Translations under genes and position numbers: made by a program | In this document: piece after piece, positions 1 through 64,000 of the stretch | How the letters are laid out: every line of letters begins with the position of its first letter | Numbering within the stretch: the stretch's first letter is position 1 | Notes under the pieces: generated by a model | What the model saw: the letters and a program-made list of their open reading frames with translations, nothing else | Databases searched by the model: none | What the model was told of the DNA's origin: nothing | Assembly: GCA_043813255.1 (NCBI GenBank) | Contig: JBDRLG010000126.1 | Coordinates: 2,882 to 66,881, forward strand | DNA: 64,000 nt | Reading direction: 5' to 3' | From: Candidatus Omnitrophota bacterium | Lineage (GTDB): Bacteria; Omnitrophota; Gorgyraeia; Gygaellales; Profunditerraquicolaceae

Positions 1-882
1 TTTCCAAAGGCGCGAATAAACTGCGCGATAATAGATCGCATATTATCATGAATATCGCGGCAGCTATGCAGGATATAGGAATTAAAATCCTGTGATTTGG
101 CCCTACAATCAGGCGCATAATATGGGGAATAATTAGTCCTACAAAACCAATTACTCCTGATATACATACAATACTCGCGGTAATTAAAGATGTAGCAAAA
201 AATAAGATTTTTTTTACTGTTTCAGTATTTATGCCCAAATGAACAGCTTCTTCTTCTCCTATGCTTATCGCGTTTAAATCTTGAGAGAATATATATATTA
301 TAGTAATTCCAACAAAGACAATTACACTTACAATAAGAATAAGGCGCAGGTCATATACCTGAAGGCTTCCCCATAACCACCATGTTATACTGTGCAGGGT
401 TTCACTATTGGATATAGAAATCAGGAAAATAAGTAATCCTGACAGCGCTATTGAGATTACTACCCCGGAAAGAATAAGCGACTGCGCAGGGACTTTGTTT
501 GCCTGCCGCGATATATTATATACTAAGATAATGGTTAATATCGCGCCTGTAAATGCCGCTAATGGAAGATAAATAGTAAATATCCCTGTTAATATCGCTA
601 TTAGCGCGCCTAAACCCGCGCCGCTTGAAATTCCCAATAAATAAGGTTCAGCAAGGGGGTTTCTTAGAATTGCCTGCAGGGCTATCCCTGATACAGTTAA
701 TCCGCTGCCTACTACTATTGCTAAAAAAACACGCAGGATTCTTAAAGATAGGATATTTCGGTTGTTTTCACGCAGTAATTCTGCTATTGGAATATTACAG
801 GAGCCGTTAATTACTCCTATAAAAATGGCAATAAGTAATAATATTATTAGTATAAAGATTTTAATCGTAAAACTTCTATTCA
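1..882 (-). CDS. ABC transporter permease, FecCD/BtuC family (partial; C-terminus lies beyond window start)
   Basis: Minus-strand ORF absent from the track because it runs off the edge. My own translation from the ATG at 880-882 gives MNRSFTIKIFILIILLLIAIF...LLGISSGAGLGALIAIL... with about 8 predicted TM segments, typical of FecCD permeases. Its start overlaps the stop of the upstream binding-protein gene by 7 nt (operon coupling). Confidence 0.75.
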
Positions 883-1766
883 TTTTTTTCTTTTGGCGGT
901 TTCTTTGGATACAGCCGGGCGTGTATTTGTTTTAAGCCCTCTGTTAATCTCGGGCCCGGCCTTAAAAATAAGTCGGTATTTATATCGTTGTAAATCCGGT
1001 TATTTCTTACCGCTGGTATATTTTCCCATCCAAAACGGCCGGCAATTAATTTTATAGGCGTTTCTTTTTGCATGTAGCCGATAATAATACAGTCGGGTTT
1101 GCGTTCTATTACTGTTTCGGCGTTAAAGGAACTGTAAGTCTTTTTGGTATCATAGGCGATATTAATTCCTCCTGCTAAGGTAATTAATTCATTAATAAAA
1201 GAATTTTTTCCGGCGGCCATTAAAGGTTTGTTCCATATTTCCACAAACACTTTTGGCCTTGATTCCTCAGGAATATTTTTTATTGATGAATTGACTGTTT
1301 CAATATCATTTTGCATTTTTTGTATAAGTATTTCAGCATTTTTTTGTTTATTTGTAAGAGAACCAATTTCTCGTATAGATTCAAATAATTCTTTAATATT
1401 AGCAGGGGCATTGATATAAACCGAGAGTTTCAATTCTTTTAATTTTTGGGCAATAACAGATTGTTTAAGCCCTGTGCAAAAAATCAGGTCTGGTTTTAAG
1501 AAGATGATTTTTTCTATATCAGGACAGCTGAATGTCCCTATTTTTTCTTTATGCTTTGTTTGTTGGGGATAATTACAGAGTGAACTTATCCCTATAATTT
1601 CTTTCTCTAACCCAAGAGCAAATAATATTTCCGTGGTAGAAGGAGCAAGAGAAATTATCCTTAAACTTTCAGTAATCGGCTGGTTTTTATAATCCGCATA
1701 CGCCTGTTTAACCTGAGAACAAAGAAGTGAAAAAATAACAATAAAAATGTATTTTTTTGATAGCAT
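876..1766 (-). CDS. ABC transporter periplasmic substrate-binding protein, BtuF/FhuD class (cobalamin/siderophore type)
   Basis: 296 aa with an N-terminal signal peptide. The motif ISLAPSTTEILFALGL is typical of the BtuF/FhuD cluster-A binding-protein fold. It sits immediately downstream of a cobalamin riboswitch and upstream of the FecCD permease. Confidence 0.8.
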   Translation of the reverse strand: MLSKKYIFIVIFSLLCSQVKQAYADYKNQPITESLRIISLAPSTTEILFALGLEKEIIGISSLCNYPQQTKHKEKIGTFSCPDIEKIIFLKPDLIFCTGLKQSVIAQKLKELKLSVYINAPANIKELFESIREIGSLTNKQKNAEILIQKMQNDIETVNSSIKNIPEESRPKVFVEIWNKPLMAAGKNSFINELITLAGGINIAYDTKKTYSSFNAETVIERKPDCIIIGYMQKETPIKLIAGRFGWENIPAVRNNRIYNDINTDLFLRPGPRLTEGLKQIHARLYPKKPPKEKNE

Positions 1767-1779
1767 AGTAAATTGTATT

Positions 1780-2100
1780 TTACCCCGATGTCGCTTCCCG
1801 ATGCTTCGATCGGGACAGGTCGCTCTTCGGGGTCAAGTAAAATCCTTACGGATTTTCCTTGAAAATAAAAACCCCGATTATAGTACTTTTACAGCACTAT
1901 CTTCGGGGTTGCACCCTGTTTAAACTATGGCCCTTTCCGCGCGGAAATATTTATATAGGTTTGAGGTATTCTGACTTAAGGTTTCTATCTACTTACCGCG
2001 CCTTCCCGCCTTTTGGGCAGTGGCTTTATTTACGGCTTTCGTCTTCCTTTACAGCAGCGGGAACTGTGTCCGATTTCAACGGCCTTCCCTAAACCTATTA
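1780..2100 (-). promoter_or_regulatory. Cobalamin (B12) riboswitch with terminator-like expression platform, leader of the btuF-like/permease operon
   Basis: The reverse complement of 1985-2095 reads GGGAAGGCCGTTGAAATCGGACACAGTTCCCGCTGCTGTAAAGGAAGACGAAAGCCG...AAGCCACTGCCCAAAAGGCGGGAAGGCG. This matches the conserved cobalamin aptamer core block-for-block (compare the E. coli btuB leader: GGGAATCCAGTGCGAATCTGG...GCAGCGGTAAGGAAAGG...ACACTGCCATTCGGTGGGAAG). Downstream on the minus strand (~1905-1850) a GC stem CCCCGAAGATAGTGCTGTAAAAGTACTATAATCGGGG followed by TTTTTATTTT looks like an intrinsic terminator. A second hairpin lies just before the start codon at 1766. Confidence 0.8.
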
Positions 2101-2164
2101 TATAATTGTTTTGTATAAAGCTAATAATAATTCTAAATTTTTAGTTTGTCAAGGAAAATCCGCT

Positions 2165-2668
2165 TTAATACTCAATCCCTTTTCTTGCTTTTAAATTCTT
2201 ATTATAATAATGCTTTTTGTCTTCTATATAGCTTACCAAATCAGCGGATTTAATGATTTTATCATGAGCGTGGCGGCCGGTTAAGACCATTTCTGTTTTT
2301 TTAGGGGTACTTTTGATAATATCTAAAACATCATTTAGTTCTATGAGCTTAAAATGTAACGCCACATTGATTTCATCAAGAATTATTAAGTCATAGCGGT
2401 TATCTAAAATCGCTTTTCTTACTTTCTCCAGCCCTTTATTGGCTGATTCCATGTCTTTTTTGTTGGGTTTACGGTTAATGAAACATCCTCTGCCAAATTG
2501 TTCAATTGTTATATTTTTAATTTTTTTTAATATTTTTATTTCGCTGTAACAGCCTTTTTTTATGAATTGTCCTATATACACTTTCAAACCCGCGCCAGCC
2601 GCCCTTAAAGCCAGCCCTAAGCTTGCTGTTGTTTTGCCTTTCCCATTACCCGTGTATACTTGTATCAT
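2165..2668 (-). CDS. cobO: Cob(I)alamin adenosyltransferase, CobA/CobO/BtuR type
   Basis: 167 aa. The N-terminal P-loop-like motif YTGNGKGKTTASLGLALRAAGAG is followed by DEINVALHFKL...VLTGRHA, which is characteristic of the BtuR/CobO family. Size is typical. Confidence 0.8.
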   Translation of the reverse strand: MIQVYTGNGKGKTTASLGLALRAAGAGLKVYIGQFIKKGCYSEIKILKKIKNITIEQFGRGCFINRKPNKKDMESANKGLEKVRKAILDNRYDLIILDEINVALHFKLIELNDVLDIIKSTPKKTEMVLTGRHAHDKIIKSADLVSYIEDKKHYYNKNLKARKGIEY

Positions 2669-2682
2669 TTTATTAAATTCTT

Positions 2683-3264
2683 TTAAATGGTCAGTAAAAA
2701 AGCAGGAATTCTATGGTAGCCGCAAGCTTTAGCTTGCGTTTTATAACGCAGGCTGAAGCCTGCGGCTACCGGCTTTGATATTGCTTTATAGCCATTTATA
2801 CTCATAACGCATATTGCTGAAACAATAATGCCCGCGATAATAACTCCTGCTCCTATTGCCAACAGCGCGTTACGGAAGCGTATTTTAAATAAAGTAGCCG
2901 CCACTACTCCTGTCCATGCTCCAGTCATAGGCAGGGGGATAGCTACTAATAGTATTAATCCTAAAGTTTCGTATTTTTGTACTGTAGCTGCTTTTTTTTG
3001 GGTACGTTTAAACAGCCAGTCAAAAAATTTTGCCCATATTTTAAATTTCCTAAGGCGGGTAGAAATAGGCTCAAAAAGAAAAAGAGCAGGTATTATTATT
3101 GCCATATTTCCTATAACTGCCAGCAAAAATGCTTTTGTTACGGGCATTCCAAAAGATAATCCTAAAGGTATTGCTCCCCTTAATTCTGAGATTGGCAGGG
3201 CGCCAAGAATCATTATTAAATATTCTTTAGGTATGTCTTTAAGCCAATGAATTAGAATATCCAC
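2683..3264 (-). CDS. Small multidrug export protein family membrane protein (COG2426-like)
   Basis: 193 aa polytopic membrane protein. The motifs ISELRGAIPLGL and PLPMTGAWTGVVAA resemble the Sm_multidrug_ex family consensus (ELRGAIP...GTGAWTG). The C-terminal ~30 aa are encoded by a GC-rich palindrome and may not be real protein sequence. Confidence 0.5.
   Translation of the reverse strand: MDILIHWLKDIPKEYLIMILGALPISELRGAIPLGLSFGMPVTKAFLLAVIGNMAIIIPALFLFEPISTRLRKFKIWAKFFDWLFKRTQKKAATVQKYETLGLILLVAIPLPMTGAWTGVVAATLFKIRFRNALLAIGAGVIIAGIIVSAICVMSINGYKAISKPVAAGFSLRYKTQAKACGYHRIPAFLLTI
2715..2770. repeat. GC-rich imperfect palindrome (nested hairpin) embedded at the 3' end of the preceding CDS
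   Basis: GGTAGCCGCAAGC TTTAGCTTGCGTTTTATAACGCAGGCTGAAGC CTGCGGCTACC. The outer 12/13-bp stem is GGTAGCCGCA(A/G)GC and there is an inner stem. It is locally GC-rich against a ~30% GC background. On the minus strand it is followed by CTGCTTTTTT. Confidence 0.5.
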
Positions 3265-3280
3265 GTTTTCTTAATCCTTT

Positions 3281-3925
3281 CTAATCGCTTTTTATCCCAT
3301 ATTTTCCAAGCAAAGGAACAAACATGCATCCACAAATATCAGTTGTTATAATTTTACCTTGTTTTTTTTCTGCCAGAGTCAGCATTTGCCCTAAATTTAG
3401 CCCTAAAGGGAGGACAATTTTTCCGCCTTCCTTTAATTGGCCTATTAGAGGTAAAGGTATTCTTGGGCAGGCAGCAGTAATAATTATTCTGTCAAAAGGC
3501 GCTGCCTCTTCCCATCCTAAACTGCCATCGCCTAATTTTGTTTTTATATTTTTATAGCAGAGTTCTTTAAACAAATTTTCTGCTTTTTCCAGAAGATCCT
3601 TGAATCTTTCAATAGTATATACTTCTTGGGCCAACTCAGCTAATATTACGGTTTGATATCCGGAGCCGGTTCCGATTTCTAAGACTTTTTCTTTGCCGGT
3701 TAAACCTAAGGAATCGGTCATTAAAGCCACTATATAAGGCTGTGATATGGTTTGGCCTTCTCCTATAGGTAATGGATAGTCCGCGTAAGCGCTGGCTGTT
3801 AATTCTGCAGGTAGAAATTTATGCCGCTCTACTTTTTTAAAAACATCTAAAACTTGTTTATTACTTATGCCGCGGGAGAAAATTTGTTCTTCTACCATTC
3901 TTTCTCTGAGAATTTTTAAATCCAT
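3281..3925 (-). CDS. pcm: Protein-L-isoaspartate O-methyltransferase
   Basis: 214 aa. The SAM-binding motif VLEIGTGSGYQTVILAELA and overall similarity to Pcm (PIMT) are evident. Confidence 0.9.
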   Translation of the reverse strand: MDLKILRERMVEEQIFSRGISNKQVLDVFKKVERHKFLPAELTASAYADYPLPIGEGQTISQPYIVALMTDSLGLTGKEKVLEIGTGSGYQTVILAELAQEVYTIERFKDLLEKAENLFKELCYKNIKTKLGDGSLGWEEAAPFDRIIITAACPRIPLPLIGQLKEGGKIVLPLGLNLGQMLTLAEKKQGKIITTDICGCMFVPLLGKYGIKSD

Positions 3926-3945
3926 GGCAAATAGAACTTAAAAGG

Positions 3946-4617
3946 TTATTTGAATATATTTTTAGAAATAAATTTTATAAATCTAATAGTATCCAGAATA
4001 GGGTTTATTTTACTTTTTTCTCCCCTATATATGGTATTAACAGGTATGGATTCTATTTTGAATCCTAAACGGGAAGCTTTAATTAATAATTCCGATTCAG
4101 TCTCAAATTTAGCGGTATCAAATTTTATTTTTTCCAGAACCTCTTTTTTTATTAAACGGAATCCGCATTGAGAATCAGGAATATTTTGTTTGGCAATAAG
4201 CGATATCAGCCAAGACATAAATTTATTAGTGATGAATCTTATTTTGGGCATATTTTTGGGTTTGCTCATGCGGTTGCCGATAAAAATAGAACTGGTGGAA
4301 TATTTAGCCAAACGGGTAAAATAAGAGATGTCATTAGGATCATGCTGTCCATCCGCATCCATACTAATTACAGCATCAAAACCTTTAGATAATGCGTAAT
4401 TAAAACCTGCGCATAGAGATATCCCTTTGCCTTTATTTTCAGGGTTTACCAGAACAACCGCGTTATTATTTTGAGCTATTTTAGCAGTATTATCAATAGA
4501 GCCATCATCAATGATTAAAATATCCAAATTAAGTTGTTTTATTCCTTGTATTAAAGAAGCTATAGTTTTACTTTCATTATATGCGGGTATAATTACGCAA
4601 ATTTTCATGATATCCAA
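3946..4617 (-). CDS. GT2 glycosyltransferase, polyprenyl-phosphate sugar synthase type (DPM1/GtrB/ArnC-like), short form
   Basis: 223 aa. Contains ICVIIPAYNESKTI...IIDDGSIDNT...VISMDADGQHDP, the GT-A DXD and Q-HDP signature of dolichol-P / undecaprenyl-P hexose synthases. It lacks the C-terminal TM helices. Confidence 0.75.
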   Translation of the reverse strand: MDIMKICVIIPAYNESKTIASLIQGIKQLNLDILIIDDGSIDNTAKIAQNNNAVVLVNPENKGKGISLCAGFNYALSKGFDAVISMDADGQHDPNDISYFTRLAKYSTSSIFIGNRMSKPKNMPKIRFITNKFMSWLISLIAKQNIPDSQCGFRLIKKEVLEKIKFDTAKFETESELLIKASRLGFKIESIPVNTIYRGEKSKINPILDTIRFIKFISKNIFK

Positions 4618-5471
4618 AATCGTTTAAACATATACCATTGGTCAGGGTATTTTCGGATATAGTTTTCAAATATAACGTTATAACTATTGATGATTTTTAA
4701 TAAGTCAGCTTCATTTTTATCCGAATTGCCTGATTTTTCTGGATAGATAGGTTTTTCTATTCTTAAGGTAAATGTATCATCGGGATTCCTAACCATAAAT
4801 CCGGGAATAATACAAGTATTTGTTTTTAAAGAGAATGCCGCAGGGCCTAAAGGGAAAAGAGTTTTTTTACCAAAAAAATCAATTATAACTCCTTTTTCAC
4901 TGAAGTCTCTGTCTCCTACCAATGCCAGAAGCTTATTTTCTTTTAAGAGATTCAGGCATTGCCGGGCGGCCTTCCCAAAAGGAATAACCTGTATTCCTTT
5001 GCTTCCCCTCTGGTGGTTAAAAAAATCATCTACTTTCTTATTTTTATGCGGCAATGCCACTACCCATAAGGGGTATCCTAAAAGAGCAAGTATTATTCCT
5101 CCCAGTTCCCAGTTCCCTAGATGCGCCGTAAGGATAATTATGCCGTTGCCTTTTTTAATTTCCTGATCAAAATAGTGAAGGTTTTCTATATGGATATTTT
5201 TTTTGATACTTTCTAAGTCAAGTTTTGAAAACCTGAAAAAATCAACCAGGTATTTAGCGAAATTTCTAAACATTTTTCTGCGTATTGTATGAATTTCGCG
5301 GTTAGATTTATCAGGAAAAATAGTTTTCAGGTTGCCTTTTACTGCTTTTCTGTCCGAAAAAGAAATTATGTAGTTTAAATCGGAGATCAAGATTGCCAGT
5401 GTATAACCTAATTTTAGCGGCAGATTAAGGGAAATAAATTCTCCAATTCTGTATAATATATAATTAATCAT
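4605..5471 (-). CDS. Lysophospholipid/lipid A acyltransferase family protein (LpxL/HtrB-like)
   Basis: 288 aa with an N-terminal TM segment. ILTAHLGNWELGG matches the H-x4-NWE acyltransferase motif of the late lipid A acyltransferase family. The fold assignment is by eye. Confidence 0.6.
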   Translation of the reverse strand: MINYILYRIGEFISLNLPLKLGYTLAILISDLNYIISFSDRKAVKGNLKTIFPDKSNREIHTIRRKMFRNFAKYLVDFFRFSKLDLESIKKNIHIENLHYFDQEIKKGNGIIILTAHLGNWELGGIILALLGYPLWVVALPHKNKKVDDFFNHQRGSKGIQVIPFGKAARQCLNLLKENKLLALVGDRDFSEKGVIIDFFGKKTLFPLGPAAFSLKTNTCIIPGFMVRNPDDTFTLRIEKPIYPEKSGNSDKNEADLLKIINSYNVIFENYIRKYPDQWYMFKRFWIS

Positions 5472-6621
5472 TAGATAAATTTATAAGATATTTCGCGATA
5501 TCAAAACTTGCATTGGGTTTACTGATTTTTTCAGCGGAATCCGCGAGATGGCTTAATTTTTCTCTGTGTAATAATAAATCTTCAATTACAAGATTTACTT
5601 TTTTCGGGTCGTCAATCTTTATAGCCGCTTGTTTTTCTATCAAATACGCGGTATTGCTTGTTTCTTGTCCGGGAATAGGCTTAACGATTATCATGGGTAA
5701 TTTTTTACTAAGGGCTTCAGCAGAAGTGATCCCGCCGGGTTTAGTAATTATAATATCAGAAATAGCCATAAATTCTTCGATTTTATTGGAGTATCCAAAA
5801 GGGATAATCTTTTTTTTGCTTTTTTTTGCTTTCTTTTTTAAAGCTTTAAAAAGTTTTTTATTAGTGCCTGTTACAATGATTTCTTGAATATTTAAGGACA
5901 TTTTTTCCAGGGAGTTGACAATTGTTTTAATCGGCCCCAGGCCCTGTCCGCCTCCCATTATTAAAATAGTAAGTATTTGAGGGTTTAGTCCTAATTGTTT
6001 AAGGATTGTTCCTTTTGGAATAACGTTATTGAATTTAGGATCAAAAGGTATCCCTAAAGAAAGCACTTTTTGAGGCTCTACGCCTTTGTTTATCAGGCGC
6101 TGGGATATTTCTTCTGAAGGTGTTATATAGTAATCAACTGTATTATAAACCCAGTAAGAATGGGGAATATAATCAGTAAGTATTCCCACAAGTGGAATCT
6201 TGCAATTAGAGGATCTTTTGAAATCAGCTACCATGCCGCAGGGGAAAGCCTGGGTACAGGCTATTACATCGGGTTTATAACTGTCAAACAGTTTTTTAAG
6301 CTTAGGTGAATTAAATTTATGAACAGTATTTTTGATTCTTGTAAGTTTTTTTGCGACTTTAGGGTTATCATATAAATAATCCCATATGCCGGGGGTAGCT
6401 TTTATTATTCCAATATACAGGCGGTTTATTATTTTTTCTGAAATAGGGTTAGTGTAATTAAAAGTATTAATATTTAATACTTTAGTATCAGGAGACAATG
6501 TTTTTATCGCGTTTTCTACGGCTATAGTCGCGCTATGATGTCCGGAAACCTCAGAAATATACATTAAAATAATCCGTTTTGCTGGCATAAGTTTAAGTTT
6601 TATTTTCTTGATAGAGTTCAA
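5464..6621 (-). CDS. GT28 glycosyltransferase, MGDG synthase / UgtP-like diacylglycerol glycosyltransferase
   Basis: 385 aa. Shows the ordered blocks of the UgtP/MGD family: ILMYISEVSGHHSAT, KPDVIACTQAFP, GILTDYIPHSYW, IMGGGQGLG, ITKPGGITSAEAL and PIPGQETSNTAYL. Confidence 0.75.
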   Translation of the reverse strand: MNSIKKIKLKLMPAKRIILMYISEVSGHHSATIAVENAIKTLSPDTKVLNINTFNYTNPISEKIINRLYIGIIKATPGIWDYLYDNPKVAKKLTRIKNTVHKFNSPKLKKLFDSYKPDVIACTQAFPCGMVADFKRSSNCKIPLVGILTDYIPHSYWVYNTVDYYITPSEEISQRLINKGVEPQKVLSLGIPFDPKFNNVIPKGTILKQLGLNPQILTILIMGGGQGLGPIKTIVNSLEKMSLNIQEIIVTGTNKKLFKALKKKAKKSKKKIIPFGYSNKIEEFMAISDIIITKPGGITSAEALSKKLPMIIVKPIPGQETSNTAYLIEKQAAIKIDDPKKVNLVIEDLLLHREKLSHLADSAEKISKPNASFDIAKYLINLSND

Positions 6622-7756
6622 GGAAGGCTGAAACTACTTCTGGATTAAGTTGTTTGCCGTTGATCTCTTTAATTTGTTCAATAGCTTGTTCTTTAGAGAA
6701 GCCGTTACGGTATGGCCTGTCTGTAGTCATTGCGTCATAAGTATCTGCTACTGATATTATTGAAGCTATGAGAGGTATTTCATTGCCTTTTAGCCCTTCG
6801 GGATAACCAGAACCATCATAGTGCTCATGGTGGTATTTAACTCCCAAGATAGCATTTTTTAATTCTTTTATTGGTTGTAAAATCATTGCCCCTAATAAAG
6901 GGTGTTCTTGCATTTTAGCGCGTTCTGTATCAGTTAAAGGGCCTTGTTTATTTAATATAGATTCAGGAATTCCAATTTTTCCTATATCATGCAGTAATCC
7001 CGCTATATGAAGCTGTTCAAAAAAACTTTCGTTGAATATTTTTTCATTAGTTTGATAAAGTCTTTTGGCAATTTCTAAACTTAAAGATGTTACCCTTTCT
7101 GTATGCCCATGCGTGTAATGGTCTTTTGCGTCAATTGCCGCTGCCAGAGCTATAGTAGTATTAATAAAAAGATGTTGTTTTTTTTTCAGTTCCAGTTCTA
7201 ATTCATTAAAAAGCTGCGCGTTCTTTATCGCCATAGCTACGTCAGAAGCAAGGGCAGCAAAAAAATTCAGTTCATCTTCTTTGAAGTCTTTTGAATTTTT
7301 TTTCTTGCCAATCAGCAGAAGAGCTAAAAGATTATTCCTGTAATAACTGGGAATACATGCCACTGTATCAAAAATTTTCATCTGATGCAAAGCTTCGCTT
7401 AATACTTCCTTAGTTTCGTTATCAAAATTTTTGCGTAAAATCCTTTTTGCGTTGCTATAGAGTAAATAACTATTATTTAAAATCAGGTTATTATTTTTAT
7501 CCTGAAAGAGTTTAATAAGGGCATTATCTGTATCCATGCGGGCAAATCCCTGAGGTATTTTTAACCCGGCAGGGCCGCGGGAAACAGTTAATACATAGGA
7601 ATCTTTAATTGTATCATAGAGCAGTATACCAGCATGGCTTATTTTTACTTTTTGAATGAGCATGCGGATAATCAGTTTAATCAAAGTATCTGAATTATGT
7701 ACTAAGATCATTCTTTTAGCTGCTATTTCAAGCTCTTTTTTATAATTTAATGCCAT
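6593..7756 (-). CDS. GAF domain-containing HD-GYP phosphodiesterase (c-di-GMP signalling)
   Basis: 387 aa. The N-terminal half is GAF-like. The C-terminal half carries the HD-GYP motifs HTERVTSLSLEIA, GLLHDIGKIGIP, HHEHYDGSGYPEGLKG and VADTYDAMTTDRPYR. Confidence 0.85.
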   Translation of the reverse strand: MALNYKKELEIAAKRMILVHNSDTLIKLIIRMLIQKVKISHAGILLYDTIKDSYVLTVSRGPAGLKIPQGFARMDTDNALIKLFQDKNNNLILNNSYLLYSNAKRILRKNFDNETKEVLSEALHQMKIFDTVACIPSYYRNNLLALLLIGKKKNSKDFKEDELNFFAALASDVAMAIKNAQLFNELELELKKKQHLFINTTIALAAAIDAKDHYTHGHTERVTSLSLEIAKRLYQTNEKIFNESFFEQLHIAGLLHDIGKIGIPESILNKQGPLTDTERAKMQEHPLLGAMILQPIKELKNAILGVKYHHEHYDGSGYPEGLKGNEIPLIASIISVADTYDAMTTDRPYRNGFSKEQAIEQIKEINGKQLNPEVVSAFLELYQENKT

Positions 7757-7771
7757 GTTAAAGATAAAAGA

Positions 7772-8137
7772 TTAATTGGTTATTTGGGATAGTACTATTT
7801 TTTCTAATTCGTCCAGTTCTAGAGGTTTATGAATATAGTCGAGAGCCCCCAATTCTTTGCATTTGATAAAGGCATTTTCTTCTTCAGGTTTTCTGCCAGT
7901 TACCATAATGACTTTTATTTCATTGCTTTTTTGTTTTATCTGGCGTAAGGTTTCAATCCCATCAATTCCTTCCATTTTTATATCTAGTAAGACTAGTTGA
8001 GGTATTTCTTTTTCAATCAGGTTTAACGCTTCTTCTCCGCTAGACGCGGTTGTCACGCTGATTTTTCTTTTTTTAAAATAATTCGCGGCGAATTCCCTGA
8101 TATCTACTTCATCATCAACTATTAATAGTTTAGTCAT
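7772..8137 (-). CDS. Response regulator receiver domain protein (CheY-like, stand-alone)
   Basis: 121 aa. Contains LLIVDDEVDIREF with phospho-acceptor Asp context LLDIKMEGIDGIETL. No output domain. Confidence 0.85.
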   Translation of the reverse strand: MTKLLIVDDEVDIREFAANYFKKRKISVTTASSGEEALNLIEKEIPQLVLLDIKMEGIDGIETLRQIKQKSNEIKVIMVTGRKPEEENAFIKCKELGALDYIHKPLELDELEKIVLSQITN

Positions 8138-8192
8138 GGGGTCTCCTTAATGTAATAATTGGTAATAGACTGTTTCATATTCTTAATGGATA

Positions 8193-10088
8193 TTATTCAT
8201 AAGAGAGGCTGATCCTGAAAGTTTCTTCATCTTTTTCAAAATTTGGCAGCAACGGGAAAGGGGAAGCTTTTTTGATGCTTGTTACCGCGATTTCATCTAA
8301 ATTTTTATTATTTGAAGATAAAATATAGGGTTCATTTTTTAAATTCCCATTTTGGTTTAACGTGAAAGCTATGGTAGATTCTCCTTTTACAGACTCACCA
8401 GCTTTAATCAAATTAATGAATTGGGTTTTAATTTTATTAAAAATTATTGTTTTATAATCCTGAACAATAGTATTATTGAAAGTATCATTTTTTAATCGAT
8501 TAAATGATTCTTTTTGAATATTGTTTATGTCTTTGTCTTCTGTATTGCTATTATATTCTAAAGGTTCTTCACCTGTAATAATATGCGGGGTTATAAAAAT
8601 AACTAATTCTGTTTTTGAGGATTCACTTTTTACATTCCCAAATAGAGCCCCTAAATATGGGATATCTCCTAGAATAGGTATTCTTTGTGTTTCTTTGATA
8701 GTTTTATCTTTTTTAAGCCCGGCCATCATTATTGTTGTTCCGTCTTTAATCATAATAGTGCTCTCACTTTCTGATGTCGTAACAATAGGAATTTGAGTAT
8801 GCTGATCCTGCGAAGTAATCTCTTTTTGTTCAGATGAACTTATTTCAGGCCGAATTTTTATAGTGATAAAATTATCACGGTTAATAGTTGGTGTTACATA
8901 AAGTTTTATGCCCACATCAACAAAATTAACTGCTTGTGAAGTAACTGTTGTCCCTGTCCCCCCCTGAGAAGTTGTAGAAGTTATGTATGCTTCTTTTGTC
9001 CCGACTAATATTTTTGCTTCCTGATTGTTTAGAACCATAATCCGCGGGCTGGAGAGTATTTTTGTCTGTCCTATTACTCTAAGGGCTTCTACTACTGATT
9101 TGTATTGCCCTTGTTTATCTACTGCCGCATCTGGATCTGTTGCCGCAAGCCCAAAGGCTAATGAGTTGGCTATAGGAGCAGTAGCGCTGGTAAGCGCTGG
9201 AGCGGGCAAACTGCTGATTATACGGGTATTTTTTCTTATCCACCAATTCCAGTCTATCCCCATAGAAAATTCATCTTTTTTAGGAGAGACTTCTACTATT
9301 TGAGCGTCTATTAATACTTGCGGGGTTTTTTCATCGAAAGCAGCGATAATTTTTTCTATTTTAGCAATATTTTCAGGATAATCAGTTATTGCTACTTTAT
9401 TAGTCCTTTCATCAATTCTTATAGAACCAATGCCTTTTGTTATGGATTGCTGGAGTTTCTCATTGATTTTTTCCGCCTGAGCGTAATTCAGGCTAAATAC
9501 TTTACTTTCTAAAGGCCGGTCTAATTCTGAAATTAGTTCCGCTATACTTTTTAATTTTTCCGGTATATCTAAGATGATTACTGTATTTGTAGGTTCGTCA
9601 ACTACTACCCTGCCAATACTGGATTTCATTTGATTTAAAGCCTGAGATAATACTGTTGCTTTGGCATATTTTAGCGTAATATTCAAGATTTCTTTTTTAT
9701 CACCAAATTTATCGCCATAAGTCAACTCATAATCACGGGAAGTCATAATATTTACAATATCGCCTTTTATATCATAAGCAAGGTCATTTGCCGCTATAAT
9801 AATTTGAAAAGCATCGCTAATATTTACATCTTTTAAGAAAAGCGTAACTCTGCCAGTAACATTTTTTCCTATGACAACATTCATTCCTGAGCGGGTTGCC
9901 AGGATTTTTAACACATCGATTATATCCATCCCTTTTACATCGAGGGATATTTTTTCCTGGTTATTTAATATAGGGATAATAGTTGTTTCTGAAGGGCCAG
10001 CAAGAATTTCTTTTTCCGGGATAAATAACGGGATAGATAGTAATAAAAACAAAAAAACTGACAGAAAAAAAGATGATTTTTTTTTCAT
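8193..10088 (-). CDS. Secretin (GspD/PilQ family) with C-terminal TonB-C-like domain
   Basis: The secretin signature is RIPILGDIPYLGALFGNVKSESSKTELVIFITPHII. I place the start at MKKKSSFFLSVFLFLLL (ATG 10088), which has an RBS AAGGGGA and a signal peptide, rather than the track start 10154. The C-terminal ~120 aa (GESTIAFTLNQNGNLKNEPYILSSNNKNLDEIAVTSIKKASPFPLLP) resemble TonB C-terminal domain consensus. Confidence 0.8.
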   Translation of the reverse strand: MKKKSSFFLSVFLFLLLSIPLFIPEKEILAGPSETTIIPILNNQEKISLDVKGMDIIDVLKILATRSGMNVVIGKNVTGRVTLFLKDVNISDAFQIIIAANDLAYDIKGDIVNIMTSRDYELTYGDKFGDKKEILNITLKYAKATVLSQALNQMKSSIGRVVVDEPTNTVIILDIPEKLKSIAELISELDRPLESKVFSLNYAQAEKINEKLQQSITKGIGSIRIDERTNKVAITDYPENIAKIEKIIAAFDEKTPQVLIDAQIVEVSPKKDEFSMGIDWNWWIRKNTRIISSLPAPALTSATAPIANSLAFGLAATDPDAAVDKQGQYKSVVEALRVIGQTKILSSPRIMVLNNQEAKILVGTKEAYITSTTSQGGTGTTVTSQAVNFVDVGIKLYVTPTINRDNFITIKIRPEISSSEQKEITSQDQHTQIPIVTTSESESTIMIKDGTTIMMAGLKKDKTIKETQRIPILGDIPYLGALFGNVKSESSKTELVIFITPHIITGEEPLEYNSNTEDKDINNIQKESFNRLKNDTFNNTIVQDYKTIIFNKIKTQFINLIKAGESVKGESTIAFTLNQNGNLKNEPYILSSNNKNLDEIAVTSIKKASPFPLLPNFEKDEETFRISLSYE

Positions 10089-10125
10089 GCTAATCCCCTT
10101 TTTTGTCCTAAATGTATATTTGGTT

Positions 10126-10782
10126 TTATAAATAAAGTTCATATTTTTGTCCATTATTAGTTAGAACAATTTTACCTTCTTGTATATCAGTTATTTCATA
10201 TTCTTCTATAAACTGGCCTTTTTGCAGATAATATGTCTTTTGGGCTTTTTTGTCTTCAATAATAGCTTGTGGGTTTTCCCCTGCAATTATTCCTACTAAA
10301 TTAAGATTCTTTAATAAATCACTGGTTACTGCCGCGCTAGCCTTGTTTTCTTTAGCAGCAACCGGGCTATTGAAAATCTGGCGGTTCCCGGTTTCTTCCA
10401 AATAAAATTCCAAAGAAGGTGCTTCTTTTCTTTCTTGGGCCTTTTCTTCTTGTTGTGTCTTCTCTGATGAAACTATAACAGGCGTTTTGAATGTTTTAAC
10501 TAAAAACAGTGAATATACTAAAGAGTATATTAAATATATTAAAGATAATACTACTATAAATATGATTATATTACGAAGTGAGAATATAGTCAAATATTTA
10601 GCTTTAAAATCCAGTACAGTTATTTTTTTTACGGATTTTTTATCTATAATAGGAATTTCTGAAGATAAAACAGTATTTTTTTCTGAAGAAGAAACTTGTT
10701 TTGAAGAAGTTGCAATATTACGGTTTTTAGGAGTTTTTATTAAATGCAACAGCCTTTCTTCAGGAGAAATATCGTCTTTCAT
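10126..10782 (-). CDS. Secretin-associated bitopic membrane protein (GspB/GspC/PilP-like)
   Basis: 218 aa with a single TM helix. The C-terminal beta-rich segment NLVGIIAGENPQAIIEDKKAQKTYYLQKGQFIEEYEITDIQEGKIVLTNNGQKYEL resembles PilP/GspC HR domains. It lies between the ExeA-like ATPase and the secretin. Confidence 0.35.
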   Translation of the reverse strand: MKDDISPEERLLHLIKTPKNRNIATSSKQVSSSEKNTVLSSEIPIIDKKSVKKITVLDFKAKYLTIFSLRNIIIFIVVLSLIYLIYSLVYSLFLVKTFKTPVIVSSEKTQQEEKAQERKEAPSLEFYLEETGNRQIFNSPVAAKENKASAAVTSDLLKNLNLVGIIAGENPQAIIEDKKAQKTYYLQKGQFIEEYEITDIQEGKIVLTNNGQKYELYL

Positions 10783-11597
10783 AGAATTAAATCCCGTTGT
10801 ATTACATCTGTAATTATTTTTTCATCTATTGTTTGAGTGTCATTCATTATAAGTGTTTCTAACGCGTTATGACAAAGCATAGTTATCCGCCTAGGGCATC
10901 CGCTGCTATATTTATAAATCATTTTTATAGCATCTTCCATAAAAATTGAAGTTTGGTTTTTAAACCCTGCCTGTTTTAATCTGAATTCAATTAGTTGTTT
11001 TGTTTCATTTTCATCAAGAGGCGTAATAACATACTTTGCAGCAATACGGTCTAAAAAATTTCTTATTTTTTTTATACGAGGCACCAGTTCCAATTGCGCC
11101 ATAATCACTAATTGCAATAATTTATGTTCATTTGTTTCATAATTAAGCAGCATTCTGAGTATTTCCAGGTTTTCAGAAGATATTTTTTGGCCTTCATCAA
11201 CTATTAAAACAACAGTTTTATTCTCTTCTATAGCTTTTTGAAATAAATATTTTTCAATAGCCTCTTTGAAATCTAAACTTGATCTGGATTTAGGGGGAAT
11301 ATTAAATATTTTTACTAAATGGAGTAGAAATTGGAGTTCAGTTTTATGTCCGGCATCAAGTAAAAGATGCAGCACGAAATCATCTTCACCTTCAAATGTT
11401 TTTAATAATGCCCGTGAAAGAGTGGTTTTCCCTGTTCCAACATCACCTAAAACAAGGCATAATCCTCTGCGTAGACGGATAGCTATTTCAAGACGCTTAA
11501 GAATAGTGCCATGAGTATTAGAGCGGTATAGGAAATTAGGGTCAGGGCTGGTAGAGAACGGTTCTTTTTCTAAGCCTATAGTTTTATAATAACTCAT
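10779..11597 (-). CDS. ExeA/GspA-like AAA+ ATPase (secretin assembly factor)
   Basis: 272 aa. Walker A GDVGTGKTT and Walker B LIVDEGQ are present. The architecture is ExeA-like and the gene is next to a secretin. Confidence 0.75.
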   Translation of the reverse strand: MSYYKTIGLEKEPFSTSPDPNFLYRSNTHGTILKRLEIAIRLRRGLCLVLGDVGTGKTTLSRALLKTFEGEDDFVLHLLLDAGHKTELQFLLHLVKIFNIPPKSRSSLDFKEAIEKYLFQKAIEENKTVVLIVDEGQKISSENLEILRMLLNYETNEHKLLQLVIMAQLELVPRIKKIRNFLDRIAAKYVITPLDENETKQLIEFRLKQAGFKNQTSIFMEDAIKMIYKYSSGCPRRITMLCHNALETLIMNDTQTIDEKIITDVIQRDLIL

Positions 11598-11694
11598 TAT
11601 ATTTAATTCTTTAGAAATGCGTTAACTTATTTAAAGTATATAAGTTAAAAATAATCTCCTCTAACTAGAAAGTATATTAGTTTTGAATGGTTTG

Positions 11695-12678
11695 TCAAGC
11701 TAATTTACTTTTATTGATTAATTTTTTCTTTAAAATAATCCTTTTTTTAAGAATTGTTTTAAAAGGAACCGGCTGGAGATAAATTTTTTTGAATGATTTA
11801 AATTTGAAGAGTAATATATGAATTAAAGCTAATAAGTCATAAAAAGTAATAAATGGAGATAATAAGAATATCCTGAATAAGTTGTCATTTTTTAATATGC
11901 TAAGCTGCCTATTTTTAATTAGATGAAAAAGCAGCGTATCATTTATAGAGAAACGTGCGAATTTTATGATTTCAGTTTTATTTTTGCGAGCTGTCCCCCC
12001 TCTTTTGTGATAAACTACTGCTTCTGGAATAAAATAAGCCTTCCAGCCAAAATTATAAGCCCTCCACGCGATATCCAGGTCTTCATAATAAAAATGAAAA
12101 TCTGAATCGAAATACTCGGAATTTATTTTAATCTGTTCAAGCATCTGCCTGCGGTAGAATGCGGCCGCTCCGCTTACTCCGAATATATACCCTTGAGAGT
12201 CATATTGTTTTTTATCTAGTTTTCCATACCCTCTTTCTTTAGCAGTGCGCCAGATAGTAAGAAAAAGCCCGGTACTGTCTATGGTTTTTTTGTCAAAACG
12301 CAGAATCTTTCCGCTGATCATTCCTATCTTGGGGGATATATTGAATCCATTAACTGCTAAGGTGATAAAATTTTTATCCAGTATGATATCGTCATTAAGG
12401 CAGAGAATGAATTCCCCATTACTTAAAGATATTCCTTTATTCAGCGCATTGGAATAATATAGATTCTCAGTGCTGCTATACAACTTGATTTGTGGATAAA
12501 GTTTATTAAGATTCCTGCCGAAATTGGAATCGCATGAGTTAGCTATAACAATAGTTTCAAGATGAGGATAAGACTGATCTTTAACCGAATCCAGGCAATT
12601 GAGGAAATTGAGGATATAGTTATTGATTTCCGCAGTTACAATAATAATACTTACCAATTGATTTGACATTTTATCCAT
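11695..12678 (-). CDS. GT2 glycosyltransferase (rhamnosyl/hexosyl transferase type)
   Basis: 327 aa. Contains LVSIIIVTAEINNYILNFLNCLDSVKDQSY and a DXD region. The likely true start is MSNQLVSIII. It is divergent from the ligase-like gene, leaving only a 21-bp gap. Confidence 0.8.
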   Translation of the reverse strand: MDKMSNQLVSIIIVTAEINNYILNFLNCLDSVKDQSYPHLETIVIANSCDSNFGRNLNKLYPQIKLYSSTENLYYSNALNKGISLSNGEFILCLNDDIILDKNFITLAVNGFNISPKIGMISGKILRFDKKTIDSTGLFLTIWRTAKERGYGKLDKKQYDSQGYIFGVSGAAAFYRRQMLEQIKINSEYFDSDFHFYYEDLDIAWRAYNFGWKAYFIPEAVVYHKRGGTARKNKTEIIKFARFSINDTLLFHLIKNRQLSILKNDNLFRIFLLSPFITFYDLLALIHILLFKFKSFKKIYLQPVPFKTILKKRIILKKKLINKSKLA

Positions 12679-12699
12679 TTGAATTAAAATTATAACATA

Positions 12700-13818
12700 A
12701 TGTTTAATATACTTCTAATATTTATCTTTTTACGCCCCTTTATTTCTTCCGTGGCTTATCCTTTAGAAAACAGTATTTATTCAGTATTGTTATTTCTTTT
12801 TTTAGTTAGTTATCTTTTTCTAAAAAAGTTTGAATTAAATAAACTGCAAAGAATTAAATATCCTCTTATTTTCTTTTTGTTAAGTTTGATTATTTCTTTT
12901 ATTTTCTCTTCTTCAAAATTGAACAGCTCTTTGCGGATATTCGATTATATTTTAGGGTTATTATTGTTTTTTAGTATGTTTTCGATTTCTGCTGAAAATA
13001 AAATTCGGGTAATCCAGACAATTATTTTAAGCGGGTTGGTGGTAAGTTTTTTGGCAATTTATCAGTATTTTTTCGGCTTTCAACATTTGTCAGCTTATAT
13101 TGCTAAGAAAGGGATAGATAATTCTTTTATTATAGATTGTGTTAACCAAAAAAGAGTTTTTTTCCCTTTTATGACTCCGAATATCCTATCTGGATTTTTA
13201 GCTTTGAGCATAGTATTTATTCCTGTAATAAAACATAAAATAAAATGGTTATTTTTTCTTACAATGTTTATTGCGCTTATTCTTACTAGATCTTTAGGGG
13301 GAATCTTAAGTATCATTTTGGCAATTATAATATTAAACTTTATTCAGAGAAAATTATTCCGGAGATACTATTATTTAATAGTTATCTTTATTCTTTCTTT
13401 AGTTTCTATTTTTATATTAAGACAATTTTCTCTAAAAGAGCAATTTTTGCCTTTATTCTCTTTTTTAAGTAGGATAGAATATTGGAAAGAGACGATAGAT
13501 ATAATAAAACTTCATCCTTTTACAGGTATAGGTTTAGGTAATTTAAATTTATCTATGAGCCGTTATGCGCATAATCTATATTTACAGTTATGGGCAGAAA
13601 CAGGGATTTTGGGACTCTTTTCATTTCTATGGTTAGTTGGGGCTGTTTTGAAATACAATATAAAATATATCAAAGATTTTGGATGTAATTATATAAATCT
13701 AAATATATTACTTTTAGTAGCTGTTATACTTTTCTTAATAGACAATTTTATAAGTTTCAGCTTTTTTCTTCCGGAGGTTTCTTTTATTTGGTGGATAATA
13801 TTAGGTTTGAGTATATGA
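12700..13818 (+). CDS. O-antigen ligase/polymerase family membrane protein (WaaL/Wzy-like)
   Basis: 372 aa with about 10 TM helices, including a periplasmic loop with ...TGIGLGNL.... The topology is consistent with the O-antigen ligase domain family. It is one of only two plus-strand genes. Confidence 0.55.
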   Translation: MFNILLIFIFLRPFISSVAYPLENSIYSVLLFLFLVSYLFLKKFELNKLQRIKYPLIFFLLSLIISFIFSSSKLNSSLRIFDYILGLLLFFSMFSISAENKIRVIQTIILSGLVVSFLAIYQYFFGFQHLSAYIAKKGIDNSFIIDCVNQKRVFFPFMTPNILSGFLALSIVFIPVIKHKIKWLFFLTMFIALILTRSLGGILSIILAIIILNFIQRKLFRRYYYLIVIFILSLVSIFILRQFSLKEQFLPLFSFLSRIEYWKETIDIIKLHPFTGIGLGNLNLSMSRYAHNLYLQLWAETGILGLFSFLWLVGAVLKYNIKYIKDFGCNYINLNILLLVAVILFLIDNFISFSFFLPEVSFIWWIILGLSI

Positions 13819-14831
13819 AACTGAAAATTCTCGCGCATAAATATTTTAGTCTGTGCAGAGCTTTATTATATAAATTTAGGGTAGTTAATTTTTTGAAAAT
13901 GATATCCGCTTATTTAGTAAAGATAACTTATTTTCAAAGTTTGCCTTTTGTTATTCAAATAGAGCCTACAAATAGATGTAATTTGAAATGTTCTTTATGT
14001 ATTACCGGAACTGGAAAATTACGAAGATCCGCAGGAAATATGACTTTTGAGGAATTTGAAAAAATAATAAAAAAAATAGATAAAAATACTTTTTATTTAG
14101 GATTATATAATTTAGGAGAATCTCTCTTAAATCCTGATATATATAAAATGATCATTTACGCTAAGGAAAAGAGAATGTTTACAAGATTAAGTACGAATGC
14201 TTTTTTTGATAATGAAGAGAATATAGTTAAATTAATGAATTCCGGCATAGATGAATTAATTATCTCTTTGGATTGTGCCACCCCGCAAACATATACTAAA
14301 TATAAGGGAATAGATGGTTTCCAGAGAGTTATAAGAAATATAAAATTAATAATAAAAGAACGTGCTAATAAATTAAACCCCATTATTGTATTGCAATTAT
14401 TAATTATGAAAGAAACAGAGAATGAAATTAAAAAATTTAAAGAATTAGCGCATGAGTTAAAAGTAGATAAAACTGTGCTAAAAACATTGCGTATCAATTT
14501 TCCTGGAGTCCCTGGTGATAAAAGTTTTCTCCCAAATAACCTCAGATATATTCGAAAGGCATATATCAATAGAAATGATTCAAGTAACAAATGTTTTCGT
14601 CCATGGGTATCAGCAGTTATTTTATGGGATGGTAGTATTGTGCCGTGTTGTTTTGATATGGAAGGAGAATATAATTTTGGCAATATACATAATCAAACCT
14701 TTGAAGAAATTTGGAGAAATGAAAAATACGTTTCTTTTAGAAAAGAAATATTAAAGATAAATAACCGAATTGGTTTATGTAAAGAATGTAGTTTAAATCA
14801 TCTCTTGCACAATATTAAGCTATATTCATAA
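13815..14831 (+). CDS. Radical SAM protein with SPASM domain
   Basis: Cluster motif IEPTNRCNLKCSLCITG (Cx3Cx2C). The Cys-rich C-terminus is CFRPW...PCCFDMEG...GLCKECS. The start ATG at 13815 overlaps the ligase stop (ATGA coupling). Confidence 0.85.
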   Translation: MKLKILAHKYFSLCRALLYKFRVVNFLKMISAYLVKITYFQSLPFVIQIEPTNRCNLKCSLCITGTGKLRRSAGNMTFEEFEKIIKKIDKNTFYLGLYNLGESLLNPDIYKMIIYAKEKRMFTRLSTNAFFDNEENIVKLMNSGIDELIISLDCATPQTYTKYKGIDGFQRVIRNIKLIIKERANKLNPIIVLQLLIMKETENEIKKFKELAHELKVDKTVLKTLRINFPGVPGDKSFLPNNLRYIRKAYINRNDSSNKCFRPWVSAVILWDGSIVPCCFDMEGEYNFGNIHNQTFEEIWRNEKYVSFRKEILKINNRIGLCKECSLNHLLHNIKLYS

Positions 14832-14840
14832 AAAATTATT

Positions 14841-15542
14841 TTAATAATTTTTTATTTCTTTCCCGTTAATAATTGCTGACTTTAATTCAAGAAGTTTAAA
14901 GTGGAATGTATTATTATCTTTTTTAGTTTCTATGCAAAATTCTTTAATTTTTCCTATATTAGGAGCAAGCCAGATACTGCAATCATAGGTTTTGCATTTA
15001 TTGCCATCTTCTTCTTTATTGGAATAATTTTTAGTAAATTTTAGACAATCTTTAAATTTTCCAGCACTAACTTCTATATCTTCTATGGAATCTAATGTTA
15101 TTATGCCCGCGTCTATTTCTTTTATGCTATTATCATTAGCCCGCATTAAATTAGTGGAATATTCTATGCTTTTTCCTATTTCTATGTTGGGAAATAATAA
15201 CCGCGGGGGAGTATAAATGTAGGAAGTATTGTCATCAAGAACCTTGTATTCTTTTATTCCTTGTGAATCGATAGCTGTATATGTATATTCATCTTCTTCT
15301 GTTGAAGCCGTTATTTTTGTAACTTTAATCCTATTAAATAATTCAGTATTATCTACCGCGATTGTATTTTCTTCCACAATATTTTTTTCATCACTTATTA
15401 CATATGTCCAGCTATTCCCTTGTTCCAATGGATAATATTCTTTTAGGTTAAATGCTAGAGCAAAATTATTACATAAGAATATCATATTTGTTGTCAAAAT
15501 TATAATAGGAATAGTTTTTAAAGAAAGTTTCCTTGTATTCAT
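14841..15542 (-). CDS. Secreted hypothetical protein
   Basis: 233 aa with an N-terminal signal peptide and no recognisable motif. Confidence 0.4.
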   Translation of the reverse strand: MNTRKLSLKTIPIIILTTNMIFLCNNFALAFNLKEYYPLEQGNSWTYVISDEKNIVEENTIAVDNTELFNRIKVTKITASTEEDEYTYTAIDSQGIKEYKVLDDNTSYIYTPPRLLFPNIEIGKSIEYSTNLMRANDNSIKEIDAGIITLDSIEDIEVSAGKFKDCLKFTKNYSNKEEDGNKCKTYDCSIWLAPNIGKIKEFCIETKKDNNTFHFKLLELKSAIINGKEIKNY

Positions 15543-15627
15543 TTATTCTCCCCAGTTCTCAAAAGAAATATAAAATACTTTATTTTCTCAAGTTGTATTA
15601 TTATAACATATTTTTTTTGGAAAAGAA

Positions 15628-17232
15628 TTATAAATAGTGTTTTTGCCAAAAAATATTATCTGTTATTTTAACAATAAAAATATCTTTTTTTTCAAAGACC
15701 TTTTCAGATTTAGGTATTCTTATTAAAGCAAACTTAGGATTACTTGGTATTAAACTGTTTATATACTCATTAAAAGGATTGATATAGAAATTACCTGTTT
15801 TTAAATAATCCCCATTAAAATGAGGGGTATAAACAATAATATGCGTTATATTGTATCTTTTGCAAAAATTATATATTTCTTTAGGAGAGCATGAATAATA
15901 AGCTTTAAAGAAATCATAAGTGCGTTTTTTTATAATAGGGTAATAATTATTATAATATGGTTCAGATGTTTCTTCATTAATCAATACCTTGCGTTTAGCA
16001 AATGTAGGGATATTATCCATTAGGCTGGGATGGCCGGCGATAAGGATGTTTTTGGGCAAAGTTTGGAGGTAATTATAAAGTTCAGGTTGATTCGCTATGA
16101 TATAATATTTTTGTAAGCAAGGAATAAAGTATAGCCCAATTAGAGAAATAGAAATACACAAGATTATTAATTGTGCTTTTAAGGAGGCAGTGTTTTTTCT
16201 TATTATTGCGGCAATATGGGTGCTAATAAATAATATTAAAAAAAGAGGCAGGGAATACCTCATGAATCTTGAGGGGCCATAAAATTTGTACATAAAAATA
16301 TTTGAAATTATAAAAAAGAATAAAGATATAGTTATAAAATACCAGTATTCTTTAGGTAGTTTAATCAGTTTTTTTCTTAAAATAATAATAATAAAAATAG
16401 AAAGGCCTAAAAGAAAAGATAAAGATGAATCCATGGCTAAGCCGCTCTGGTAATTCGTTATTTGTTTTAAAAAAGAAGGGAAAAGAACAGGAGTCCGGCC
16501 TCCTTCGTAGAATTCTTGCATATTTTTCATGCTTTCCAGGCTTATTAGAGAAATATCTTTCAGGGAATAATTTTTTAATAAAATTATAGAAATTATTGAT
16601 GTTATAAATAATAATAACAATATATGTTTAATCTCCCCCTTTTTATTTTTGACTGTTTCTATTAAAAAATAAAATAAATATACAAAAAAACAAATTAGAA
16701 ATAAAGGAGGATAAAATAGAGAAAGTAAAATTAGAGTAAAACTTGACTTAAAAAATTTTCTGTTGGTAAAAAAATATAAGAACATAATAAAAAATAATAT
16801 ACCAAAGTCTGCCCCATCTCCTGTTCCAAAAACAGAAAAAATTTTTCTGCTCCAGCTAGTAAATATAAAAAGTATACTGGCTATTATAGCTGAATATAAG
16901 CCTGTTGAAAAAAAACACAATCTAAATATATAAAACACAGAAAGAGCACATAGAATAAATGGTAAAACTTTAGTTATGGGAATAGGCGAACAAAAAAAAC
17001 TGGTTATAAAGTAAAAAATATTTAATCCCCAGGGATTTTTAGCATAATAAAAATCAGTTATAATATCATTTTTAAAAAGTTCCTTATCCATATATTTTAG
17101 ATAGGGATAAATTGTTTGTCGTATATCATCATTTATTGCATAATTGTTTGAGAGCAAAGGATATTGGCAATATAAAGTAATTAAAAGAGAAAATAATAAA
17201 ATTATACTTAAAGCTATATTTATTTTTTTCAT
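15628..17232 (-). CDS. Polytopic membrane protein, putative GT-C-fold glycosyltransferase (paralog of 40915-42534)
   Basis: 534 aa. The N-terminal ~11 TM region has an acidic NDD motif in the first loop, and there is a C-terminal soluble domain. It shares long identical stretches with the 40915 gene: FAKRKVLINEETSEPYYNNYYPIIKKRTYDFFKAYY versus YSKRKVLINEETSQPMYANFYPVIKERTYNFFKAYY. Confidence 0.45.
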   Translation of the reverse strand: MKKINIALSIILLFSLLITLYCQYPLLSNNYAINDDIRQTIYPYLKYMDKELFKNDIITDFYYAKNPWGLNIFYFITSFFCSPIPITKVLPFILCALSVFYIFRLCFFSTGLYSAIIASILFIFTSWSRKIFSVFGTGDGADFGILFFIMFLYFFTNRKFFKSSFTLILLSLFYPPLFLICFFVYLFYFLIETVKNKKGEIKHILLLLFITSIISIILLKNYSLKDISLISLESMKNMQEFYEGGRTPVLFPSFLKQITNYQSGLAMDSSLSFLLGLSIFIIIILRKKLIKLPKEYWYFITISLFFFIISNIFMYKFYGPSRFMRYSLPLFLILFISTHIAAIIRKNTASLKAQLIILCISISLIGLYFIPCLQKYYIIANQPELYNYLQTLPKNILIAGHPSLMDNIPTFAKRKVLINEETSEPYYNNYYPIIKKRTYDFFKAYYSCSPKEIYNFCKRYNITHIIVYTPHFNGDYLKTGNFYINPFNEYINSLIPSNPKFALIRIPKSEKVFEKKDIFIVKITDNIFWQKHYL

Positions 17233-17234
17233 GT

Positions 17235-18002
17235 CTATGGATGAAATTTTAATTCTTTAATTAGATCCTTAGGGTTAAAGAAATCTTTTATTTTTTCATA
17301 ATTATTTCTGTACAAATAAGAAATATCTAAAATAACTCTTTTCATCCTTCCTAGTAGTCCGTAATGACTTTTTCCATGCCTTCTTTTATTACAAGATATT
17401 TTTACTTCAGTAATAGAGATTTTTTTACCTCTCATTAATAAAGGAATAAACCGGTGTGATTCCCCATATAATTTAATATCTTTAATTAATTCCTGGCGGT
17501 AAGCCCTAAAGCTACAACAAATTTCATGGAGTTCAGTATTAAATAGTATATTAATTATTTTATTAGCAATTAATGAAGGTAATATTTTATTCAGGAAATT
17601 ATCTTCTCTATGATTTTTCCATCCATTTACCAGATCATAGCCATATTCAATTTTCTCTAGGAATTTAGGAATATCATAAGGATTGTGTTGGAGGTCTCCA
17701 TCCATAGTTATAACTATTTCGCCTTTTGAAAAATAAAAACCGGCAGATAAACTGGCAGTCTGCCCATATTTTTTTATTAATTTAATAATATTTAGATTTT
17801 TATCTTTTTTATGAATTTCACATAGATATTGGTAAGTCTTATCATTGCTCCCATCATCTATAAAAATTATTTCATAAGTTTTATTTATAGTATTCAAAAC
17901 CTCCTTTAATTGAGTATAGAGCAAGATTATATTGTCCTCTTCATTATTAACGGGAATTATTATGGATAGGTATTTTTCAGGAGGATAAACAAATTTATTC
18001 AT
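17235..18002 (-). CDS. GT2 polyprenyl-phosphate glycosyltransferase (GtrB/CsbB/ArnC-like)
   Basis: 255 aa. Contains YLSIIIPVNNEEDNI...IIFIDDGSNDKT...ITMDGDLQHNP. Confidence 0.8.
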   Translation of the reverse strand: MNKFVYPPEKYLSIIIPVNNEEDNIILLYTQLKEVLNTINKTYEIIFIDDGSNDKTYQYLCEIHKKDKNLNIIKLIKKYGQTASLSAGFYFSKGEIVITMDGDLQHNPYDIPKFLEKIEYGYDLVNGWKNHREDNFLNKILPSLIANKIINILFNTELHEICCSFRAYRQELIKDIKLYGESHRFIPLLMRGKKISITEVKISCNKRRHGKSHYGLLGRMKRVILDISYLYRNNYEKIKDFFNPKDLIKELKFHP

Positions 18003-18868
18003 AGATCTTTAAAGGCAATTAATTTTATATTTGATTTTTTAATTAATTCTTTTAACTCGGGGCTAATTAAGGCATTTAACTCTGCTTCTCTGGAATTATT
18101 TAAATAGTATTTTTCTGTATTCAACGGGTAATTATCCCATTCCTCATCAATATATCCGGGATGGCACATTATTTCAATAGTCCCATTTTTTAAATCTAGC
18201 AAGACTTTTTTAAATTCAGAAATTATCGCATTGCTATCAATCCGGGAAATTCCGTAGAAAAAATCCGTAGTTTTTAAATCGCATTTCTGAATAGATAATC
18301 TATTTTGTTTAGAAAATATATTAAGAAATAAATTATTGTAAAATTTGTTTGTGAAAATTCCTGAAGCCCCCAAGATATTACGATAAGGAATTTTATTAAT
18401 ATATCTTACCTTAGAAATGCCATATTCTTTGGCTATTTTAATCGTGGTGTCAAATATGGGTTTTATCAGGTGTAAGTGCTTTTCGCTATCGAGATGAGTG
18501 ATTGAGATATTTTTTTTTAGTAGTTTCTCTATCTGGGCCCTGCATTCCGATTCTAATTCTTTGAAGTCTAAATTTCCAGCATAAATGGAATAGAGAAAGA
18601 TAAAAATATTATTGAAAAAAGAACCTTTTTTCGTAAGGCTTTTTAATTTCAAAGCAGGTAAAATAGGGTTGCCTCTAAATATATTCAAATGAATTCCTAC
18701 TGGTAATTGGGGATTCTCAGTTATTAAATCCACGGCATTATCAAACCCTGGCATATTTGGTAATAATGAGGTATTAGTTAATATACCTTCTTTAAAGGCT
18801 TTTATTATGCCTTTATTTATACTTTTGCTTAAGCCAAAATCATCAGCATTAATTATAATTTTCCGCAT
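17999..18868 (-). CDS. YdjC/ChbG/HpnK-family carbohydrate deacetylase
   Basis: 289 aa. The N-terminal motif is IINADDFGLSKSINKGIIKAFKEGILT, with a His-rich centre THLDSEKHLHL. This family deacetylates (Glc)NAc-containing substrates. Confidence 0.85.
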   Translation of the reverse strand: MRKIIINADDFGLSKSINKGIIKAFKEGILTNTSLLPNMPGFDNAVDLITENPQLPVGIHLNIFRGNPILPALKLKSLTKKGSFFNNIFIFLYSIYAGNLDFKELESECRAQIEKLLKKNISITHLDSEKHLHLIKPIFDTTIKIAKEYGISKVRYINKIPYRNILGASGIFTNKFYNNLFLNIFSKQNRLSIQKCDLKTTDFFYGISRIDSNAIISEFKKVLLDLKNGTIEIMCHPGYIDEEWDNYPLNTEKYYLNNSREAELNALISPELKELIKKSNIKLIAFKDL

Positions 18869-18897
18869 TATATAAGATCGATTTTAATTTGATGCCC

Positions 18898-20316
18898 TTA
18901 AGTATCATTTTTATTTGAGAATAACCATCTTAAAGCCACTTTAATATACCTAAAAAATTCATTTTTCGATTTTGAATTTATGACTCTTTTTAATATGTAT
19001 GATGGCCTAAAGTAAAATTCTCTATAAAATCTTCCAGCTAATTTTTCTATTTCATTTTGCGTTAATGTTGTCCATGGGGTTGGAAGGCGTTTTTTATCCA
19101 GGTCTATTTTATTTAAAATATATTCTTTCCAATAATCAATACCTGTTGTTTTAATTAATAATTCATTTAAATCGGTATTGGGCTTAGCGATAGTACGACA
19201 TACCTGAATGAAATCCAGTTTCATTTTTTTAGCAAAGTTTATTGAATTTAAAATATCTTTTTTTGTCTCTTCCGGGCTGCCAATAATAAAAAATCCCAAT
19301 GTCTTTATTTTATATTTGTAAGTCAGGTTTATAATCAGGGGTATTTTTTTTGTATCAATGCCTTTATTAATTGTATCCAGTATCTTTGTAGAAGCAGATT
19401 CTATCCCATAGTAAATTTTTTTGCATCCTGCTTCAGAAGCTTTCTTTAAAATATCCTCATCTACAACGTCTATCCTTGACCTGCATGACCATTCAATTTT
19501 TATATTTCGTTTTAATATCCCTTCGCATATTTTTATACCCCGTAATTTGTTTATAAAAAATGTGGCATCAAAAAAATCGATTTCTCTTGCGTTGTATTTA
19601 GTATAGCATTCTTCTATTTCATCTAAGATATTTTCTACACTTCTTTCCCTGTAAGGAATTTTAGAAATAGCGCAAAATTTGCATTTATGAGGGCATCCGG
19701 TGCTGGTAAGCATAATAGTATAATTTTTACGTTGAGACGTAAAAGAATAATAAAGATGATTTGGTAAAAGATGCCTGGCTGGAAAAGGGTATTCATCAAA
19801 GTTGATCGTTTCTTCAGAAGGAGGATTTATTATAAGCGTATTTTTGTCTTTATAAATAACCCCTTTTATATCTTTAAGGCTGAGCTTATTTTCTATTGCG
19901 GATATTAATTTTGGTAATGATTGATTTGCTTCCCCTATAATGCCATAATCAAAACAAGAGTAGGATAAAGATTCCTTTGGATATAAATTGATATTAATCC
20001 CTCCTGTTATTATCTTGACGTCCATATTTGTTTTGAAAAAACCAGCCCATTCAACTACTCTATGAAACCAATAAGTATCAGCCCGAAAGCCAATAATATG
20101 CGGATTGAAATCTTTCAAGATGTTTAAAGTTTCTTCTTTGGTTAGTTTTAAAGCATTGGCATCTATTATAATTACCTTATGCCCCGCTTTTTCTAATATA
20201 GCCGCGACATATGCTAAAATTATAGGCGGGGCTAAACAGAATTCTTCATCTACTATTTTTAAATTTTCGGAGAACTTCCGGTGTTCAAATGGGCAGTGAA
20301 TTAAGGCTATTCGCAT
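18898..20316 (-). CDS. B12-binding domain radical SAM enzyme (class B rSAM, methyltransferase/rearrangement type)
   Basis: 472 aa. The N-terminal Rossmann-like B12-binding region (RIALIHCPF...VIIIDANALK) is followed by a radical-SAM core LTSTGCPHKCKFCA (Cx3Cx2C). Confidence 0.85.
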   Translation of the reverse strand: MRIALIHCPFEHRKFSENLKIVDEEFCLAPPIILAYVAAILEKAGHKVIIIDANALKLTKEETLNILKDFNPHIIGFRADTYWFHRVVEWAGFFKTNMDVKIITGGININLYPKESLSYSCFDYGIIGEANQSLPKLISAIENKLSLKDIKGVIYKDKNTLIINPPSEETINFDEYPFPARHLLPNHLYYSFTSQRKNYTIMLTSTGCPHKCKFCAISKIPYRERSVENILDEIEECYTKYNAREIDFFDATFFINKLRGIKICEGILKRNIKIEWSCRSRIDVVDEDILKKASEAGCKKIYYGIESASTKILDTINKGIDTKKIPLIINLTYKYKIKTLGFFIIGSPEETKKDILNSINFAKKMKLDFIQVCRTIAKPNTDLNELLIKTTGIDYWKEYILNKIDLDKKRLPTPWTTLTQNEIEKLAGRFYREFYFRPSYILKRVINSKSKNEFFRYIKVALRWLFSNKNDT

Positions 20317-20337
20317 TATTTTTACCGTATTATTTAA

Positions 20338-21324
20338 TTAAAGAAGGTTGATTTTTATTATATTAAGGATAGTATCCAGGTTAAATTGAAATAAATAATT
20401 AAGTTCGATAAAAGATGCGCACCAGCATTCTTTGCAAGTAATATAATTTAATTTGTCAAAAGAATTTTTAAAACCAAGTTCTATAACATTAGGAACGTTC
20501 TTAGAAATTATAAAATTTCGGCCACAACCATACATATCTCCATTTGGTTGCAGCCGGCATATAATTAAGCTATTCACGCATTTGATTTTTGTAGGATTCG
20601 GCCAATTATAAAGATATTTTAATCCTGTAATAGAATTAACTATATAGTTATTCTTTTTTTTCTCTAAAATAAGATTATTAATTGTTCTTTTGTAGTCAGT
20701 TTCTTCAGAAATAACCGGATTCATTTCTAATCCTGCAAGTGTACGTAATCTCGCGGGTTGGAAACTAACAGGAATTTTAAACTCTTTTGCTTTATTTAAA
20801 ATAAATTCAATTTTATCAAGATTAAATTTAGATAAAACAGTATTAAACCTGAGTTTTAGTTTTTTCTTCTTAGCTATTTCTACGGCTTCCATTATATTAT
20901 TGTACGAGCCGTTTCCTCGTATAAAATCATGAATTTTCTCCGGCCCATCAAAACTTAAAGTTAATAGATCAAGTCCGGTTAGTTGGTTAATTTTTTCTTT
21001 TACGAGTGAACCGTTAGAATTTATGTCGATTACCACATTATTTTTTTTTGCATGTTCAATGATTGTTCCTATATCATCTCTTAAAAGGGGATTTCCTCCT
21101 GTGAGATGCAGTACCTGTGTACCCGACTGTTTCATCTCAGTTATTAAAGATAAAATTTTCTCTGTTTCCATTTCAGTCGTTTTCATTTTCCAGCTATCGC
21201 AATATAAACACCTTTGATTGCATCTATATGTCAGCAACCAGCTAACAATTACGGGAGATCTCTTCTTTAATAAATTTGCTTCTAATAGTTTAAATGCTAT
21301 TGATATTTTTTTAGTTGTTTTCAT
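20338..21324 (-). CDS. Radical SAM protein with SPASM/twitch domain (member of 4-paralog family)
   Basis: 328 aa. LLTYRCNQRCLYCDSW is followed by a C-terminal Cys cluster CVNSLIICRLQPNGDMYGC...CKECWC. It is paralogous to 24603, 42527 and 46017 (shared LTGGNPLLRDDIG / SFDGPE..HDFIRG blocks). Confidence 0.85.
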   Translation of the reverse strand: MKTTKKISIAFKLLEANLLKKRSPVIVSWLLTYRCNQRCLYCDSWKMKTTEMETEKILSLITEMKQSGTQVLHLTGGNPLLRDDIGTIIEHAKKNNVVIDINSNGSLVKEKINQLTGLDLLTLSFDGPEKIHDFIRGNGSYNNIMEAVEIAKKKKLKLRFNTVLSKFNLDKIEFILNKAKEFKIPVSFQPARLRTLAGLEMNPVISEETDYKRTINNLILEKKKNNYIVNSITGLKYLYNWPNPTKIKCVNSLIICRLQPNGDMYGCGRNFIISKNVPNVIELGFKNSFDKLNYITCKECWCASFIELNYLFQFNLDTILNIIKINLL

Positions 21325-23353
21325 TATTTTTTTTTATATATATAGCTAAATTAAGTATGTTTCTTTGATTTTCGCTAAGAGAATGCATCCTAAGGTAGTT
21401 ATTTTTTTTAATTCTATCAAGCTTTTTGAATTCTTTTAATTCAGTATTTTTAAAATGGAAATGTTCAGATGCGTATTTATAGTTAATTTTAGCGATATTA
21501 TTGAATTGTGATAAGGCTTGCTCAGGCATCCCTTTAATTAAATAAAGAGTTGCTAAATTTAGATGTGCGATAATGCAATTATGGTTAAGTTTTGTAGCGT
21601 CATTATAACTGCCAATAGCGGCAGATACATTGAAACCTTCGCCAAATCTTAAATAATCTTTATTATGTTCATAAAGATAGCCAAGAAAAAGATTTGAAAT
21701 ATATAAAAATATTTTGTCTTTAGTTAATCCAAGGGTTTTTTTAAGTTCTGCGATTGCTTTATTTTTAAAATCCATATTTGGATATTCAACTGCCAATTTG
21801 TTATAAAAAAAGGCGAGCAAAAAATGTTTCCAGTCATAATTATTGTTTAGATTATTAAGTCTTTGGATAATCCGAGGCACATAATTCTTGTCTATATTAT
21901 CTATTTCTAAAACATCTAAAATTTCTTTTATTTCTTTGTTTTGATTAAATGTTTTATATCTATTTAGGACTTCATCAGGGGCATCAAAACTAAAACAAGT
22001 AGTTAAAATATATAAAATATGAATTATTGTTTCATTTCTTTTTTCTTTTGTCAGATAATCTTCTATAGTATCAATATAGAACCCTTTTATGTCATAATCA
22101 GTGATACGCAGGATTGATTCTATCATCTGGATATCTAAAGTTTTTGGTGAATATACATATAAAGGCTCCATTTCAAAAAAATTTTCAGGTGTTATACCGT
22201 TTTCTATGGGTTTTATTTGATATAAGAATAAATATAACGCTAATTTCTCATTAAGGTTGATAAATTTTCTTTTAAAACTATTAATTATTTGTTTGAACTT
22301 AGCTATATTATTTAAATAATAACAGTCTGGAAATCCAAATTCTTTTATAGTGTTTCTAACAGTTGGCGATATTATAACTTGTATATCTTTTTGAGAATTT
22401 AATGTTTTCCAGTTTAATAATTTTCTTTTTTCTTTTTTTATGTCATTCTTTAACTTTTTACATATTTTAAGTAAATAATTGTCTTTGGCCTTTCGCGGTT
22501 TAGACGGCCATTTTAATCTACAGTTTCTTAAGCTGGATAAATATCGATAATATTGCTCAAAATTATACATTAAATTGTCTTTTCTTTCAATTAATAAATC
22601 TTTGTATTCAGCGCAGATAGATAGTGTTTTGAAACATCCATTATCTATATTTCGGATGTAGTTTATTAATTCAAAACTTTCGGCAAAATCAACAGGTATG
22701 TTTTTATTAATGTAGGCTTCCCAGAAACTACTATAATAATTCTCTTTATTTTTCGTGTTAAAGTCATTAATTAAGGTTTCATTTATATATTTAGATGAAA
22801 AAATATTATATTTATTAATACTAATAATCTTATCTTTGGTCAGCAAAAATTGGCTTGGGTCACATTCAAATATTTCTTCATCTGCAATCAGCCAATCAAT
22901 TATCTGCTGTTTTTGGATATAATTAATCTGTTTTTTGGAAAGGTTATTTATGCTAATAGTTGCTAAACTGTTCAGGGAAGGAATAAATTCTTGTATGATC
23001 CCTCTCTCTTTTTTTCCATTGACCGGTAACGTTATTTCATAGCATAAAGGCACTTTTTGTCCGCACAAGGATAACAGTTTGTATGTTTGGTCTAAGTTTG
23101 TATTTGATTTGCCGATTTTAAAGAACCACAATCTTTCATCTTCGCTCTTAAGTATGAATTTTGCGTTTTGTCCGCTCAGCATAGGTTGTTTATCAATTAA
23201 TGTGAAAGTCAATTTTTTAAATATTTTATCAGACAGGGATTTTTTTTCTAAAATTAAATTAATTGCTTCTTTTTCAAGCTGGGAATTGTCAATCCTATTA
23301 CAGCCAAAATTAGAAAACATAAGAATTAATATAAGTATTTGGATAATTTTCAT
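21311..23353 (-). CDS. Secreted/lipoprotein-like large hypothetical protein (possible atypical kinase-like N-domain, TPR-like C-terminus)
   Basis: 680 aa with a signal peptide ending ...FSNFGC. The segment GQNAKFILKSEDERLWFFKIGKS...IIQEFIP...IIDWLIADEEIF is reminiscent of protein-kinase-like folds (PI4K-II/CotH-type). This is a weak call by eye. Confidence 0.35.
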   Translation of the reverse strand: MKIIQILILILMFSNFGCNRIDNSQLEKEAINLILEKKSLSDKIFKKLTFTLIDKQPMLSGQNAKFILKSEDERLWFFKIGKSNTNLDQTYKLLSLCGQKVPLCYEITLPVNGKKERGIIQEFIPSLNSLATISINNLSKKQINYIQKQQIIDWLIADEEIFECDPSQFLLTKDKIISINKYNIFSSKYINETLINDFNTKNKENYYSSFWEAYINKNIPVDFAESFELINYIRNIDNGCFKTLSICAEYKDLLIERKDNLMYNFEQYYRYLSSLRNCRLKWPSKPRKAKDNYLLKICKKLKNDIKKEKRKLLNWKTLNSQKDIQVIISPTVRNTIKEFGFPDCYYLNNIAKFKQIINSFKRKFINLNEKLALYLFLYQIKPIENGITPENFFEMEPLYVYSPKTLDIQMIESILRITDYDIKGFYIDTIEDYLTKEKRNETIIHILYILTTCFSFDAPDEVLNRYKTFNQNKEIKEILDVLEIDNIDKNYVPRIIQRLNNLNNNYDWKHFLLAFFYNKLAVEYPNMDFKNKAIAELKKTLGLTKDKIFLYISNLFLGYLYEHNKDYLRFGEGFNVSAAIGSYNDATKLNHNCIIAHLNLATLYLIKGMPEQALSQFNNIAKINYKYASEHFHFKNTELKEFKKLDRIKKNNYLRMHSLSENQRNILNLAIYIKKNNENN

Positions 23354-23370
23354 GAAATAACTTTCTAAAA

Positions 23371-24597
23371 TTACCTAAAATTATTCAGTATATCAGCTAT
23401 ATACTTAATTTCTTTAGGATTTAAATAAGAATGAATAGGAATTTGTATGCTGTTTTCATATATTTGTTCACAAATAGGATATCTAGAAATATCACCATAA
23501 AGAGCAGCTACATTTCTCATGACATATTTGCCAGTATCAATTCCATTCTGCAATAGATATTTAGATAATTTATTCCTATTTTCAGATAAAAGGATATAAA
23601 AATAATAAATTGATCCCGGAATGCTTTTTATTTCTGTGTCTAATATGTCTTTTTTTAGGTATTTTTGTAATATTTTGATATTTTTAATTCTGTTTATATT
23701 TGAATAATCCAGTGATTTTAGTCTTAATAAAGCTATTGCCGCTTGCAGATTAGTTAAAAGCCTGATTTCAGTTTTTTTGTTCGTTATTTTTTTAAATGTT
23801 TTATTAAATGATATTAATAACAAATCTCTGTCACTGAAAAAAGAATTAATTAATAAAATAGGATAAATGAATAAACTGAAAATAAATTTATTGGCAGTTA
23901 TTGCTATTAGCCAAGTAATAAGTATTTCTTTTAACAAAATATTTAAACTGATTGGCTTACAGGAAGATAGATCTTTTTTTATTTTTTTAGCCGAGATTTC
24001 ATTATTACAAGCTACGCATCCTCCTCCGTAACTATGAAAATGTTTGGTAGAATTAAAGCTGAAATAAGAAAAATGCCCTAAGGAACCTGCTTTCCGTTTA
24101 TTATTTAATACTGCTCCCGGCGCGTGAGCACAATCTTCAATCACATAAATACCATGTTTATTACAGAATTCTAATAATTCTTCAATATCACAGATACTGC
24201 CGAAAATATGAGTGATTATAATTGCCTTTGTATTTGTAGTTATTTTTTTCCTTATCTGGTTTATATCAATGTTAAAGTCTTCTTTTCTGATATCACAAAA
24301 AACAGGTTTGAGCCCTTCATTGATAATTGCCCAAGGCACGCTTTCGTCAGTATAAGCAGGCAGTATTATTTCACTGTCTTGAGGAAAATTTAAAGTTTTT
24401 AGAATGAGGCGTAATGCAGACCTTCCGGAAGAAACTGCAAATACGTATTTTGTGCCTAAATAATCTGCAAATTGCTGTTCAAATAAAGCTGCATTTTGTC
24501 CTTTTATCGCTTTACCTGATAAAATAGTCCAGATAACTTTTTGTATTTCTCCTGTTATAATACTAATTTTTCTACGGGGAATTGGGTATATAAGCAT
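23371..24597 (-). CDS. DegT/DnrJ/EryC1/StrS-family PLP-dependent sugar aminotransferase
   Basis: 408 aa. The N-terminal region reads GKAIKGQNAALFEQQFADYLGTKYVFAVSSGRSAL. The PLP-lysine context is GSLGHFSYFSFNSTKHF (SFxxxK). Confidence 0.75.
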   Translation of the reverse strand: MLIYPIPRRKISIITGEIQKVIWTILSGKAIKGQNAALFEQQFADYLGTKYVFAVSSGRSALRLILKTLNFPQDSEIILPAYTDESVPWAIINEGLKPVFCDIRKEDFNIDINQIRKKITTNTKAIIITHIFGSICDIEELLEFCNKHGIYVIEDCAHAPGAVLNNKRKAGSLGHFSYFSFNSTKHFHSYGGGCVACNNEISAKKIKKDLSSCKPISLNILLKEILITWLIAITANKFIFSLFIYPILLINSFFSDRDLLLISFNKTFKKITNKKTEIRLLTNLQAAIALLRLKSLDYSNINRIKNIKILQKYLKKDILDTEIKSIPGSIYYFYILLSENRNKLSKYLLQNGIDTGKYVMRNVAALYGDISRYPICEQIYENSIQIPIHSYLNPKEIKYIADILNNFR

Positions 24598-24602
24598 ATA
24601 TT

Positions 24603-25598
24603 TTATGTTCTTCTATAAATTTGTTTTAATGAATTAAATATAGAATCAAATTTAAAGCTGTAAAGAAAATTGAGCTCTATCTGAGCCGCGATCCAGCAAT
24701 TTAAACAGCTATAAGGTTCTAAACTTAAAAAAGCATTTTTGATTCCTTGATGAGAAATATTAATATCTTTTTTATTGGTCTCATCACCGCAACTTTTTAT
24801 AAATCCGTTATTTTCTATTCTGCAATAAATTTTTCCTGCGGCGCATGGTATTTTTGTCGGTTCTGGCCAGTTTAAAAAATGTTTTAAACAAAGTAAGGAA
24901 TTTCCTATGTATGGATGTTTATTTAATTTATAATTAATTAAAGATTGAATAATTTTTTGGTAATTATTTCTTTTATTTAATAATATTTGATTGGTTCTCC
25001 CGCTGCCACGGTTTAATATCCTCGCGGGTTGAAATACAGTAGCAATTTCAAGTTTTTTTGCCAGTTTTAAAATAAATTCTATAAAATCAAGATTAATTTC
25101 TGATAATACTGATGTGAATTTTATTTCCCATCCTTTGTTTTTTGCTATTTTTATTGCTTCCATAGTGTTTTTGTAAGCTCCTTTCCCTCTTATGCTGTCA
25201 TGAACATCGGGTGGGCCGTCTAATGAAAGGACAATCCTGTCTAAACCGGTTATTTGTTTTGCCCTGTCTGATAACAGATATCCACTGGTATTAATACTGA
25301 CATAAATATTCTTTTCTTTGCAATAATTTAGGATTATCCCTATATCATTTCTTAACATGGGTTCTCCGCCTGTAAAATTTATAATCTTTGTTCCCGCCTT
25401 TGTAAGCTGGTCTATAAAGGAGAGAACAGCTTTGGTGTCTAAATCCTTAGTAGGAACTTCATTTACTCCGCAGTAAAGGCAATTATAATTGCAATGATAT
25501 GTTATAGCCCAGCTGACAAAAAAGGGGATTCTTTTTTGTAATAATTTAGTTTTGATAAACAAGTCATATCCGGCTTTTAAAATATCAAATTTTTTCAT
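24603..25598 (-). CDS. Radical SAM protein with SPASM/twitch domain (paralog family)
   Basis: 331 aa. ITYHCNYNCLYCG is followed by the C-terminal Cys set CAAGKIYCRIENNGFIKSC...CLNC. It is directly adjacent to the DegT aminotransferase. Confidence 0.85.
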   Translation of the reverse strand: MKKFDILKAGYDLFIKTKLLQKRIPFFVSWAITYHCNYNCLYCGVNEVPTKDLDTKAVLSFIDQLTKAGTKIINFTGGEPMLRNDIGIILNYCKEKNIYVSINTSGYLLSDRAKQITGLDRIVLSLDGPPDVHDSIRGKGAYKNTMEAIKIAKNKGWEIKFTSVLSEINLDFIEFILKLAKKLEIATVFQPARILNRGSGRTNQILLNKRNNYQKIIQSLINYKLNKHPYIGNSLLCLKHFLNWPEPTKIPCAAGKIYCRIENNGFIKSCGDETNKKDINISHQGIKNAFLSLEPYSCLNCWIAAQIELNFLYSFKFDSIFNSLKQIYRRT

Positions 25599-25607
25599 TA
25601 ATGATAA

Positions 25608-27092
25608 CTATTGTTTTGTTTGTTCTGGAAGCATAGCTTCGCAAATGGTATTAGCAGCATTTAATGCTATTAAGTAATAGCCTTTGGCATTACAATGTCC
25701 ATCAGGAATAAAATATTCACTGTAATGGCCGTATTTTAAAGCATCCTTAAATATTATCAAATTATCTATGAATAGAATGTCGCTATATTCCGCGCACATT
25801 TTTTTAATCCCCTCTATATCTGAAAGAGGGTAAGACATTAATAGCAGGGGTATATGTTTATTGTTTGTAATTTTATAAATAATATCGATATTACTGCGAA
25901 GAACTTTATTATTTGTATTTTGGATTTTCTGGATTTCTTCAAAATATTGTTTAGCCTGAGGGTACCTGTTTTGTTTTTTATAACAATTAACTAACTGCAG
26001 GTACGCAAAATCATTTTCCGGATTTAATTTTATCACATCTTTATATAAATTTTCTGCTTTTACATATTGTTTTGTTTCCATATATATATCTGCCAATTCA
26101 ACCCATGCTTTTTCTGCTGAAGGAGTAGATTCTAAATATTTCTTATAGCATATTTCTGCTTCATTATATTTTTTTTGGCATTTGTAACATCTTCCCAGAT
26201 TTTTATAAATTGTAATAGATTTTGGATAAAACGCCAGTACTTTTTTATAATATTCTTCAGCCCGGGAATAATTTTTTAAAAATACATAACAATCTCCTGT
26301 CATGCTATAAGCTTTCTTGGCATAAATTAAATTCAGGTTTGTTGCAGCAGTATACATTTTTATAGCTTTTAAATATTCACTATGGTGCCTGTATAAATCT
26401 CCTAAATTCATATAATCATTGGCATCTTTTGGACCTTTTTTAGATATTATTTTCATGCCTGGTTCTTCTTTAGAAGTATTCTCTTTTATTGTATCAGTTT
26501 TATGGGGAATTAAAGTAATACTTGTTTTTTTTGTTTTTAATTCATCTGTTTCGGTTTTTTTGTTCACAAAATTTGTCCATAACCATTTCGCTAGTTTATA
26601 TATTCTCATTTTAAATAAATAAAACCGTATTTTATTTATCGAAAAATATTTAGAAGATAATGAAGTATATTCACTTGTATTTGCCCATTCGTATTCATGT
26701 TGTCTTAGTAATAGAATTATCATGTCCGGAGAATATTCTTTAATAGCATTAATTATTGAATTTGGCAGTTCTGGAGAAGAATAGCCTCCGGGAATCCCTT
26801 TATTAATAATTTTAAAACTTTTTCCCGGGTATTTTTTATTTAATATCTTTTCAAGCTGGCTGGGATAATCTTTGCCTATAGGAGCTCCTACTCCATATGT
26901 AAAAGAATCTCCCAGACATAATATGCGGTATGCAGAAGTATCGGAGACTTTATTTTTGTATGATTGTACTTGTAAAAGAATATAACCTATTGTTCGTAAT
27001 CCAAATTCCAAAATAAATAAACTTAGTATTAATCCGAATAGGAATAAAACTATTTTTTCTTTATTTGATGTAAAAACCTTCTTTTTAGCCAA
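25608..27092 (-). CDS. SGNH/GDSL hydrolase-fold protein with embedded TPR repeats, membrane-anchored
   Basis: 494 aa. The N-terminal TM anchor is followed by GDSL block I (ILCLGDSFTYGVG). Several TPR-like repeats are inserted in the middle (YMNLGDLYRHH..., YKNLGRCYKCQKKYNEAE...). The C-terminal DGHCNAKGY matches the catalytic DxxH block. Confidence 0.55.
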   Translation of the reverse strand: MAKKKVFTSNKEKIVLFLFGLILSLFILEFGLRTIGYILLQVQSYKNKVSDTSAYRILCLGDSFTYGVGAPIGKDYPSQLEKILNKKYPGKSFKIINKGIPGGYSSPELPNSIINAIKEYSPDMIILLLRQHEYEWANTSEYTSLSSKYFSINKIRFYLFKMRIYKLAKWLWTNFVNKKTETDELKTKKTSITLIPHKTDTIKENTSKEEPGMKIISKKGPKDANDYMNLGDLYRHHSEYLKAIKMYTAATNLNLIYAKKAYSMTGDCYVFLKNYSRAEEYYKKVLAFYPKSITIYKNLGRCYKCQKKYNEAEICYKKYLESTPSAEKAWVELADIYMETKQYVKAENLYKDVIKLNPENDFAYLQLVNCYKKQNRYPQAKQYFEEIQKIQNTNNKVLRSNIDIIYKITNNKHIPLLLMSYPLSDIEGIKKMCAEYSDILFIDNLIIFKDALKYGHYSEYFIPDGHCNAKGYYLIALNAANTICEAMLPEQTKQ

Positions 27093-29152
27093 AATATGCC
27101 TCCTAAGGAACAGATTAGAATTATAAGAGAGATCCCCGCGCCTAACTTAAAAGAAAAAGGCGAATAGATAAAATTAACAGTATATTGTCCGGGTTTATCT
27201 ATATAAACAGCCCTGAAAAAATAATTAGCACGGTAAATCTCGGTGCGTTTATCGTTTATATAAGCTTTCCAGCCGGGATAATGTGTGTCTGAAAGTACTA
27301 AGAATCCTTTAGAATTAGTTTTTAAACTGATTGATACTTTGCCGGGCTGGTATTTAGTGATATACGTATCAGATTTTAATTCAAGGGAAATATCTACCGG
27401 ATTTAATCCGGTGATTTTTTTCTCTAATATAACCGTCTTTTTAAGGTCAAAAGCTTTATCTTTTAAAGTATCCAATATTTGCTGTTTATCTTTTATAAAC
27501 ATGGCTTGATTAACAAAGAATACTCTCTGTAAGCTGTTTTTAAATTGGTAGCATGCAATTATATTGTCTTCGTATATTTTTTCAAATAAAGGACTGTTTT
27601 CATAATAATTTTCTATTTCTGGAAGTATTTTTTTATTTTCTTCATCTTCCTCTTCTGGCTTATTTAATATCACATATTTAGTGCCGCTGGCTTTTAAGTA
27701 ATTAGGGTATAAAAGGAAATTATAATACGCCTCTTCTTTAATTAAGGATATATTCAGGTTTGTTTTAGTAAATTCAAGATAACGTAAAAGTATTAAATTG
27801 CTTTGTCCGCTTGAGAAATAAGATTTCCCTTTGATAAAATATGTGTACTCAGAGTTTAGAAAAATTCGGCTCCTATCTTTAATTTCTAGTTTATCTAGTA
27901 ATTTATTGACACTTAAGTAAATTTGAAGGTCATTATTATTGTTATATGAATCCTTATATTTCTCTGAATAATTTTTTTGCCATGACAAAGAGATTGAAAA
28001 CAAAACCAATGTCAATAAAATTAATTTTATTATTTTAAACTTTATTTTTTCAATTCCGAATCCGGATAGTAGCGCTATAGAAAAAATAAAAATGTAGCTG
28101 GCGCGGATAGGCTTTTTAAAAAAAGAGAAAAAAGGCAGGTTTAAATACAGATAATTTGTTATAAAGTTCCGGCTGCTTAAAACAAGAAAAAGAATTGTGA
28201 TACATAAGTAGAAGTAATAATATTTAGGCTTATGCTTATTGAATAACGGAAAAAATGCCAGTAAAACCGCTGTTAAGCCGATAAATATATCCGGTTTATC
28301 GGTATTTAAAAAAATTATGGCCTTTAGGTATTCTATATTTAAATAATTAGAGTTATACATTAAATTATAATCTTTAATATAATATCTGGCTGAATTTTGG
28401 GCTAATTCCATTGTAGGTAAAAACTGGATTGAAAATATCCCTATGGAAATCAATATGATGAGAATAAAGGCAAAAAGTAGATTCCTTATAGTATAAAAAT
28501 TCTTAGTATCTTTCATGATAAAAAAAGATTTTAAAATAAAATAAGCTGTAAATAACAGAAAAAAATAATAAGAATATTGAATCCCGCCGCCTAATAATTG
28601 CATGCCATAAAAAATTCCTGTTAAGATTGCATATTTCCAGTTGATTAGTTTATTTAATGCTTTATTAAGAAAGAATAAAATCAAAGGAAACCAAATATAA
28701 GTATTAAGTATATTTGGTTCATATAGTCTGATCATCGCGAATATTATGCCTGCCGTCAAAGCGCCGGTTATTTTTATATTAATACTGCGGGCATATATAT
28801 ACATAAAGAATCCCGCAGTTAAGAAATAAAAGATATACATAAAATTGCTTACGGCAATATTTGACAGCGGAGTGTAGAACGGTATATAGATTCTTAAAAG
28901 AGTAAACGGAGATAATAAATTATAATAGTCCATATCGGCGAATAAAGGGCACCCGCAGGAAAAATAAGGGTTCCATAAAAAATATGCGGATTTTATAAAG
29001 GAAGAAACTATGTGGGAATGTACAAAAAAAACATCTGCCGGAAGATTATCAGCAAAATATTTAGCTTTGAATATAATATCTTTGAATAAAAAAATAGATA
29101 CCGCTATAAAAAGCAAAAAAATCAGAAGTTTTTTGAAGTATTTATAAAGCAT
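27050..29152 (-). CDS. YfhO-family GT-C membrane glycosyltransferase (paralog 1 of 3 in tandem array)
   Basis: 700 aa with about 13 TM helices. The C-terminal periplasmic domain carries LVLSDTHYPGWKAYINDKRTEIYRANYFFRAVYI, the YfhO C-terminal signature. That terminus is nearly identical at DNA level to 33107-33700. Confidence 0.7.
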   Translation of the reverse strand: MLYKYFKKLLIFLLFIAVSIFLFKDIIFKAKYFADNLPADVFFVHSHIVSSFIKSAYFLWNPYFSCGCPLFADMDYYNLLSPFTLLRIYIPFYTPLSNIAVSNFMYIFYFLTAGFFMYIYARSINIKITGALTAGIIFAMIRLYEPNILNTYIWFPLILFFLNKALNKLINWKYAILTGIFYGMQLLGGGIQYSYYFFLLFTAYFILKSFFIMKDTKNFYTIRNLLFAFILIILISIGIFSIQFLPTMELAQNSARYYIKDYNLMYNSNYLNIEYLKAIIFLNTDKPDIFIGLTAVLLAFFPLFNKHKPKYYYFYLCITILFLVLSSRNFITNYLYLNLPFFSFFKKPIRASYIFIFSIALLSGFGIEKIKFKIIKLILLTLVLFSISLSWQKNYSEKYKDSYNNNNDLQIYLSVNKLLDKLEIKDRSRIFLNSEYTYFIKGKSYFSSGQSNLILLRYLEFTKTNLNISLIKEEAYYNFLLYPNYLKASGTKYVILNKPEEEDEENKKILPEIENYYENSPLFEKIYEDNIIACYQFKNSLQRVFFVNQAMFIKDKQQILDTLKDKAFDLKKTVILEKKITGLNPVDISLELKSDTYITKYQPGKVSISLKTNSKGFLVLSDTHYPGWKAYINDKRTEIYRANYFFRAVYIDKPGQYTVNFIYSPFSFKLGAGISLIILICSLGGIFWLKRRFLHQIKKK

Positions 29153-31023
29153 TATTTCATAAAAACTTTATGCCATGTTAAAAATGTATATATTGTCCAT
29201 AGCTTACGGCTGTTGTCGAATTTATTGTTAAGGTGGTCTTTTATTAATTGCTTGATATAATAAGGGTTAAAATATTTTGTTTTAATAGTATTTTGTTCCG
29301 ATAACACATCTAATATTATATTTTTCTTTTTCTGCCTTATCCAGATTTTATCCGGGCTGCTTAAGCCATGTTTGGATTTTTTAAGTATTTTTTGAGGTAA
29401 TTTTCCCCGCATCGCTTTTCTTAATATATATTTTGTTTTAAAGTTCTTAATTTTCATTTCCGCGGGAATCGCTGCCGCAAACTCCACTAAATCTGAATCT
29501 AAATACGGAGTTCTTACTCTAAAAGAATTCATTTTGTTTAATGAGTTTTCAAAAAATAATATATTATCAGCCAGGTTAATTTTTAAGTCATTATGCAAAG
29601 CAGCATCCAGCCCGTAATTGTTTTTAAATTTATTTTCAGCTATTTTATTTTTATAATTTAAAAAAGAATCTTTAAATATCCTGTCTTCCAATAAGGTATT
29701 TTTTAAAAGTTCTTTCTTGTCTTCTTCCGTGAATATTTCTCTCCAATGGTAATGCACCCTTTCCGCAGGAAGAGTTGAGCCGTAAATAAAGTCACGGATT
29801 TTATAATTAAGGCTGATCGGTTTATAAGAATCAGGTATTAATTGTGTTAAAGGAGAAACAATGTATTTTTTTAAAAAATCAGGTATATTTTTATAAAGCG
29901 GAATCAGGATATCTGCCAGATGAGTAAGATATCCTGCGAAAAGTTCATCTCCTCCTTCCCCTGAAAAAGATATGTCCACCTCTCTGCTTGTATAATTGAC
30001 TAGAAAATAATAAGGAATAATCGTAGATTCAGAAATGATATCTCCTAAATTCCAAATAATATCCTCATAGGAACTAAGCGGATTATCCGGCAATATGTAA
30101 TGACGATGTTTGGTATTATAATGTTTGGAGACAATTCCTGCATATTTTGTTTCATCGTAATATTTTTCTTTAAATCCGATACTAAAAGTATTTATTTGAG
30201 ATTTATACATTTCAGCTATGGTATGAGCGATACTGCTTGAATCTAATCCTCCGCTTAAAAAAAGGCCCCAAGGGCGGCTGTTGGGCAGCCTTCTCTTTAC
30301 AGCTTTGCATATTAAATCCAGCGAATTTTCTATGTAATATTCTTCTGAAAATGTTTTATTCTGATAATTAAAGTTATTCTGCCAGTATTCTTTTGTCTGT
30401 ACGCCGGCATTCGATATGGTTGCTAAATATCCTGGAGGAAGTTTATTGATATTATTAAATATTGTTTTAGGAGAAGGTACATAACCGAAAGATAAATAAT
30501 CATAAAAACTATTGACGTCCATTGTTTTTGAGTATTCTTTGTCTTGTAAGATGGCTTTTATATCAGAAGAAAAAATAATGCTGTTTTTACAGACAGCATA
30601 ATAAATTTGTTTTACTCCCAGTTTATCCCGGACCAAAGTTAAAATTCTCTTGTTATTATCCCAGATAGCCAGGGAAAATATGCCGTCTAATTTATTGAAA
30701 TTTTCAGTCCCTTCTTCATATAAATGTATAATAATTTCCATATCTGAGAAACTTTTAAAAGTATGGCCTTTTTTAACAAGGTTTTCTTTCAGCTCAGCAT
30801 GGTTGTAAATTTCACCTTCAGCGGCTAAATAAACAGAATTATTTTCATTATGTAAAAGTTCAGCGTTAATAGAATTGTATAAGCATAAGCCGATATTATT
30901 TTTAACAAGGACGTTTCTATCATGGTAACTATTTTTCAATTTTAATTTTTCAGACATATCTAAAAAAGATTCTTTGACAAGTTTTTGTTTAGGATCAAGG
31001 TTATATTTTCCATAAATCAGCAT
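29152..31023 (-). CDS. Asparagine synthetase B-family amidotransferase lacking the N-terminal catalytic cysteine
   Basis: 623 aa. The synthetase-domain PP-loop is FLSGGLDSSSIA. The glutaminase-domain blocks AAEGEIYNHAELKENL and LDGIFSLAIWD..LVRDKLGVKQIYYA are present. However the N-terminus is MLIYGKY rather than MCG(I), with a GGAGA RBS 8 nt upstream of this ATG, so the class-II GATase nucleophile Cys is absent. Confidence 0.8.
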   Translation of the reverse strand: MLIYGKYNLDPKQKLVKESFLDMSEKLKLKNSYHDRNVLVKNNIGLCLYNSINAELLHNENNSVYLAAEGEIYNHAELKENLVKKGHTFKSFSDMEIIIHLYEEGTENFNKLDGIFSLAIWDNNKRILTLVRDKLGVKQIYYAVCKNSIIFSSDIKAILQDKEYSKTMDVNSFYDYLSFGYVPSPKTIFNNINKLPPGYLATISNAGVQTKEYWQNNFNYQNKTFSEEYYIENSLDLICKAVKRRLPNSRPWGLFLSGGLDSSSIAHTIAEMYKSQINTFSIGFKEKYYDETKYAGIVSKHYNTKHRHYILPDNPLSSYEDIIWNLGDIISESTIIPYYFLVNYTSREVDISFSGEGGDELFAGYLTHLADILIPLYKNIPDFLKKYIVSPLTQLIPDSYKPISLNYKIRDFIYGSTLPAERVHYHWREIFTEEDKKELLKNTLLEDRIFKDSFLNYKNKIAENKFKNNYGLDAALHNDLKINLADNILFFENSLNKMNSFRVRTPYLDSDLVEFAAAIPAEMKIKNFKTKYILRKAMRGKLPQKILKKSKHGLSSPDKIWIRQKKKNIILDVLSEQNTIKTKYFNPYYIKQLIKDHLNNKFDNSRKLWTIYTFLTWHKVFMK

Positions 31024-33131
31024 AATTTATTCTCCAATTTGGTTTTATTTTTAAGATAAAGGATACTTATTATACAACAAATTAGGGTTATAATAGAAAT
31101 AATAGCACCTAGTTTAAAAGCAAAAGGCGAATAGATAAAGCTAATAGTATATTCACCGGGTTTGTCTATATAAATAGCCCTGAAAAGATAGTTAGCCCGG
31201 TAAATCTCGGCTTGTTTATTGTTTACATAGGTTTTCCATCCGGGATAATAAGTATCTGAGAGCACCAAAAATCCCCTGGAGTTGGTTTTAAGGCTGATTG
31301 ATATTTTGCCGGGCTGGTAATCAGTAATCTGTGTATTGGATTCTAATTTAAGAGAGGTATCTTTTTGACTTAATCCAGAAATTTCTTTTTCCAATATAAC
31401 TGTTTCTTTGGGGTTAAAAGCTTTATCTTTAAAAGTATCCAGTATTTCCTGCTTATTTTTTATAAATAAGACTTGATTAACAAAGAATGCTCTTTGCATG
31501 CTGTCTCTGAATTGATAGCCAATGATTGCAGCATCTTCATATATTTTCTTAAATAACCGGTTGTTATCATAATAATTTATTATTTTCAGCAGTATCTGCT
31601 TGTTTTCATTATCCTCTTCTTCTGTTTTATTTAATACTATATATTTGGTATTACTAGCTTTTAAATAATTAGGATACAAAAGAAAATCATAATATAAGTT
31701 ATCTTGTATTTTATCAATATTGATGATAGAAGTCTTACTGAATTCAATATTCCTGGCGGGAATAAGATCACTTTGTCCTCCTAAAAAATAAGGGATATGA
31801 TTTAATAAATAAATACTTTTTTCATCAAAATCCAGATATACCCTGTATTTGTCTATGTCTGGAATGTCTTTTAATAAATTGTTAATATCATCGTAAAAAA
31901 TAAAAGAATCTTCAGATTGAGATTTAGAATATAAGGATGAAAATTCTGTTGAATGGAATATATTCCAAGCATAATAAATAGATATAATAACCGAAAGAAA
32001 TAATATCAATTTTATTATTTTATTCCTGATATTTTGTAGTCCTATCCCTGCCATAATTGAGACAGAAAAAATAAAAAATAAAGTAGACCTTATTGGAGAA
32101 ATAAAAAATGAGAAAGAAGGCAGATGGTTATATAAGAACCTGGTTAATATACTGGGAATGCTGATAAAAATAAAAAATATCGCAATTGAAAGATAAAAAT
32201 AATAGAATTTATTTTTATTTTTGTGTAATAATGGAGTTAAAGCAAGAATAATAGTAGGAATACCGGTAAAACTGAACATTTCACCTTTTCTTCCAGAGAA
32301 AAATATTTTTGATAAATTATTTAGTGTTTCTTGACTGTAACTTATATTAAAATCTTTTAAATAAAATCTAACTGAATGTATTGTTAATTCTATTGTGGGT
32401 AAAAGCTGAATAGCGGCTATACTTATGCCAGTTAAGAAAATAGTCAAAAATAAGAAACAAGATTGTTTTAAGTATGTCATATTTAAAGGAATATTCTTGA
32501 ATTTTGAAAAATATCTGAAAATAAAATATAGTATAAAAAATACAGAAAAATAATATGAATATTGCGGCAGACTAGTTGCAATTAAAATGCCGTATAATAA
32601 ACCCGTAATTATGCCATATTTCCAGTTTATTTTTTTCTCTGCTATGGATTTTTCAAACATAAAAAGAATGATAGGTATATAAATATATCCATTAACTGAA
32701 GGAATTTTATATCTGCGTATAATACCGAAAATAACAGCACTAAGGAAAGCGGATAATTTATTCAAACCTATATTTTTAGCATATAAATACATAAAAAGGC
32801 AGCATAGCGGATAAGAAATAATATAAGCTAAATTAAATGCTATGAAAGTAAATGAAGGGAAAAAATGTTGTATAAATACTCTTAAGATCGTAAAAGGACT
32901 TAATAAACAATAACATATATCAGCAAATAAAGGAAAACCGCAAAAATAATAAGGATTCCATAAAAAAAATGAATGTTTTATTAGAATTAAAGGGATATAA
33001 CAATGTGCATAAGGATCTGCGCTTGGCATAAGATTCCTATATAGCATGCTTTTTGACAGAATATCTTTAAATATAAAAATGCCAATAATGAAAAAAAACA
33101 GAAATATCAGCCAGTTTTCTTTTTTAGCCAA
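31017..33131 (-). CDS. YfhO-family GT-C membrane glycosyltransferase (paralog 2)
   Basis: 704 aa. The C-terminus reads LVLSDTYYPGWKTYVNNKQAEIYRANYLFRAIYI. The N-terminal WNPYYFCGFPLFAD block is shared with the other YfhO paralogs. Confidence 0.7.
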   Translation of the reverse strand: MAKKENWLIFLFFFIIGIFIFKDILSKSMLYRNLMPSADPYAHCYIPLILIKHSFFLWNPYYFCGFPLFADICYCLLSPFTILRVFIQHFFPSFTFIAFNLAYIISYPLCCLFMYLYAKNIGLNKLSAFLSAVIFGIIRRYKIPSVNGYIYIPIILFMFEKSIAEKKINWKYGIITGLLYGILIATSLPQYSYYFSVFFILYFIFRYFSKFKNIPLNMTYLKQSCFLFLTIFLTGISIAAIQLLPTIELTIHSVRFYLKDFNISYSQETLNNLSKIFFSGRKGEMFSFTGIPTIILALTPLLHKNKNKFYYFYLSIAIFFIFISIPSILTRFLYNHLPSFSFFISPIRSTLFFIFSVSIMAGIGLQNIRNKIIKLILFLSVIISIYYAWNIFHSTEFSSLYSKSQSEDSFIFYDDINNLLKDIPDIDKYRVYLDFDEKSIYLLNHIPYFLGGQSDLIPARNIEFSKTSIINIDKIQDNLYYDFLLYPNYLKASNTKYIVLNKTEEEDNENKQILLKIINYYDNNRLFKKIYEDAAIIGYQFRDSMQRAFFVNQVLFIKNKQEILDTFKDKAFNPKETVILEKEISGLSQKDTSLKLESNTQITDYQPGKISISLKTNSRGFLVLSDTYYPGWKTYVNNKQAEIYRANYLFRAIYIDKPGEYTISFIYSPFAFKLGAIISIITLICCIISILYLKNKTKLENKLC

Positions 33132-35188
33132 AATATGCCTCCTAAGGAACAGATTAGAGTTATAAGAGATATCCCTGCGCCTAATTTAAAAGAAAAAGGC
33201 GAATAAATGAAATTAACAGTATATTCGCCGGGTTTATCAATGTAAACAGCCCTAAAGAGATAATTAGCGCGGTAAATTTCAGCGGCGTTACCGTTTATAT
33301 AAGCCTTCCAGCCGGGATAATAGGTATCGGAAAGCACAAGAAAGCCTTTAGAGTTGGTTTTAAGGTTAATTGATACTTTTCCGGGTTGATAATCAGTAAT
33401 ATATGTTTTAGATTCTAATTTAAAAGGATTGTTTATTGAATTCAATCCGGCGGGTATTTGCTTTTCCAGTATAACTGCTTCTTTGGGTTCAAACATATTG
33501 TCTTTTAGAGTATCTAGTATTTGCTGTTTGTCTTTTATAAGTACAGCTTTATTGACAAGCACTACCCTTGCCATGCTGTCTTTAAAAGAATATCCTTTGA
33601 TTAAATTATCTTCATATATTTTTTCAAATAAAGGACTGTTTTCATAATAATTTTCTATCTTTGGTGTCATTCCTTCATTTTTCGCGTTCCCTTCTTCTAT
33701 TTTATCAAATATTATATATTTAGTGCCGCTAACTTTTAAGTAATTAGGGTATAACAGAAAATTATAATAAGCATATGCTCTCAATTTATCAATATTGCAA
33801 GTATTGGTTTTACTGAATTCCAGATAATGAGAAAGAACTAAATCACTAGAACCGCAAGAAAGATAAAATTTATATTTGGCCCAATTAACATCGTCTTGAT
33901 TTATAAATATCCTATAGTTCGTCAGAATCGGCTCTACAGTGTATAATTTTTTACTAAGTGCCTGATATCGTTTTTGGTTTGCGGAAAATTCAGTTATTTT
34001 ATTATAATGCCTGTCATATATACCGATTTTCCAAAAAGGATATATTTGCAATAAAAAAATGAATAATAGTAATATTTTTAAAGAAGTTGATTTTAATTTT
34101 TCTATCCCTGCCCCTGCTAAGATAGCAACTGAAAAAATACAAATATAGAATGCCCGTAAGTGTTTTTGTAAAAAGTTAAATGCCGGCAGATGATAGTATA
34201 AAAATTGAGAGACCGGGTGTTTACTGCTGATAATAAAAAAAATAAAGATAATAGACAGATAAAAGTAATAATAAGGAGTCTTTTTTCTGTAAAACACAGG
34301 TATTAAAGATAACATAATAGTCATTATTCCTAAGAAAACACGTGATCGGGAATAGTCAAATAATATTATGCTTTTTAAATAATCAAGGTTTAAATACTGG
34401 TAAGCATAGGATAAGTTGAATTTATTTAAATAAAACCGGGAAGATTCTTTTGCCAGTTCAATTGTCGGCAGTATTTGTACTGCGCTTATGCCAAACCCAA
34501 TAATAAAAATAAGAAAAAGCTTCAATATCTTTAGGTCAATTTTTTTAAATTGTAAGTAGAACCTGAAGATAAAATAAATACAGAGAAAAATTGAAAAATA
34601 ATATAATTCTTGTGTGGCTCCGCTTAAAAATTGCAAGGCATAAAAAATACCGGCTAAAATAATGTAATAAGTATTAAGGCATGTTTTTTGGAAAGACTTT
34701 TCGATGAAAAACAATATTATGCCGACCCAAACCCGTGCGGCAAATTCATGTGTCCCGCCTGCATCGGTACAGAAAAAAATATTATAAGTATAGATTAAAC
34801 CGCTTAATACAGCCCCTATCTTTCCTATGTTTATAGCTCTGGCATATAAATAAAGAAAGAATCCCGCTAGAGAAAAATGTAAAATATATATAAAATTAAA
34901 AGCAATAAAATTAGGTATATGAAATAGATATTGCAGAAGGAATATTAAAATCGTAAAGATATTTAAGAAATGTTTTCTATTAATTTCAGCTAAGTGAGGA
35001 AATCCGCAATATATATAAGGGTTCCAGAGTAAAGAACCTTGTTCTTCTAATTCGACTATAGTTCTTGGATAAATATAGTTTTTTTGTGAATTATTATTAA
35101 GGGTAATAAAAAAATCCTTATTAAAGAATATTACTGATATTAATACGAAAAATATAAAAATTAATATATTTTGATGAAGATTTTTCAT
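33107..35188 (-). CDS. YfhO-family GT-C membrane glycosyltransferase (paralog 3)
   Basis: The C-terminus LVLSDTYYPGWKAYINGNAAEIYRANYLFRAVYI is about 85-90% identical to the 27050 paralog. I chose the start at MKNLHQNILIF (35188) because the track start 35269 would overlap the carbamoyltransferase by 85 nt. Confidence 0.7.
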   Translation of the reverse strand: MKNLHQNILIFIFFVLISVIFFNKDFFITLNNNSQKNYIYPRTIVELEEQGSLLWNPYIYCGFPHLAEINRKHFLNIFTILIFLLQYLFHIPNFIAFNFIYILHFSLAGFFLYLYARAINIGKIGAVLSGLIYTYNIFFCTDAGGTHEFAARVWVGIILFFIEKSFQKTCLNTYYIILAGIFYALQFLSGATQELYYFSIFLCIYFIFRFYLQFKKIDLKILKLFLIFIIGFGISAVQILPTIELAKESSRFYLNKFNLSYAYQYLNLDYLKSIILFDYSRSRVFLGIMTIMLSLIPVFYRKKTPYYYFYLSIIFIFFIISSKHPVSQFLYYHLPAFNFLQKHLRAFYICIFSVAILAGAGIEKLKSTSLKILLLFIFLLQIYPFWKIGIYDRHYNKITEFSANQKRYQALSKKLYTVEPILTNYRIFINQDDVNWAKYKFYLSCGSSDLVLSHYLEFSKTNTCNIDKLRAYAYYNFLLYPNYLKVSGTKYIIFDKIEEGNAKNEGMTPKIENYYENSPLFEKIYEDNLIKGYSFKDSMARVVLVNKAVLIKDKQQILDTLKDNMFEPKEAVILEKQIPAGLNSINNPFKLESKTYITDYQPGKVSINLKTNSKGFLVLSDTYYPGWKAYINGNAAEIYRANYLFRAVYIDKPGEYTVNFIYSPFSFKLGAGISLITLICSLGGIFWLKKKTG

Positions 35189-36885
35189 TTTTTTAGCATG
35201 TAATTTCCTAATACTAATATATCTATCCGGCTGTTTAAATAACAGTTTATCGCATCTGCCGGCGAACAAACAATGGGCTCATCGCCTCTGTTAAAAGAAG
35301 TATTTAATACCATAGGAATTCCTGTTAAACGGTAAAATTCATTAATCAATTTCCGGAATTTAGGGTTGTTTTGTTCATCGATGCATTGAACTCTAATAGA
35401 GTTATCTATGTGGATAACTGCCGGAATCTTTCTTTTCTTTGTTTTACATACTTTGTAAACAAATTGCATATATGGAGAACCGGAAGGACTGTTAAAATAT
35501 TCCTGAAGGTATTCTGATAATATAGTTACCGCGAAGGGATTAAATTCTCTGCGGTTTTTTATCTCTAACAGAACATTTTTTAAATGCAGGTTTCCGGGAT
35601 GGGCTAATATGCTTCTATTGCCCAGTGCCCGCGGGCCAAACTCCATCCTTTCCTGAAACCAGCCTATGATTTTATTCAAAGATAATAATTCAGCCGTTGT
35701 TTTTTCAATGTTTTTACAATATGTATAATTTAATCCGGATGAATTTATGGCTTTTTGTATCTCTATATCAGCGTAATCCGGTCCGAGAAAGTCTGTTTGA
35801 GGCAGAAGTATTCTTTTTGCAGAAGTTTTTTTATAATAGTAATACAGAGCTCCTCCTATAGAACAGCCTGCATCTGAAGGGTTCGGCTGAATATATATAT
35901 TCTTAAAAGGGGTATTTTCTTTCAATTTGCCATTCATAACAGCATTCAGCATTATCCCACCGGAAAGACATAAATTATCAATTTTAGTTTCTTGGTAAAA
36001 ATAATTAGTCATATATAGAACAATGTCCTCTAGCCTCTTTTGTAAACTCGCGGCGATATTATATTCTTTTGTTGTTATTGGTGTATTATTGATTCTGGGA
36101 TAACCAAAAATTCCGGTGAGTTTTTTAGAAGAAAAGGTTGTTTTATTGGGATAATTTAACCGGCCGTTTTTATAATCGAAGTAATCCAAATCTAAATAAA
36201 ACCCTCCCTTGGAAGATAATCTAATGATTTTTTTAAATTCATTATAATATTCAGGCTGCCCAAAGGCAGCTAATGCCATAATTTTAGATTCATCTTTTCC
36301 CGGCCGAAAACCTAAAAATGAGGTAAAAAGGGAATATACAAAACCTAAAGAATGCGGCACCCGTATTCTTTTCCAAGGGAATATTTTATTATCTTTGCCT
36401 ATCCATAATCCGCAGGAGTCTAATTCCCCGCGTCCATCAAGAGTAACTATGTTGGCTTTTTTATAGGGAGATTGAAAAAACGCGCCAGCGGCATGCGCTA
36501 TATGATGTTCTACGCAGGCAAATTCGCTTTTTGTCGCCAAAGATAAAAGATTATTGAAACGGCGTTTTATTTTTAAACTATTATGCTTAAATTCATCCCG
36601 GTTATTAAGATAAAAAAATATTGAATCAGGAAATAATCGTAATCCAAGGTAAATTTTTGCTAAAGTATTAAGCCATATACTATAGGGATAGATAATAAAG
36701 TCTATTTCGGATGGGGCTATCCCGCTTTTTTTAAAACAAAATTCAACGGACTTTTCCGGAAAAATATCAGTATATTTTATTCTGTTTAATCGTTCTTCCT
36801 GTACCGCGGCTAATATTCGGCCGTCTGAAATAATTGCGGCGGCAGAAGGCAATTCACTTTCAAAGATGATACCTAATATATTCAT
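35185..36885 (-). CDS. NodU/CmcH/TobZ-family O-carbamoyltransferase
   Basis: 566 aa. The N-terminal ASKHA-like motif is MNILGI...AAIISDGRILAAVQEERLNRIKYT. Also present: HHIAHAAGAFFQSPYKKANIVTLDGRGE. The C-terminus has a YrdC-like domain. Confidence 0.85.
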   Translation of the reverse strand: MNILGIIFESELPSAAAIISDGRILAAVQEERLNRIKYTDIFPEKSVEFCFKKSGIAPSEIDFIIYPYSIWLNTLAKIYLGLRLFPDSIFFYLNNRDEFKHNSLKIKRRFNNLLSLATKSEFACVEHHIAHAAGAFFQSPYKKANIVTLDGRGELDSCGLWIGKDNKIFPWKRIRVPHSLGFVYSLFTSFLGFRPGKDESKIMALAAFGQPEYYNEFKKIIRLSSKGGFYLDLDYFDYKNGRLNYPNKTTFSSKKLTGIFGYPRINNTPITTKEYNIAASLQKRLEDIVLYMTNYFYQETKIDNLCLSGGIMLNAVMNGKLKENTPFKNIYIQPNPSDAGCSIGGALYYYYKKTSAKRILLPQTDFLGPDYADIEIQKAINSSGLNYTYCKNIEKTTAELLSLNKIIGWFQERMEFGPRALGNRSILAHPGNLHLKNVLLEIKNRREFNPFAVTILSEYLQEYFNSPSGSPYMQFVYKVCKTKKRKIPAVIHIDNSIRVQCIDEQNNPKFRKLINEFYRLTGIPMVLNTSFNRGDEPIVCSPADAINCYLNSRIDILVLGNYMLKK

Positions 36886-37083
36886 TTTAATTTTTTTTAA
36901 AATTCAGCAGAATTAAGCCATTTTTATTTGCTATATTATCAATTTCATCCTTATGCTTTTTTTATTGGACCCTATATCTAAATCTGAATGCCCAGCATAT
37001 TTTTAAAAAATAAAAATAATAACTGTTTTTATTATAAAGGCATTTTTTCATAGTGGATAAGTACTTTATCTCTTATAAATATA

Positions 37084-38970
37084 TTATTTGTTATTTAGTA
37101 CTAAGTATACATATATAGCAATAATTCCTAATAGACTGCCTATTAATCCAATTAATAAATTATGCGGGAAATAAGTTAATTTTATTAATCCAGCTGTTTT
37201 TTTATCCATATCAATAGATAGTAATCCGGTATAATTACCTATTTTTCCTTTATTGCTTTTCCATCCGGTATGATAATTTTGGTTAATAATCAATTTATCA
37301 GGGGTGGTTATTTTAGTATCTATAATTATTTTATTGGGGCTAAAATATAATAGATTAGCTTGGTTTTGTTCTTGTAGAAAGTATATTTCACCTTTATATT
37401 GAGAGTTAATTTTTAATTCAGGCATTATTTTATTGAAATCCATGATATGGTTAAAGACGGTATCGGCCTGTTGCTTGTTAATAAAATACTTTGGGAGAGT
37501 ATAGTGGTCTATGTCTATTGTTGGATAGAAATTAACTATCCCTATATTTTGTTGAAATAACGGATAAAACCAAAAGTCATCATTTTGCTTTTTATTTAAA
37601 TGATTGATCTCGTCCGGCCTTTTATAAAATTCTATTTGGAAAAAATCAGCATTATTTGTTTTATATATCTTTTCTTTTGGTAAATAACTGATTCTATTAA
37701 GGATTGAATAACTTAGTCTGCTTACTTCATAAATGGAGATTATTGCAAGTAGGATAAATATATATTTTAAAATATTTGTTTTTTTGATTTTATCGGTTAA
37801 TGAAAAACTTTGCCCGGCAATAAGAGCTATAAGGAAAAAAATATAAGGTAAAAAATATTTATCCGGTTTTACTATGCCGCGTGTAAAATTATTAATATTC
37901 CATAAAGGTTTATATATATCTATTAAACTATTGGGCCCGAACATTAAAATAGTAAAAAACAATAAAAGGATAAAATAGATGATACTTCTTTTAAAGTAAG
38001 TCAATAATGACACGAACAATAAAAAAATAGTTATATAGCCAAAATATATAGACAGGTATTCCGGTTGGATGTTTTTCTTAAATAAGCTATCGTATAATTT
38101 TTTTACAGTAAAACATCTTTCTGGAAGTGTCTCTTCTATCCTTCCTTCTTTATCTATTGCGGTTATCCCGTAAGATTTCTCTACTTCAGGAGAATTATGG
38201 AAATATTGATAATTTCTGGAATGTAATAAATCAATCATGGGGATAATTTTAATACTGCTTATTAATAGAGAAAATATTATTAATAAGATAAACTTTTTGA
38301 AATATCTATAGTTTAAAAATGAGCTATCCGTATGAGTAAAATTAAATGTTTTTAAAACTACAAATAGCAGGATAAATAAACATACGATAATAAAATTTAG
38401 GCCGGCGGACAATATATAAAAACTTAAAAAAATTGAAGCAAGCGGCAGATATTTAGGCCTTGAAAATGATTTAATAAAAAAAGAGATAAGAAATGGTAAA
38501 AAACAAATAGATAAATAATATATGTCACTGTCAATTATTCTATAAGCGAACCAGGGGCAAATTATAAATAAAACGGAAGAATAAATAGCTCCCAAATAAT
38601 TATATTTAAGTAAGTTTTTTGTTAAATAAAACATTCCAAGGGCTCCGATTAGAAGATAAGCTATTACAATCAATTTCACCCCGATAATTTCTTTAAATAA
38701 TCCTATGAATATGCCAAATGGATTTAAATTCCAGCCTTCAATGTCTCCTATGACTGGATATCCTCCTGAAAAAAGATAGGTTCTAAAAGGGAGTTGATGA
38801 AAATTTGATAGTGATTGGCTTAGTGGGATTGCTAAAGTATAATAGCGTCCCCATCCTTGTAGAGGTTGTTCGATATTTCTAATAAGCGGGAAATAAGTGA
38901 ATATTAATATAGTTATTAAGAGTAAATAACTTATCGTGTTAATTTTAGTTATATGTAGTTTTTTTAACAT
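37084..38970 (-). CDS. YfhO-like GT-C polytopic membrane protein (paralog pair A)
   Basis: 628 aa, polytopic. The C-terminus LIINQNYHTGWKSNKGKIGNY resembles the YfhO C-terminal motif. It is paralogous to 38945-40906, sharing YHQLPLRT...SGGYP near the N-terminus. Confidence 0.55.
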   Translation of the reverse strand: MLKKLHITKINTISYLLLITILIFTYFPLIRNIEQPLQGWGRYYTLAIPLSQSLSNFHQLPFRTYLFSGGYPVIGDIEGWNLNPFGIFIGLFKEIIGVKLIVIAYLLIGALGMFYLTKNLLKYNYLGAIYSSVLFIICPWFAYRIIDSDIYYLSICFLPFLISFFIKSFSRPKYLPLASIFLSFYILSAGLNFIIVCLFILLFVVLKTFNFTHTDSSFLNYRYFKKFILLIIFSLLISSIKIIPMIDLLHSRNYQYFHNSPEVEKSYGITAIDKEGRIEETLPERCFTVKKLYDSLFKKNIQPEYLSIYFGYITIFLLFVSLLTYFKRSIIYFILLLFFTILMFGPNSLIDIYKPLWNINNFTRGIVKPDKYFLPYIFFLIALIAGQSFSLTDKIKKTNILKYIFILLAIISIYEVSRLSYSILNRISYLPKEKIYKTNNADFFQIEFYKRPDEINHLNKKQNDDFWFYPLFQQNIGIVNFYPTIDIDHYTLPKYFINKQQADTVFNHIMDFNKIMPELKINSQYKGEIYFLQEQNQANLLYFSPNKIIIDTKITTPDKLIINQNYHTGWKSNKGKIGNYTGLLSIDMDKKTAGLIKLTYFPHNLLIGLIGSLLGIIAIYVYLVLNNK

Positions 38971-40906
38971 TGATTAAATAGATTATTAAAGCTGTTATGC
39001 TGAATATACTTATCCATAGTCCCACAAAAAAATCTAAAGGCTTATATTTTAGGTTTATTATATAACTACCGGTAATATTTAATTTGATTCCTAATAGTCC
39101 TTGATAATTGAATATTTCCCCATTATCTGTTTTCCAGCTTTTATGGTAATTTTGGTTTATAATTAAAGTATCAGGCTGTTTAAGAGTTATTTTTATTTTT
39201 ATATCGTTAGGACTAAAATATAAAAGTTCTGTTTTATTTTTCTGGTTAAGAGTATATATCTCTCCTTTATATGCAGGATTAATTGTCCCGGATAGAGTTA
39301 AATCAACAGATTCATTTTTTGGTAAATCATAAAAATTTTCAACGTAAACACATTCTTTTTTTAATCCGCCCGTTTTAATAAAGTATTTAGGTACAGCGTA
39401 TTCCCCGATATTTATTATTCCATGTTGTATAAAATTTACCAATCCTATATTTTGATTTAATAATATCCAAAAAGGCTGATATGAACGAATGTCTTTAAAT
39501 CCATTATAACCGGGCAGATCTCTTGGTTCTTCTTTTTTAAAGATTTCAGCCTGGAAAAAAGAAGGATATTTCTTGCATATAGGGATTTTTTCATAGACTA
39601 AGTCACGGAATAATAACCTGCTATGGTAAAATATATTAGTTATGCCGGCTATAAGCGTTAATAGTATTAAAAATTTAATAAATTTTTGTTTTATATGCAG
39701 TTCATTTAAAAAATTTCCCGAAATAATGGATATTAAAAATGGGGGAAAAAAACCAAAATATTTATTAAGTCTCCACATGCTGTAATCAAATGGTATCAAT
39801 CGCGATAAGTATTTAAATAAGTCAATAGGGCTGTTTGGTCCAAATTGTATAAGCAGGAATATAAAAAAAATAACAACATAATTCAACACGCGTTTTGAAT
39901 AAAAAATAGAAATAATAAAAATCAATAAAGGTATATAACCTAAATACATTGTTGAATACCCTCTAAAATTAGGATCAAGCAAAGAATCTTTTAATTGAGA
40001 AAGATTTAAGCAGGCCCCAAAGCCTTTAATAGAAGCAGAAATAAAGGTGTATGAATCTTTATATGGAGTGATATCAGAGGGAATTTTTTGAGAAAACAGC
40101 TGTAAAAAAGGCAATGTTTTAACAGAGCTGACTAATAGTGAACAAATAACAGTTATAAAAAAAATAGAAATATAAAAAAAACTTATATTGATTTTTCGCT
40201 TATTAGTTATTGTTATGATATTTAAACAAGAAAAAAGAAATAAAAATAGTAAAATGGGAAATAATATTAAAGGGTTAGAAAGAAAAATTAAGCTTAACGT
40301 TAGAACTAAATATATTATGGATTTTTTATCAGTCTTACATTTTATAAAAAAAGCCATCAGCCAAGGTAGTAAATAAAAAAACAATTTTTCTAAATTACCA
40401 TCAATAGCTTCGTATGCTCCCCAATTGCATAGAATGAATAATAAACTTGAAAACATCGTGCTTATAAGAGAATATTTTAAGACGTGTCTAGTTAGATAAA
40501 ACATGCCTGACGCGCCGATAATAAATATCAGGAAGGCCATAAGCCTTATCCCTGTTATTTCTCCAAATAACAGAATTAAAATAAAAAAAGGGGTCAGGCA
40601 AAAATTAGATGGATGTGCGATAAAAGGATATCCACCGCTTAAATATGGTGTTCGTAGCGGTAATTGATGGTATTCTAATATAGTTGTTTTAGAAAGTGCC
40701 GCGTAATAATAATTTCTCCACCAGTCGTTTTCATTTATGGTTGTGTTAGGAATATTCTTCAGAAGAGGCAGATAAAACATGGCTGTAATAATAATAATAA
40801 GTAAAATGCAGAGCAGTTCTTTTTTTGAAGACAAAAAATTTTTAGGTCCTTTGTCCTGATAATAATTTTGGCAGCTATTTATTAAGCTTGTTTTGTTTAT
40901 TGCCAT
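38945..40906 (-). CDS. YfhO-like GT-C polytopic membrane protein (paralog pair B)
   Basis: 653 aa. The C-terminus LIINQNYHKSWKTDNGEIFNY is paralogous to the 37084 gene. Confidence 0.55.
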   Translation of the reverse strand: MAINKTSLINSCQNYYQDKGPKNFLSSKKELLCILLIIIITAMFYLPLLKNIPNTTINENDWWRNYYYAALSKTTILEYHQLPLRTPYLSGGYPFIAHPSNFCLTPFFILILLFGEITGIRLMAFLIFIIGASGMFYLTRHVLKYSLISTMFSSLLFILCNWGAYEAIDGNLEKLFFYLLPWLMAFFIKCKTDKKSIIYLVLTLSLIFLSNPLILFPILLFLFLFSCLNIITITNKRKINISFFYISIFFITVICSLLVSSVKTLPFLQLFSQKIPSDITPYKDSYTFISASIKGFGACLNLSQLKDSLLDPNFRGYSTMYLGYIPLLIFIISIFYSKRVLNYVVIFFIFLLIQFGPNSPIDLFKYLSRLIPFDYSMWRLNKYFGFFPPFLISIISGNFLNELHIKQKFIKFLILLTLIAGITNIFYHSRLLFRDLVYEKIPICKKYPSFFQAEIFKKEEPRDLPGYNGFKDIRSYQPFWILLNQNIGLVNFIQHGIINIGEYAVPKYFIKTGGLKKECVYVENFYDLPKNESVDLTLSGTINPAYKGEIYTLNQKNKTELLYFSPNDIKIKITLKQPDTLIINQNYHKSWKTDNGEIFNYQGLLGIKLNITGSYIINLKYKPLDFFVGLWISIFSITALIIYLINVKKTTYN

Positions 40907-40914
40907 ATAATTCC

Positions 40915-42534
40915 TTATATATTTGTATGCTGAAAAGAGGAATCTTTTATTTTAATAACAAAAATATCTCCATCGTCAAATAGAATTTCATTTTTTGGAG
41001 TATCCATTAAAATAAATTTTTTTCTACCGGCTATTAAACTTTTAATATAAGTATTAAAAGGATTAAGATAGAACTCGGCATTGGCTAAATAATCTTTGGA
41101 AAAATGCCTTCTTTCGACTATCAAATGAGTAATATGGTATTTTTTGCAGAAGTTATAAACTTCTGCAGCTGAATTTGAATAATAGGCTTTAAAGAAATTA
41201 TAGGTTCTTTCTTTTATTACAGGGTAAAAATTAGCATACATCGGCTGAGATGTTTCTTCATTAATTAAAACCTTCCTTTTTGAATATACTGGAATATAAT
41301 CCATTGATGTGGGATGGCCGGCAATAAGTATATCTTTCGGCAGTGTTTGTAAGAAGTTATATAGTTTGGGCTTAGGCGCAATACTATAGTCACTATATAA
41401 AGTAGGAATAAATAAAACAGCAGAAAAAAATAAAAAGCTTATTAATATGAAAAATCTTACGTTTATATTCTTTATTTTTCCTAAAACGTTAGCAATATTA
41501 ATAGACACAAGAATCGTTAATATAGTAGGCAGAGAATATCTTATATATCTGGCAGGCCCATAGAGTTTATAAAGCATAATTGTTGCAAATATATATAAGA
41601 TAAATGACGCAATAATAAAATAACAAAGCTTTTTTGGTGCTTCGAAAGAGTGCCTTTTTAAAAATAATAGTAAGAATAACAATGCCAGTATAAGAAATTT
41701 TACAGGAAATGTAATGGCAAAGCCTGTTTCTGCATTAACCAATTGTTCTAATAATGAGGGATAAAATAATACCTTTCTGCCTCCGGGATAAAACTCAGGC
41801 ATGCCGGATATATTATTGAATCCGAATAATTGAAGCTGACTGTTTGATGCTTTTAGAATAACTAAAAAAGAGATAATTAGTACCAAGAATAATAAATAAT
41901 ATATTTCAGCTTTTTTAATCTTTTTATACTTATAGAAAATATCCCAGATATAGGCCAGAAGACATATAAGAAATGTGGGTGGATAGAAAAATATCAATTG
42001 AAAAATCAAAGAAAGGCCCATCCGCAAGATATTTTTTTTTAAAAAATAGTATAAGAAAATAATAAAAAATATCATCGCGAAATTCATGACTCCCCCAGCC
42101 CCCATAAATTCATATTTATTATCGGACCATATTATAAAAATATATAGTACTCCGGACAAAATACCAGCGATATTCCCTTTTAAAAGCTTTCCGATTTTAA
42201 ACATATATAAGGATGATATAAAACAGAGAAAAAAAGGCAGGATTTTAGTGAATTGTATCGGGTCGTAAAACAGGCTTATTATAGAATAAAAAATATTAAC
42301 TCCCCAAGGGCTCCATTTTGAGTAAAAATCAGTTATAAAATCATTATTAAAGAGGCTCTTATCCTGGTTCTTTAAAAAAATATATATATTCTGTCTTACA
42401 TCGTCATTTAAGGCGTATTTATTGATTAATAACGGATATTGGCAGTATAAAGTAATTAAAAAAGAGGCCAGAATTAGAAAAATAATTATTTTATTTTCTG
42501 AAATTTTCTCGATATCAAACATGGTTTTAATCAA
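40915..42534 (-). CDS. Polytopic membrane protein, putative GT-C-fold glycosyltransferase (paralog of 15628-17232)
   Basis: 539 aa. The NDDVRQNIYIFL / SPWGVNIFYSII blocks and a long C-terminal block are shared with the 15628 gene. Confidence 0.45.
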   Translation of the reverse strand: MIKTMFDIEKISENKIIIFLILASFLITLYCQYPLLINKYALNDDVRQNIYIFLKNQDKSLFNNDFITDFYSKWSPWGVNIFYSIISLFYDPIQFTKILPFFLCFISSLYMFKIGKLLKGNIAGILSGVLYIFIIWSDNKYEFMGAGGVMNFAMIFFIIFLYYFLKKNILRMGLSLIFQLIFFYPPTFLICLLAYIWDIFYKYKKIKKAEIYYLLFLVLIISFLVILKASNSQLQLFGFNNISGMPEFYPGGRKVLFYPSLLEQLVNAETGFAITFPVKFLILALLFLLLFLKRHSFEAPKKLCYFIIASFILYIFATIMLYKLYGPARYIRYSLPTILTILVSINIANVLGKIKNINVRFFILISFLFFSAVLFIPTLYSDYSIAPKPKLYNFLQTLPKDILIAGHPTSMDYIPVYSKRKVLINEETSQPMYANFYPVIKERTYNFFKAYYSNSAAEVYNFCKKYHITHLIVERRHFSKDYLANAEFYLNPFNTYIKSLIAGRKKFILMDTPKNEILFDDGDIFVIKIKDSSFQHTNI

Positions 42535-43507
42535 ATAATTTCTTTATATTTAAAAACTCATCCAGATTAAATTTTAGGAAACAATTCATTTCCAATGTGC
42601 TGGTGCACCAGCAGCCTTCACATTTTGAAACAGGTAAATTAAGATGCGTTTCTTCGAGAAAAGGAGTTAAACAATTAGGGGCTTTCGTTTTCTCCATCAG
42701 CATCGTGCACGGGTATAAATCTCCTTCGGAAGAAATACAATAAGTTAATCTTCCTCCATAACAGGTCATTTTATTATAAGAAGGCCAGTCATATAAATAC
42801 TTTAACGCTGTTAAAGAATTTATGATGTATTTATTGTTTTTTTTTAATAAAATTAGTTTTTTAATTGTTTTTCTATAATTCTCTTTATCAGGAAAAAGGT
42901 GATTAATATTTGCCTCTCCGGAATGAACGTAACTCAAGGGTTGAAATTTTACTTTTACATTTAGTTCTCCGGCCTTTTCTAAGATAAAATCAACAGAATC
43001 CAAATTATATTTTGATAAAGTAGTATTAAATTTCGTGACTAAGCAATGCCTTTGTGCCAATTTTACAGCAGCTATTGTATCTTTATACGAGCCTTTCCCT
43101 CTGATAAAATCATGTATATCTTCCGGCCCGTCAAAACTCAGCTTAAGAATATCTAAATGTTGTAATTCTTCTATCTTAAGAGGCAATAATGAACCATTAG
43201 ATGTTATTCCGGTAAAAATATTCTTACTGTGACAGTAATTTATAATCTCTCCTATATCTTCTCGTAATAAAGGTTCCCCTCCGCTGAATATGATTATTTT
43301 TGTTCCTTTTTTAGAAAATGTATTAATAATTGATAATATTTCTTTAGTGTTTAGTTCTTTGCAGGGCGTATTCCATCTAGAGCAGTATTTACATTGCCGA
43401 TTGCATCTGTTAAGCAGATGCCAGCTGATAATTAAAGGTATCTTTTTGTTAAACAGCTTTACTTTGATGACTGCTTTTAATGAATCCCATTTAATTCTTA
43501 AGTTCAT
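42527..43507 (-). CDS. Radical SAM protein with SPASM/twitch domain (paralog family)
   Basis: 326 aa. LLNRCNRQCKYCSRW is followed by the C-terminal Cys set CYGGRLTYCISSEGDLYPC...CEGCWC. Confidence 0.85.
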   Translation of the reverse strand: MNLRIKWDSLKAVIKVKLFNKKIPLIISWHLLNRCNRQCKYCSRWNTPCKELNTKEILSIINTFSKKGTKIIIFSGGEPLLREDIGEIINYCHSKNIFTGITSNGSLLPLKIEELQHLDILKLSFDGPEDIHDFIRGKGSYKDTIAAVKLAQRHCLVTKFNTTLSKYNLDSVDFILEKAGELNVKVKFQPLSYVHSGEANINHLFPDKENYRKTIKKLILLKKNNKYIINSLTALKYLYDWPSYNKMTCYGGRLTYCISSEGDLYPCTMLMEKTKAPNCLTPFLEETHLNLPVSKCEGCWCTSTLEMNCFLKFNLDEFLNIKKLFD

Positions 43508-44579
43508 TTTTTATTACCTCAAAAATTCCATCCGCAATTATTTGATTTTGTTTTTCTCCTACATGGCAATAATCTATAAAATAAGTTCCTGATTTATTAT
43601 CAAAAAGATGAGAAAGATTATGGAATTTTGGCCTGTTTAATCTGTCTGCCAAGGTGTATGTATAAAAATAAATTCTTTCTAATTCTTTATTTTTAAAAGC
43701 AAGTGCTGTTATTTCTTCATTTGTTTTTGGATTGACCATGAAAAGCACGGGCTGCCAAAAGAAACTGTATTTAAAACCATATGCTTGAGACAGCCTTTCA
43801 ATTAAATCCATATTTTTTTTATAATCTTTTATGATTTGATACGCTAGATTTTCCAAAGCAGTTTCATCATACATATTGTTCTTTTTAAAAACGTTATTCA
43901 AATAGGAAAATAAATAAATAAATTTGGAATTAGTTAAAAGTGCCTCTTCGCTCAGTTTATTAAATATTCTGGGTTCTAATCCCAGTTTCATTTTCCATCT
44001 GTTATAATTATAGATAAGCCCTGCTTCCCTGTTTTGTAATGCTGCCAGTACATCATTAACCCCGTCGTAAAAAATTACATAATCGGGGATGTTGCCTTTT
44101 TTTAACTGAGTAATTAAAAGAATGATTTCTTGAGTTAGGACATAGCCGGCTTCTCCAAAGTTAGTCACAGAATACGACTCTGTGTTTTTATTTATATTTT
44201 TTGAAAGCAAAGAAGCTATGGTAAAGTTATCTCTTACGCCTGTACCCCAAACAGTAGATCCGCCAAAAATAAAAACTTTATTTAATTTTTTTGTATCTTT
44301 AGGGTTCCAGGTCTTTCTTATGCCCTCATCTGATATATTAATAAATTTACCCGCATAACCCTGTCTTCTCCATTCATAGAAAGGATAATAATTTTTTTTA
44401 AGTTGATCGAATTCCATAAAATACTGTTTTGCCCAAGGGGAATCTTTGTAGATAGATGATTCGTAGCGTTTATTTTTATTCCAAGAATAAACATCTTTTA
44501 TAAAAAAATAAAATCTGGCGCTTAATTCAAGCCCCGCTAATAAAATAATAAAAAATATTATTTTTAGTATTAATTTCAT
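43491..44579 (-). CDS. SGNH-hydrolase-fold protein, membrane-anchored
   Basis: 362 aa with an N-terminal TM helix. Block I is VFIFGGSTVWGTG (a putative Ser nucleophile in GGST), block III is VIFYDGVNDV, and block V is IDYCHVGE (DxxH). Confidence 0.5.
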   Translation of the reverse strand: MKLILKIIFFIILLAGLELSARFYFFIKDVYSWNKNKRYESSIYKDSPWAKQYFMEFDQLKKNYYPFYEWRRQGYAGKFINISDEGIRKTWNPKDTKKLNKVFIFGGSTVWGTGVRDNFTIASLLSKNINKNTESYSVTNFGEAGYVLTQEIILLITQLKKGNIPDYVIFYDGVNDVLAALQNREAGLIYNYNRWKMKLGLEPRIFNKLSEEALLTNSKFIYLFSYLNNVFKKNNMYDETALENLAYQIIKDYKKNMDLIERLSQAYGFKYSFFWQPVLFMVNPKTNEEITALAFKNKELERIYFYTYTLADRLNRPKFHNLSHLFDNKSGTYFIDYCHVGEKQNQIIADGIFEVIKNELKN

Positions 44580-46015
44580 TTTAAATTTTGTTTTCTAAAC
44601 ATGGAAATTAATAATTTTGTTCCATTCCAATAAAAATTCATCAGTTTTAAAAAATAATTATTCTTGATAGATTTAATAATAAATGACGGGTTTAAATAAA
44701 ATTTAATATAAGCTTTTTTAATTAAAAATTTTAAATCTTGAGAACTTAAATCCGGTGTATTTAGTACCGGATTTTCGGGAAGAAATGTCCAGTTTGACCA
44801 GTTTTGATGATGCGGGATATATCCTTTTTCTAATGATAATCTATAAAACTCTGTTCCTACTAATGGAAGAGCTATGTAAAAATCAGCGGCAGTGGGTTTA
44901 ATTACATTTAGAAATCTTAAAGTCTCTTTGAAAGTTTGTTTAGTTTCTCCCGGGTAGCCTATAATAACACATGCCGTTGCGGCTATCCCTATTTTGTGCG
45001 TTAATCTGAAGGCCTCTTTAATTTGAGCCAGAGTAAATTGTTTATTCATGGCATTTAAAATTTGTTGAGACCCTGATTCTACTCCAAAGCGTAATAAGCG
45101 GAATTTCGCTTTTTTTAGTTTTTTTAATATGGGTTCATCAACAGAATCGACCCGCAGCATGCAGGTAAGATTAAGATTGTAATCTCTTTCTATTAAGCCA
45201 TCCAGTATTTTAAATAGCCGGGGTTTATTGGCTAATAAGCAGCTGTCGCTTATCTCAATGCATTTTATATTGTGTTTTTTGACTAATAAATCAATTTCAC
45301 TTAATATATACTCCGCGCTTTTAAAATAAATACAATTACCCCAAACACTTCTTATTCCGCAAAAAGTACAATTATAACGGCATCCTCTGGATGTAAATAA
45401 ATTTGTATACGGGCTCAACTCAATTTCTTCGTAAGACCAAAAATGATGTAATTTGATTCCGTATTTGTTCATTGGTAAAAGGTGATAAGCTGGAAAAGGC
45501 AATTTATCCAGATTTGTTATTCTTTCTCTTACTGGATTAAATTTCATATGTCCGTTATCTCTATAAACAAGCCCTTTTACTTTAGAAATATCTTTATTAT
45601 TTTGCAATGTTTCTAAGAGTTCAAATAATGTTATTTCTCCTTCTCCGATTATCCCAAAATCAATGACTTTGTATCCAGCCATAGTTTCTAATGGCAGAGC
45701 GGAAAAATGAGGCCCTCCCATAATACTTATGCATTTAGGGTTTATTGCTTTTGCTATTTTTAGGATATCTATTGTTTGAAGGAAGGTAGGAGTCAATGAA
45801 CTAACTGCAATTGCGTCAAAATCTTTAGGAAGATATTTATGTAAATCTTCCAAGAGAATATTATCAACTGCTGGATCAAATATTTGGACTTCAAACCCTT
45901 TATCTAATAAAAAAGCAGCTAATCCCGCCAGATTTACTGGAGGCGTTTTTCCAAATGATTTACTAATCTTCGAGTATAGATAATGATGAGGTATACCGAC
46001 AAAAAGAATTTTCAT
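44576..46015 (-). CDS. B12-binding domain radical SAM enzyme (second copy)
   Basis: 479 aa. The N-terminal B12-binding Rossmann-like domain is followed by the rSAM core FTSRGCRYNCTFCG. It is paralogous to 18898-20316. Confidence 0.85.
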   Translation of the reverse strand: MKILFVGIPHHYLYSKISKSFGKTPPVNLAGLAAFLLDKGFEVQIFDPAVDNILLEDLHKYLPKDFDAIAVSSLTPTFLQTIDILKIAKAINPKCISIMGGPHFSALPLETMAGYKVIDFGIIGEGEITLFELLETLQNNKDISKVKGLVYRDNGHMKFNPVRERITNLDKLPFPAYHLLPMNKYGIKLHHFWSYEEIELSPYTNLFTSRGCRYNCTFCGIRSVWGNCIYFKSAEYILSEIDLLVKKHNIKCIEISDSCLLANKPRLFKILDGLIERDYNLNLTCMLRVDSVDEPILKKLKKAKFRLLRFGVESGSQQILNAMNKQFTLAQIKEAFRLTHKIGIAATACVIIGYPGETKQTFKETLRFLNVIKPTAADFYIALPLVGTEFYRLSLEKGYIPHHQNWSNWTFLPENPVLNTPDLSSQDLKFLIKKAYIKFYLNPSFIIKSIKNNYFLKLMNFYWNGTKLLISMFRKQNLK

Positions 46016-46016
46016 T

Positions 46017-47033
46017 TTAAAGTAATATTTTTCTTATTAAATGTAAAATATCCAGCTTAAAAGCCATTAAATAATTTAATTCTATTGTGCCGCAAAATCC
46101 ACAACCGCTACATGGCGGCAAATCAGGTAGATTATTAAATGCCTCTTTGAAGCCAACCTCTGCGCAATTGGGAATTTTAGTATCATATTTAAGGCGGTCA
46201 CAAGGAGAAATTTCTCCATTTGCTGCAATCATGCAAAATATCTTGCCTCCCCAGCATTTTAATTTTTCATATTGAGGCCAGTTATATATATGATGAAGGC
46301 CGCGTAAAGAATTCCTTAATAGAAAATTATTTTGTTTTTTATAGGAGATAAGCTTATTTATTGTTTGTTTAAAAAGAGATTCCAAAGGTTCTATCGAATC
46401 TAATTTTCCTGTCGTATTCTTGTACTCTATTTCTTTTAAAGGTTGAAAAGCTACAATGGTATTAAACTTTTTTGCAATAGCGAGAATATCATCAATATAT
46501 TTAATATTAAATTTAGTTAAAGTAGTAGTAAAAATAAAAAATATTTTATTAGTTTGTGCGCATGAAGCAGCATTTATTGCCCAATTATAGCTTTCTTTTT
46601 TTCCTCTTACTAATTCATTAATATCTGCAGGGCCATCTAAACTTATTTTGAGTAAATCCAAAGCTTTTAGTTCTTTTGCTTTTTTTTCAAAAAGATAACC
46701 GGTGGAATTCATCTCGGGAGAAATCCCTAATCTTTTGCAATAGGTTATAATATCTCCTATATCTTCTCTTAGTAAAGGTTCTCCTCCGCTAAAGGAAATT
46801 TTTTTAGTTCCACACCTTTTGATTTCTTCTAAAAGTTTAAAAATTATTTTTGTTGGAAGCTCTTTTTCACTGGGTGATTTCCAGATTTTACAATACTCGC
46901 ATTTAGAAGGGCATTTTTCCGTAAGCTGCCAGCGTATTGCCAAAGGGGTCCTTTTATTAAAAAGTTTAACTTTAAAAATTATATTTAAAGCTTCTAATTG
47001 TTTTTTGTAATTTAATCTTGTTTTTTTTCTCAT
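46017..47033 (-). CDS. Radical SAM protein with SPASM/twitch domain (paralog family, divergent cluster motif)
   Basis: 338 aa. The cluster motif here is LTEKCPSKCEYCKIW (Cx3Cx2C). The C-terminal Cys set is CWGGKIFCMIAANGEISPC...CSGCGFC. Confidence 0.8.
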   Translation of the reverse strand: MRKKTRLNYKKQLEALNIIFKVKLFNKRTPLAIRWQLTEKCPSKCEYCKIWKSPSEKELPTKIIFKLLEEIKRCGTKKISFSGGEPLLREDIGDIITYCKRLGISPEMNSTGYLFEKKAKELKALDLLKISLDGPADINELVRGKKESYNWAINAASCAQTNKIFFIFTTTLTKFNIKYIDDILAIAKKFNTIVAFQPLKEIEYKNTTGKLDSIEPLESLFKQTINKLISYKKQNNFLLRNSLRGLHHIYNWPQYEKLKCWGGKIFCMIAANGEISPCDRLKYDTKIPNCAEVGFKEAFNNLPDLPPCSGCGFCGTIELNYLMAFKLDILHLIRKILL

Positions 47034-47120
47034 TAATTTTCCCCCGTAATTAATTATTTATTATAATCCAAAAATATTCAATTTATCTTATAAAATTATA
47101 CTATTAAAATCTACGTGGAA

Positions 47121-48672
47121 TTAATTTTCCCTACTAATTATTACTGGAGGAATAATACATTTATATATATTAACGCCATTAAATTGTTTCTGCTCTATAA
47201 GCTGGTAGAATGTAGTTATATACTCTTTTATGCCATTTGCAGTACCTTCATAAACTGCCCATCGGCTAAGAAAAATCCAAGCGCAGGTATTCTTTTTAAT
47301 GTTTTGAAGTTTTATTAATTGTTTTAATTGTTCAGTATTATTTATCCCCAATATCTTATTAGGCGCCTCATTATATTCAAAACCTCCCAGGATTAATTGT
47401 ACGCCTATTTTTTTATCAATATCCAACTTGCTTGTTTTTAAATATTTTAACCCATTTTTACCATAATATCCTAATAATCTGGCTTGTTTAGCTAAAGCGA
47501 TAATTATTATATCATCTTTTTTTTATATTTTCATTAATATAACCTATAGCTTCCTCCCAGTTTATTTTTAATTCTTTAGTGAAATAATAAATTAAAGAAT
47601 TAATAGTTAATAATAATATAGTGAAAATTACAATTTTTTTAAATTTTAATTTATTTATACCTGCCGCAATAATAATAAGGAATGGGGGTAACGCATAAAT
47701 AATATATCTAATAACATATATAGGAAAAAAAATAATTGAAATAAAGAAAGGGATGAAAATTGAGCTTAACCATAAAATAATCAATTTTAGATTATTTTTA
47801 TACTGGGGTTGTTTTAATAAGGATAAACCAAATAGAAACAATATTCCAAACACATAGACTAGATAATGGGGTATTAATAGAAACTTAGAATTTATTTGTA
47901 AATCATTACCCCCGTAATTTTCTGCACCATAACAAAAAGTCTTAAAAGTTTCTATTAGAGTGTTTAATCCAGGCCTTTTAATCCAATTGGTACTGGTTCT
48001 AATCCAAGGGTCATTAATTAATGCAAAAAATATTGGTATAGCCCAAAGCAGGAAGAATGATAACAGAATTAATTGTGATATTATCCAACGCCTATTTTTT
48101 TCTTGTTTATGTATGATAAAAAAGAAAATATTTTGTATAAATATGACTAATATCCCAAAAGAAAATGTATATAGTAATAAAATATTAATTAAAATAATAA
48201 GGAGATACTGTTTTATTCTATTTTCTTTAATTAGTTTTATAAATATAAGCATAGAACATAAAGATAAAAACAAGAAAAGACTGTAGTTTCTTATTTCTTG
48301 GGAATAGAATATATGAATAGGTGAGATGGATAGCAAAAAAGCGCTGATTAAGCCTATTTTTTGATTAAATAAGATTCTAGCGATTTTATATATTAAGAAG
48401 ATGGAACATATCCCAAAAATAGCTGATAAATATCTTAGTGCGGCTTCAGATAGCCCGAAGCACTTAATCCAGTATTTGAGCGCCCAAAAATAAAAAAAAG
48501 AATTATGAAATTTAGTAAATACTTCTATCGGGTTCCTCATCGCTAGATTAATAGAACCAGCTTCATCAAACCACAAACTTTCTTTATCTAAATTGTAAAT
48601 ACGCAGAATAGTGCCTAATAATAAAATAAAAAACAAACTAAAGAATATAGCTTTTGTATTTTTCATGCCCAT
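47121..48672 (-). pseudogene. GT39/ArnT-like GT-C glycosyltransferase interrupted by a frameshift in an A8 homopolymer
   Basis: The 386-aa ORF 47512-48672 carries LWFDEAGSINLAMRNPIEVF...SQEIRNYSL (first-loop DE motif, PMT_2-like) and ends NENIKKR-stop at 47512. If the A8 run at 47517-47524 were A7, the frame reads NENIKKDDIIIIALAKQARLLGYYGKNG... and continues directly into the downstream 101-aa ORF (47121-47426). That ORF therefore looks like the displaced C-terminal domain. Confidence 0.6.
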
Positions 48673-48674
48673 TA

Positions 48675-50339
48675 TTATATATGCCGCAAGATCATATAAG
48701 AACCAAATTTTTTCTCAATTTTATAGTTTGTTTTAATGAAATTATCAAAATCTAAAGCGCCGCTACTTTTACTGCTTGCATTTGGTTCATTTATTTCTTC
48801 TGCTCCTTCCCAGAGTATTACATAAGGTACGTAAATTTGTCTAAATTTATTAATTATTTCTCTTTGGACCTCGTTAGTATTTATTAGACCAGGATGTAAT
48901 TCGTGATATCTAATTGCGCAGTTTCTATCAGAAAAGAAATAAAAAATTATATCATTATAAACTATTTTGTCATGCCTTAAATTACCAACAAATATTTTAT
49001 CATTTGGTTTTGTGTTTTTTTGAATATATTGAATAACTTGATTTTGTGAATGAGAAAATTCAGAATTATCACAGTACATCCCTATAGCCCTGCTGTGCAT
49101 ACATATCGAATGATTTTTTATGGAGTATTTTGGAGGCAGATTATTAAATTTTATCATGCCAGGGAATATTAATAAAATAACTGTTAAAAAACAGGCTAAA
49201 TGAGCAGTAATCTTTTTTATGTTGTTTTTATCCGCGTCAAAGCTTCTTTTAAATAAGTTGTTTAATACTACAAAAAATAAAATTATAACTAAAGTTAGAG
49301 TAGATAAAAGATGTTCTATGTCTGCTCGCAGGCTAGAGTAAAAGAATAAATATAACAAAAATAGAGATAGAAACGATATTAGCCATAGATAAATATCTTT
49401 ATTTTTTCTTTTTAAATATATATATAAGTTAAAACCGGTTAAGAGAAAAATAAAAATAGGAAAATAAAAAATTAGATTATCTAATTGAAACTTTGGAAAA
49501 GGCAAATCTCTGACTTTAGGGTATATAAATATTGGAAAGAGCAGAGTATCTTTAATGAAATCATTAAAAGCTGAATTAAACATAAAATAAACTAAGAGAG
49601 GTAAAATAATAGATAAAAAGCCTAAAAACAGTAATATTTTTGTTTTAAAAATCTTAATAATTAATTTATTATTTGGTGTTATATTTTGACAATGATTTAA
49701 TTGTTGAAAAAAAATAGTAATAAATAATGAAATAAAACAAAAAAAACCAAAATCTTGCCTAAATAGGGTAATGATGCCGGATAATGTCCCGCAGATAAAC
49801 AGCCATAGTTTTCTATTAGAGGTTAAAAAGTTACAAAAGCTGATAGCGCATAAAATAAAAAATAATAAAGCTAACTGCGTAGGGCGGTTAAAAACTATAT
49901 AAAACCTTAAACAAATTAGAAGAAGTATAGATGTAAAAAAAGCGGGTATTCTTGAGTATAATTTTTTAATAAAAAAATATGCAGCGCATATTATTGAACT
50001 TAAGATTGTAATTGAAAATAATCTTTCTGTCTTTATGCTTATCCCGAATATTTTAAAAATCGCGGCAATTGTGTAAAATTCTGCCGGCCCATAAAGTGTC
50101 CAGAAGTCTTTATAAGGGATATCGCCATTTAATATTCGAAGAGCGCCATATGTAATTATTCCTTCATCATAAGGGTACGTTCTAAAATCAAGATATTGAT
50201 ATCCATATAAAAAACATATAAAAGATACAAAAAATAACAAAAAAATTATACTTTTATCAAAAAAGCAGTTTTTTTGCAGGAAAGTTGTTTTTGGTAAAAG
50301 ATCCCCCTTCTTTTTTATAATGAAATATTTAAAAATCAT
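48675..50339 (-). CDS. GT39/ArnT-like GT-C polytopic membrane glycosyltransferase
   Basis: 554 aa. The early periplasmic loop reads YPYDEGIITYGALRILNG...DFWTLYGPAEFY, with an acidic DE motif. About 12 TM helices are followed by a C-terminal soluble domain. Confidence 0.55.
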   Translation of the reverse strand: MIFKYFIIKKKGDLLPKTTFLQKNCFFDKSIIFLLFFVSFICFLYGYQYLDFRTYPYDEGIITYGALRILNGDIPYKDFWTLYGPAEFYTIAAIFKIFGISIKTERLFSITILSSIICAAYFFIKKLYSRIPAFFTSILLLICLRFYIVFNRPTQLALLFFILCAISFCNFLTSNRKLWLFICGTLSGIITLFRQDFGFFCFISLFITIFFQQLNHCQNITPNNKLIIKIFKTKILLFLGFLSIILPLLVYFMFNSAFNDFIKDTLLFPIFIYPKVRDLPFPKFQLDNLIFYFPIFIFLLTGFNLYIYLKRKNKDIYLWLISFLSLFLLYLFFYSSLRADIEHLLSTLTLVIILFFVVLNNLFKRSFDADKNNIKKITAHLACFLTVILLIFPGMIKFNNLPPKYSIKNHSICMHSRAIGMYCDNSEFSHSQNQVIQYIQKNTKPNDKIFVGNLRHDKIVYNDIIFYFFSDRNCAIRYHELHPGLINTNEVQREIINKFRQIYVPYVILWEGAEEINEPNASSKSSGALDFDNFIKTNYKIEKKFGSYMILRHI

Positions 50340-50364
50340 CTGGTTCTTTTAAGTTTTTCTTCTA

Positions 50365-51411
50365 CTACTTGGATATTTTTATTAAAAAAGAGTTTATAAA
50401 AAAAAGCCCTATGAATACAGGTATCATATACTCTATAAAAAAAATTAAAATGCCTAGACTTAAAAGTTCTTCTCGTGTTCCATAAGTATAAAAAAATAAA
50501 AGTATTGCTGATTCTCTGATGCCTATACCGGAAATACTTATTGGCAGATTCGATATTAAAATCACTAGTGGAATGAATAAAATAATTATATAAAAGTGAA
50601 TATTAAGCCCCAAACTTTTGCATAAAATATAACATATAAAAATTTCAGAAAATTGAAGAATAATAGAATATATCCATAAGAAAATAATTTTCTTATTTTC
50701 AAGGTTATTATATATCGATACGAATTTTAAAAAAGTGCCGCATAGTTTTTTGTTTATATTATTTAAAAAATATAAAATCTTATTTTGTGTTCCCCCCGAT
50801 TTTATAACTAAAAAAAATAGTAAAATAAATATACTACTAATAAAAAGGGCATAGAAGATATAGCTAAACTCTCGCAATAAACCAGAGTTCTTAAATAAAA
50901 AATAAAAGATTGATCCTATAGAAATAAAAGTTAATAATGCTAATATATTTAATATAAGGCCAAATATTACCGCATTAATGCCAAATAAAAAGGAAAAATT
51001 TTTATATTTTTTCAAATAGATAATTTGGCTGAATAAATTTATTTTAGATGAAGGCAGAATTTTTAACGGGGTGCTCCCCATTTTCATTAAAAATACTTCT
51101 TTAAAGGATATATCGCAATTTAACGCGTTTAATATGCGTTTAATTCTTTCTGTGGCTATTATCATATTAGTAACCATGGATAGAATTATTGCTGCAACTA
51201 CTAGTCTTAAATCTATTTGCTGTATATTTTTCCCAAGTTTAAAGATATTTACGTTTGAAAATAATAAAATGATTATAAAACATGTAATCATTAAAGAAAA
51301 AATATTCTTTAAAAAAACGATATTTTTTTTAAAGAATAAATACGGATTTGCCTTTCGAGGATTATCTGAATTGTTGTTGACAGGGATAATTATCTTATTT
51401 GTGGTTTCCAT
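50365..51411 (-). CDS. Flippase-like / lysylphosphatidylglycerol-synthase-TM-domain family membrane protein (UPF0104)
   Basis: 348 aa, polytopic. The C-terminal ISGIGIRESAIL matches the conserved GxGxRE motif of this family. Such proteins often partner polyprenyl-P-sugar GT2 enzymes. Confidence 0.55.
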   Translation of the reverse strand: METTNKIIIPVNNNSDNPRKANPYLFFKKNIVFLKNIFSLMITCFIIILLFSNVNIFKLGKNIQQIDLRLVVAAIILSMVTNMIIATERIKRILNALNCDISFKEVFLMKMGSTPLKILPSSKINLFSQIIYLKKYKNFSFLFGINAVIFGLILNILALLTFISIGSIFYFLFKNSGLLREFSYIFYALFISSIFILLFFLVIKSGGTQNKILYFLNNINKKLCGTFLKFVSIYNNLENKKIIFLWIYSIILQFSEIFICYILCKSLGLNIHFYIIILFIPLVILISNLPISISGIGIRESAILLFFYTYGTREELLSLGILIFFIEYMIPVFIGLFFINSFLIKISK

Positions 51412-51529
51412 TGTAGTTTTTAATAGATCTTGTATCAGGGTTTAAAATAAAATAAAAACAGATGTTATAAATAAAATATTAATTGTCATGATTTGTTTGA
51501 ATTGATAATTTTTTAAATTGGTTATCATT

Positions 51530-52414
51530 CTAGTTAGATATTATTTTATTTTTTATTATCTTAGAGGATAATTTTGCTATTTCATAATAGGCTTTTACGC
51601 AATACTTAGTGTTTGTTAAAAGCATAAATAAATTTCTCCATAAATCATAAACGAAAAAAGCAATAAATAAATTAAACAATCCTGAAAAAGATTCATTTTT
51701 TAACAGCATTAGATATCTGTTTTTCATATTCAGGTATTGCGAGAACCTATCTTTTTTTTGAGATATACCTCTATTGTGCAAACATGCAGCTGCCGGAAAA
51801 TATAAGGTCCGCCATTTCTTTTTCTTCAGCCTCCAGCTTAAATCCACGTCTTCAACTAAACAAAAAAAGTCCTGATCAAAATATTGTTCATTTTGTTTTA
51901 TAGAATCTAGCGCTTGTTTTCTATATAGGGCCGCGGCCGCGCAGGCGCCAAATATATACCGGCACCTGTTAAATTTATCCTGGTTTTGTTTACCCGCGCC
52001 TATGTCATAAAATCTCCTTAAGAAAGAAAGATGTATGCCTGCTGTATCAATCTTATCACCGGATATATTCAATACTTTAGGCTGTATAGCCCCTATTTTA
52101 TCATTTAAAGTAATGGCTTGCCTTATTTGGGCTAAAAAACCCTTAGTTAACGTTATATCGTGATTTAAACATAAAATATAGCTGCCTTTTGCTTTGTTAA
52201 TGCCTTGGTTATATGCTTTGCTAAAACCAGAATTTGTTTCATTCTCTATTAGAGCAATCCCGTGGTAATCTCGTAGAATTTCCTTGGTATTATCTTTGGA
52301 GTTATTATCTACAATTATAATCTCATAGTTTTTGAAATCTTGAGAAAAGATTGATTCTAAACATTCTTTAATAAAATTTCCGGAATTGTATGTTGTTATA
52401 ACTATAGAAATCAT
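51530..52414 (-). CDS. GT2 glycosyltransferase
   Basis: 294 aa. Contains ISIVITTYNSGNFIKECLESIFSQDF...IIIVDNNSKDNT and a DXD region. Confidence 0.8.
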   Translation of the reverse strand: MISIVITTYNSGNFIKECLESIFSQDFKNYEIIIVDNNSKDNTKEILRDYHGIALIENETNSGFSKAYNQGINKAKGSYILCLNHDITLTKGFLAQIRQAITLNDKIGAIQPKVLNISGDKIDTAGIHLSFLRRFYDIGAGKQNQDKFNRCRYIFGACAAAALYRKQALDSIKQNEQYFDQDFFCLVEDVDLSWRLKKKKWRTLYFPAAACLHNRGISQKKDRFSQYLNMKNRYLMLLKNESFSGLFNLFIAFFVYDLWRNLFMLLTNTKYCVKAYYEIAKLSSKIIKNKIISN

Positions 52415-52606
52415 AATATATTAAGAAAAATTGCTACAAAGATTGTATATCTTTATTTTTGTAATAAATTGTGTCTGATTTTATCCGCGTATTAATTTAT
52501 ATACCGTTGTAATATTTTGTAAAGATAATTGACCACTACAAGATACCTTTTTGTACTAAGATGCTAACAATCAAATCAAGAAGGGTCATTTAAACGATAT
52601 ATGAAA

Positions 52607-52711
52607 AAATTTAAAATTTAACAAAGTACCTAACTAAAGCATTAATAAAATAATAGACGGATATATTTCATGTTTGAATTACGACAGTACTTTGTTAAAT
52701 TTTAAATTTGA
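52607..52711. repeat. Perfect 20-bp inverted repeat pair flanking a 58-bp spacer in an intergenic region
   Basis: TTTAAAATTTAACAAAGTAC at ~52609-52628 and its exact reverse complement GTACTTTGTTAAATTTTAAA at ~52689-52708. It lies in the 340-bp gap between the GT2 gene and the 3' end of the 1296-aa GT gene. Confidence 0.6.
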
Positions 52712-52753
52712 TTTATTCCGTAAGATTTTTCCAAATACTGTTATTGGCGAAAT

Positions 52754-55700
52754 TTATCTATTGTATATTTGTTCAATTCTATTCTTCATTTCATTGCCAA
52801 TTTTACTAAAATTAAGATTTTTTTTAATATCCGAAGCAGCAATATTTCCCATTGCTTCAGCTTTGGCTTTATTTTCATAAACATACCGCATCAATTCCGT
52901 AGCATGTTCAATACTTGGCTCTGCCCAAATATTTCCTTTGGTGTAAGGGCCTGAGTTTTTTTGAATTTCTTTAATTTTATAATTTACTAAGTAGCTGTTA
53001 TTAGAATTCATAAAATCAAGATTTCCTGAATAGTTAGTTGCTATAACCGGCTTGCCTAAATACATCGCTTCCGCCATTGTCAGGCCAAATCCTTCAGAGC
53101 GATGCAAAGACACATACGCATTGCAATGTAAAAGCAAAGCATTGATTTCATCTCTATAAAGATATTTATCAAGTATGCTTATCTTCATCATCTCAGATTC
53201 TTTTTTCATTTTTCTGAATGAATGTGGGGCAAAAGCAGAATTGGAACATTTAATCACTAGGCGAATATTGTCATTAGCGGAAAAGGCCTGTTTAAATGCC
53301 TTGATAATCGCCAAGGGGTTTTTTCTTTCAAAATAACTAAAGAAATCAAACATAAATAAGAAAATAAACTCATTTTCCTGCAAAGAAAAATACTCTCTTT
53401 TTACTTGTTTTATTGTTTTGATTTCCACGGCATGAGGAATTACTTTTACAGGAATAGGCGATTTCATGGATATTGCCTTATAAGCAAATTTACTGGGAGT
53501 CCATATTTCATCGCAATAAGAAAAACTTTTTTCCCATTTATCCGGAAAATTATTCAGTTCCCACACCCAATATCCAATATTGTATTTATTGTTAAAATAA
53601 CTGGTCCCTTTTTCCGTTACAAGTTTACTAAACATATCCGCGTTTATGTGAATAAGGTTAATGGGATAAGGATTGATTTTAGATAATTTTGAGACAAAGA
53701 AAAAATCACTCTGGCGGCTGGGGGAATGATTATCGATATTAATAATGGCTAAATTTGTGCCTACTGCCTCAAAACATTTTGCACTTGCTCGAGCACCTTC
53801 ACCTATTCCTAACTCAGTTGTTAGGTAACCGATAAGATTTATTCCATTTGGTTTATTAAACTTTTTATTTCGGGATTCGGATTTTTTTGATGAAACGCGG
53901 CTAAAAATTTCCAGCTTTTTATATAAATTCAACTCTATAATTTTTAGATTATTGATTCTCCATGAATTATTACGAAGAATAGCTTTAAGTATTTTTTTTA
54001 AAACTTCTCTAGTTTTATGGAAAAAGCTTATTTTTAAGATCGACAGATAACCATTATTATACATATTTGTGAAAGGATAAAATTTATTGATAAACGATTC
54101 ATCCAGTTTATATTCATTAATAGCATTTGATAAAAACCATCCCACAAATTTTTTTCGATCAACCCCAAATAAATTTGGATAAACAATCTGTAGATCGCTT
54201 CTTTTTTTGTATATCGCATACATAAACCTATTAAGGGTTGGTTTTTGATTATCCAGCCGCTCATTAAGCCAGTTAAAAAAACTTCTCCCTTCCGTTTTAA
54301 ACGGATTTGTAAATTTTTCGTTTTCATCATATAAATTCCAATACAGCCTTCTAATGAAATCTGGTATTTGTACACCGTTGTCAAAATAATTAAGAACACA
54401 AGGCCAATTCTTAGTTTCATCATAATTATGTGTTTTAAGCTTATTCCGATATAATTCAAAAACGCCAATCATATATTCTAAATCAACCAAAGTGAATCTA
54501 TCTTGATGTTTAGATATAACTTTCAAATCATCAGGGTTAAATCCACTAAAGTGCATAAATTTAACCTGAATACCGTCGACAGATAGATTTTCTTCGTTTA
54601 TTAAGACCTTGCGATAATGAAAATTCCAATATGCGATATTATAAGTTTTATCCCTAAGAATATGTACGCCTTCGAAAAATCCGGGAACCAGATCAATCCA
54701 TTTCTGGTCTACAAATAGCCCTTTTTCAACATCTGAAATACAATAACGTTTGAGGCGTTCTTTCCACCAAGAAAGAAGAGTTCTTGTAGTTTGATTATTT
54801 GCAAGAGCAATAAACCCTAAATTATATACACCGCTTTTTAATATTTCGATTTCTGATGGTCTTCGGGTATCTTGATAAGGCTGAGTTATATGCGGGATAA
54901 GAATAATAGAATATTTTCCTAATAAGTTTGATAATTCATTAAGATTACTAGTTATAAGTATATCCGGATCAAGAAAAATAATATCTTTTGGTTTATAGAT
55001 ATCAAAAATAAATTCTAAGAAGAAAGGTTTAACTGCTGTATTTAACTCAGTAGGATTATATTGGAAACAAAATTTATCAAACGCTGGTATTCTTTTTTTA
55101 ATTGTTTCTAATTCTATCAGAATAAATTTTTCCTTTGTAGGATCAAAATAATCGTCAATCCTGTCGGTTAAGAGAACGAAAACCCGTCCTTGATTATGTT
55201 TTAGGAATGATTCTGTAAGTACCCGTGCGTAACTTAAATAGTTTTTAGAGATAATAGTACAAATAGTTAAATAACTGTTTGAGGTATCCTCTTTCTTTAT
55301 TTCTGGTAAAGTTAATGATGCCTTATTGATTGGTTGGTGGATAAACCCCTGAATCTGTTTTATTTTCCAGAGAATTGACCATAGCGGACGCACTAAAAAT
55401 CTAAAAGCTGTAGAATTATAATAATCATTTATTTCGTGATTTTTTTTAGTTAACTCAATATTTAAATTAGCAATTTGCTCAGATAAAGTTTTAAAAAGAT
55501 TGTCTGCATAATCGTTTTTTTCTTTTAAAGCTAAGTCCCTTCTAGTAATTTCTTGATTAAGATTGTCTGCATAATCGTCTTTTTCTTTTAAAGCTAAGTC
55601 CCTTCTGGTAATTTCTTGATTAAGATTGATAAGATGTGTATCTTTAGATTTTATTATGAAATTTAGGGATCCAATTGTTTTTAATAATTCCGGTATCTTT

Positions 55701-56644
55701 TCTATTGAAATACTGTTTTCATGATTTTCAATTTTTTTTACCTCTTTAAATAGATCCCCCAAAACATCTTTAACAATATTAATTTTATGATGTTTTATTA
55801 ATTTGAGTACCAAATCAACTAATAGGGGGTATATATTTCTTTGCGCCTTAAAATTCCCTTGAGTAGTAAAATAACCATTCTCCAATAAAGCTTCGCATAT
55901 TTTTTTAGGATAATATTTAACGATTAGCAATAAACGATTTTTTTCCGTATAGAATAGGGGTAAATCTTCTTTAGTCGTACCATGATGAATATGATAGACG
56001 AAACTTTTAGGAGCACAAAAGAGTTTCCATCCTTTTCTTACCATTCTCAGAGAAATATCCACATCTTCCATATACATATTAAAATCTTCATCAAAATATC
56101 CAACGTTTTCCATAGCACTTTTTCGATAAAGAACTGCACAGCCACAAAGGCTTGTAACTTCTTTAGGATTATTAAGTGGGTTAGTATTGTCAAATGTTTG
56201 ATCAACCCAGTAAAAATTAGATAATTCTTGATGCCCCAAGCTCTCTATGGAGCCATCCATAAATAAAATTCTGCTTCCTACAGCTCCAATGGTAGAATCT
56301 ATCTGTAAACATTTCAGAAGATAAATAAGCCATTTTTTATCAACCTTGACATCATTATTAAGTAAAGCGACATACTTACCCTTTGTGGCCTTTATTCCCA
56401 GATTATTAGCTCTACAATAATTGTTAACATCATTTTTTAAAATTTTAACTTTGGAGAATTTATCTCTTACATACTCTATCGAACCATCGTCTGAACCGTT
56501 ATCGACCATAATTATTTCTATCTTGTCTTGTGGATAATCAAGTATTAATAAAGAATCAAAGCAACCTTTTAATAAATGTTTGCCATTATAGTTAACAATA
56601 ATTATGCTTACTAGAGGCAATTCTTTTGTCATTTTATCTCCCAT
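52754..56644 (-). CDS. Multidomain glycosyltransferase (GT2 - coiled coil - GT-A-like - GT4), WbbB/WbdA-like polymerase candidate
   Basis: 1296 aa. The N-terminal GT2 domain reads LVSIIIVNYNGKHLL...IIMVDNGSDDGS...LNNDV. A coiled-coil linker contains repeated NLNQEITRRDLALKEK(D/N)DYAD units. A central nucleotide-sugar-transferase-like domain reads TICTIISKNYLSYARVL...FLDPDI. The C-terminal GT4 domain has EGFGLTMAEAMYLGKPVIATNYSGNLDF. The alternative start MTKELPL at 56632 avoids overlap with the Wzt gene. Confidence 0.75.
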   Translation of the reverse strand: MGDKMTKELPLVSIIIVNYNGKHLLKGCFDSLLILDYPQDKIEIIMVDNGSDDGSIEYVRDKFSKVKILKNDVNNYCRANNLGIKATKGKYVALLNNDVKVDKKWLIYLLKCLQIDSTIGAVGSRILFMDGSIESLGHQELSNFYWVDQTFDNTNPLNNPKEVTSLCGCAVLYRKSAMENVGYFDEDFNMYMEDVDISLRMVRKGWKLFCAPKSFVYHIHHGTTKEDLPLFYTEKNRLLLIVKYYPKKICEALLENGYFTTQGNFKAQRNIYPLLVDLVLKLIKHHKINIVKDVLGDLFKEVKKIENHENSISIEKIPELLKTIGSLNFIIKSKDTHLINLNQEITRRDLALKEKDDYADNLNQEITRRDLALKEKNDYADNLFKTLSEQIANLNIELTKKNHEINDYYNSTAFRFLVRPLWSILWKIKQIQGFIHQPINKASLTLPEIKKEDTSNSYLTICTIISKNYLSYARVLTESFLKHNQGRVFVLLTDRIDDYFDPTKEKFILIELETIKKRIPAFDKFCFQYNPTELNTAVKPFFLEFIFDIYKPKDIIFLDPDILITSNLNELSNLLGKYSIILIPHITQPYQDTRRPSEIEILKSGVYNLGFIALANNQTTRTLLSWWKERLKRYCISDVEKGLFVDQKWIDLVPGFFEGVHILRDKTYNIAYWNFHYRKVLINEENLSVDGIQVKFMHFSGFNPDDLKVISKHQDRFTLVDLEYMIGVFELYRNKLKTHNYDETKNWPCVLNYFDNGVQIPDFIRRLYWNLYDENEKFTNPFKTEGRSFFNWLNERLDNQKPTLNRFMYAIYKKRSDLQIVYPNLFGVDRKKFVGWFLSNAINEYKLDESFINKFYPFTNMYNNGYLSILKISFFHKTREVLKKILKAILRNNSWRINNLKIIELNLYKKLEIFSRVSSKKSESRNKKFNKPNGINLIGYLTTELGIGEGARASAKCFEAVGTNLAIINIDNHSPSRQSDFFFVSKLSKINPYPINLIHINADMFSKLVTEKGTSYFNNKYNIGYWVWELNNFPDKWEKSFSYCDEIWTPSKFAYKAISMKSPIPVKVIPHAVEIKTIKQVKREYFSLQENEFIFLFMFDFFSYFERKNPLAIIKAFKQAFSANDNIRLVIKCSNSAFAPHSFRKMKKESEMMKISILDKYLYRDEINALLLHCNAYVSLHRSEGFGLTMAEAMYLGKPVIATNYSGNLDFMNSNNSYLVNYKIKEIQKNSGPYTKGNIWAEPSIEHATELMRYVYENKAKAEAMGNIAASDIKKNLNFSKIGNEMKNRIEQIYNR
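55496..55621. repeat. Direct tandem duplication, 2 x 63 bp (2 mismatches), inside the coiled-coil coding region of the 1296-aa glycosyltransferase
   Basis: The unit AAGATTGTCTGCATAATCGT(T/C)TTTTTCTTTTAAAGCTAAGTCCCTTCT(A/G)GTAATTTCTTGATT is repeated head-to-tail. A third partial copy starts at 55622. It encodes two 21-aa units NLNQEITRRDLALKEK(D/N)DYAD. Confidence 0.9.
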
Positions 56645-58278
56645 TTATGTGCTAAATAAACTGTCCCATGGTCTTGCTTGTTAAAAACCATTTGAAATGA
56701 ATAAATTCCATGCTGGCAGATTATGAATTTTTTATTTAGTTTGTCCCAAATTCCTGCTGAAATATTATATTTACCCGGCAACAAAGCTAATTTAGGGAAA
56801 AATATTTGGGAATTTTTATTATTGTTAATTCTATGGGTTATGCTTTGGCAATAAATTCCGTCATCTCTATAAATCCCTATCCAGAAATAAAGCTTTTTTT
56901 GATAAAGCAGGGTTATTTTACTAAAGTTAACAAGCATTCTGACAGGTTCGTTAGTTAAAAAAGTGTTTTTTTCTTTGTTAGCGCTGTTAAAGCATTTTAA
57001 AGAAATAGTTCCTGTTTTTTTAGGCTCAGGCGGATTGTCATTTCTGCGGTATGAGTTTTTGGCATAAGATATTTTGGCTGGAATGTTTAATAGCTCTTTT
57101 GGGTTATTTTCGCGGCCTTTTATAGTTAATTTGTAGCATCCATTATGATAATCATAGGCTATAGTTTCGTTTTTATCCCATACCGCTATGGATAGTTTAT
57201 ATTCTCCCGGAGCTAAAAGAATTTTTTTGTATTTTAAAATAAAATGTCTTTCTCCCGCGGTTATTTTGTTGATTTTATATCCATCAAATTCCGTATTAGG
57301 GCCGTAACAATATACCCCGTCATCCCTGAATATCGCGATTCCAAAATGGGGCTCTTTAATTTCATCTCTTACAGTAAAACGTACTTTAATACTTAAAGGT
57401 TCATGGCTTTTGATACTATATGTTTTGATCCCGAATTTATTAATGAATTCTACCGAGTTTATAATGGTTTCTTTAGTGCCGAATTTTTTGTTAAAATCAG
57501 AGATATCATCGGCCCATTTTTTTGTATTATCAAACAAAACAATATTATTAGATGCGGGACCTACAAAAAATTTTTCCGTATTAAGTAATCCGCGATACTT
57601 ATTTATCCCTTCAGCGGGACCTCCGTGGAATAATAATTTCCCATGGTCAAAAAGAGCGACATTGTCACATAGCCGTTCAATTAAATCCATGCTTTGCGTG
57701 GTTATTACGAGTGTTTTACCTGAATGTTTAAAGTCCATTAAGCGTTCATAACATTTACTTTGAAAGAGAGCGTCTCCTACGGCTAATATTTCATCAAGGA
57801 CTAAAATATCAAAGTCCAAATTAGCAATGATGCTAAATCCTAATCTAAGCCTCATTCCTTGTGAATAGCTGCCTAAGGGCATATTAATAAAATTTCCCAA
57901 TTCTGAAAATTCAATTATTGAATTTAGCTTATTTTCTAATTCTTCCCTTAAAGCCCCAAGTATAGCGCCGTTAAGGAATATATTTTCTTTACCTGTAAGT
58001 TCATCATGGAACCCAACACCTAAGTTGAATAATCCAATAATCTTGCCGTTAAGTTGAATTTCTCCTTGAGTAGGCGTCAGCACACCCGCAATAATATTCA
58101 AAAGAGTGGTTTTACCCGCGCCATTTCGGCCTATTATTCCTAGAATTTTTCCTTTATTCACTTCTAATGTTATATCTTTTAAAGCCCAGAAGTCTTTAAA
58201 TTGTTCTTTTATCTTTTTTTCTTCTGGTTTAACAATAGGATATTTTTTACTGATAGACTGGATTTTGATCATTTTCAA
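56629..58278 (-). CDS. wzt: Glycan-export ABC transporter ATP-binding protein Wzt with extended C-terminal carbohydrate-binding region
   Basis: 549 aa. The NBD has Walker A GRNGAGKTT, the signature region and Walker B ILVLDE. The ~300-aa C-terminal extension contains two similar modules: IAIFRDDGVYCYGPNTEFDGYKI...LAPGEYKLSIAVWDK and IGIYRDDGIYCQSITHRI...LLPGKYNISAGIWDK. Confidence 0.85.
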   Translation of the reverse strand: MKMIKIQSISKKYPIVKPEEKKIKEQFKDFWALKDITLEVNKGKILGIIGRNGAGKTTLLNIIAGVLTPTQGEIQLNGKIIGLFNLGVGFHDELTGKENIFLNGAILGALREELENKLNSIIEFSELGNFINMPLGSYSQGMRLRLGFSIIANLDFDILVLDEILAVGDALFQSKCYERLMDFKHSGKTLVITTQSMDLIERLCDNVALFDHGKLLFHGGPAEGINKYRGLLNTEKFFVGPASNNIVLFDNTKKWADDISDFNKKFGTKETIINSVEFINKFGIKTYSIKSHEPLSIKVRFTVRDEIKEPHFGIAIFRDDGVYCYGPNTEFDGYKINKITAGERHFILKYKKILLAPGEYKLSIAVWDKNETIAYDYHNGCYKLTIKGRENNPKELLNIPAKISYAKNSYRRNDNPPEPKKTGTISLKCFNSANKEKNTFLTNEPVRMLVNFSKITLLYQKKLYFWIGIYRDDGIYCQSITHRINNNKNSQIFFPKLALLPGKYNISAGIWDKLNKKFIICQHGIYSFQMVFNKQDHGTVYLAHKWEIK

Positions 58279-59096
58279 TTAAAAAGGTATTCGTTTATCT
58301 TGTTTTTATATTTATTGTACAGGTAAAATCCTGTTAAAAATAAAAAAAGAGAAAAAACAATCGGCACAATAATTAGGCTAAAAATATTTATTTCTTTGCT
58401 TATTAAAGGAAAAAATCCTTTTAAAAGAGTACATCTATATAAATTCAGAATTCCCACAAAAGGATTATTTATGTATATGGAATATAAAAAAGGCGAAAAA
58501 GTAGTTTTAACTAGAGAAAGCGAATAAAAAACGGGTGTTAAATAGAATAAAAATAATAATAAAAATTCTATTATATATTTTGTATCACGCCATTTTAGAT
58601 ATAAAAGGGAAAAAATTAATGCCAAGCCTGTTATAATGGTTAAATGAATAAGTATCACCAATGGCAGGAATATTAAAAAAAGAGGCAGCCCTTTTAACAT
58701 TATCAGAGAAATAATTATTAAAATAGGCAAAGATGGGAGAAAAATAATCAAATTTGCCAGTATAATAGAAATAGGTATAAAATAATATGGAAATCTTGCT
58801 TCTTTTATTAAATTTTTATTATCTATCAGGCATGAAGTCGAACTTGTTATAGAGTCTTGAAAAAAACGCCAGGGAAATGTCGCGCTCATTAAATATAGAA
58901 TAAATGGCATCTCTTTGATTTGTATATTCAAAAACAAAGAAAAGACTAAATAAAAAATTATCGCGGTAAAAAATGGCGACAAAAATGCCCAAAGAAATCC
59001 TAAAAAAGGCCTTGAGTAACGCAGTTTTATATCTTTTAGGACTAACTCATAGATTAAATTTTTTCTTTCAAATATTTCTTGTATAATAGAAAACAT
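58275..59096 (-). CDS. wzm: ABC-2 type transporter permease Wzm
   Basis: 273 aa with 6 TM helices. The layout is ABC-2 permease-like. It is translationally coupled to wzt (4-nt overlap). Confidence 0.8.
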   Translation of the reverse strand: MFSIIQEIFERKNLIYELVLKDIKLRYSRPFLGFLWAFLSPFFTAIIFYLVFSLFLNIQIKEMPFILYLMSATFPWRFFQDSITSSTSCLIDNKNLIKEARFPYYFIPISIILANLIIFLPSLPILIIISLIMLKGLPLFLIFLPLVILIHLTIITGLALIFSLLYLKWRDTKYIIEFLLLFLFYLTPVFYSLSLVKTTFSPFLYSIYINNPFVGILNLYRCTLLKGFFPLISKEINIFSLIIVPIVFSLFLFLTGFYLYNKYKNKINEYLFN

Positions 59097-59104
59097 AATA
59101 GACC

Positions 59105-60409
59105 TTATTTAGTGAATAGTTTAGAAACGTTTAAGCCTTCATAGATAGCGTCTTCCATTGACATGTATTTCCACGCCCCATAACGTCCGCAGGAGATAAT
59201 ATTATTTTTTTTAAGAAAATTAAGTATTATTTTCCTTGAAGCCGAATAATTACTGTCATAAACAGGGTAACCATATTTTATTTCATTCGCGTCTTGCGCG
59301 CAAATCCTATCATTTTTATATAGTATCCCAATTTTTTGTAAGTCTTTTTTAATAGAATTAGCCAATTCAGGTTTATTTATTAAAGAATGCCCGGGGCAAG
59401 CTGCCTCCGCGTATAGAGACATTTTTCCATTAGGTACAACACTAGAGGAAAAGTTATGATGGAAACCAACTCTAAAGAAAGAAATATCTTTTTGGGGAAA
59501 ATATACCCAATGTTTGTTTTCTAAACCGGCTTTCCTATCTATCCCTATGTTTAAATTAAAAATTGAGTTCCATTTTAATTTATTAAAAGCCATTCGTATC
59601 ATTGGAGGAATATCTTTAATTAAATGGGATAATTCCGGTAAAGGCATAGTACTAATTAAATAATCAAATTTTTCAGTATTGCCGGAGGCAGTTTTTATTT
59701 GTTTTTTTATTAGGTTAATTTCTGTTACCGGAGAGTTTGTTTTAATATGTTTTATTCTACGGCTTAAGGCCTGTGGGACACAGTTTATACCGCCGGTTTT
59801 AGGGTACCAAAAAACAGCATTGTAACCGTATTCTGTGCTATTTTTTTTTATAGCTCCTGCGATAATCTGTGTTAATGAAGGAACGGGTATATAATTCTCT
59901 AGCCATTCACAGGTCATATCTTTTAGAGGAACAGTCCAAAATTTATGATTATAGGGAATCATAAAATGTTTGGCTATTCCATTGCCTAAGGTATTATTTA
60001 TCCAATTTAAAAAATTATCACTATTTTTACCAGCCCGTTCCTCCCTTTTTGCATTAATAAATCCTGACAGGCATTCATTTTTAGCAGAAAGAGGTAATCC
60101 ATAAAGATTGGCTTGAAATGGATAAGGAATATATTCGCCTTCAAAATAAACAAAAGCATTCCTTTTGTGCTTAATCAGATTACTTTTAAGCAGGCTTTTG
60201 ATTAAGTTAAATGCGCGGCGATTCTTAAAATGCAATAGATGCCCGTCAAAGTCAAATATAAAGTTATTTATTTTTTTGGATCTGCATAGGCCCCCAACTT
60301 CTTCTTCTTTCTCAAAAATAAGGTAATTAAGTTTTTTATTTTGCAGCTCTCTTGCCAGAGTTAATCCGGTAAGCCCTGCGCCTATGATCAGTATTTTCTT
60401 TTTATGCAT
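59105..60409 (-). CDS. FAD-dependent oxidoreductase, UDP-galactopyranose mutase (Glf)-like
   Basis: 434 aa. The N-terminal dinucleotide-binding motif is KILIIGAGLTGLTLARELQ...FEKEEEVGGLCRS. The later FDFDGHLLHF resembles the Glf GPHIFH block. It sits in an ABC-transporter-dependent glycan context. Confidence 0.5.
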   Translation of the reverse strand: MHKKKILIIGAGLTGLTLARELQNKKLNYLIFEKEEEVGGLCRSKKINNFIFDFDGHLLHFKNRRAFNLIKSLLKSNLIKHKRNAFVYFEGEYIPYPFQANLYGLPLSAKNECLSGFINAKREERAGKNSDNFLNWINNTLGNGIAKHFMIPYNHKFWTVPLKDMTCEWLENYIPVPSLTQIIAGAIKKNSTEYGYNAVFWYPKTGGINCVPQALSRRIKHIKTNSPVTEINLIKKQIKTASGNTEKFDYLISTMPLPELSHLIKDIPPMIRMAFNKLKWNSIFNLNIGIDRKAGLENKHWVYFPQKDISFFRVGFHHNFSSSVVPNGKMSLYAEAACPGHSLINKPELANSIKKDLQKIGILYKNDRICAQDANEIKYGYPVYDSNYSASRKIILNFLKKNNIISCGRYGAWKYMSMEDAIYEGLNVSKLFTK

Positions 60410-61388
60410 TTAGATTTGTTTTTAGCATTTTATTGGCTAAAAATATGCTTAATAAAATTACTATTATGATTAATATAGCTGCCTGTAAATTAGAAATTTT
60501 AGTTATAATTACTCCGGAAATTGAAAAAAAAAGGCACCAGCCAAGCATAATTAAAAGCGTCTTTCTTTTTGAATAGTTAAAAGTGAGAAATCTTAATGCT
60601 AAATGGTCATTACTTTTTTTAAACGGTAATATATTTTTACTGGAGCGTATTAGTATTAAAAAAGCAGTATCAATGATAGGAAAACCCAGAATTACTAAAG
60701 GGCTAAAAATAGCTATGGAGTTATTTAAAGAAGCATAACTTATTTTTAAAGCTATAGCTGATAATACGAACCCTAAAAAATGGCTGCCGGAATTCCCCAT
60801 ATATATTTTGGCTGGAGGAAAATTAAAAATAAAAAATGCCAAAGTAGCTGCTGTTAAACATAGAGATAAGATCAGGGTGGTTATATTGATATTTAATATG
60901 GAAAGAATATAGAATGCTACGCATATAATAATTGCATTACCTGCTGTTAATCCGTCTAGTATGTCTAAATGGTTAAAAGCATTTGTAATCCCGATTATCC
61001 AGATATAAGTAATTATGATATTGATAGGCGCGCTGAAATAAATTATTTGTGTTTTAACCCCGAAAAATATCAAGAACGATGCCGCGATAAATTGTGAAAT
61101 AAACTTTACGGATATGGATAATTCATGAAAATCATCAATTATGCCAAAAACAAGCATTAGAAAAGAAGCAAATAATATCCCTAATATATCTTTATTTAAA
61201 GGCACATAAAAATTATTCGCATACAGGCAGCCTATAAGAAAAGACAAACAGATACTTATGCCTCCTATTAATGGAATGCCTTTGGAAATTAAGAGGTTAT
61301 ATTTTAAGGATATTTTTCTAAGTAAAATAACTAAAAAAATCCCTGAAAAGAAACTAATTATAATACTGCAAAGAAGATTAATTGGCAT
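60402..61388 (-). CDS. Polyprenyl-phosphate N-acetylhexosamine-1-phosphate transferase (WecA/WbpL/TagO family, GT4 MraY-like)
   Basis: 328 aa with about 10 TM helices. NAFNHLDILDGLTAGNAII matches the NAxNxxDGxDGL motif. An FIFNFPPAKIYMGNSGS region is also present. Confidence 0.8.
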   Translation of the reverse strand: MPINLLCSIIISFFSGIFLVILLRKISLKYNLLISKGIPLIGGISICLSFLIGCLYANNFYVPLNKDILGILFASFLMLVFGIIDDFHELSISVKFISQFIAASFLIFFGVKTQIIYFSAPINIIITYIWIIGITNAFNHLDILDGLTAGNAIIICVAFYILSILNINITTLILSLCLTAATLAFFIFNFPPAKIYMGNSGSHFLGFVLSAIALKISYASLNNSIAIFSPLVILGFPIIDTAFLILIRSSKNILPFKKSNDHLALRFLTFNYSKRKTLLIMLGWCLFFSISGVIITKISNLQAAILIIIVILLSIFLANKMLKTNLNA

Positions 61389-62523
61389 ATTGGGTTATTA
61401 ATTTATCATATAGTTCTTGGTTAGCTTTAATCATATTTTGGAGTTGAAAATCAGTATTTAAATAATTTTTTGCATTTTCCCCCATAGCCTCTCTTAGTTC
61501 TTTATTTTTCAATAAAGCAATTAATATTTCCACCATATTTTTTATGTCATGGGGTTTAACTAAAAAACCGGTTTTAGTTTGTTTTATTACTTCTTTTATC
61601 CCTCCTGTGTCAGTTGCTATAACAGGTTTAGACATCAACATTGCTTCTAATACTGATATGGGAAGGCCTTCCCATAATGATGTTAAAACAAAGATATCCA
61701 TGCTAGAAAGTATCTCCGGGATATCATGCCGCCATCCGGTTAATATTATGTTTTTCTCTAATTTGAATCTAGTGATTTCTTTATGTACTTTTTTTAATAA
61801 AATCCCATCCCCTACTAAAATAAATTTTATATTAGGTACTAATTTGAGCGTCAGATAAGCGAGTTTAATAAAATCTTGAGGGCATTTTTGTGGTTTCAGG
61901 CAGCTAATTGTACCTACAACAAGTTCATTGTCTTTTATCGCATTATTTGTTCTAAAAGATGATTCTTTGTTATTGAATTCGTTGAAATTAATGCCATAAC
62001 GGATAACTTGATATTTGTTGTCTTCTCCTATCTTATTATTCAGCCCCGTTTGTTTGTCGTGGTGAGAAACAACTATTATTTTATGGCTGAATTTAGCCAT
62101 AGCTTTTTCCAGATAAATATATATTTTTTTAGTTATAGAATGCTGAAAATCATTAAAACTCCATCCATGAACAGTATGGATAATAATTTTAACTTTAGCT
62201 AATTTTGCCGCTAAGCGGCCTAATATCCCTGCTTTTGAACTATGGGTATGAATTAATGTTATTTTATTTGTTTTGATAAAAAAATATAATTCAATTAAAG
62301 CCAATAGATCTTTAATAGGATGTATTGGCCGATCCAGGAAAATAGATCTTCTTATAATTATTTCTTTTCTTGTGATATGTTTTGAAAGTAATAATCCTTT
62401 TTGAGCGGTAAATATAAATATTTTATATTTATTCTTATCTAAATTATCTATTAAATTTAATACATGTTTTTGAGCCCCGCCCAATTCTAATTTAGTAATT
62501 ACAAAGAGTATATTAATCAACAT
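61378..62523 (-). CDS. GT4 glycosyltransferase (GT-B, group 1)
   Basis: 381 aa. The N-terminal GGAQKHVLNL and the C-terminal EGLPISVLEAMLMSKPVIATDTGGIKEVI (the E-x7-E region) are present. Confidence 0.85.
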   Translation of the reverse strand: MLINILFVITKLELGGAQKHVLNLIDNLDKNKYKIFIFTAQKGLLLSKHITRKEIIIRRSIFLDRPIHPIKDLLALIELYFFIKTNKITLIHTHSSKAGILGRLAAKLAKVKIIIHTVHGWSFNDFQHSITKKIYIYLEKAMAKFSHKIIVVSHHDKQTGLNNKIGEDNKYQVIRYGINFNEFNNKESSFRTNNAIKDNELVVGTISCLKPQKCPQDFIKLAYLTLKLVPNIKFILVGDGILLKKVHKEITRFKLEKNIILTGWRHDIPEILSSMDIFVLTSLWEGLPISVLEAMLMSKPVIATDTGGIKEVIKQTKTGFLVKPHDIKNMVEILIALLKNKELREAMGENAKNYLNTDFQLQNMIKANQELYDKLITQYAN

Positions 62524-62557
62524 ATGTATTATTATTATAATATTTAAATTTAAAAAT

Positions 62558-63685
62558 TCAAGTTATTATGGCCGGTTCAAGTAACATTTTTTCTCTGGCA
62601 TGAGCTACTTCGCAAAAATAATCAACCGGCATATCTAATGCTCCTGTTTCTAAATAAGAATGTGCGGGGCACCAGATACAGAGATTGAATAAAGGGCATA
62701 CATGGCATTTTTTTAGGAAATCTTTTTTTGTGGAACGGTTGTTTCTAACCTGCGGAACAAAATATTGCCAGGCTTGAAGAAGCGTCTCTTTTTTAAGATC
62801 AAGAATACAATCCGGGTGGCAAAGCGAAGAGCAGAGTTTAAAATAACCGTCATAACTTATTGTAAAACTTTTGGTTCCCGCGTCGCAATGAAAAATATGA
62901 TTACAGTTAAGATTAGCTAATTCAGGAATAATAAGATTATTACAATCTTTTTTTAAGGCTTGTTTACGTTCCGGATCATTTTGTTCTATAGTGATGATTT
63001 TTTTAGAATCCAGCCTTTCAGATTGTATCTCAGCGTTTCTTTTTTTATCTCCGTCAAAACGCATATGTAAAAAAGGATCAAAACGGAAATAGTCTTTAGT
63101 TCTTTTACGGCAAAATGCGCTAATTCTTGGTAATTCGTTAACATTTGAGCGTAAAGCCATCGCTTTAAAACGCGTTTTTATGCCGTTGCTAAGCAAAAGA
63201 TTTACTCCGGATAAAAAAGCATTGAAAGAACCTTTATTCCTGGTGACCTTTTCGTATGTTTCTTTAGTGGTGCCATATACAGTTATTTCAATATCTCTGG
63301 GAGGATACTTTTTAAAAAATTCTATATGTTTTGCAGTGAGCAAGGTGGCATTGGTAAAAACCGAGATCAGTAATCCTTTTTTCTTTAAATAAAGATAAAT
63401 ATCAAAAAAATCCTCTCTTAACAATGGCTCTCCCCCGGTAAGAAGGCACCATAATGCCCCTAAATCTACAGTTTGATCAACTATATTTTTTATCTCGAGC
63501 AATGTAAGTTCTTTCTTTTTTACTTGTTTATCATTTGACGGCAGGTTAATATAGCAATGCCGGCAATTATTATTACACCGCGCGGTTAATTCCAGATCAA
63601 AAGAAATAAGCTGTCTTTTATTATGGATTGGTTTTAAAAAATCTGATTTTGGTAATTTAATTTGTTTTACGAAAGAAACCGGCAT
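62558..63685 (-). CDS. Radical SAM protein with full SPASM domain (distinct from the 4-paralog family)
   Basis: 375 aa. ELTARCNNNCRHCYINL is followed by the C-terminal SPASM Cys pattern CNHIFHCDAG...CSSLCHPDC...CHVCPLFNLCIWCP. Confidence 0.85.
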   Translation of the reverse strand: MPVSFVKQIKLPKSDFLKPIHNKRQLISFDLELTARCNNNCRHCYINLPSNDKQVKKKELTLLEIKNIVDQTVDLGALWCLLTGGEPLLREDFFDIYLYLKKKGLLISVFTNATLLTAKHIEFFKKYPPRDIEITVYGTTKETYEKVTRNKGSFNAFLSGVNLLLSNGIKTRFKAMALRSNVNELPRISAFCRKRTKDYFRFDPFLHMRFDGDKKRNAEIQSERLDSKKIITIEQNDPERKQALKKDCNNLIIPELANLNCNHIFHCDAGTKSFTISYDGYFKLCSSLCHPDCILDLKKETLLQAWQYFVPQVRNNRSTKKDFLKKCHVCPLFNLCIWCPAHSYLETGALDMPVDYFCEVAHAREKMLLEPAIIT

Positions 63686-64000
63686 TTGATAAATCTCCTT
63701 AGAGAATACGGGATTAATTGACTCAAAGAATGCAGTAAAGATAAAACTCCTATTTTGCTTAAAAAAGCAATAAATACTCGTTCCGGGCCTAATCCTAAAA
63801 GTATAGTTTTATTGTTTCTCTTTATTAATGTTACGCAGCCTAAAATATGCCTTTTGTCGATAAGAAAATCAGGTTTAGTGATATTATCGCCTTTTATCAA
63901 GTAATAGCTTTTTTTTCTTGCTACTATACGATGTAATAATAGTTTTTTATGCGTAGGACAGACGCAAGCCACAACTTTGCCTAACCCGAGCGATGAATGC
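63667..64000 (-). CDS. S26 signal-peptidase-I-like protein (partial; N-terminus beyond window end)
   Basis: The ORF continues past 64000; the track's M at 63972 is a GTG. YYLIKGDNITKPDFLIDKRHILGCV resembles SPase I box D (GDNRxxSxDSRxxGxV). KVVACVCPTHKKLLL aligns to box B (SGSMxPTL) but with Cys in place of Ser. Confidence 0.35.
   Translation of the reverse strand, partial: HSSLGLGKVVACVCPTHKKLLLHRIVARKKSYYLIKGDNITKPDFLIDKRHILGCVTLIKRNNKTILLGLGPERVFIAFLSKIGVLSLLHSLSQLIPYSLRRFIKCRFLS

Follow-up and report, generated by a model that had tools for sequence, protein, structure and literature searches.

A linked twitch radical-SAM enzyme and DegT-family aminotransferase in an Omnitrophota glycan-tailoring locus as a candidate NAD-independent module for amino sugar formation

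Only a few antibiotic pathways are known to pair a radical-SAM (rSAM) enzyme with a DegT-family aminotransferase, i.e. BtrN/BtrS, DesI/DesII and BlsE. BlsE reportedly acts as a radical 1,2-diol dehydratase on a glucuronic-acid nucleoside, and in blasticidin biosynthesis a PLP-dependent step follows BlsE. In the desosamine pathway the aminotransferase DesI acts first and the rSAM deaminase DesII, a protein of about 490 aa, acts second. The twitch domain is a truncated SPASM fold with one auxiliary cluster, its cysteines being placed before and after a β-hairpin and after a helix, and the auxiliary cluster of BtrN is fully ligated with a proposed role in electron transfer (PMC6231123). A full SPASM domain has two auxiliary clusters and seven cysteines in the arrangement CX9-15GX4C-gap-CX2CX5CX3C-gap-C (PMC6231123).

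Here we describe an rSAM/DegT pair from a Candidatus Omnitrophota bacterium (GCA_043813255.1, contig JBDRLG010000126.1, positions 2,882 to 66,881, forward strand), the whole 64-kb stretch being referred to as the window. The preliminary description of this DNA had placed an rSAM gene for about 330 aa next to a DegT gene, in the same direction and separated by 5 bp. We recovered both ORFs at exactly these coordinates, both on the minus strand with the rSAM gene upstream of the DegT gene and with five bases (AATAT) between the rSAM stop codon TAA and the DegT start codon ATG. The features of the pair are as follows:

24603..25598, minus strand: twitch-type rSAM gene (331 aa) of a large uncharacterised family
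25470..25493, minus strand: CNYNCLYC (residues 36-43), CX3CX2C site for the SAM-binding [4Fe-4S] cluster, from translation and invariance
24696..24845, minus strand: twitch region (residues 252-301), four cysteines predicted to hold one auxiliary Fe-S cluster
23371..24597, minus strand: gene for a DegT/DnrJ/EryC1/StrS-family PLP sugar aminotransferase (408 aa) of an insertion-bearing clade
24043..24045, minus strand: codon of K185, the PLP Schiff-base lysine, from translation and an invariant alignment column
23758..23970, minus strand: insertion specific to this clade, about 70 aa long (residues 210-280), from alignment, PDB matches, hydropathy and model

Gene anatomy, conserved motifs, folds, conserved linkage and fusions were established and are presented below. 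A 680-aa ORF downstream of the DegT gene (21311-23353) was considered as a conserved third partner and rejected, having neither a homolog in related loci nor a Pfam or PDB match. Scanning for promoters and terminators revealed no enrichment over shuffles, and a literature search found nothing on these loci.

The rSAM matches Pfam Radical_SAM (PF04055; E 7.9e-25, 88 bits with a cut-off of 29.5) and belongs to the radical SAM superfamily with CX3CX2C and GGEP located within a partial TIM-barrel core, C36/C40/C43 and G77-G-E-P80 being invariant in a 51-sequence family alignment. The reduced SPASM-like cysteine set noted in the preliminary description was borne out as CX12GX4C...CX2C, i.e. C252-X12-G265-X4-C270 ... 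C298-X2-C301. These four cysteines and G265 are kept in at least 90% of the sequences of the family alignment and also in the paralogs, so the set is real and under selection; C236 and C259 fall below this conservation in the 51-sequence alignment and the paralogs. In the AlphaFold2 model (pLDDT 92.6; six core strands), in which residues 258-268 form a β-hairpin and residues 281-291 helices, C252 precedes the hairpin, C270 directly follows it and C298 and C301 lie past the following helix, the same topology that defines twitch in BtrN and SkfB (PMC6231123). Conserved cysteines and model fold together place the enzyme in the twitch subclass and predict an auxiliary site for a single Fe-S cluster. 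We rejected a full SPASM domain since the motif is incomplete, comprising CX12GX4C and one CX2C only without the CX5CX3C block, and Pfam SPASM (PF13186) gave no match in the rSAM.

The family is very large: its cluster representatives number 5,522 at E<=1e-30, and at least 150 at the stricter E<=1e-95. Profile searches of the PDB returned SkfB (104 bits), CteB (92), PqqE (84), MoaA (80) and anSME (76) as best matches, with the alignment to SkfB covering its residues 104-395, i.e. the part past the SkfB recognition domain. The Foldseek list is headed by SuiB and SkfB, a single-sequence search of the PDB matches best to viperins, enzymes acting on nucleotides, and the closest fold is that of BlsE with a sequence identity of only 15%. 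Within the SPASM/twitch group, similarity gives no reading of function (PMC6231123). The rSAM core begins at about residue 25 and a RiPP-recognition element is absent.

The partner matches Pfam PF01041 with an E-value of 1.3e-67 and is assigned to the DegT/DnrJ/EryC1/StrS family by this match together with its PLP Schiff-base lysine and the aspartate binding the pyridine nitrogen, K185, D155 and S180 being invariant in the DegT alignments. The clade-specific insertion is predicted to form three helices (218-234, 237-254 and 259-273), has no counterpart in the generic DegT sequences aligned and is left out of the alignment to every PDB match, which covers about 338 of the 408 residues, so that it matches no solved structure. 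It is strongly hydrophobic in the Omnitrophota members and only weakly so in L023, L088, L012 and L065, for which reason reading it as a membrane anchor is only speculative. The preliminary description had compared the pair specifically to BtrN/BtrS, an analogy with which both the missing RiPP-recognition element and the presence of the PLP lysine K185 agree. The specific likeness found no support: BtrR/BtrS is only the 17th-best structural match of the DegT protein and scores 109 bits by sequence versus 166 bits for nucleotide-sugar aminotransferases, so neither ranking supports the glutamine:2-deoxy-scyllo-inosose aminotransferase BtrR as its closest relative, and we found no specific sequence or structural relatedness of the rSAM to BtrN. 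Compared to DesI, the DegT protein scores far under the 650-bit cut-off.

Adjacency of rSAM and DegT genes is also present in the Omnitrophota loci L001, L002, L009 and L010. In an unrelated high-GC proteobacterium (L023) the DegT stop overlaps the rSAM start, the rSAM reaching 235 bits to the family HMM and having the 24603 gene as its best match in the window, and the same overlap is found in another unrelated bacterium (L088). An apparent DegT-rSAM fusion in L023 was discarded: high-GC DNA yields long stop-to-stop frames, which gave rise to this artefact, and the genes are separate and overlap at ATGA. Full-length fusions do exist in both domain orders on several independent contigs, i.e. 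rSAM-DegT on at least three contigs (P0276/P0389; rSAM 1-322, DegT 336-728) and DegT-rSAM on at least five (P0285/P0390/P0391; DegT 5-401, rSAM 410-731). As both enzymes are fused into one protein in other genomes, it is well supported that they act as a functional pair, in agreement with the preliminary description. With three to six paralogs per locus some rSAM-DegT adjacency is expected by chance; its recurrence in relatives and its fixation as fusion elsewhere argue for more than chance.

In a neighbour-joining tree lacking bootstrap values, the DegT-adjacent rSAMs from the various loci do not form one clade, and a single dedicated DegT-partner rSAM subfamily finds no support in this tree. 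Insertion-bearing DegT genes reside beside a B12-type rSAM in L007, L012, L022 and L094, beside a distant SPASM-type rSAM in L093, where an SDR is located directly upstream of DegT, and without a nearby rSAM in L011, L014, L024 and CPR peptidoglycan operons. The inspected loci with the insertion-bearing DegT and without the twitch rSAM show other rSAM classes, no oxidoreductase or a peptidoglycan operon. With regard to a possible non-orthologous displacement of an NAD dehydrogenase, L093 is the only inspected locus in which an SDR adjoins DegT. Further fusions comprise a B12-rSAM joined to a member of this rSAM family (P0356) and SPASM-type rSAM domains joined to GT2/GT1 domains (L092).

The pair lies within a glycan-tailoring locus of very large size on the minus strand, in which rSAM and B12-rSAM genes abound, with four members of this rSAM family in the window compared to six in L002. 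The paralogs, the B12-rSAM genes and the GT2 and YdjC genes are:

20338..21324, minus strand: rSAM paralog (328 aa) with 41% identity to the 24603 gene, family HMM score 422 bits
42527..43507, minus strand: rSAM paralog (326 aa), 393 bits to the family HMM
46017..47033, minus strand: rSAM paralog (338 aa), 350 bits to the family HMM
18898..20316, minus strand: B12-binding radical-SAM enzyme from this tailoring locus, with HpnJ as best family match (below cut-off)
44576..46015, minus strand: second B12-binding radical-SAM enzyme
17235-18002, minus strand: ArnC-like GT2 of the polyprenyl-phosphate sugar synthase type, best match ArnC (131 bits), below cut-off
17999-18868, minus strand: YdjC-family deacetylase

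The GT2 and YdjC genes (17235..18868), which are fused in L005, are likely the entry point for lipid-linked sugar donors. Other genes of the locus encode an AsnB-type amidotransferase, a carbamoyltransferase, Wzm/Wzt, a WecA-like protein and about nine GT-C-like membrane proteins (YfhO, PMT_2 and unnamed families). Among all ORFs of 100 aa or more in the 64-kb window we found no NAD-type sugar oxidoreductase or dehydratase (SDR, GFO or other), and the DegT enzyme therefore needs another source of its keto substrate. An amine-oxidase-family flavin oxidoreductase recurs in these loci, being 35 kb away from the pair in this window; as it recurs and its start overlaps the DegT gene end in L009, it could be the oxidant instead.

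Our data are compatible with a model, to which we give an about even chance, according to which the rSAM generates a keto sugar without NAD, either by oxidation or by dehydration, and DegT aminates it, all within the glycan-tailoring locus. The pair would thus form a dedicated two-step module installing an amino group on a cell-envelope glycan sugar without NAD(P). What the substrate is, where on it the attack occurs, whether the rSAM oxidises or dehydrates and which enzyme acts first are all inferred. The sequence from hydroxyl via ketone to amine suggested in the preliminary description is one among at least three conceivable orders or mechanisms. In the first step, SAM would be reductively cleaved at the CX3CX2C cluster and the resulting 5'-deoxyadenosyl radical would take the hydrogen from a sugar carbinol carbon to give an α-hydroxyalkyl radical. 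This radical might lose one electron via the twitch auxiliary cluster in a dehydrogenation as for BtrN/anSME, or it might expel the neighbouring hydroxyl group in a 1,2-diol dehydration as for BlsE/viperin/AprD4, a keto sugar being the product of either route. In the second step, DegT with PLP bound to K185 would transaminate the ketone to the amine, as suggested by its family. The tailored amino sugar would most likely be loaded onto a polyprenyl-phosphate carrier, its attachment taking place outside the cytoplasm, given the gene content of the locus with its rSAMs, GT2, YdjC, GT-C and Wzm/Wzt. A keto-forming role of the rSAM is favoured by the twitch cysteine set, the viperin matches and the lack of an NAD-type oxidoreductase in the window; the predicted four-cysteine site is consistent with a SAM-dependent two-electron oxidation that turns a secondary alcohol into a ketone, and offers nothing beyond this consistency. 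A sugar is favoured over a peptide as substrate by the absence of a RiPP-recognition element, by the glycosyltransferase-rich locus and by the rSAM-GT2/GT1 fusions in L092.

DesI/DesII and the real substrate of BtrN offer a parallel to the opposite order, in which DegT would make the amino sugar first, from a ketone supplied by another enzyme, and the rSAM would then act on it. The rSAM step would in this case be a radical deamination, oxidation or rearrangement of the amino sugar. We regard this order as quite unlikely, as the window has no NAD-type oxidoreductase for the initial ketone, the flavoprotein is 35 kb distant and the conserved four-cysteine site points to the removal of an electron from the substrate radical, which suits a dehydrogenation; DesII is not known to have such an auxiliary-cluster domain. 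Both enzymes might also act on one and the same scaffold without the rSAM forming a carbonyl, the rSAM then being one of several paralogous radical tailoring enzymes, e.g. an epimerase with a cysteine as H donor, a C-C bond former or a ring contractor, and DegT being fed by another enzyme. Since the window holds four paralogs and L002 six, more than one reaction must be catalysed within the family, the DegT-adjacent members are scattered in the tree, a fifth cysteine on the hairpin (C259), present in most members, could donate a hydrogen atom, and the P0356 fusion shows the family also coupling to other radical enzymes. Twitch rSAM sugar epimerases such as NeoN exist (PMC10991966). A non-carbonyl role nevertheless appears unlikely to us, since no other ketone-forming enzyme is located near the pair and two independent DegT fusions exist in both orders, arguing for consecutive steps or for the hand-over of an unstable intermediate, e.g. 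a keto sugar.

Two further readings concern the substrate class. Weak NCBIfam matches to HpnH (69 bits, rSAM), HpnJ (173-191, B12-rSAMs) and HpnK (155, YdjC), as well as the gene order GT2-YdjC-B12-rSAM paralleling the HpnI/K/J functions (PMC12324291), would fit a hopanoid-like side-chain pathway in which an HpnH-type rSAM is followed by an aminotransferase beside HpnI/K/J-like genes, and we consider such a lipid substrate very improbable. That the rSAM is a peptide (RiPP) maturase, its position beside DegT being functionally meaningless, is hardly credible: the sactipeptide enzyme SkfB is the best PDB profile-sequence match and, with SuiB, tops the Foldseek matches, but the missing RiPP-recognition element and the glycan-gene neighbours led us to reject it. 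A more far-reaching reading, unlikely when its parts are taken jointly, is that the pair edits sugars already bound to the polyprenyl-phosphate carrier at the membrane, that the hydrophobic three-helix insertion of DegT is a monotopic membrane anchor or a lipid-binding lid, that the rSAM family, the B12-rSAMs and GT2-YdjC form one radical tailoring line, and that amino, deoxy, C-methyl or cyclitol units result, which are attached by the many GT-C enzymes to the envelope of anaerobic Omnitrophota. To our knowledge, no lipid-linked sugar has been described as the substrate of a DegT or twitch rSAM enzyme.

The present case concerns a different, very large and uncharacterised twitch-rSAM family, which fusion and linkage connect to a distinct DegT clade. 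It is found in envelope glycan loci that contain B12-rSAMs and up to six rSAM paralogs and lack an NAD-type sugar oxidoreductase. If the model holds true, strictly anaerobic uncultivated bacteria make surface amino sugars by radical chemistry, and other modified surface sugars are probably made this way too. The natural fusions provide a ready single-polypeptide target for in vitro work.

Comparison with known systems shows the butirosin 2-deoxystreptamine pathway likewise combining a twitch rSAM, whose auxiliary [4Fe-4S] site has four cysteines, with a DegT-family aminotransferase (BtrN/BtrS (BtrR)), and the cysteine topology of BtrN equals that of the rSAM described here, the hairpin being preceded by one cysteine and followed by another, with two more past the helix. 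By analogy, NAD-independent keto formation followed by transamination would be the shared logic. BlsE belongs to secondary metabolism in the blasticidin S pathway, unlike our pair with its envelope-glycan setting. SkfB, PqqE, anSME and MoaA share the core and the C-terminal hairpin/helix cluster domain with the rSAM, which differs from this group in having no RiPP-recognition element, no peptide context and one auxiliary site instead of two. The Arn pathway (ArnA/B/C/D/T) offers parallels in DegT (ArnB), GT2 (ArnC), a lipid-linked-sugar deacylase (YdjC here, ArnD there) and GT-C transferases, an analogy rather than membership because all family scores are below the cut-offs. In place of an ArnA-type NAD dehydrogenase, which is missing here, it is an rSAM that adjoins the aminotransferase.

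The preliminary description had placed a radical-SAM enzyme (rSAM) next to a DegT/DnrJ/EryC1/StrS aminotransferase (DegT) in the same direction with a 5-bp gap, and we find both reading frames and the spacer being exactly as claimed:

24603-25598, minus strand: rSAM, 331 aa, ending with the stop codon TAA
23371-24597, minus strand: DegT, 408 aa, its ATG 5 bases beyond the rSAM TAA
21311-23353, minus strand: 680-aa ORF directly downstream of DegT, with a single hydrophobic segment near the N-terminus and a C-terminus faintly resembling TPR

Both genes belong to a near-gapless minus-strand gene run from ~62.5 kb down to 14.8 kb of the AT-rich window (G+C ~29%), whose sequence matches a contig of a Candidatus Omnitrophota metagenome-assembled genome without difference (P0001 and P0121 at 100%). 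The 680-aa ORF has neither a Pfam or PDB match nor a homolog in any related locus.

The Radical_SAM core is the only Pfam match in rSAM (E 7.9e-25), with no match to the SPASM domain, and ~70 weak NCBIfam matches, including heme b synthase, mycofactocin maturase, MoaA, PqqE, HpnH and viperin, all fall far below cut-off. The first homology search returned ~53 full-length relatives, followed by a steep fall to generic SPASM proteins. Aligned with one another, these relatives share C36, C40, C43 and G77-G-E-P80 without exception, and C252, G265, C270, C298 and C301 are conserved to at least 90%, bearing out the proposed reduced SPASM-like cysteine set. The C-terminal pattern CX12GX4C...CX2C covers the front half of the SPASM motif as published, with the CX2CX5CX3C block missing; this fits the definition of a twitch domain (PMC6231123). 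The confident AlphaFold2 model (pLDDT 92.6) shows six core strands, a hairpin (258-268) and helices (281-291), so that C252 precedes the hairpin, C270 lies just after it and C298/C301 follow past the helix; C259 within the hairpin is found in most family members, not all. One family member of 30% identity, P0049 (L004 10001-10975), keeps CX3CX2C and has all four twitch cysteines replaced (S, S, Y, T), judged from its sequence a natural variant without auxiliary cluster; no DegT is nearby in this locus.

DegT matches PF01041 (Pfam, E 1.3e-67) in two separate stretches. The PLP lysine, on which the preliminary description had made the BtrN/BtrS analogy depend, is present and invariant in the alignment (K185), as are D155 and S180. 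Only ~338 of 408 residues align in every PDB match, and an insertion at residues 210-280, predicted as three helices (218-234, 237-254, 259-273), has no counterpart in any solved structure matched. Alignment with other DegT sequences shows this insertion being clade-defining; its hydropathy is strong in Omnitrophota members and only mild in some other lineages. In candidate-phyla-radiation and some 'gammaproteobacterial' MAGs, insertion-bearing DegT resides in a conserved peptidoglycan-type operon (L079 4996-15249; also L016, L017, L056, L078 and L090) comprising MurA, GlmU, an alpha/beta hydrolase, a Mur ligase and DegT in its first part, and CvpA/CAP, a metallo-beta-lactamase fold protein, FemAB and MraY in the remainder.

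Evidence for a link between both enzymes comes from an exhaustive profile search, which yielded 5,522 family representatives at E<=1e-30, at least 150 at E<=1e-95, with multidomain rSAM-DegT proteins among the top matches:

P0276/P0389 (734/735 aa): rSAM at 1-322, DegT clade domain at 336-728
P0285/P0390/P0391 (737 aa): DegT at 5-401, rSAM at 410-731

All fused domains are full length (372-475 bits). Several contigs, assembled from different samples, carry these fusions, which excludes an assembly artefact. That both domain orders exist is a classic sign of steps being consecutive or tightly coupled. Separate genes also cluster in Omnitrophota loci: rSAM followed by DegT (L001), one DegT amid six family paralogs (L002), B12-binding radical-SAM enzyme (B12-rSAM), rSAM, DegT and flavoprotein (L009), and three rSAMs behind DegT (L010); in L092 and L094 family rSAMs lie 1.5-4 kb from DegT. 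Running the DegT-clade profile over GTDB species genomes added two linked cases from independent lineages. In L023, a high-GC proteobacterial contig, a 416-aa DegT terminates within the start codon (ATG) of an rSAM belonging to the family (235 bits), and among the window genes this rSAM matches 24603-25598 best. L088 has, in this order, a B12-type rSAM, DegT and an overlapping twitch/SPASM rSAM. Taken together, rSAM and DegT are very probably functionally coupled.

As a caveat, the loci carry 3-6 rSAM paralogs each, so that some adjacency to DegT is expected by chance, and a simple neighbour-joining tree places the DegT-adjacent rSAMs in more than one clade. Insertion-bearing DegT also adjoins B12-type rSAMs in L007, L012, L022 and L094 and distant SPASM types in L093, has no rSAM nearby in L011, L014 and L024, and in candidate-phyla-radiation bacteria resides in the peptidoglycan-type operon described above. 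A chance pairing, or a peptide-modifying (RiPP) role, is extremely improbable. rSAM has no N-terminal extension, and its profile alignment covers SkfB residues 104-395, beginning beyond the peptide-recognition element of SkfB.

The gene content points to sugars. Among window ORFs >=100 aa (64 kb) we found no SDR, GFO or other NAD-type sugar dehydrogenase/dehydratase, so the keto substrate of DegT must have an unconventional source. Further window features are:

15628-17232, 27050-29152, 31017-35269, 37084-42534 and 47512-50339, minus strand: about nine multi-pass membrane proteins, probably GT-C-type transferases
43491-44579, minus strand: 362-aa ORF that overlaps the genes on either side, an rSAM paralog and a B12-rSAM
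59105-60409, minus strand: flavin oxidoreductase (amine-oxidase family), PRK07208-like, with a weak UDP-galactopyranose mutase match
876-2668, minus strand, window edge: periplasmic binding protein (Peripla_BP_2) and corrinoid adenosyltransferase (BtuR/CobO)

The window contains four family paralogs (24603, 20338, 42527, 46017), two more distant rSAMs (13788, plus strand, with SPASM domain; 62558) and two B12-rSAMs with HpnJ as best match, below cut-off. It also encodes an ArnC-like GT2, a YdjC deacetylase, an AsnB-type amidotransferase, a NodU-like carbamoyltransferase, a GDSL/TPR protein, a flippase-like protein, Wzm/Wzt, a WecA-like transferase and several GT1/GT2 genes. The membrane proteins form paralog groups (534/539 aa; 628/653 aa; 700/704/720 aa, YfhO-like; two PMT_2), two of them without Pfam family and recurring beside rSAM/DegT genes in L001, L002, L009, L092 and L094. 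Peripla_BP_2 proteins serve B12 or siderophore uptake, and together with BtuR/CobO this fits cobalamin supply to the B12-rSAMs. The 362-aa ORF has no Pfam/NCBIfam match and no homolog in other loci examined.

At 17235-20316 (minus strand) ArnC-like GT2, YdjC deacetylase and one B12-rSAM follow the logic of hopanoid HpnI/HpnK/HpnJ, i.e. GlcNAc addition, deacetylation and ring contraction to a cyclitol; by analogy, the run may form a cyclitol or C-methyl sugar on a lipid carrier. In L005 (1-1198) GT2 and YdjC form one fusion protein of 503 aa, with three B12-rSAMs behind it. In L092, GT2 domains and GT1/GT28 domains are each fused with SPASM-type rSAM domains, which connects radical enzymes in such loci with sugars. 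Further fusions (P0356; L092 1-4366) are a B12-rSAM joined with a twitch rSAM of the family (P0356, 831 aa), a 922-aa rSAM-GT2-rSAM protein and a 1234-aa GT28/GT1-rSAM protein; these loci thus have radical enzymes physically linked to one another and to glycosyltransferases. A lipid as the substrate of the pair is very unlikely. Our literature search found no published description of such loci, which should appeal to radical-SAM and glycobiology specialists mainly because the family is large, fusions exist and the loci are unusual.

Motifs and folds are established, as are linkage, fusions and gene context. For the chemistry we infer a model, to which we give about even weight, according to which rSAM forms a keto sugar that DegT aminates. 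rSAM would abstract a carbinol hydrogen from the sugar, and the substrate radical would either be oxidised through the four-cysteine cluster, as in BtrN/anSME, or lose the neighbouring hydroxyl, as in BlsE/viperin/AprD4; DegT would then aminate the ketone via PLP on K185. Coupling without keto formation, rSAM being for example an epimerase, is unlikely, and the reverse order, DesI/DesII-like, less likely still; a small share of probability goes to no particular reading. Authors in the field caution that similarity within the SPASM/twitch group does not reveal function (PMC6231123). A flavin oxidoreductase recurs in L009 (8236-9591, its start overlapping the DegT gene end), L001 (3214-4650) and L002 (14242-15597) and could be an alternative oxidant or act on the amine.

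The pairing was initially likened to BtrN/BtrS of butirosin biosynthesis, i.e. oxidation followed by transamination. This reading is borne out in part: both the pairing and its NAD-independent logic are plausible and well founded, but the likeness lies in proposed function and cluster topology, not in family. Against PDB sequences the family profile scores best with SkfB (104 bits), CteB (92), PqqE (84) and MoaA (80), followed by anSME and BlsE (76 each), whereas BtrN reaches 30 bits, in the core only. Foldseek ranks SuiB, SkfB, BlsE, PqqE, viperin and anSME on top with similar scores throughout, BtrN being absent from the best 50 matches. BtrN, in which the auxiliary cluster is fully ligated, is described with the same cysteine arrangement as modelled for rSAM, so rSAM is BtrN-like by cluster-site topology and not by descent. 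BlsE, a sugar enzyme, has since reportedly been recognised as a radical 1,2-diol dehydratase, by which the nearest solved relative of rSAM would also yield a keto sugar. Acting on cytosylglucuronic acid and containing ~6.8 Fe and 8.5 S per monomer when reconstituted (PMC3715490), BlsE is a closer structural precedent for rSAM than BtrN.

Follow-up and report, generated by a model that had tools for sequence, protein, structure and literature searches.

How three neighbouring genes came to share closely similar 3′ parts while their 5′ parts differ is the question raised by a stretch of 64,000 nucleotides (the window) from a Candidatus Omnitrophota metagenome-assembled genome (MAG). Three open reading frames (ORFs) on the same (−) strand, here called A, B and C (700, 704 and 693–720 amino acids), belong to a run of closely spaced genes in one orientation within a large surface-glycan locus, which also encodes a Wzm/Wzt ABC exporter, a GT2–GT4 giant transferase, GT2 genes, PMT_2 GT-C genes, radical SAM genes, an aminotransferase and a carbamoyltransferase. 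An initial annotation had proposed recent duplication and/or gene conversion, with a common periplasmic module being maintained while the membrane part diversified. The analysis presented here points instead to old paralogs A, B and C whose 3′ parts were homogenised by segmental gene conversion, an explanation that we consider likely. The features on which the argument draws are as follows.

25608..27092, − strand: SGNH(GDSL)/TPR protein, 494 aa, downstream of A (TPR families and Lipase_GDSL_2)
27050..29152, − strand: paralog A, predicted YfhO-family GT-C glycosyltransferase, A-type, 700 aa (ORF, PF09586, AF2 model)
27053..27742, − strand: 3′ part of A with raised similarity, codons 471–700 (sliding identities)
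27053–27532, − strand: clearest by-genome (converted) signal in A, codons ~541–700 (trees, same-codon excess)
27078..27121, − strand: youngest A–C tract, copy in A (concordant-site run, sequence reading)
29152..31023, − strand: AsnB-like amidotransferase (Asn_synthase/GATase), 623 aa, between B and A (Asn_synthase, GATase_7, TIGR01536)
31017..33131, − strand: paralog B, 704 aa, TTG start, additional copy (ORF, homology to A and C)
31017..31721, − strand: 3′ part of B, homologous to the common module, 5′ limit approximate (identity to A)
33107..35188, − strand: paralog C, C-type, 693 aa, ATG start at 35188 (ORF, PF09586)
33107..33799, − strand: 3′ part of C, homologous to the common module, 5′ limit approximate (identity to A, tree)
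33117..33160, − strand: youngest A–C tract, copy in C (sequence reading)
35185..36885, − strand: NodU/CmcH-type carbamoyltransferase, directly upstream of C (Carbam_trans_N 221 bits, Carbam_trans_C 213 bits)
37084–38970 and 38945–40906, − strand: two distant membrane paralogs (layout, weak matches)

A and C match the Pfam YfhO family PF09586 (70.1 and 51.4 bits, cutoff 28.5), mainly over the C-terminal 80–140 residues of the profile, and are named ‘YfhO family protein’ at NCBI; B is listed there as ‘hypothetical protein ABIH18_06930’, with an identical 704 amino acids. No Pfam or NCBIfam family was found for B at E ≤ 0.001 or 0.01, and no NCBIfam model matched A, B or C. All three are homologous end to end in full-length BLASTP alignments (45–48% amino acid identity, E = 3e-174 to 0; B is 48% identical to A and 45% to C, with A–C within this range), so their likeness lies far above chance, and the proposal of three tandem YfhO-family paralogs with a related middle copy is borne out, for A and C by PF09586 and for B by its homology to them. 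Homologs returned by searches with the paralogs were almost all PF09586-positive, and a joint profile of five close relatives, B included, retrieved 41,858 proteins at E ≤ 1e-3 from a representative library. The likeliest start of C is the ATG at 35188, not the TTG at 35269; read from this ATG, the ORF overlaps the upstream gene by 4 nt, and the NCBI protein (P0003) likewise has 693 aa. NCBI probably places the start of A 73 codons too far downstream.

The gradient in similarity along the genes is real. Over the first ~470 codons, the A/B/C pairs share 51–56% DNA and 36–40% amino acid identity, in agreement with the initial statement that the N-terminal membrane domains differ, and over the last ~230 codons these values are 72.5–76% and 65–72%. 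DNA identity over the last 200 codons is 77.2% for A–C, 76.7% for A–B and 73.9% for B–C, so that the 85–90% given in the initial annotation was an overestimate. Identity between A and C reaches 84% in the best 300 nt (27082–27381 versus 33121–33420) and 92% in the last ~110 nt, the example cited there, although the segment at 27081–27190 aligns with 33120–33229, 1 nt away from the 33121–33230 then given; the 29-mer quoted with it is found at 27091 and 33130. Only this last stretch of A and C can be called ‘near-identical’, since the extreme 3′ end of B is unlike that of A (48% in the last 45-nt bin) and its last ~45 nt are common to neither A nor C. Elsewhere, the 3′ part of B is 66–68% identical to A in amino acids and 72–82% in nucleotides, compared with 40% amino acid identity in the N-part. 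The longest exact runs are 44 nt for A–C (27573/33615) and 18 nt for A–B, and a 25-nt match between B and C is the physical overlap of the two genes at 33107–33131 and not a repeat.

A PDB sequence search with A gave no match. An AF2 model of A (pLDDT 84.5, pTM 0.88) places transmembrane (TM) helices up to about residue 421, a soluble domain at 425–665 and a C-terminal helix at 666–699, and the top Foldseek matches to this model were STT3, PglB, AftD, AftA, DPY19 and ArnT, all of them GT-C proteins (probability 1.0). The model, made for A only, thus predicts a GT-C fold with a membrane core and an extracytoplasmic domain. Each of the three proteins consists of a ~420-aa multi-helix membrane core with the GT-C catalytic fold, a ~240-aa AftD-like periplasmic domain and a single C-terminal anchor helix, and homogenisation covers this helix together with the beta-sandwich half of the periplasmic domain; the common periplasmic module of the initial annotation is therefore upheld as an extracytoplasmic module with its anchor. 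In the family, a conserved acidic residue of the first loop precedes a PLWNP...G.P motif, and LWNP..CG.P is invariant in A, B, C and two relatives, P0002 and P0004. At the family’s conserved first-loop Asp column, in a loop that is poorly aligned and of low pLDDT, A has D35, B has N with a D five residues on, and C and its relative P0096 have no acidic residue; on this basis, C may not be catalytic.

Upstream of the carbamoyltransferase gene, the proteins encoded at 37084–38970 and 38945–40906 are 34% identical to each other in amino acids. Only the second matched the three paralogs in BLASTP, weakly and at the C-terminal end (E = 9e-4 to 3e-7), and hhalign comparison of the pair with the A/B/C profile (probability 74% and 21%) established no firm family tie. 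By hydropathy, both have a bundle of TM segments in the N-terminal part and one TM segment at the C-terminal end, a layout like that of A, B and C.

The comparators for tracing the history of the two parts were one syntenic genome (contig L001, with P0002 as the A-type and P0004 as the C-type ortholog) and a few single-gene relatives, all from other metagenomes; trees (neighbour joining on simple distances, with bootstrap) had 11 to 12 sequences each. N-part trees unite A with P0002 and C with P0004 (99–100% bootstrap each), with B branching outside the (A,P0002) pair. Trees of codons 541–700 instead unite A, B and C (92.5%, 96% and 99% bootstrap), and amino acid identities follow the same division, for in these codons the paralogs are closer to each other (A–C 73–75%, A–B 67–68%, B–C 68–69%) than to their own orthologs (A–P0002 54%, C–P0004 49–51%), whereas N-part identities to the orthologs are 62% for A–P0002 and 59–62% for C–P0004. 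For the 3′ part of C at 33107..33799, amino acid identity is 72–75% to A and 51–53% to P0004. Informative amino acid sites in quartets favoured orthology over grouping by genome by 78 to 2 before the breakpoint and grouping by genome by 9 to 0 after it, and the maximum-chi-square breakpoint falls between A residues 507 and 578 (chi2 71; reached in 0/2000 permutations). The A-type and C-type membrane cores thus predate the split from the related genome and have been conserved between the two genomes, and the last ~160–230 codons are closer within this genome than each copy is to its own ortholog, a pattern characteristic of segmental gene conversion, or concerted evolution. Because 3′ parts cluster by genome and 5′ parts with orthologs, the 3′ resemblance is best explained by DNA exchange, and gene conversion between the copies is a portion of the initial proposal that stands.

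Synonymous sites carry the same signal. Where amino acids are identical, A and C use the same codon at 81% of positions in codons 471–540, and A–C and A–B do so at 65–66% in codons 541–700, against an expected 43–52%. The excess in the 3′ part is significant (p = 4e-5 to 2e-6), and for A–C and B–C it is confined to that part (p = 2e-3 to 2e-6), same-codon use in the A–C N-part being 46%, equal to chance. In the 3′ part, dN is 0.17–0.23 between paralogs versus 0.30–0.37 between orthologs, and dS between paralogs is 0.96–1.19, values that are rough because synonymous sites are near saturation; the A–P0002 dS of 1.2 is not far above the 0.96 of A–C, and N-part dS is saturated for A–C and B–C. Since dS is about 1, the exchange is old overall, and the recency claimed in the initial annotation is contradicted both by this value and by a longest exact common run of 44 nt. 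At third codon positions, as many quartet sites of the 3′ part favour orthology (14) as favour grouping by genome (14), so the tract is a patchwork and not the product of one clean event. In a Sawyer-type test, a run of 14 concordant polymorphic sites between A and C (A residues 678–689) was reached in 0/5000 permutations; the same run test was non-significant for A–B (p = 0.32) and B–C (p = 0.13). A minimum of two younger patches are common to A and C, one at codons ~505–530 and one at the extreme 3′ end. In the 3′-part tree, (A,B,C) adjoins P0002, the A-type ortholog, at a node without bootstrap support, and this hints that the 3′ part of C is A-type in origin and that the A-type gene would have been the donor of the homogenised end, over a number of events that the same patterns can only suggest. 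As a candidate product of unequal crossover, the extreme 3′ end of B was expected to be C-type and was rejected as such, lying about equally far from P0002 and P0004 (roughly 55–59% over ~50 nt, by eye).

Homogenisation of this kind was not seen in L003, which has three YfhO-like genes (37–42% versus 26–28%). Among the other close relatives, P0096 in L004 has an unrelated gene upstream of it, and the contigs of P0038, P0097, P0098 and P0099 have one copy apiece and no tandem pair. When GTDB species genomes and JGI metagenomes were scanned with a five-protein alignment, no relative emerged. Neither exact-match scans for the 25-nt junction sequence nor exact look-ups of the C protein (P0003) and the B protein (P0037) yielded a match or a contig, and no close strain was found in the collections searched.

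An alternative interpretation is that conservation is just highest in the 3′ third of the protein and that no DNA passed between the copies. The C-terminal ~140 residues are indeed the best match to the Pfam YfhO profile, motifs such as LSDxYYPGWKA are kept family-wide, and residues ~460–500 and ~618–657 are conserved in every comparison, including those between genomes. We consider constraint alone very unlikely, however, because the 3′ region is no better conserved between genomes than the membrane core (54% versus 62% for A–P0002) and because at residues 539–617 the paralogs of the window (62–72% amino acid identity) are closer than orthologs (38–42%); the well-supported (A,B,C) clade (92.5–99%), the same-codon excess and the significant run of concordant sites also argue against it. 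The first option of the initial annotation, a recent tandem duplication after which the membrane domains diverged fast, is about as improbable. It would account for tandem genes on one strand and for the synonymous similarity remaining between the A and B N-parts (59% same codon versus 47% expected), but the N-parts of A and C are closer to orthologs in another genome (bootstrap 99–100%), B lies outside the (A,P0002) pair, and the A–C and B–C N-parts are at synonymous saturation. Between genomes the N-parts are moreover under purifying selection (dN 0.25–0.28, dS above 1.7); at a dN/dS of about 0.1 and 60–62% amino acid identity, the membrane domains are not diversifying fast, and the A and C lineages are older than the genome split.

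The reverse history, in which a younger duplication within the lineage left vertically inherited 3′ parts and the 5′ two-thirds of at least one copy were replaced by imported A-type or C-type alleles through homologous recombination with foreign DNA, gives identical mosaic trees, and glycan loci are known for cassette exchange. We nonetheless regard it as improbable: the positions of C and A relative to the AsnB-like and SGNH/TPR genes match those of their L001 orthologs, the N-parts have diverged (59–62% amino acid identity) as much as the flanking genes (48–66%), as vertical descent predicts, and more events would be required. The N-parts also have no GC or GC3 anomaly, and none of A, B and C as a whole has a GC or GC3 sign of foreign origin. 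Finally, the contig comes from a MAG, and metagenome assemblers can be misled by repeats into making or collapsing copies, but an artefact of this sort is extremely improbable for copies that are 45–48% identical in amino acids overall and 72–77% in nucleotides in the similar part, with exact repeats no longer than 44 nt (A–C) and 18 nt (A–B), three intact ORFs and overlapping start/stop junctions. An independent sample also assembles the order C-type, AsnB, A-type, SGNH/TPR. At such identities and repeat lengths, the locus is unlikely to be the misassembly hotspot that had been suspected.

Under segmental gene conversion, the younger A–C patch at the 3′ end takes on a further aspect, as it contains a translation start site. 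In A, AGGAGG (27099–27104) and a 6-nt spacer precede the TTG at 27090–27092, the start of the SGNH/TPR gene, which overlaps A by 43 nt; this TTG is the earliest possible start of the ORF at 25608–27092 and is upstream of an N-terminal hydrophobic stretch, IVLFLFGLILSLFIL. In C, AGGAGG (33138–33143) and a 6-nt spacer precede the TTG at 33129–33131, the start codon of B. Homology between A and C ends about 12 nt past the TTG, with a 1-nt indel in an A-run, and the B and SGNH/TPR proteins share an (M)AKK N-terminus. The copied A-type end would have carried the ribosome-binding site, the TTG and the first four codons of the gene downstream of A, and the transferred start site in the C copy would now serve B. 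A promoter/terminator scan of 25000–41500 was uninformative in this AT-rich DNA, because counts were no higher than in shuffles (99 versus 104; 13 versus 7.9).

Comparison with the orthologous locus also alters the reading of the AsnB-like gene, which had been described as inserted in the array. L001 keeps the order C-type, AsnB, A-type, SGNH/TPR and has no ortholog of B at the syntenic place, so that it is B that has been added, to a conserved core of which AsnB is a part; the comparison that the initial annotation called for shows a conserved four-gene order and supports neither the insertion nor a recent duplication. The AsnB-like protein (Asn_synthase, PF00733, 254 bits; GATase_7, PF13537, 107 bits; TIGR01536, 339.8 bits, cutoff 267.1) is 66% identical in amino acids to the L001 protein in the matching position, the SGNH/TPR protein is 48% identical to its counterpart, whose gene also overlaps its A-type gene, and flanking orthologs as a group (48–66%) resemble the A and C N-parts in this respect. 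Neither the AsnB-like protein (MLIYGKY) nor its L001 ortholog (MAIYGKY) has Cys at position 2, and the amidotransferase match starts at residue 58; a conserved internal Cys at about residue 47 (‘GLC’/‘GIC’ in the two proteins) could be used as nucleophile only once a propeptide had been removed.

The event itself is of a well-known kind, ordinary old segmental gene conversion, here in the surface-glycan locus of an uncultured bacterium. For the outer-membrane-protein paralogs babA/babB and homA/homB of Helicobacter pylori, grouping is between strains in the 5′ and middle regions and within the genome in the 3′ regions, which has been attributed to intragenomic gene conversion (PMC3960876), just as the 3′ segments of A, B and C group by genome and the remainder by ortholog. 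The H. pylori events are, however, recent, frequent and seen between strains and in vitro, whereas the exchange described here is old (dS about 1), and the H. pylori paralogs are adhesins or porins at separate loci, whereas A, B and C are clustered and encode enzymes.

In function, the nearest known systems are CsbB–GtcA–YfhO (lipoteichoic acid in Bacillus subtilis and Staphylococcus aureus, wall teichoic acid in Listeria), whose YfhO has PF09586 in common with A and C and likewise combines a GT-C fold with a large extracytoplasmic domain. By analogy, the substrate of A, B and C would be a polymer outside the cytoplasm, and lipid-linked sugar donors could be supplied by GT2 enzymes of this locus, encoded at 17235–18002, beside a YdjC deacetylase, and at 51530–52414, beside an LPG_synthase_TM protein. 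No GtrA/GtcA-type flippase was found among the 27 window ORFs scanned. The present proteins differ from typical YfhO family members in sequence (17–29% amino acid identity) and in being ~100 residues shorter (700 versus 750–840 aa); the host is a Candidatus Omnitrophota and not a Gram-positive with teichoic acids, and three to five copies lie side by side. The mycobacterial arabinofuranosyltransferase AftD, another structural relative, is described with a bound acyl carrier protein. Neither that partner nor the arabinan of AftD has left any sign here, and AftD (PDB 6wbx/6w98) is 11% identical to A in sequence, twice the length and equipped with additional carbohydrate-binding modules. Extracytoplasmic domains of large GT-C enzymes have been given an acceptor-binding role (AftD and possibly S. 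aureus YfhO; PMC8035078). A, B and C would act at the outer face of the inner membrane, where each would pass on a different sugar taken from a polyprenyl-phosphate donor, its distinct membrane core setting the specificity; the acceptor would be a common exported polymer or partner, recognised by the common periplasmic module, and conversion would keep that module matched across the copies.

The findings correct the annotation of the locus, in that B, hypothetical in NCBI, is a YfhO-type gene and the AsnB-like gene is part of a conserved cassette. A more far-reaching reading, which we offer as speculative and rather unlikely, is that the array constitutes a modular decoration system, with conserved GT-C cores for different lipid-linked sugars, one lineage-specific acceptor module homogenised by repeated conversion, and a portable translation start. 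If so, a change in the polymer could be followed by the spread of one adapted module to every decorating enzyme, and the portable start site would let a new paralog plug in behind the module. That core and periplasmic module differ in their history is consistent with separable jobs, such as donor use and catalysis versus recognition of an acceptor or partner, and the locus is in this sense a small, clean natural experiment on the domain roles of GT-C glycosyltransferases.

Comparison of the YfhO-type genes A, B and C showed them to be three old GT-C paralogs whose 3′ quarter has been segmentally converted. They lie in an AT-rich window (GC, 29.8%) in which minus-strand genes form a single string from 14.8 kb to the window end. 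The region's six genes (25608–36885), among which all junctions overlap or almost abut, are in transcription order:

35185–36885, minus strand, NodU-type carbamoyltransferase (first)
33107–35188, minus strand, paralog C (second)
31017–33131, minus strand, paralog B (third)
29152–31023, minus strand, AsnB-like gene (fourth)
27050–29152, minus strand, paralog A (fifth)
25608–27092, minus strand, SGNH/TPR protein (sixth)

The wider locus encodes a Wzm/Wzt ABC exporter pair, a GT2-GT4 protein of 1296 aa, more GT2 proteins, a YdjC deacetylase, two PMT_2 GT-C proteins, an LPG_synthase_TM protein, a DegT aminotransferase and eight radical SAM proteins, two of them with B12-binding domains; its role is surface-glycan synthesis and decoration. 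The radical SAM genes, all eight within this one glycan locus (18898–21324, 24603–25598 and 42527–47033), include three mutual paralogs (39–44% amino acid identity to relatives of the copies on L001, a related Logan contig from another metagenome). L001 and the JGI contig L003 are likewise rich in radical SAM genes and carry DegT and YfhO-like genes alongside them. A GT2 gene followed directly by a YdjC-family deacetylase gene (17235–18868) is kept as a pair in L001; such pairing resembles Francisella/Bordetella-type systems, in which ArnT-like GT-C enzymes are supplied with lipid-linked amino sugars, and the pair could provide a donor for one GT-C enzyme of the locus. The window also encodes a PilQ/GspD-type secretin (8193–10154) whose C-terminus (residues 588–650) matches the TonB C-terminal domain, an unusual fusion.

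A and C score above the Pfam YfhO cutoff; B itself has no family match in Pfam or NCBIfam and is labelled hypothetical by NCBI. The homologs that protein searches found are almost all PF09586-positive, and a profile built from the five closest relatives matched 41,858 representatives at E ≤ 1e-3. In the AlphaFold model of A (pLDDT 84.5, pTM 0.88), N-terminal membrane helices extend to about residue 421 and are followed by an alpha/beta sub-domain (429–565), a beta-sandwich (573–663) and a single C-terminal helix (666–699), and top Foldseek matches of this model in the PDB were GT-C enzymes only (STT3, PglB, AftD, AftA, DPY19 and ArnT). NCBI's form of A (P0001) has 627 aa; alignment with B, C and their L001 relatives P0002 (A-type ortholog) and P0004 (C-type ortholog), together with the first membrane helix, supports ATG 29152 as the probable start, giving 700 aa. 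At the conserved Asp column of the YfhO family, the first-loop acidic residue is D35 in A and E/D in P0004 and is absent in C (residues ~28–45) and in P0096, a relative of C on contig L004, in a loop that aligns poorly; C may lack activity or rely on a different residue. A second overlapping pair of membrane-protein genes (37084–38970 and 38945–40906; 34% mutual identity) encodes the same layout of N-terminal helix bundle, soluble part and one C-terminal helix; neither protein has a Pfam match, and their profile similarity to A, B and C is weak. A homolog lies on L008 (GCA_040960315.1), two genes upstream of P0099, which belongs to the A/B/C subfamily. The window's locus may comprise five related GT-C genes.

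Homology among A, B and C is full length (45–48% amino acid identity; BLASTP E values of 3e-174 to 0). In codon-aware alignments, DNA and amino acid identities were 51–56% and 36–40% over the first ~470 codons and 72.5–76% and 65–72% over the last ~230 codons. The 3′ similarity described in the initial annotation is real, but the 85–90% given there for ~200 codons was too high: over the last ~200 codons DNA identity is 77.2% (A–C), 76.7% (A–B) and 73.9% (B–C), the top 300-nt stretch reaches 84%, the 110-nt A–C example reaches 92% after a 1-nt shift, and the terminal ~45 nt of B are shared with neither A nor C. Since the longest exact runs in common are 44 nt (A–C) and 18 nt (A–B), a 25-nt B–C run being the physical overlap of the two genes (33107–33131), assembler-made collapse or duplication is hardly a realistic concern, and the suggested misassembly hotspot is unlikely.

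L001 has the same gene order as the window (P0004, 698 aa; AsnB; P0002, 700 aa; SGNH/TPR). Over residues 1–470, A shares 62% identity with P0002 and C shares 59–60% with P0004, in line with the flanking orthologs (48–66%), and A, B and C are 35–40% identical to one another; NJ rather than ML trees, with L001 as the single syntenic comparator, recovered (A,P0002) and (C,P0004) with 99–100% bootstrap. In residues 541–700, A, B and C are 67–75% identical, A–P0002 54% and C–P0004 49–51%, and the (A,B,C) clade received 92.5%, 96% and 99% bootstrap across varied sets of relatives. Quartet site counts for orthology versus grouping by genome were 78 to 2 upstream of the best breakpoint and 0 to 9 downstream; this breakpoint falls within A residues 507–578, and its chi-square was matched in 0 of 2,000 permutations. 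This switch from grouping by ortholog to grouping by genome supports the proposed gene conversion between copies. Plain constraint without DNA exchange was weighed as the source of the 3′ likeness, but it cannot explain it, because in residues 539–617 the paralogs (62–72% identical) are closer than the orthologs (38–42%). In the 3′-part tree (A,B,C) adjoins P0002 at a node without bootstrap support, a placement that hints at an A-type donor of the copied part. L003 (JGI 3300024423, Ga0190286_1000104) carries at least two YfhO-like genes (808 and 759 aa) amid radical SAM, DegT and LPG_synthase_TM genes; considered together with P0040 (776 aa), which is listed on a contig as long as L003, this set has no C-terminal homogenisation (37–42% amino acid identity), and 3′ conversion is thus no general property of YfhO-like arrays.

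Where their amino acids agree, A and C share the codon in 81% (codons 471–540) and 65% (codons 541–700) of cases, where 43–52% is expected (p 4e-5 to 2e-6), and in 46%, the chance level, in the N-terminal part; dN of the 3′ part is 0.17–0.23 between paralogs versus 0.30–0.37 between orthologs. The exchange had been suggested to be recent, but dS of the common 3′ part is about 1, a rough value as synonymous sites are near saturation, and nucleotide quartet sites in codons 470–600 are mixed. It is old, with younger patches in A and C: the 44-nt exact run (27573/33615) and 14 concordant polymorphic sites in a row at A residues 678–689 (reached in 0 of 5,000 permutations). Nor are the membrane domains diversifying fast, being old and kept between genomes (dN 0.25–0.28, dS > 1.7).

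Comparison with the orthologous locus, which supported conversion, contradicted the proposed insertion of the AsnB-like gene: in the window and L001 alike, this gene has a C-type gene on one side and an A-type gene on the other, and the gene without a counterpart at the syntenic place in L001 is B. The N-terminal part of B branches outside (A,P0002), which makes B an A-like duplicate of greater age rather than a new copy. The AsnB-like protein begins MLIYGKY (29152–31023) and its ortholog MAIYGKY (L001, 8127–10004), without Met-Cys; its amidotransferase match runs from residue 58 onward, and a conserved internal Cys at about residue 47 could act as nucleophile only after loss of a ~45-residue propeptide, so that canonical glutamine hydrolysis is doubtful.

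In the youngest A–C tract, AGGAGG is followed, after a spacer of six bases, by TTG, in these two copies:

AGGAGG 27099–27104 and TTG 27090–27092, minus strand, A copy, start of the SGNH/TPR gene
AGGAGG 33138–33143 and TTG 33129–33131, minus strand, C copy, start of B

The SGNH/TPR gene overlaps A by 43 nt, and a TTG homologous to its start is also present in L001; TTG 33129–33131 is the sole plausible start of B and is used by NCBI. Because the start motif lies in the A–C tract and both downstream proteins begin (M)AKK, the copied A-type tail appears to have carried a ready translation start along. The A–C homology stops about 12 nt past the TTG, and DNA copying explains the likeness more easily than protein-level convergence.

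Gene conversion among paralogs and the YfhO family itself are both already known, and A, B and C are of modest interest. The nearest evolutionary parallel comes from H. pylori, where babA/babB and homA/homB show concerted evolution of their 3′ parts (PMC3960876). The converted quarter corresponds to the anchor helix and the beta-sandwich half of the periplasmic domain. According to a review (PMC8035078), extracytoplasmic domains of this kind in AftD, and possibly in YfhO of S. aureus, are believed to bind the acceptor polymer. Each enzyme's own membrane core would take a particular lipid-linked sugar, the common periplasmic module would address one exported polymer or partner, and conversion would keep that module uniform among the copies.

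Follow-up and report, generated by a model that had tools for sequence, protein, structure and literature searches.

The gene described here, from an uncultured Omnitrophota bacterium and part of a large glycan gene cluster, encodes a two-domain protein of the asparagine synthetase B (AsnB) family whose glutaminase half has lost its nucleophile and whose synthetase half is intact. With moderate confidence, and arguing from sequence, we regard the protein as a glutaminase-dead enzyme which would adenylate a carboxylate of a glycan precursor and form an amide with nitrogen that does not come from its own hydrolysis of glutamine. The adenylation would take place in the cytoplasm, its target being a precursor to the surface glycan that the locus produces, and the amide would then be formed with a nitrogen nucleophile not released from glutamine on the same polypeptide. 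Free ammonia would be the most likely nucleophile, since cysteine-less AsnB mutants keep ammonia-dependent activity. The features on which this reading is built are listed in the table; the window referred to below is the whole 64-kb stretch of DNA that was analysed.

Table. Features of the AsnB-like gene and its neighbours in the window
Feature	Position	Strand	Basis
Complete gene, 623-aa two-domain AsnB-family protein	29152..31023	(-)	ORF list, Pfam, AlphaFold2 model
Start region: RBS and in-frame TAA	31027..31035	(-)	Sequence read and in-frame translation GE*IM
Degenerate Ntn glutaminase-type domain, residues 1-205	30409..31023	(-)	Alignments with E. coli AsnB and human ASNS
PP-loop ATP pyrophosphatase synthetase domain, residues 206-623	29155..30408	(-)	Pfam Asn_synthase and conserved catalytic positions
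PP-loop SGGLDSS, residues 257-263	30235..30255	(-)	Invariant in clade; aligns to E. coli S234-S240
SGEGGDE, residues 354-360	29944..29964	(-)	Equals E. coli Ser346-Glu352; human Ser362, Glu364, Asp367, Glu368
Lys551	29371..29373	(-)	Aligned; equals E. coli Lys449, human Lys466
Rewired interface/tunnel motif FFENSLNKMNSFR, residues 490-502	29518..29556	(-)	Alignments with E. coli AsnB and human ASNS
Upstream YfhO-like membrane protein, 704 aa, about 8 hydrophobic segments	31017..33131	(-)	Paralog of both Pfam-YfhO genes, 45-48% identity
Downstream YfhO membrane protein, 700 aa	27050..29152	(-)	Pfam YfhO, E = 1.8e-19
Third YfhO paralog, 720 aa	33107..35269	(-)	Pfam YfhO, E = 7.8e-14; paralogy comparison
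Membrane-anchored SGNH/GDSL-like and TPR protein, last in conserved four-gene block	25608..27092	(-)	Pfam TPR families and Lipase_GDSL_2

Soluble and built of two domains, the AsnB-like protein belongs to the asparagine synthetase B family and has no predicted hydrophobic segments. Translation from the ATG (31021..31023) gives the N-terminus MLIYGKYN, the ribosome binding site GGAG (31032..31035) lies 8 nt 5' of this codon and the stop codon occupies 29152..29154 (-). The open reading frame, the ribosome binding site and the Pfam match bear out an earlier note on this DNA, which had described an AsnB homolog starting MLIYGKY without the nucleophile cysteine. That note had asked whether an upstream in-frame start could restore the cysteine; a TAA (31027..31029) stands in frame two codons 5' of the ATG, so that a cysteine cannot be gained from any start further upstream. 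A sequencing error near the start, which the note had also considered, is excluded by two orthologs from independent assemblies, which begin with MLIYGKY (80% identity) and MAIYGKY (66% identity) and have no cysteine available upstream.

In the N-terminal domain the Pfam GATase_7 match covers residues 58-160 (E = 9.4e-31) and begins only at profile position 17. Cys1, which in class II Ntn amidotransferases directly follows the initiator methionine, is absent; the HRGPD loop of E. coli AsnB and human ASNS is missing, Arg49 has been lost with a 7-residue deletion of the RRLSIID strand, and the oxyanion-hole Asn74 (E. coli numbering) is replaced by Glu69 (codon 30817..30819 (-)). The glutamine-binding and oxyanion network, which comprises Arg49, Asn74, Gly75, Glu76 and Asp98 in E. 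coli numbering (PMC6748925), is thus incomplete, the last three being retained as Gly70, Glu71 and Asp94. The loss extends further than the earlier note had seen. Cys-bearing relatives carry Arg49 in 235 of 236 cases, Asn74 in 234 of 236 and Asp98 in at least 99%; with these positions 99% invariant in the 236 sequences, the pattern of loss is far from what chance would give. All three orthologs share the losses in this domain, and with Cys1, Arg49 and Asn74 gone in each of them glutamine hydrolysis by the protein is almost certainly impossible, as had been proposed. An Ntn-type alpha-beta-beta-alpha fold is indicated by the GATase_7 match and by a confident AlphaFold2 model resembling the N-domains of AsnB, GlmS and PurF. 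Judged from sequence and model, the domain is catalytically dead and retained as a folded structural module.

The synthetase domain is matched by Pfam Asn_synthase (PF00733) at residues 236-619 (E = 3.5e-75), and its PP-loop is conserved, as the earlier note had read it. The equivalents of Glu348, Asp351, Glu352, Tyr357, Asp384, Lys429 and Lys449 are all retained in the alignment, so the protein has the combination of SGGxDS with Glu348, Asp351, Lys429 and Lys449 expected of an AsnB-type synthetase. The roles of the human residues equivalent to SGEGGDE have been described, and E. coli Lys449 (human Lys466) contacts the phosphate of the acyl-adenylate (PMC6748925). As aligned, every residue for ATP binding and acyl-adenylate formation is present.

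The surroundings of this catalytic core are altered. In the motif FFENSLNKMNSFR four swaps are found (human numbering): Arg403 to Phe491, Ala404 to Glu492, Asp405 to Asn493 and Glu414 to Arg502, the last being the interface Glu398 of E. coli; in addition the tunnel residue Met344 is Tyr338. Among 206 canonical relatives the motif positions carry Lys in 182, Asp in 204 and Glu in 204, and the interface and tunnel roles of the human ASNS residues are documented (PMC6748925, PMC10245805). The charged or bulky tunnel replacements Glu492 and Tyr338 could also block ammonia that enters via the old glutamine site. Since the residue holding the alpha-carboxylate of aspartate (E. coli Arg387, human Arg403) is Phe in the query clade, the acyl substrate probably differs from aspartate.

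The AlphaFold2 model has a mean pLDDT of 91.8 and a pTM of 0.92, and among solved structures its fold comes closest to those of TsnB9, AsnB, human ASNS and beta-lactam synthetase, with carbapenam synthetase also matching. The dN/dS ratio is 0.43 for residues 1-60, the stretch into which the lost catalytic loops fall, and 0.12 both for residues 61-200 and for residues 201-623. The intact synthetase half and the equal purifying selection (about 0.12) on this half and on residues 61-200 of the N-domain indicate that the gene product is functional; it is probably an enzyme that forms amides in an ATP-dependent reaction and is unable to use glutamine itself.

The gene had been placed inside a YfhO array, and the junctions agree: its ATG overlaps the stop of the upstream YfhO-like gene (ATGCTGA) and its stop overlaps the start of the downstream YfhO gene (TAATG). 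It is translationally coupled to these YfhO-type membrane glycosyltransferase-like genes within a glycan locus. The order YfhO-like, AsnB-like, YfhO-like, TPR/SGNH is kept in L001, the locus of the 66% ortholog, a conservation of context which rests on very few genomes, the query clade being three sequences that form one 50%-identity cluster among 1.84 billion representatives. A DegT aminotransferase is encoded at 23371..24597 in the window, and DegT is found in L001 and in a further locus, L010, as well. The ORFs of 150 aa or more in the window encode no UDP-sugar 6-dehydrogenase (WbpO-type; UDPG_MGDP_dh family), no exosortase (XrtA/PEP-CTERM context) and no class-I glutaminase, and the called genes within 10 kb of the ortholog on L001 include no class-I glutaminase either. 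The window also holds no nonulosonic-acid synthase, nor any gene obviously making a sugar carboxylate. The suggestions of an amidated uronic acid and of a partner enzyme supplying the nitrogen find no direct support in this gene content; free ammonia can reasonably be inferred as the nitrogen source.

Several other readings have to be weighed against an enzyme that amidates with ammonia. It is possible, although we hold it only tentatively, that the protein is an amide ligase using an amine other than ammonia, so that an adenylated carboxylic acid would be joined to an amino sugar, such as the product of the DegT enzyme, or to an amino acid, giving an N-acyl or amino-acid-amide decoration of the glycan. 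Other nucleophiles are known in the family, an example being the hydroxyamidotransferase TsnB9, the best PDB match, but there the nucleophile arrives via a working glutaminase-type domain. The four replacements at Glu414, Asp405, Ala404 and Met344 make the internal ammonia route look dismantled, and the acidic SGEGGDE cluster, which binds the protonated amine beside the acyl group (PMC6748925), is retained. The recurrence of DegT in three loci fits such a ligase, but DegT genes are common in glycan loci generally, and the literature searched yielded no sugar N-acyl ligase of the AsnB family. It is unlikely that the enzyme depends on glutamine in trans, through ammonia from a separate glutaminase or from a heterodimer with a canonical MCG-type AsnB paralog encoded outside the window. 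Residues 61-200 are constrained like the synthetase domain, which fits a kept protein-protein or interdomain interface, and canonical MCG-type paralogs are present in other Omnitrophota; the gene content of both loci described above and the altered tunnel-entrance network speak against it.

Even less probable is a non-catalytic pseudoenzyme acting as scaffold or regulator for the adjoining membrane glycosyltransferases. One domain is dead already, and in three Cys-less lineages (P0121, P0240 and P0173) SGEGxDE is altered too, to CGDSxDE or CAGAADT; in the query clade, however, the synthetase catalytic residues are all invariant and their domain is under strong purifying selection. We consider it very improbable that the protein is a cyclase forming an intramolecular amide, in the manner of beta-lactam synthetase, carbapenam synthetase or the lasso-peptide cyclases. 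These are the AsnB relatives already known to have a glutaminase domain that is missing or non-functional, and they appear among the fold matches and, weakly, among the sequence matches. Position 348 is Glu as in AsnB, whereas beta-lactam synthetase has there the Tyr of its catalytic dyad, Tyr348-Glu382; the lasso-peptide cyclase model NF033535 gives 205.4 bits against a cutoff of 525; and in this glycan locus the window contains no precursor peptide, no leader peptidase and none of the genes of a beta-lactam pathway. The NCBI annotation and the TIGR01536 score given below would agree with an artefact, in which a miscalled start or a sequencing error disguises an ordinary glutamine-dependent enzyme, yet this reading, to which we assign a negligible probability, is refuted by the upstream TAA, the matching N-termini of the orthologs and the further losses of Arg49, Asn74 and the HRGPD loop.

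For the ammonia-using amide-forming enzyme that we favour, the wider family offers parallels. Cys-less AsnB relatives recur in about nine lineages, Asn74 is Asp or Glu in every one, and the other lineages, too, are found in glycan loci, next to genes for GT-C proteins, GT2, DegT and radical SAM enzymes. It is conceivable, and put forward here as speculation, that glutaminase-dead AsnB paralogs form a recurrent, convergently evolved class in which Cys1 is lost, Asn74 always becomes Asp or Glu and Glu398 is often lost; the old glutamine pocket might be repurposed, for instance for capture of ammonium or another amine, and, together with B12-radical-SAM and GT-C modules for glycan decoration, the proteins might install an undescribed surface-glycan amide. 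The joint loss of Cys1 and change of Asn74 provides a sequence rule by which such proteins can be recognised.

The NCBI label carried by the identical protein, 'asparagine synthase (glutamine-hydrolyzing)', implies an activity against which the sequence argues. The gene is a clean, selection-backed case of an amidotransferase shedding its nitrogen-supplying function while its N-terminal half is kept as a structural module. Its substrate, if found, would point to a chemical decoration carried by the surface glycan in Omnitrophota, an uncultured phylum with an envelope about which next to nothing is known. The protein varies a familiar theme only modestly and would leave the general understanding of the family unchanged.

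Among characterised systems, WbpS, WbqG and PGN_1234 (TIGR03108, eps_aminotran_1) resemble the query in being AsnB paralogs of about 630 aa encoded in surface-glycan loci. Of the NCBIfam models TIGR03108 scores highest with the query, yet at 357.5 bits against a cutoff of 816.9. Genetic evidence has these proteins converting sugar uronic acids to uronamides (PMC7468200, PMC6025236), and WbpS-type proteins are described as glutamine amidotransferases (PMC3684757). The relatives scoring 595-680 bits on TIGR03108 begin without exception with MCG, and their alignments reach back to profile position 1; the N-termini of these relatives and the description of the WbpS type give no support to the earlier use of WbpS as a Cys-less example. 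The query differs from the WbpS type in having lost Cys1, Arg49 and Asn74, in lacking a WbpO-type dehydrogenase in its window and, in the synthetase pocket, in the changes Lys387 to Phe, Asp389 to Asn and Arg390 to Ser. It passes TIGR01536, asparagine synthase (glutamine-hydrolyzing), with 339.8 bits against a cutoff of 267.1, in a match starting at profile position 66; the function named by this model is contradicted by the glutaminase residues that the alignment finds missing.

Beta-lactam and carbapenam synthetases share with the query a structural N-domain without the Cys nucleophile and a synthetase that still makes an acyl-adenylate and an amide, and both are significant matches in fold. 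Sequence similarity to beta-lactam synthetase is very low (1jgt, E = 5.5e-8) and its pathway context is not shared; the loss of the glutaminase in the query is independent of theirs. TsnB9 (PDB 7ylz), the best match to the query among solved structures in both sequence and fold, is likewise a long AsnB paralog and acts on a non-aspartate carboxylate, with only 18% identity in the fold alignment. It belongs to a secondary-metabolite pathway and retains a functional N-domain. With E. coli AsnB and human ASNS the query shares the two-domain fold, the PP-loop and the catalytic residues Glu348, Asp351, Glu352, Lys429 and Lys449; it departs from them by the missing glutaminase nucleophile and the loss of glutamine-binding residues, by Phe for Arg387/Arg403 and Arg for Glu398/Glu414, by some 70 extra residues inserted into the synthetase domain, as is typical of the long paralogs, and by a genomic context of glycan synthesis instead of amino-acid synthesis.

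The gene under study encodes an AsnB-family protein which starts MLIYGKYN, and its ATG shares bases with the stop of the preceding YfhO-like gene (ATGCTGA), its stop runs into the start codon of the following YfhO gene (TAATG), and a GGAG motif lies 8 nt 5' of the ATG, all as read from the sequence. The claim of the earlier note that the N-terminal cysteine of this AsnB homolog is replaced holds. The same loss is seen in two orthologs found in independent Logan assemblies, one 80% identical with the start MLIYGKY and one 66% identical with the start MAIYGKY. The two artefacts which the note had proposed to check are ruled out. In-frame translation upstream reads ...GE*IM, and with a TAA two codons ahead of the ATG no start codon of whatever type, upstream or non-ATG, could supply a Cys-Gly; no upstream Cys was available at the loci of the two orthologs either. 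Sequencing error is excluded by the same type of N-terminus in the two independently assembled orthologs. An identical protein is deposited at NCBI (P0001) for a MAG of Candidatus Omnitrophota. Scans for promoters and terminators near the gene performed no better than on shuffled sequence.

Features of the window carrying the AsnB-like gene and its surface-glycan locus
Feature	Position	Strand	Description
AsnB-family gene	29152..31023	-	ORF, 623 residues
Peripla_BP_2 periplasmic binding protein and corrinoid adenosyltransferase (CobA/CobO/BtuR)	876..2668		locus edge
Secretin	8193..10154		Secretin, Secretin_N and STN domains
Nine GT-C-like polytopic membrane proteins	15628..17232, 27050..35269, 37084..42534, 47512..50339		
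Two B12-binding radical SAM proteins	18898..20316, 44576..46015		
Five paralogous radical SAM proteins	20338..21324, 24603..25598, 42527..43507, 46017..47033, 62558..63685		~330 aa
GT2+GT4 fusion and adjoining Wzt ABC-transporter ATPase	52754..58278		fusion of 1296 aa; ATPase with C-terminal Wzt_C
WecA-type initiating transferase			window glycan locus
Wzm/Wzt exporter genes			window glycan locus
Several GT2 genes and Wzy_C protein			window glycan locus
DegT aminotransferase, carbamoyltransferase, YdjC-like protein			window glycan locus
Flippase-like protein			window glycan locus

The glutamine site of the family is formed by Cys1, Arg48/49, Val52, Asn74, Gly75, Glu76 and Asp96/98 (PMC6748925). 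The clade of the window protein and its two orthologs was aligned with reference sequences of human ASNS and E. coli AsnB; the human reference was checked against the residue identities numbered in two papers and agrees with 22 of 22. None of the three proteins has Cys1 or a recognisable HRGPD loop, and the strand bearing Arg49 (E. coli numbering) is seven residues shorter and has no Arg. Asn74 is replaced by Glu, but by Asp in the 66% ortholog, and Gly75, Glu76 and Asp98 are retained. Among the Cys-bearing relatives the glutamine-site positions are kept in 233-235 of 236. The alignments show a glutaminase which, on these residues, is predicted to be dead, and the suggestion of the earlier note that the protein probably cannot hydrolyse glutamine is borne out to that extent, with Cys1, loop, Arg49 and Asn74 all gone.

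The changes reach the face of the synthetase domain which meets the glutaminase site. For the region 384-400, which was misaligned in a large automatic alignment, L-INS-i alignments and an ungapped motif comparison were used. In human numbering Glu414, described as "absolutely conserved" and no more than 5 Å from the glutamine pocket (PMC6748925), has become Arg, Gln or Val in the clade, and 204 of 206 canonical relatives have Glu at this position; Asp405, which partners the tunnel gate (PMC10245805), has become Asn; and the tunnel-lining Ala404 and Met344 are Glu and Tyr, respectively.

The synthetase half is preserved. It carries the PP-loop SGGLDSS, the SGEGGDE motif (E. coli Ser346, Glu348, Asp351 and Glu352), Tyr357, Asp384, Lys429 and Lys449, the last equivalent to human Lys466, which contacts the adenylate phosphate. 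Between the window gene and its 80% ortholog dN/dS is 0.12 in the synthetase domain, 0.12 in residues 61-200 of the N-domain and 0.43 in residues 1-60, the site of the lost catalytic loops. There is a reason why the core of the N-domain persists, relaxation being limited to the former catalytic loops. The regional ratios indicate a functional gene and rule out a pseudogene; together with the conserved motifs they show an intact and constrained adenylating domain. To judge from sequence, this is a real, selection-maintained and putatively glutaminase-dead AsnB paralog.

In Pfam, GATase_7 covers residues 58-160 and matches from profile position 17 only, and Asn_synthase covers residues 236-619 (E = 3.5e-75). 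AlphaFold2 gave a confident two-domain model (pLDDT 91.8), whose best solved fold matches are TsnB9, E. coli AsnB, human ASNS, beta-lactam synthetase and carbapenam synthetase; no hydrophobic segment is predicted. The general NCBIfam model TIGR01536 is passed (340 bits, cutoff 267), and as the synthetase half alone clears this cutoff, the NCBI name of P0001, "asparagine synthase (glutamine-hydrolyzing)", is probably an over-annotation.

When 1.84 billion representatives were searched exhaustively with a profile, the clade came back as a single 50%-identity cluster (1315 bits), the next match scoring 493 bits. The whole family has roughly 87,000 members. Cys1 was surveyed in the full-length proteins of the top 149 representatives and the first 120 matches, with positions 74 and 398 counted from alignments in place of a noisy regex-based classification. 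Eighteen full-length proteins do not have Cys1 and carry Ser, Gly, Ala, Leu, Pro or Asn instead. All eighteen have Asp or Glu at position 74, as opposed to 2 of 236 Cys-bearing proteins (Fisher p ~1e-25, uncorrected for phylogeny), and they fall in about nine lineages of a neighbour-joining tree of the synthetase domain. The interface residue Glu398 is also often lost in Cys-less relatives. A set of 80 GTDB genomes, selected with motifs that lie outside the N-domain, gave 78 proteins with an MCG start, and the sole full-length Cys-less protein again has Asp74. The Cys-less relatives with this change include P0121, P0123, P0143, P0159, P0173, P0176, P0202, P0220, P0222, P0223, P0225, P0227, P0240, P0260 and the protein of locus L060. 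The Cys-bearing P0142 and P0236 already have Asp74; they may be intermediates, and their combination of residues suggests that Asn74 changed first. Of the by-products of the analysis, this recurrent coupling of Cys1 loss to Asn74 replacement by Asp or Glu is the most interesting. A profile search with the degenerate N-domains alone returned only short fragments and added no full-length member. Scanning the GTDB species genomes with the single protein gave no match, not even to the source genome, and in metagenomes no relative above 34% identity was found.

Glycan loci are likewise the setting of other Cys-less lineages. Ahead of P0159 are PMT_2, DegT, GT2 and flippase-like genes, and directly after it come B12-radical SAM and radical SAM/SPASM genes; P0240 is flanked by a GT2 and a PMT_2 gene, and P0260 is downstream of a carbamoyltransferase gene. 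In three lineages apart from the query clade (loci L002, L004 and L010) the gene directly after the Cys-less AsnB-like one codes for a B12-radical SAM protein; P0121 and P0005, the latter in L002, show this arrangement. P0005 (L002, 663..2552; 36% identical) starts MNSICGRF, with an ATT codon directly before the TGC of the Cys; having also lost Arg49 and Asn74 (FEGIIYD), it is degenerate even if a rare ATT start gives an N-terminal Cys. In P0121, P0240 and P0173 the SGEGxDE motif has become CGDSxDE or CAGAADT (alignment A4, columns 355-365), and adenylation may, unlike in the query clade, be lost or altered too. The canonical MCG paralogs of Omnitrophota occur in a glycan locus in one setting and in a housekeeping neighbourhood in another.

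The window is one long surface-glycan locus, mostly on the minus strand. The GT2+GT4 fusion beside the Wzt ATPase suggests an ABC-transporter-dependent O-polysaccharide pathway. The nine GT-C-like proteins comprise three YfhO-like (45-48% identity), two related, a further pair (46% identity) and two PMT_2 proteins, an unusually dense set of candidate periplasmic-face glycosyltransferases for one locus. Four of the five radical SAM paralogs share 36-42% identity, and the binding protein and adenosyltransferase at the locus edge may provide the B12-radical SAM enzymes with cobalamin. The secretin has an unusual fusion to a C-terminal TonB_C-like domain and adjoins a T2SS-C-like protein and an AAA ATPase. 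The locus of the 66% ortholog has the same order (YfhO-like, AsnB-like, YfhO, TPR/SGNH), surrounded by DegT, radical SAM, PMT_2, GT2 and YdjC genes, which shows a conserved operon of the AsnB-like gene with GT-C-type genes.

In this setting the protein would use ATP to form an amide on a glycan precursor that bears a carboxylate, with nitrogen from a source other than its own N-domain. Loss of the Arg403 equivalent argues that the acyl substrate would not be aspartate. The earlier note had proposed an amidated uronic acid, which finds no support in the window, where no UDP-sugar 6-dehydrogenase was found among ORFs of at least 150 aa. Ammonia-dependent activity persists in AsnB variants without the cysteine, and free ammonia would for this reason be the simplest donor. 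Given the polar and bulky substitutions along the tunnel, a different amine might instead reach the adenylate directly. A glutaminase acting in trans is less likely; no class-I glutaminase was found among the window ORFs of at least 150 aa, and a partner encoded nearby was rejected on this ground. Less likely again is a pseudoenzyme, given the constraint on the adenylating domain, then a lasso or beta-lactam cyclase, rejected on family-model scores, sequence matches and alignment, and least likely an artefact.

Literature on Cys-less AsnB homologs in polysaccharide synthesis yielded nothing relevant. The earlier note had cited WbpS as such a paralog, which fails as an example, judged from the N-termini of relatives: the best-scoring NCBIfam model is the WbpS-type TIGR03108 (XrtA/PEP-CTERM amidotransferase; 357 bits, below its cutoff of 817), whose highest-scoring relatives start MCG, whereas the window protein has no Cys1. 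It plausibly shares the mode of action of WbpS-type enzymes, with another source of nitrogen, but is not a demonstrated member of that family. Since beta-lactam synthetase and carbapenam synthetase have both already shown the principle of a glutaminase-dead AsnB paralog, the window protein would be a variation of a known principle.

Follow-up and report, generated by a model that had tools for sequence, protein, structure and literature searches.

One extra A in a homopolymer interrupts a GT-C glycosyltransferase gene in a surface-polysaccharide cluster of an Omnitrophota assembly

The interrupted gene and its surroundings

The window, that is the whole 64-kb stretch of DNA that was analysed, is occupied from ~11 kb to 64 kb by one huge cluster for a surface polysaccharide, with export of the polymer through a Wzm/Wzt ABC transporter. 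The cluster comprises Wzm/Wzt ABC transporter genes, several GT2 and GT4 glycosyltransferases, a WecA/MraY-type initiating transferase, an O-antigen-ligase-like gene, two PMT_2 and two YfhO membrane proteins, several radical-SAM genes, a carbamoyltransferase, an AsnB-type amidotransferase and a DegT aminotransferase. That the organism has an outer membrane is shown by the presence of a lipid A acyltransferase and a secretin. As regards a possible arn operon, the interrupted gene described below has radical-SAM enzymes and another PMT_2 protein as immediate neighbours; a GT2 and a DegT-type aminotransferase are encoded elsewhere in the cluster, and both belong to generic families. Within this cluster lies a membrane glycosyltransferase gene whose reading frame is broken by one surplus base in a run of adenines. 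The gene, its parts and its neighbours are as follows.

47121..48672, minus strand: whole interrupted gene, a 516-codon GT-C (PMT_2) glycosyltransferase after removal of one A, as given by the merged translation
47512..48672, minus strand: N-terminal fragment of 386 aa, with all transmembrane helices, the invariant D36-E37 motif of loop 1 and the first helix of the soluble domain
47517..47524, minus strand: A8 homopolymer (plus-strand T8), which holds the surplus base
47512..47514, minus strand: premature TGA stop in the shifted frame, a direct reading of the sequence
47124..47516, minus strand: coding sequence of the C-terminal alpha/beta domain, 131 codons in the +1 frame, conserved from the first codon
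47121..47426, minus strand: 101-aa ORF as called, with a TTG start; a remnant, not an independent gene
46017-47033, minus strand: downstream radical-SAM gene, in a cassette with the GT-C gene
44576-46015, minus strand: downstream B12-binding radical-SAM gene, in the same cassette
48675..50339, minus strand: upstream neighbour, a second PMT_2 membrane protein (PF13231, 29.8 bits), very divergent

The GT-C gene and the two radical-SAM genes (44576..47033) form a cassette that is kept in relatives. The second PMT_2 protein at 48675..50339 was considered as a redundant paralogue or back-up and rejected, as it shows no significant pairwise similarity (BLASTP against P0001, the closest relative of the interrupted protein, E = 0.71).

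On the minus strand the N-terminal fragment ends in ...GAA AAT ATA AAA AAA AGA TGA, the last A of the homopolymer being the first base of the AGA codon, and the C-terminus of the truncated form is ...NENIKKR. Removal of one A from the run gives ...NENIKKDDIIIIALAKQARLLGYYGKNG... (over a longer stretch, ...NENIKKDDIIIIALAKQARLLGYYGKNGLKYLKTSKLDIDKK...), which is in frame with the ORF at 47121-47426; the junction peptide in this rescued frame is ...NENIKKDDIIIIALAK. The frame then stays open through the TTG at 47426 until the stop at 47121-47123, and its product is 516 aa long. A run of seven adenines restores the conserved frame, and a run of nine leads to a stop three codons on. That an ORF is split here by a single-base change in the length of an A run had been proposed in a sequence-only reading of the locus, whose coordinates and frame arithmetic agree with the sequence and the merged translation. 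The same reading had placed the stop inside the run, which needs a small correction, the TGA lying two bases past the last adenine. The ORFs at 47512-48672 and 47121-47426 are one ancestral gene, not two.

In the public record of the NCBI MAG, named 'Candidatus Omnitrophota bacterium' (the window lies on a 67,516-bp contig), the frameshift is unflagged and the halves are listed separately. The N-terminal half appears as MFH1441761.1, a 'glycosyltransferase family 39 protein' of 384 aa that is read from the second ATG, and the C-terminal half as MFH1441760.1, the 101-aa 'hypothetical protein' ABIH18_06980. One database groups the 384-aa fragment with proteins of 53 aa; these turned out to be unrelated sequences, brought together with it by a clustering artefact.

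Protein family and predicted fold

The merged protein matches the Pfam family PMT_2 (PF13231) over residues 58-208, with 53.3 bits against a cut-off of 26.1, and all close homologues carry PF13231; PF02366 (PMT) is recorded for only a few homologues. In the window protein PMT_2 is the sole match, and neither a PF02366 profile match nor a MIR domain was detected. Bacterial GT39 enzymes are not known to carry MIR domains either, so the absence of this domain leaves the GT39 family possible. None of the NCBIfam models scored above its cut-off, the sub-threshold hits being to Agl23, mannosyltransferase and STT3 models, and a profile built from 17 sequences gave no match to PDB chains at E <= 0.01.

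In a confident AlphaFold2 model of the merged protein (pLDDT 84.8, pTM 0.87), a helical membrane core extends to about residue 364 and is followed by a helix at residues 372-382 and by an alpha/beta domain; the strands of this domain lie at 388-392, 431-443, 463-469 and 490-506. The protein has approximately 10-11 hydrophobic segments, and the range for the membrane core of GT-C enzymes is 7-13 transmembrane helices. Foldseek returned STT3, PglB, AglB, ArnT, Pmt4, ALG9/12, DPY19, AftA and Emb at a probability of 1.00; the E values were 1e-7 for STT3, PglB and AglB and 3e-6 for ArnT (5F15, TM-scores 0.57 and 0.55). The sequence-only description of the enzyme as GT39/ArnT-like is upheld by Pfam and Foldseek as far as PMT_2 and the GT-C superfamily are concerned; the specific ArnT label is not, the similarity being at fold level only.

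The acidic motif of the first loop, D36 and E37 (WFDE), is invariant in 17 of 17 sequences, and these two residues presumably have a catalytic role. In the model the break falls at residue 386/387, just past the first helix of the C-terminal domain: it takes away the entire C-terminal beta-sheet, and the membrane core with the D36-E37 loop stays. If it works as ArnT, Gtr-type enzymes and PMTs do, the intact enzyme would take a sugar from a polyprenyl-phosphate donor and move it onto a glycan at the outer face of the cytoplasmic membrane. This proposed chemistry of donor and acceptor follows from the family; the C-terminal domain, to judge by solved GT-C enzymes, is probably extracytoplasmic and so in the periplasm. 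Additional extracytoplasmic domains of GT-C enzymes vary from dispensable to only rate-enhancing (PMC11127046), and the truncated product could therefore be inactive or merely weakened.

Homology across the break

Searches with the merged protein recovered 43 relatives; the best 16 of the 43 have lengths of 503-662 aa and align with 81-98% of the query across the junction. Matches to full-length homologues range from E = 6e-277 to E = 1e-51, and values of this order at such coverage place the homology across the junction far above chance. The alignment runs unbroken through the junction itself, where the window reads YINENIKKDDIIIIALAKQARLLGYYGKNGLKY and its closest relative YINANIKKDDIIAIALAKQARLLGYYGKNGLKY. 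Conserved residues lie on both sides in the alignment with 16 homologues: upstream these are D36, E37, H120 and Q125, and downstream D387, Y402, Y403 and G499 are nearly invariant and Y503 is invariant. Orthologues that end naturally at the premature stop, together with uniform A8 in the reads, would have spoken for two genes, according to the sequence-only reading; among the relatives of the merged protein no close orthologue terminates at this position.

The downstream frame was also searched alone (131 codons, 47124-47516), with phmmer against 1.8 billion representatives, and matched 12 proteins, down to E = 1e-32. Eleven of the 12 are longer proteins, mostly of ~450-534 aa with one of 268 aa, in which the C-terminal end is aligned and the match begins at query residue 1-2. 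The twelfth, and the sole stand-alone one, is the window's own 101-aa ORF; a separate gene for the C-terminal domain was considered and is ruled out by this search. The onset of homology coincides with the first codon past the A run, 30 codons upstream of the called TTG. Taken with the homology across the junction and the fold model, the phmmer search confirms the earlier suggestion that the 101-aa ORF represents the soluble domain missing from the C-terminus.

As called, this ORF has no Pfam or NCBIfam family, and its sequence displays neither a Shine-Dalgarno-like element ahead of the TTG nor a signal peptide or hydrophobic N-terminus. It is unlikely to be produced or exported alone. Lacking both a ribosome-binding site and an export signal, it should be unable to substitute for the lost domain.

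Relatives at the break site and the age of the lesion

The closest relative, protein P0001 with 84% amino acid identity, is encoded on Logan contig L001, which is collinear with positions 37083-50275 of the window at 85% nucleotide identity. The gene order on this contig is the same (PMT_2, PMT_2, radical SAM, B12-binding radical SAM, and so on), and its genes are all intact, with lengths matching those of the window. At the break site it reads ATA AAG AAA GAT GAT and the gene is uninterrupted: the extra A is the sole within-gene indel whose length is not a multiple of three in the 13-kb syntenic alignment of the two sequences. More distant relatives have ATG AAA AAA GAC (L082) and ATT AAG AAA AAT (L083), so that, in the three relatives from outside the species in which conservation of the run was judged, the site is AAAGAAAG (nearest relative), A6 and AAGAAAAA. 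The AAG codon on the collinear contig implies that a synonymous G-to-A change first created A7 in the lineage of the window, to which one more A was later added. None of the three sites has the run, and the A8 is thus lineage-specific.

No second, independent sequence of the A8 allele came to light, the database copies being the source MAG's own proteins only. Exact-protein look-ups with the truncated protein and its neighbour returned nothing beyond that MAG; a degenerate DNA pattern spanning the junction had no match in JGI metagenomes, a protein-guided scan of which yielded no relative; and a junction-spanning peptide search retrieved only the MAG's own 101-aa ORF. The protein and contig collections searched held no allele of another length either. 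The best relative among GTDB species representatives is 40% identical, which indicates that these representatives include no genome of the same species or genus.

The pattern of substitution bears on the age of the lesion. Measured against the collinear contig, codons 1-385 have a dN/dS of 0.152 and codons 386-516 one of 0.194, and values in eight neighbouring genes range from 0.12 to 0.24. When changes in the C-terminal part were polarised with seven outgroups, 6 derived changes were assigned to the window lineage as against 11 to the sister lineage. This part of the gene contains no other stop or indel, nor have lineage-specific changes accumulated in excess. Constraint has thus been kept and no further lesions have accumulated, an indication that the C-terminal domain was under purifying selection for essentially the whole divergence; it follows that the extra A, if the organism has it at all, arose very recently.

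The homopolymer itself is of a common kind in this DNA. The window has 29.8% GC and contains 49 A8/T8 runs and 9 A9/T9 runs: the 58 A/T runs of at least 8 bases in 64 kb include 54 within ORFs, where they are found at all relative positions. All but one of these 54 coding runs (53/54) are in frame, the A8 at 47517-47524 alone breaking a frame, and at a coding density of 95% no other interrupted gene was found in the window. That the 53 other coding runs are in frame speaks against homopolymer data that are error-prone throughout, as error-prone long reads would be. The frequency of the same run length in the ORFs of the window argues, in turn, against the A8 at 47517-47524 as a dedicated contingency tract.

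A probable recent insertion or a possible error of the assembly

The explanation that we favour, as probable though by no means secure, is that one base was recently inserted, without any programme, into a homopolymer of background type and that the assembled haplotype truly carries it. According to this scheme, AT-biased synonymous drift would have converted ancestral Ile-Lys-Lys codons into ATA AAA AAA (A7), the sister lineage keeping AAG, and ordinary slipped-strand mispairing would then have added one A, taking A7 to A8. Translation would halt two codons later and deliver a 386-aa protein with a complete transmembrane catalytic core but without the ~130-aa C-terminal alpha/beta domain, of which the 101-aa ORF would be the leftover. 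The outcome would be a putative loss- or reduced-function allele, real in the sampled population, that may leak slightly via rare slippage of RNA polymerase or the ribosome. Indels have been documented at runs of 3-8 bases, including an A8, and are partly bypassed (PMC3812077). As periplasmic glycan decorations are non-essential, the loss of one would be tolerated. The extra A probably resides in the organism's DNA rather than in the assembly alone.

The strongest competing explanation, which we regard as possible but clearly less likely than a true insertion, is that the gene is intact in the organism, with A7 and a 516-aa product, and that the extra A is confined to the consensus of the MAG. 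Indel errors classically fall in homopolymers, and the A8 allele has no independent copy in the collections searched. Moreover, the absence of relaxed constraint and of a second lesion, together with the retention of all conserved residues downstream, is what an intact gene would show. An error of this type is harder to reconcile with the 53 other coding A/T runs of 8-9 bases, which are in frame in the same 64 kb amid otherwise intact genes. In addition, the ~67 kb contig looks short-read-assembled, and A8 indel errors are uncommon in assemblies of that kind. Pseudogene and sequencing or assembly indel both remain live explanations.

Unlikely alternatives: phase variation, recoding and separate genes

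The sequence-only reading had preferred a phase-variable switch, a view that the present analysis does not sustain. Considered here as an evolved contingency locus, the A8 tract would be maintained so that slippage reversibly switches a surface-glycan decoration, A7 being the on state and A8 the off state. The gene is a surface-glycan glycosyltransferase within a polysaccharide cluster and its ON (A7) and OFF (A8) states are clean; genes of this class are often phase-variable in pathogens. Several properties of the tract nevertheless make an evolved switch improbable. Its length is that of the genome background, as the 54 coding runs of at least 8 bases in the window illustrate, and A/T runs of 8 rank among the shortest that are known to switch at useful rates. 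It is unconserved in the three relatives, it is located 75% of the way along the gene and not near the 5' end, and neither a length polymorphism nor an alternative allele was seen in the collections searched. Any A7/A8 run changes length at an elevated rate (PMC3812077), a property that counts in favour of switching; that the run operates as a working but unselected stochastic switch is, all the same, an unlikely prospect.

Should such a stochastic switch exist, subpopulations of this uncultured bacterium would differ in one surface-polysaccharide decoration and might, for example, evade recognition by phage or host. Three phenotypes and not two would result if the truncated core enzyme moreover kept an altered or reduced activity, as it might. 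Mixed run lengths in the population, if they occur, would be a first hint of glycan phase variation in Omnitrophota.

Programmed recoding is a still weaker contender and we consider it very improbable. It holds that transcriptional slippage or a +1 ribosomal frameshift on A AAA AAA AGA sets the ratio of truncated to full-length protein, as in tssM1. If tRNA-Lys slipped from A5-7 to A6-8, precisely the conserved ...KKDD... would result; conservation of the downstream frame is complete, and slippage on A runs is documented (PMC4256274, PMC5574713, PMC3812077). The two-frame arrangement is, however, unconserved, all 16 of the aligned homologues being single ORFs, and the run has eight adenines against 9-11 in known cases (PMC4256274). 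Furthermore, rescue of the frame needs one A lost or two gained, whereas the commonest transcript error, the addition of one A, produces ATA AAA AAA AAG ATG ATA TAA, with a stop after three codons. In genome-wide measurements insertions dominate at A/T runs and deletions are much rarer, with 16 deletions against 151 insertions in Buchnera (PMC5574713). A search for stimulatory elements detected no Shine-Dalgarno-like sequence within a few bases upstream of the A8 run, and the RNA that follows the run is no more structured than shuffled controls (z = -0.21). There are no terminators, and promoter-like matches are at the level of chance (19 found against 14.7 +/- 3.9 expected). Low-level accidental bypass, as a side effect and not as a programme, is plausible (PMC3812077).

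The last reading, that a naturally short glycosyltransferase is followed by an unrelated small gene, has in its favour the two protein accessions (384 aa and 101 aa) that PGAP assigned, and can be dismissed as extremely unlikely: the same full-length proteins match both sides of the break, including the 30 codons ahead of the TTG, close orthologues do not end here, the C-terminal domain never stands alone in the representatives apart from the window's ORF, and the 101-aa ORF has neither ribosome-binding site nor export signal.

Significance

The main value of the analysis is a correction: two mis-annotated ORFs should be merged into one frameshifted 516-aa GT-C gene, and the 101-aa 'hypothetical protein' should not count as a separate gene family. 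The finding is otherwise an ordinary one. The locus provides one example of what AT-rich genomes that abound in A/T runs should show, namely occasional frameshift alleles, in dispensable surface-glycan genes.

Comparison with known systems

The interrupted gene resembles tssM1 of Citrobacter rodentium (PMC4256274) and the frameshifted genes of AT-rich endosymbionts (PMC5574713) in that a stop lies just past an A run and the C-terminal domain is found in another frame, in an AT-rich genome with many A runs. It departs from tssM1 in the nature of the tract: tssM1 has 11 A's, is rescued by the addition of A's and shows an arrangement that is conserved in Yersinia (PMC4256274), whereas the present run is an A8, an A must be lost for the frame to be rescued, and none of the relatives aligned shares the arrangement.

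The glycan switches of Campylobacter, Neisseria, Haemophilus and Helicobacter offer a second parallel, for in these bacteria, too, a one-base change in a homopolymer toggles the frame of a surface-glycan glycosyltransferase. Known homopolymer switches mostly involve long G/C runs, or runs that are conserved in the species and over-represented in the genome, and they usually lie near the 5' end of the gene. The A8 described here, in contrast, is of background length, unconserved and late in the gene. The known phase variation of Gtr systems is epigenetic and not homopolymer-based.

As an enzyme, the merged protein is akin to ArnT (GT83; PDB 5F15/5EZM) and to bacterial PMT_2 / GT39-like enzymes, which are likewise of ~520-540 aa and share the multi-helix membrane core, the first-loop acidic motif and the C-terminal soluble domain. 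The likeness to ArnT has its bounds: the window protein has no sequence-level match to solved structures and no NCBIfam model above its cut-off, STT3/PglB are slightly ahead of ArnT by fold, and the immediate neighbours of the gene are radical-SAM enzymes and another PMT_2 protein, not recognisable arn genes.

The three-component systems of periplasmic glycan decoration (GtrA/B/Gtr*) and the GT136 enzyme ORF12 of Citrobacter youngae (PMC11127046) provide the remaining comparison. No homology was detected between the window protein and GT136 or Gtr proteins. On the side of resemblance, the locus examined here holds Wzm/Wzt, a GT2 of ~294 aa and candidate membrane transporters. The parallel lies in architecture and setting: in each case a GT-C enzyme bears a beta-rich C-terminal domain, extracytoplasmic in the known systems and presumably so here, and the three-component systems, like the interrupted gene, are found inside an O-polysaccharide locus.

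Radical-SAM genes and the surface-glycan cluster

A single very large surface-glycan cluster occupies the window from approximately 11000 to 64000 and accommodates at least six radical-SAM genes, among them the following four:

13788-14831, SPASM-type radical-SAM gene
18898-20316, B12-binding radical-SAM gene
44576-46015, B12-binding radical-SAM gene
46017-47033, SPASM-type radical-SAM gene

This abundance, including B12-binding and SPASM-type members, suggests that the glycan carries unusual sugar modifications, for example C-methylation or epimerisation. The GT-C (PMT_2) gene forms a cassette with a radical-SAM and a B12-binding radical-SAM gene (44576-48672), which is kept in two related contigs: L001 (1638-5719), collinear with part of the window, and L083 (3904-7966), from a more distant relative. 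In the latter the cassette is flanked by carbamoyltransferase, GT2 and YdjC genes, and such genes also occur elsewhere in the window.

The start of the window harbours a set of cobalamin genes that fits the presence of B12-dependent radical-SAM genes in the same stretch:

876-1766, gene for a BtuF-like periplasmic binding protein, with the riboswitch upstream
1948-2132, minus strand, cobalamin riboswitch (RF00174), full length at 76.4 bits
2165-2668, corrinoid adenosyltransferase gene (CobA/BtuR), adjoining the riboswitch

Glycan polymerisation and export

The likely polymerising enzyme for the ABC-transporter-dependent glycan is a 1296-aa fusion protein encoded beside Wzt and Wzm, the former equipped with its C-terminal carbohydrate-binding domain:

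52754-56644, minus strand, N-terminal GT2 fused to C-terminal GT4 (Glycos_transf_1)

Several large proteins of 534-704 aa are encoded at 37084-42534, 31017-33131 and 15628-17232, and no Pfam family was found for them. The gene at 15628-17232 is a paralogue of that at 40915-42534, with ∼70% nucleotide identity over 400 bases in a match made via L001.

Public database records

Two further contigs, L002 (SUPR01000117.1), binned as the Asgard archaeon 'Candidatus Helarchaeota', and L003 (CAZLCT010000017.1), labelled 'uncultured bacterium', match the GT-C protein of the window over the same residues and with the same statistics (40% identity, E = 7e-102). As these statistics are identical against a bacterial protein, they suggest that the archaeal MAG contains a mis-binned bacterial contig. 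In the protein collection clustered at 90% identity, the window's own 384-aa GT39 fragment, P0055, is assigned to a 53-aa representative to which it is unrelated, and this assignment may explain its absence from the GT-C homology search.

A secretin with a TonB_2 domain

Next to a T2SS-C-like gene lies a secretin gene whose product displays an unusual fusion to a C-terminal TonB_2 domain:

8193-10154, minus strand, secretin with Secretin, Secretin_N, STN and C-terminal TonB_2 domains
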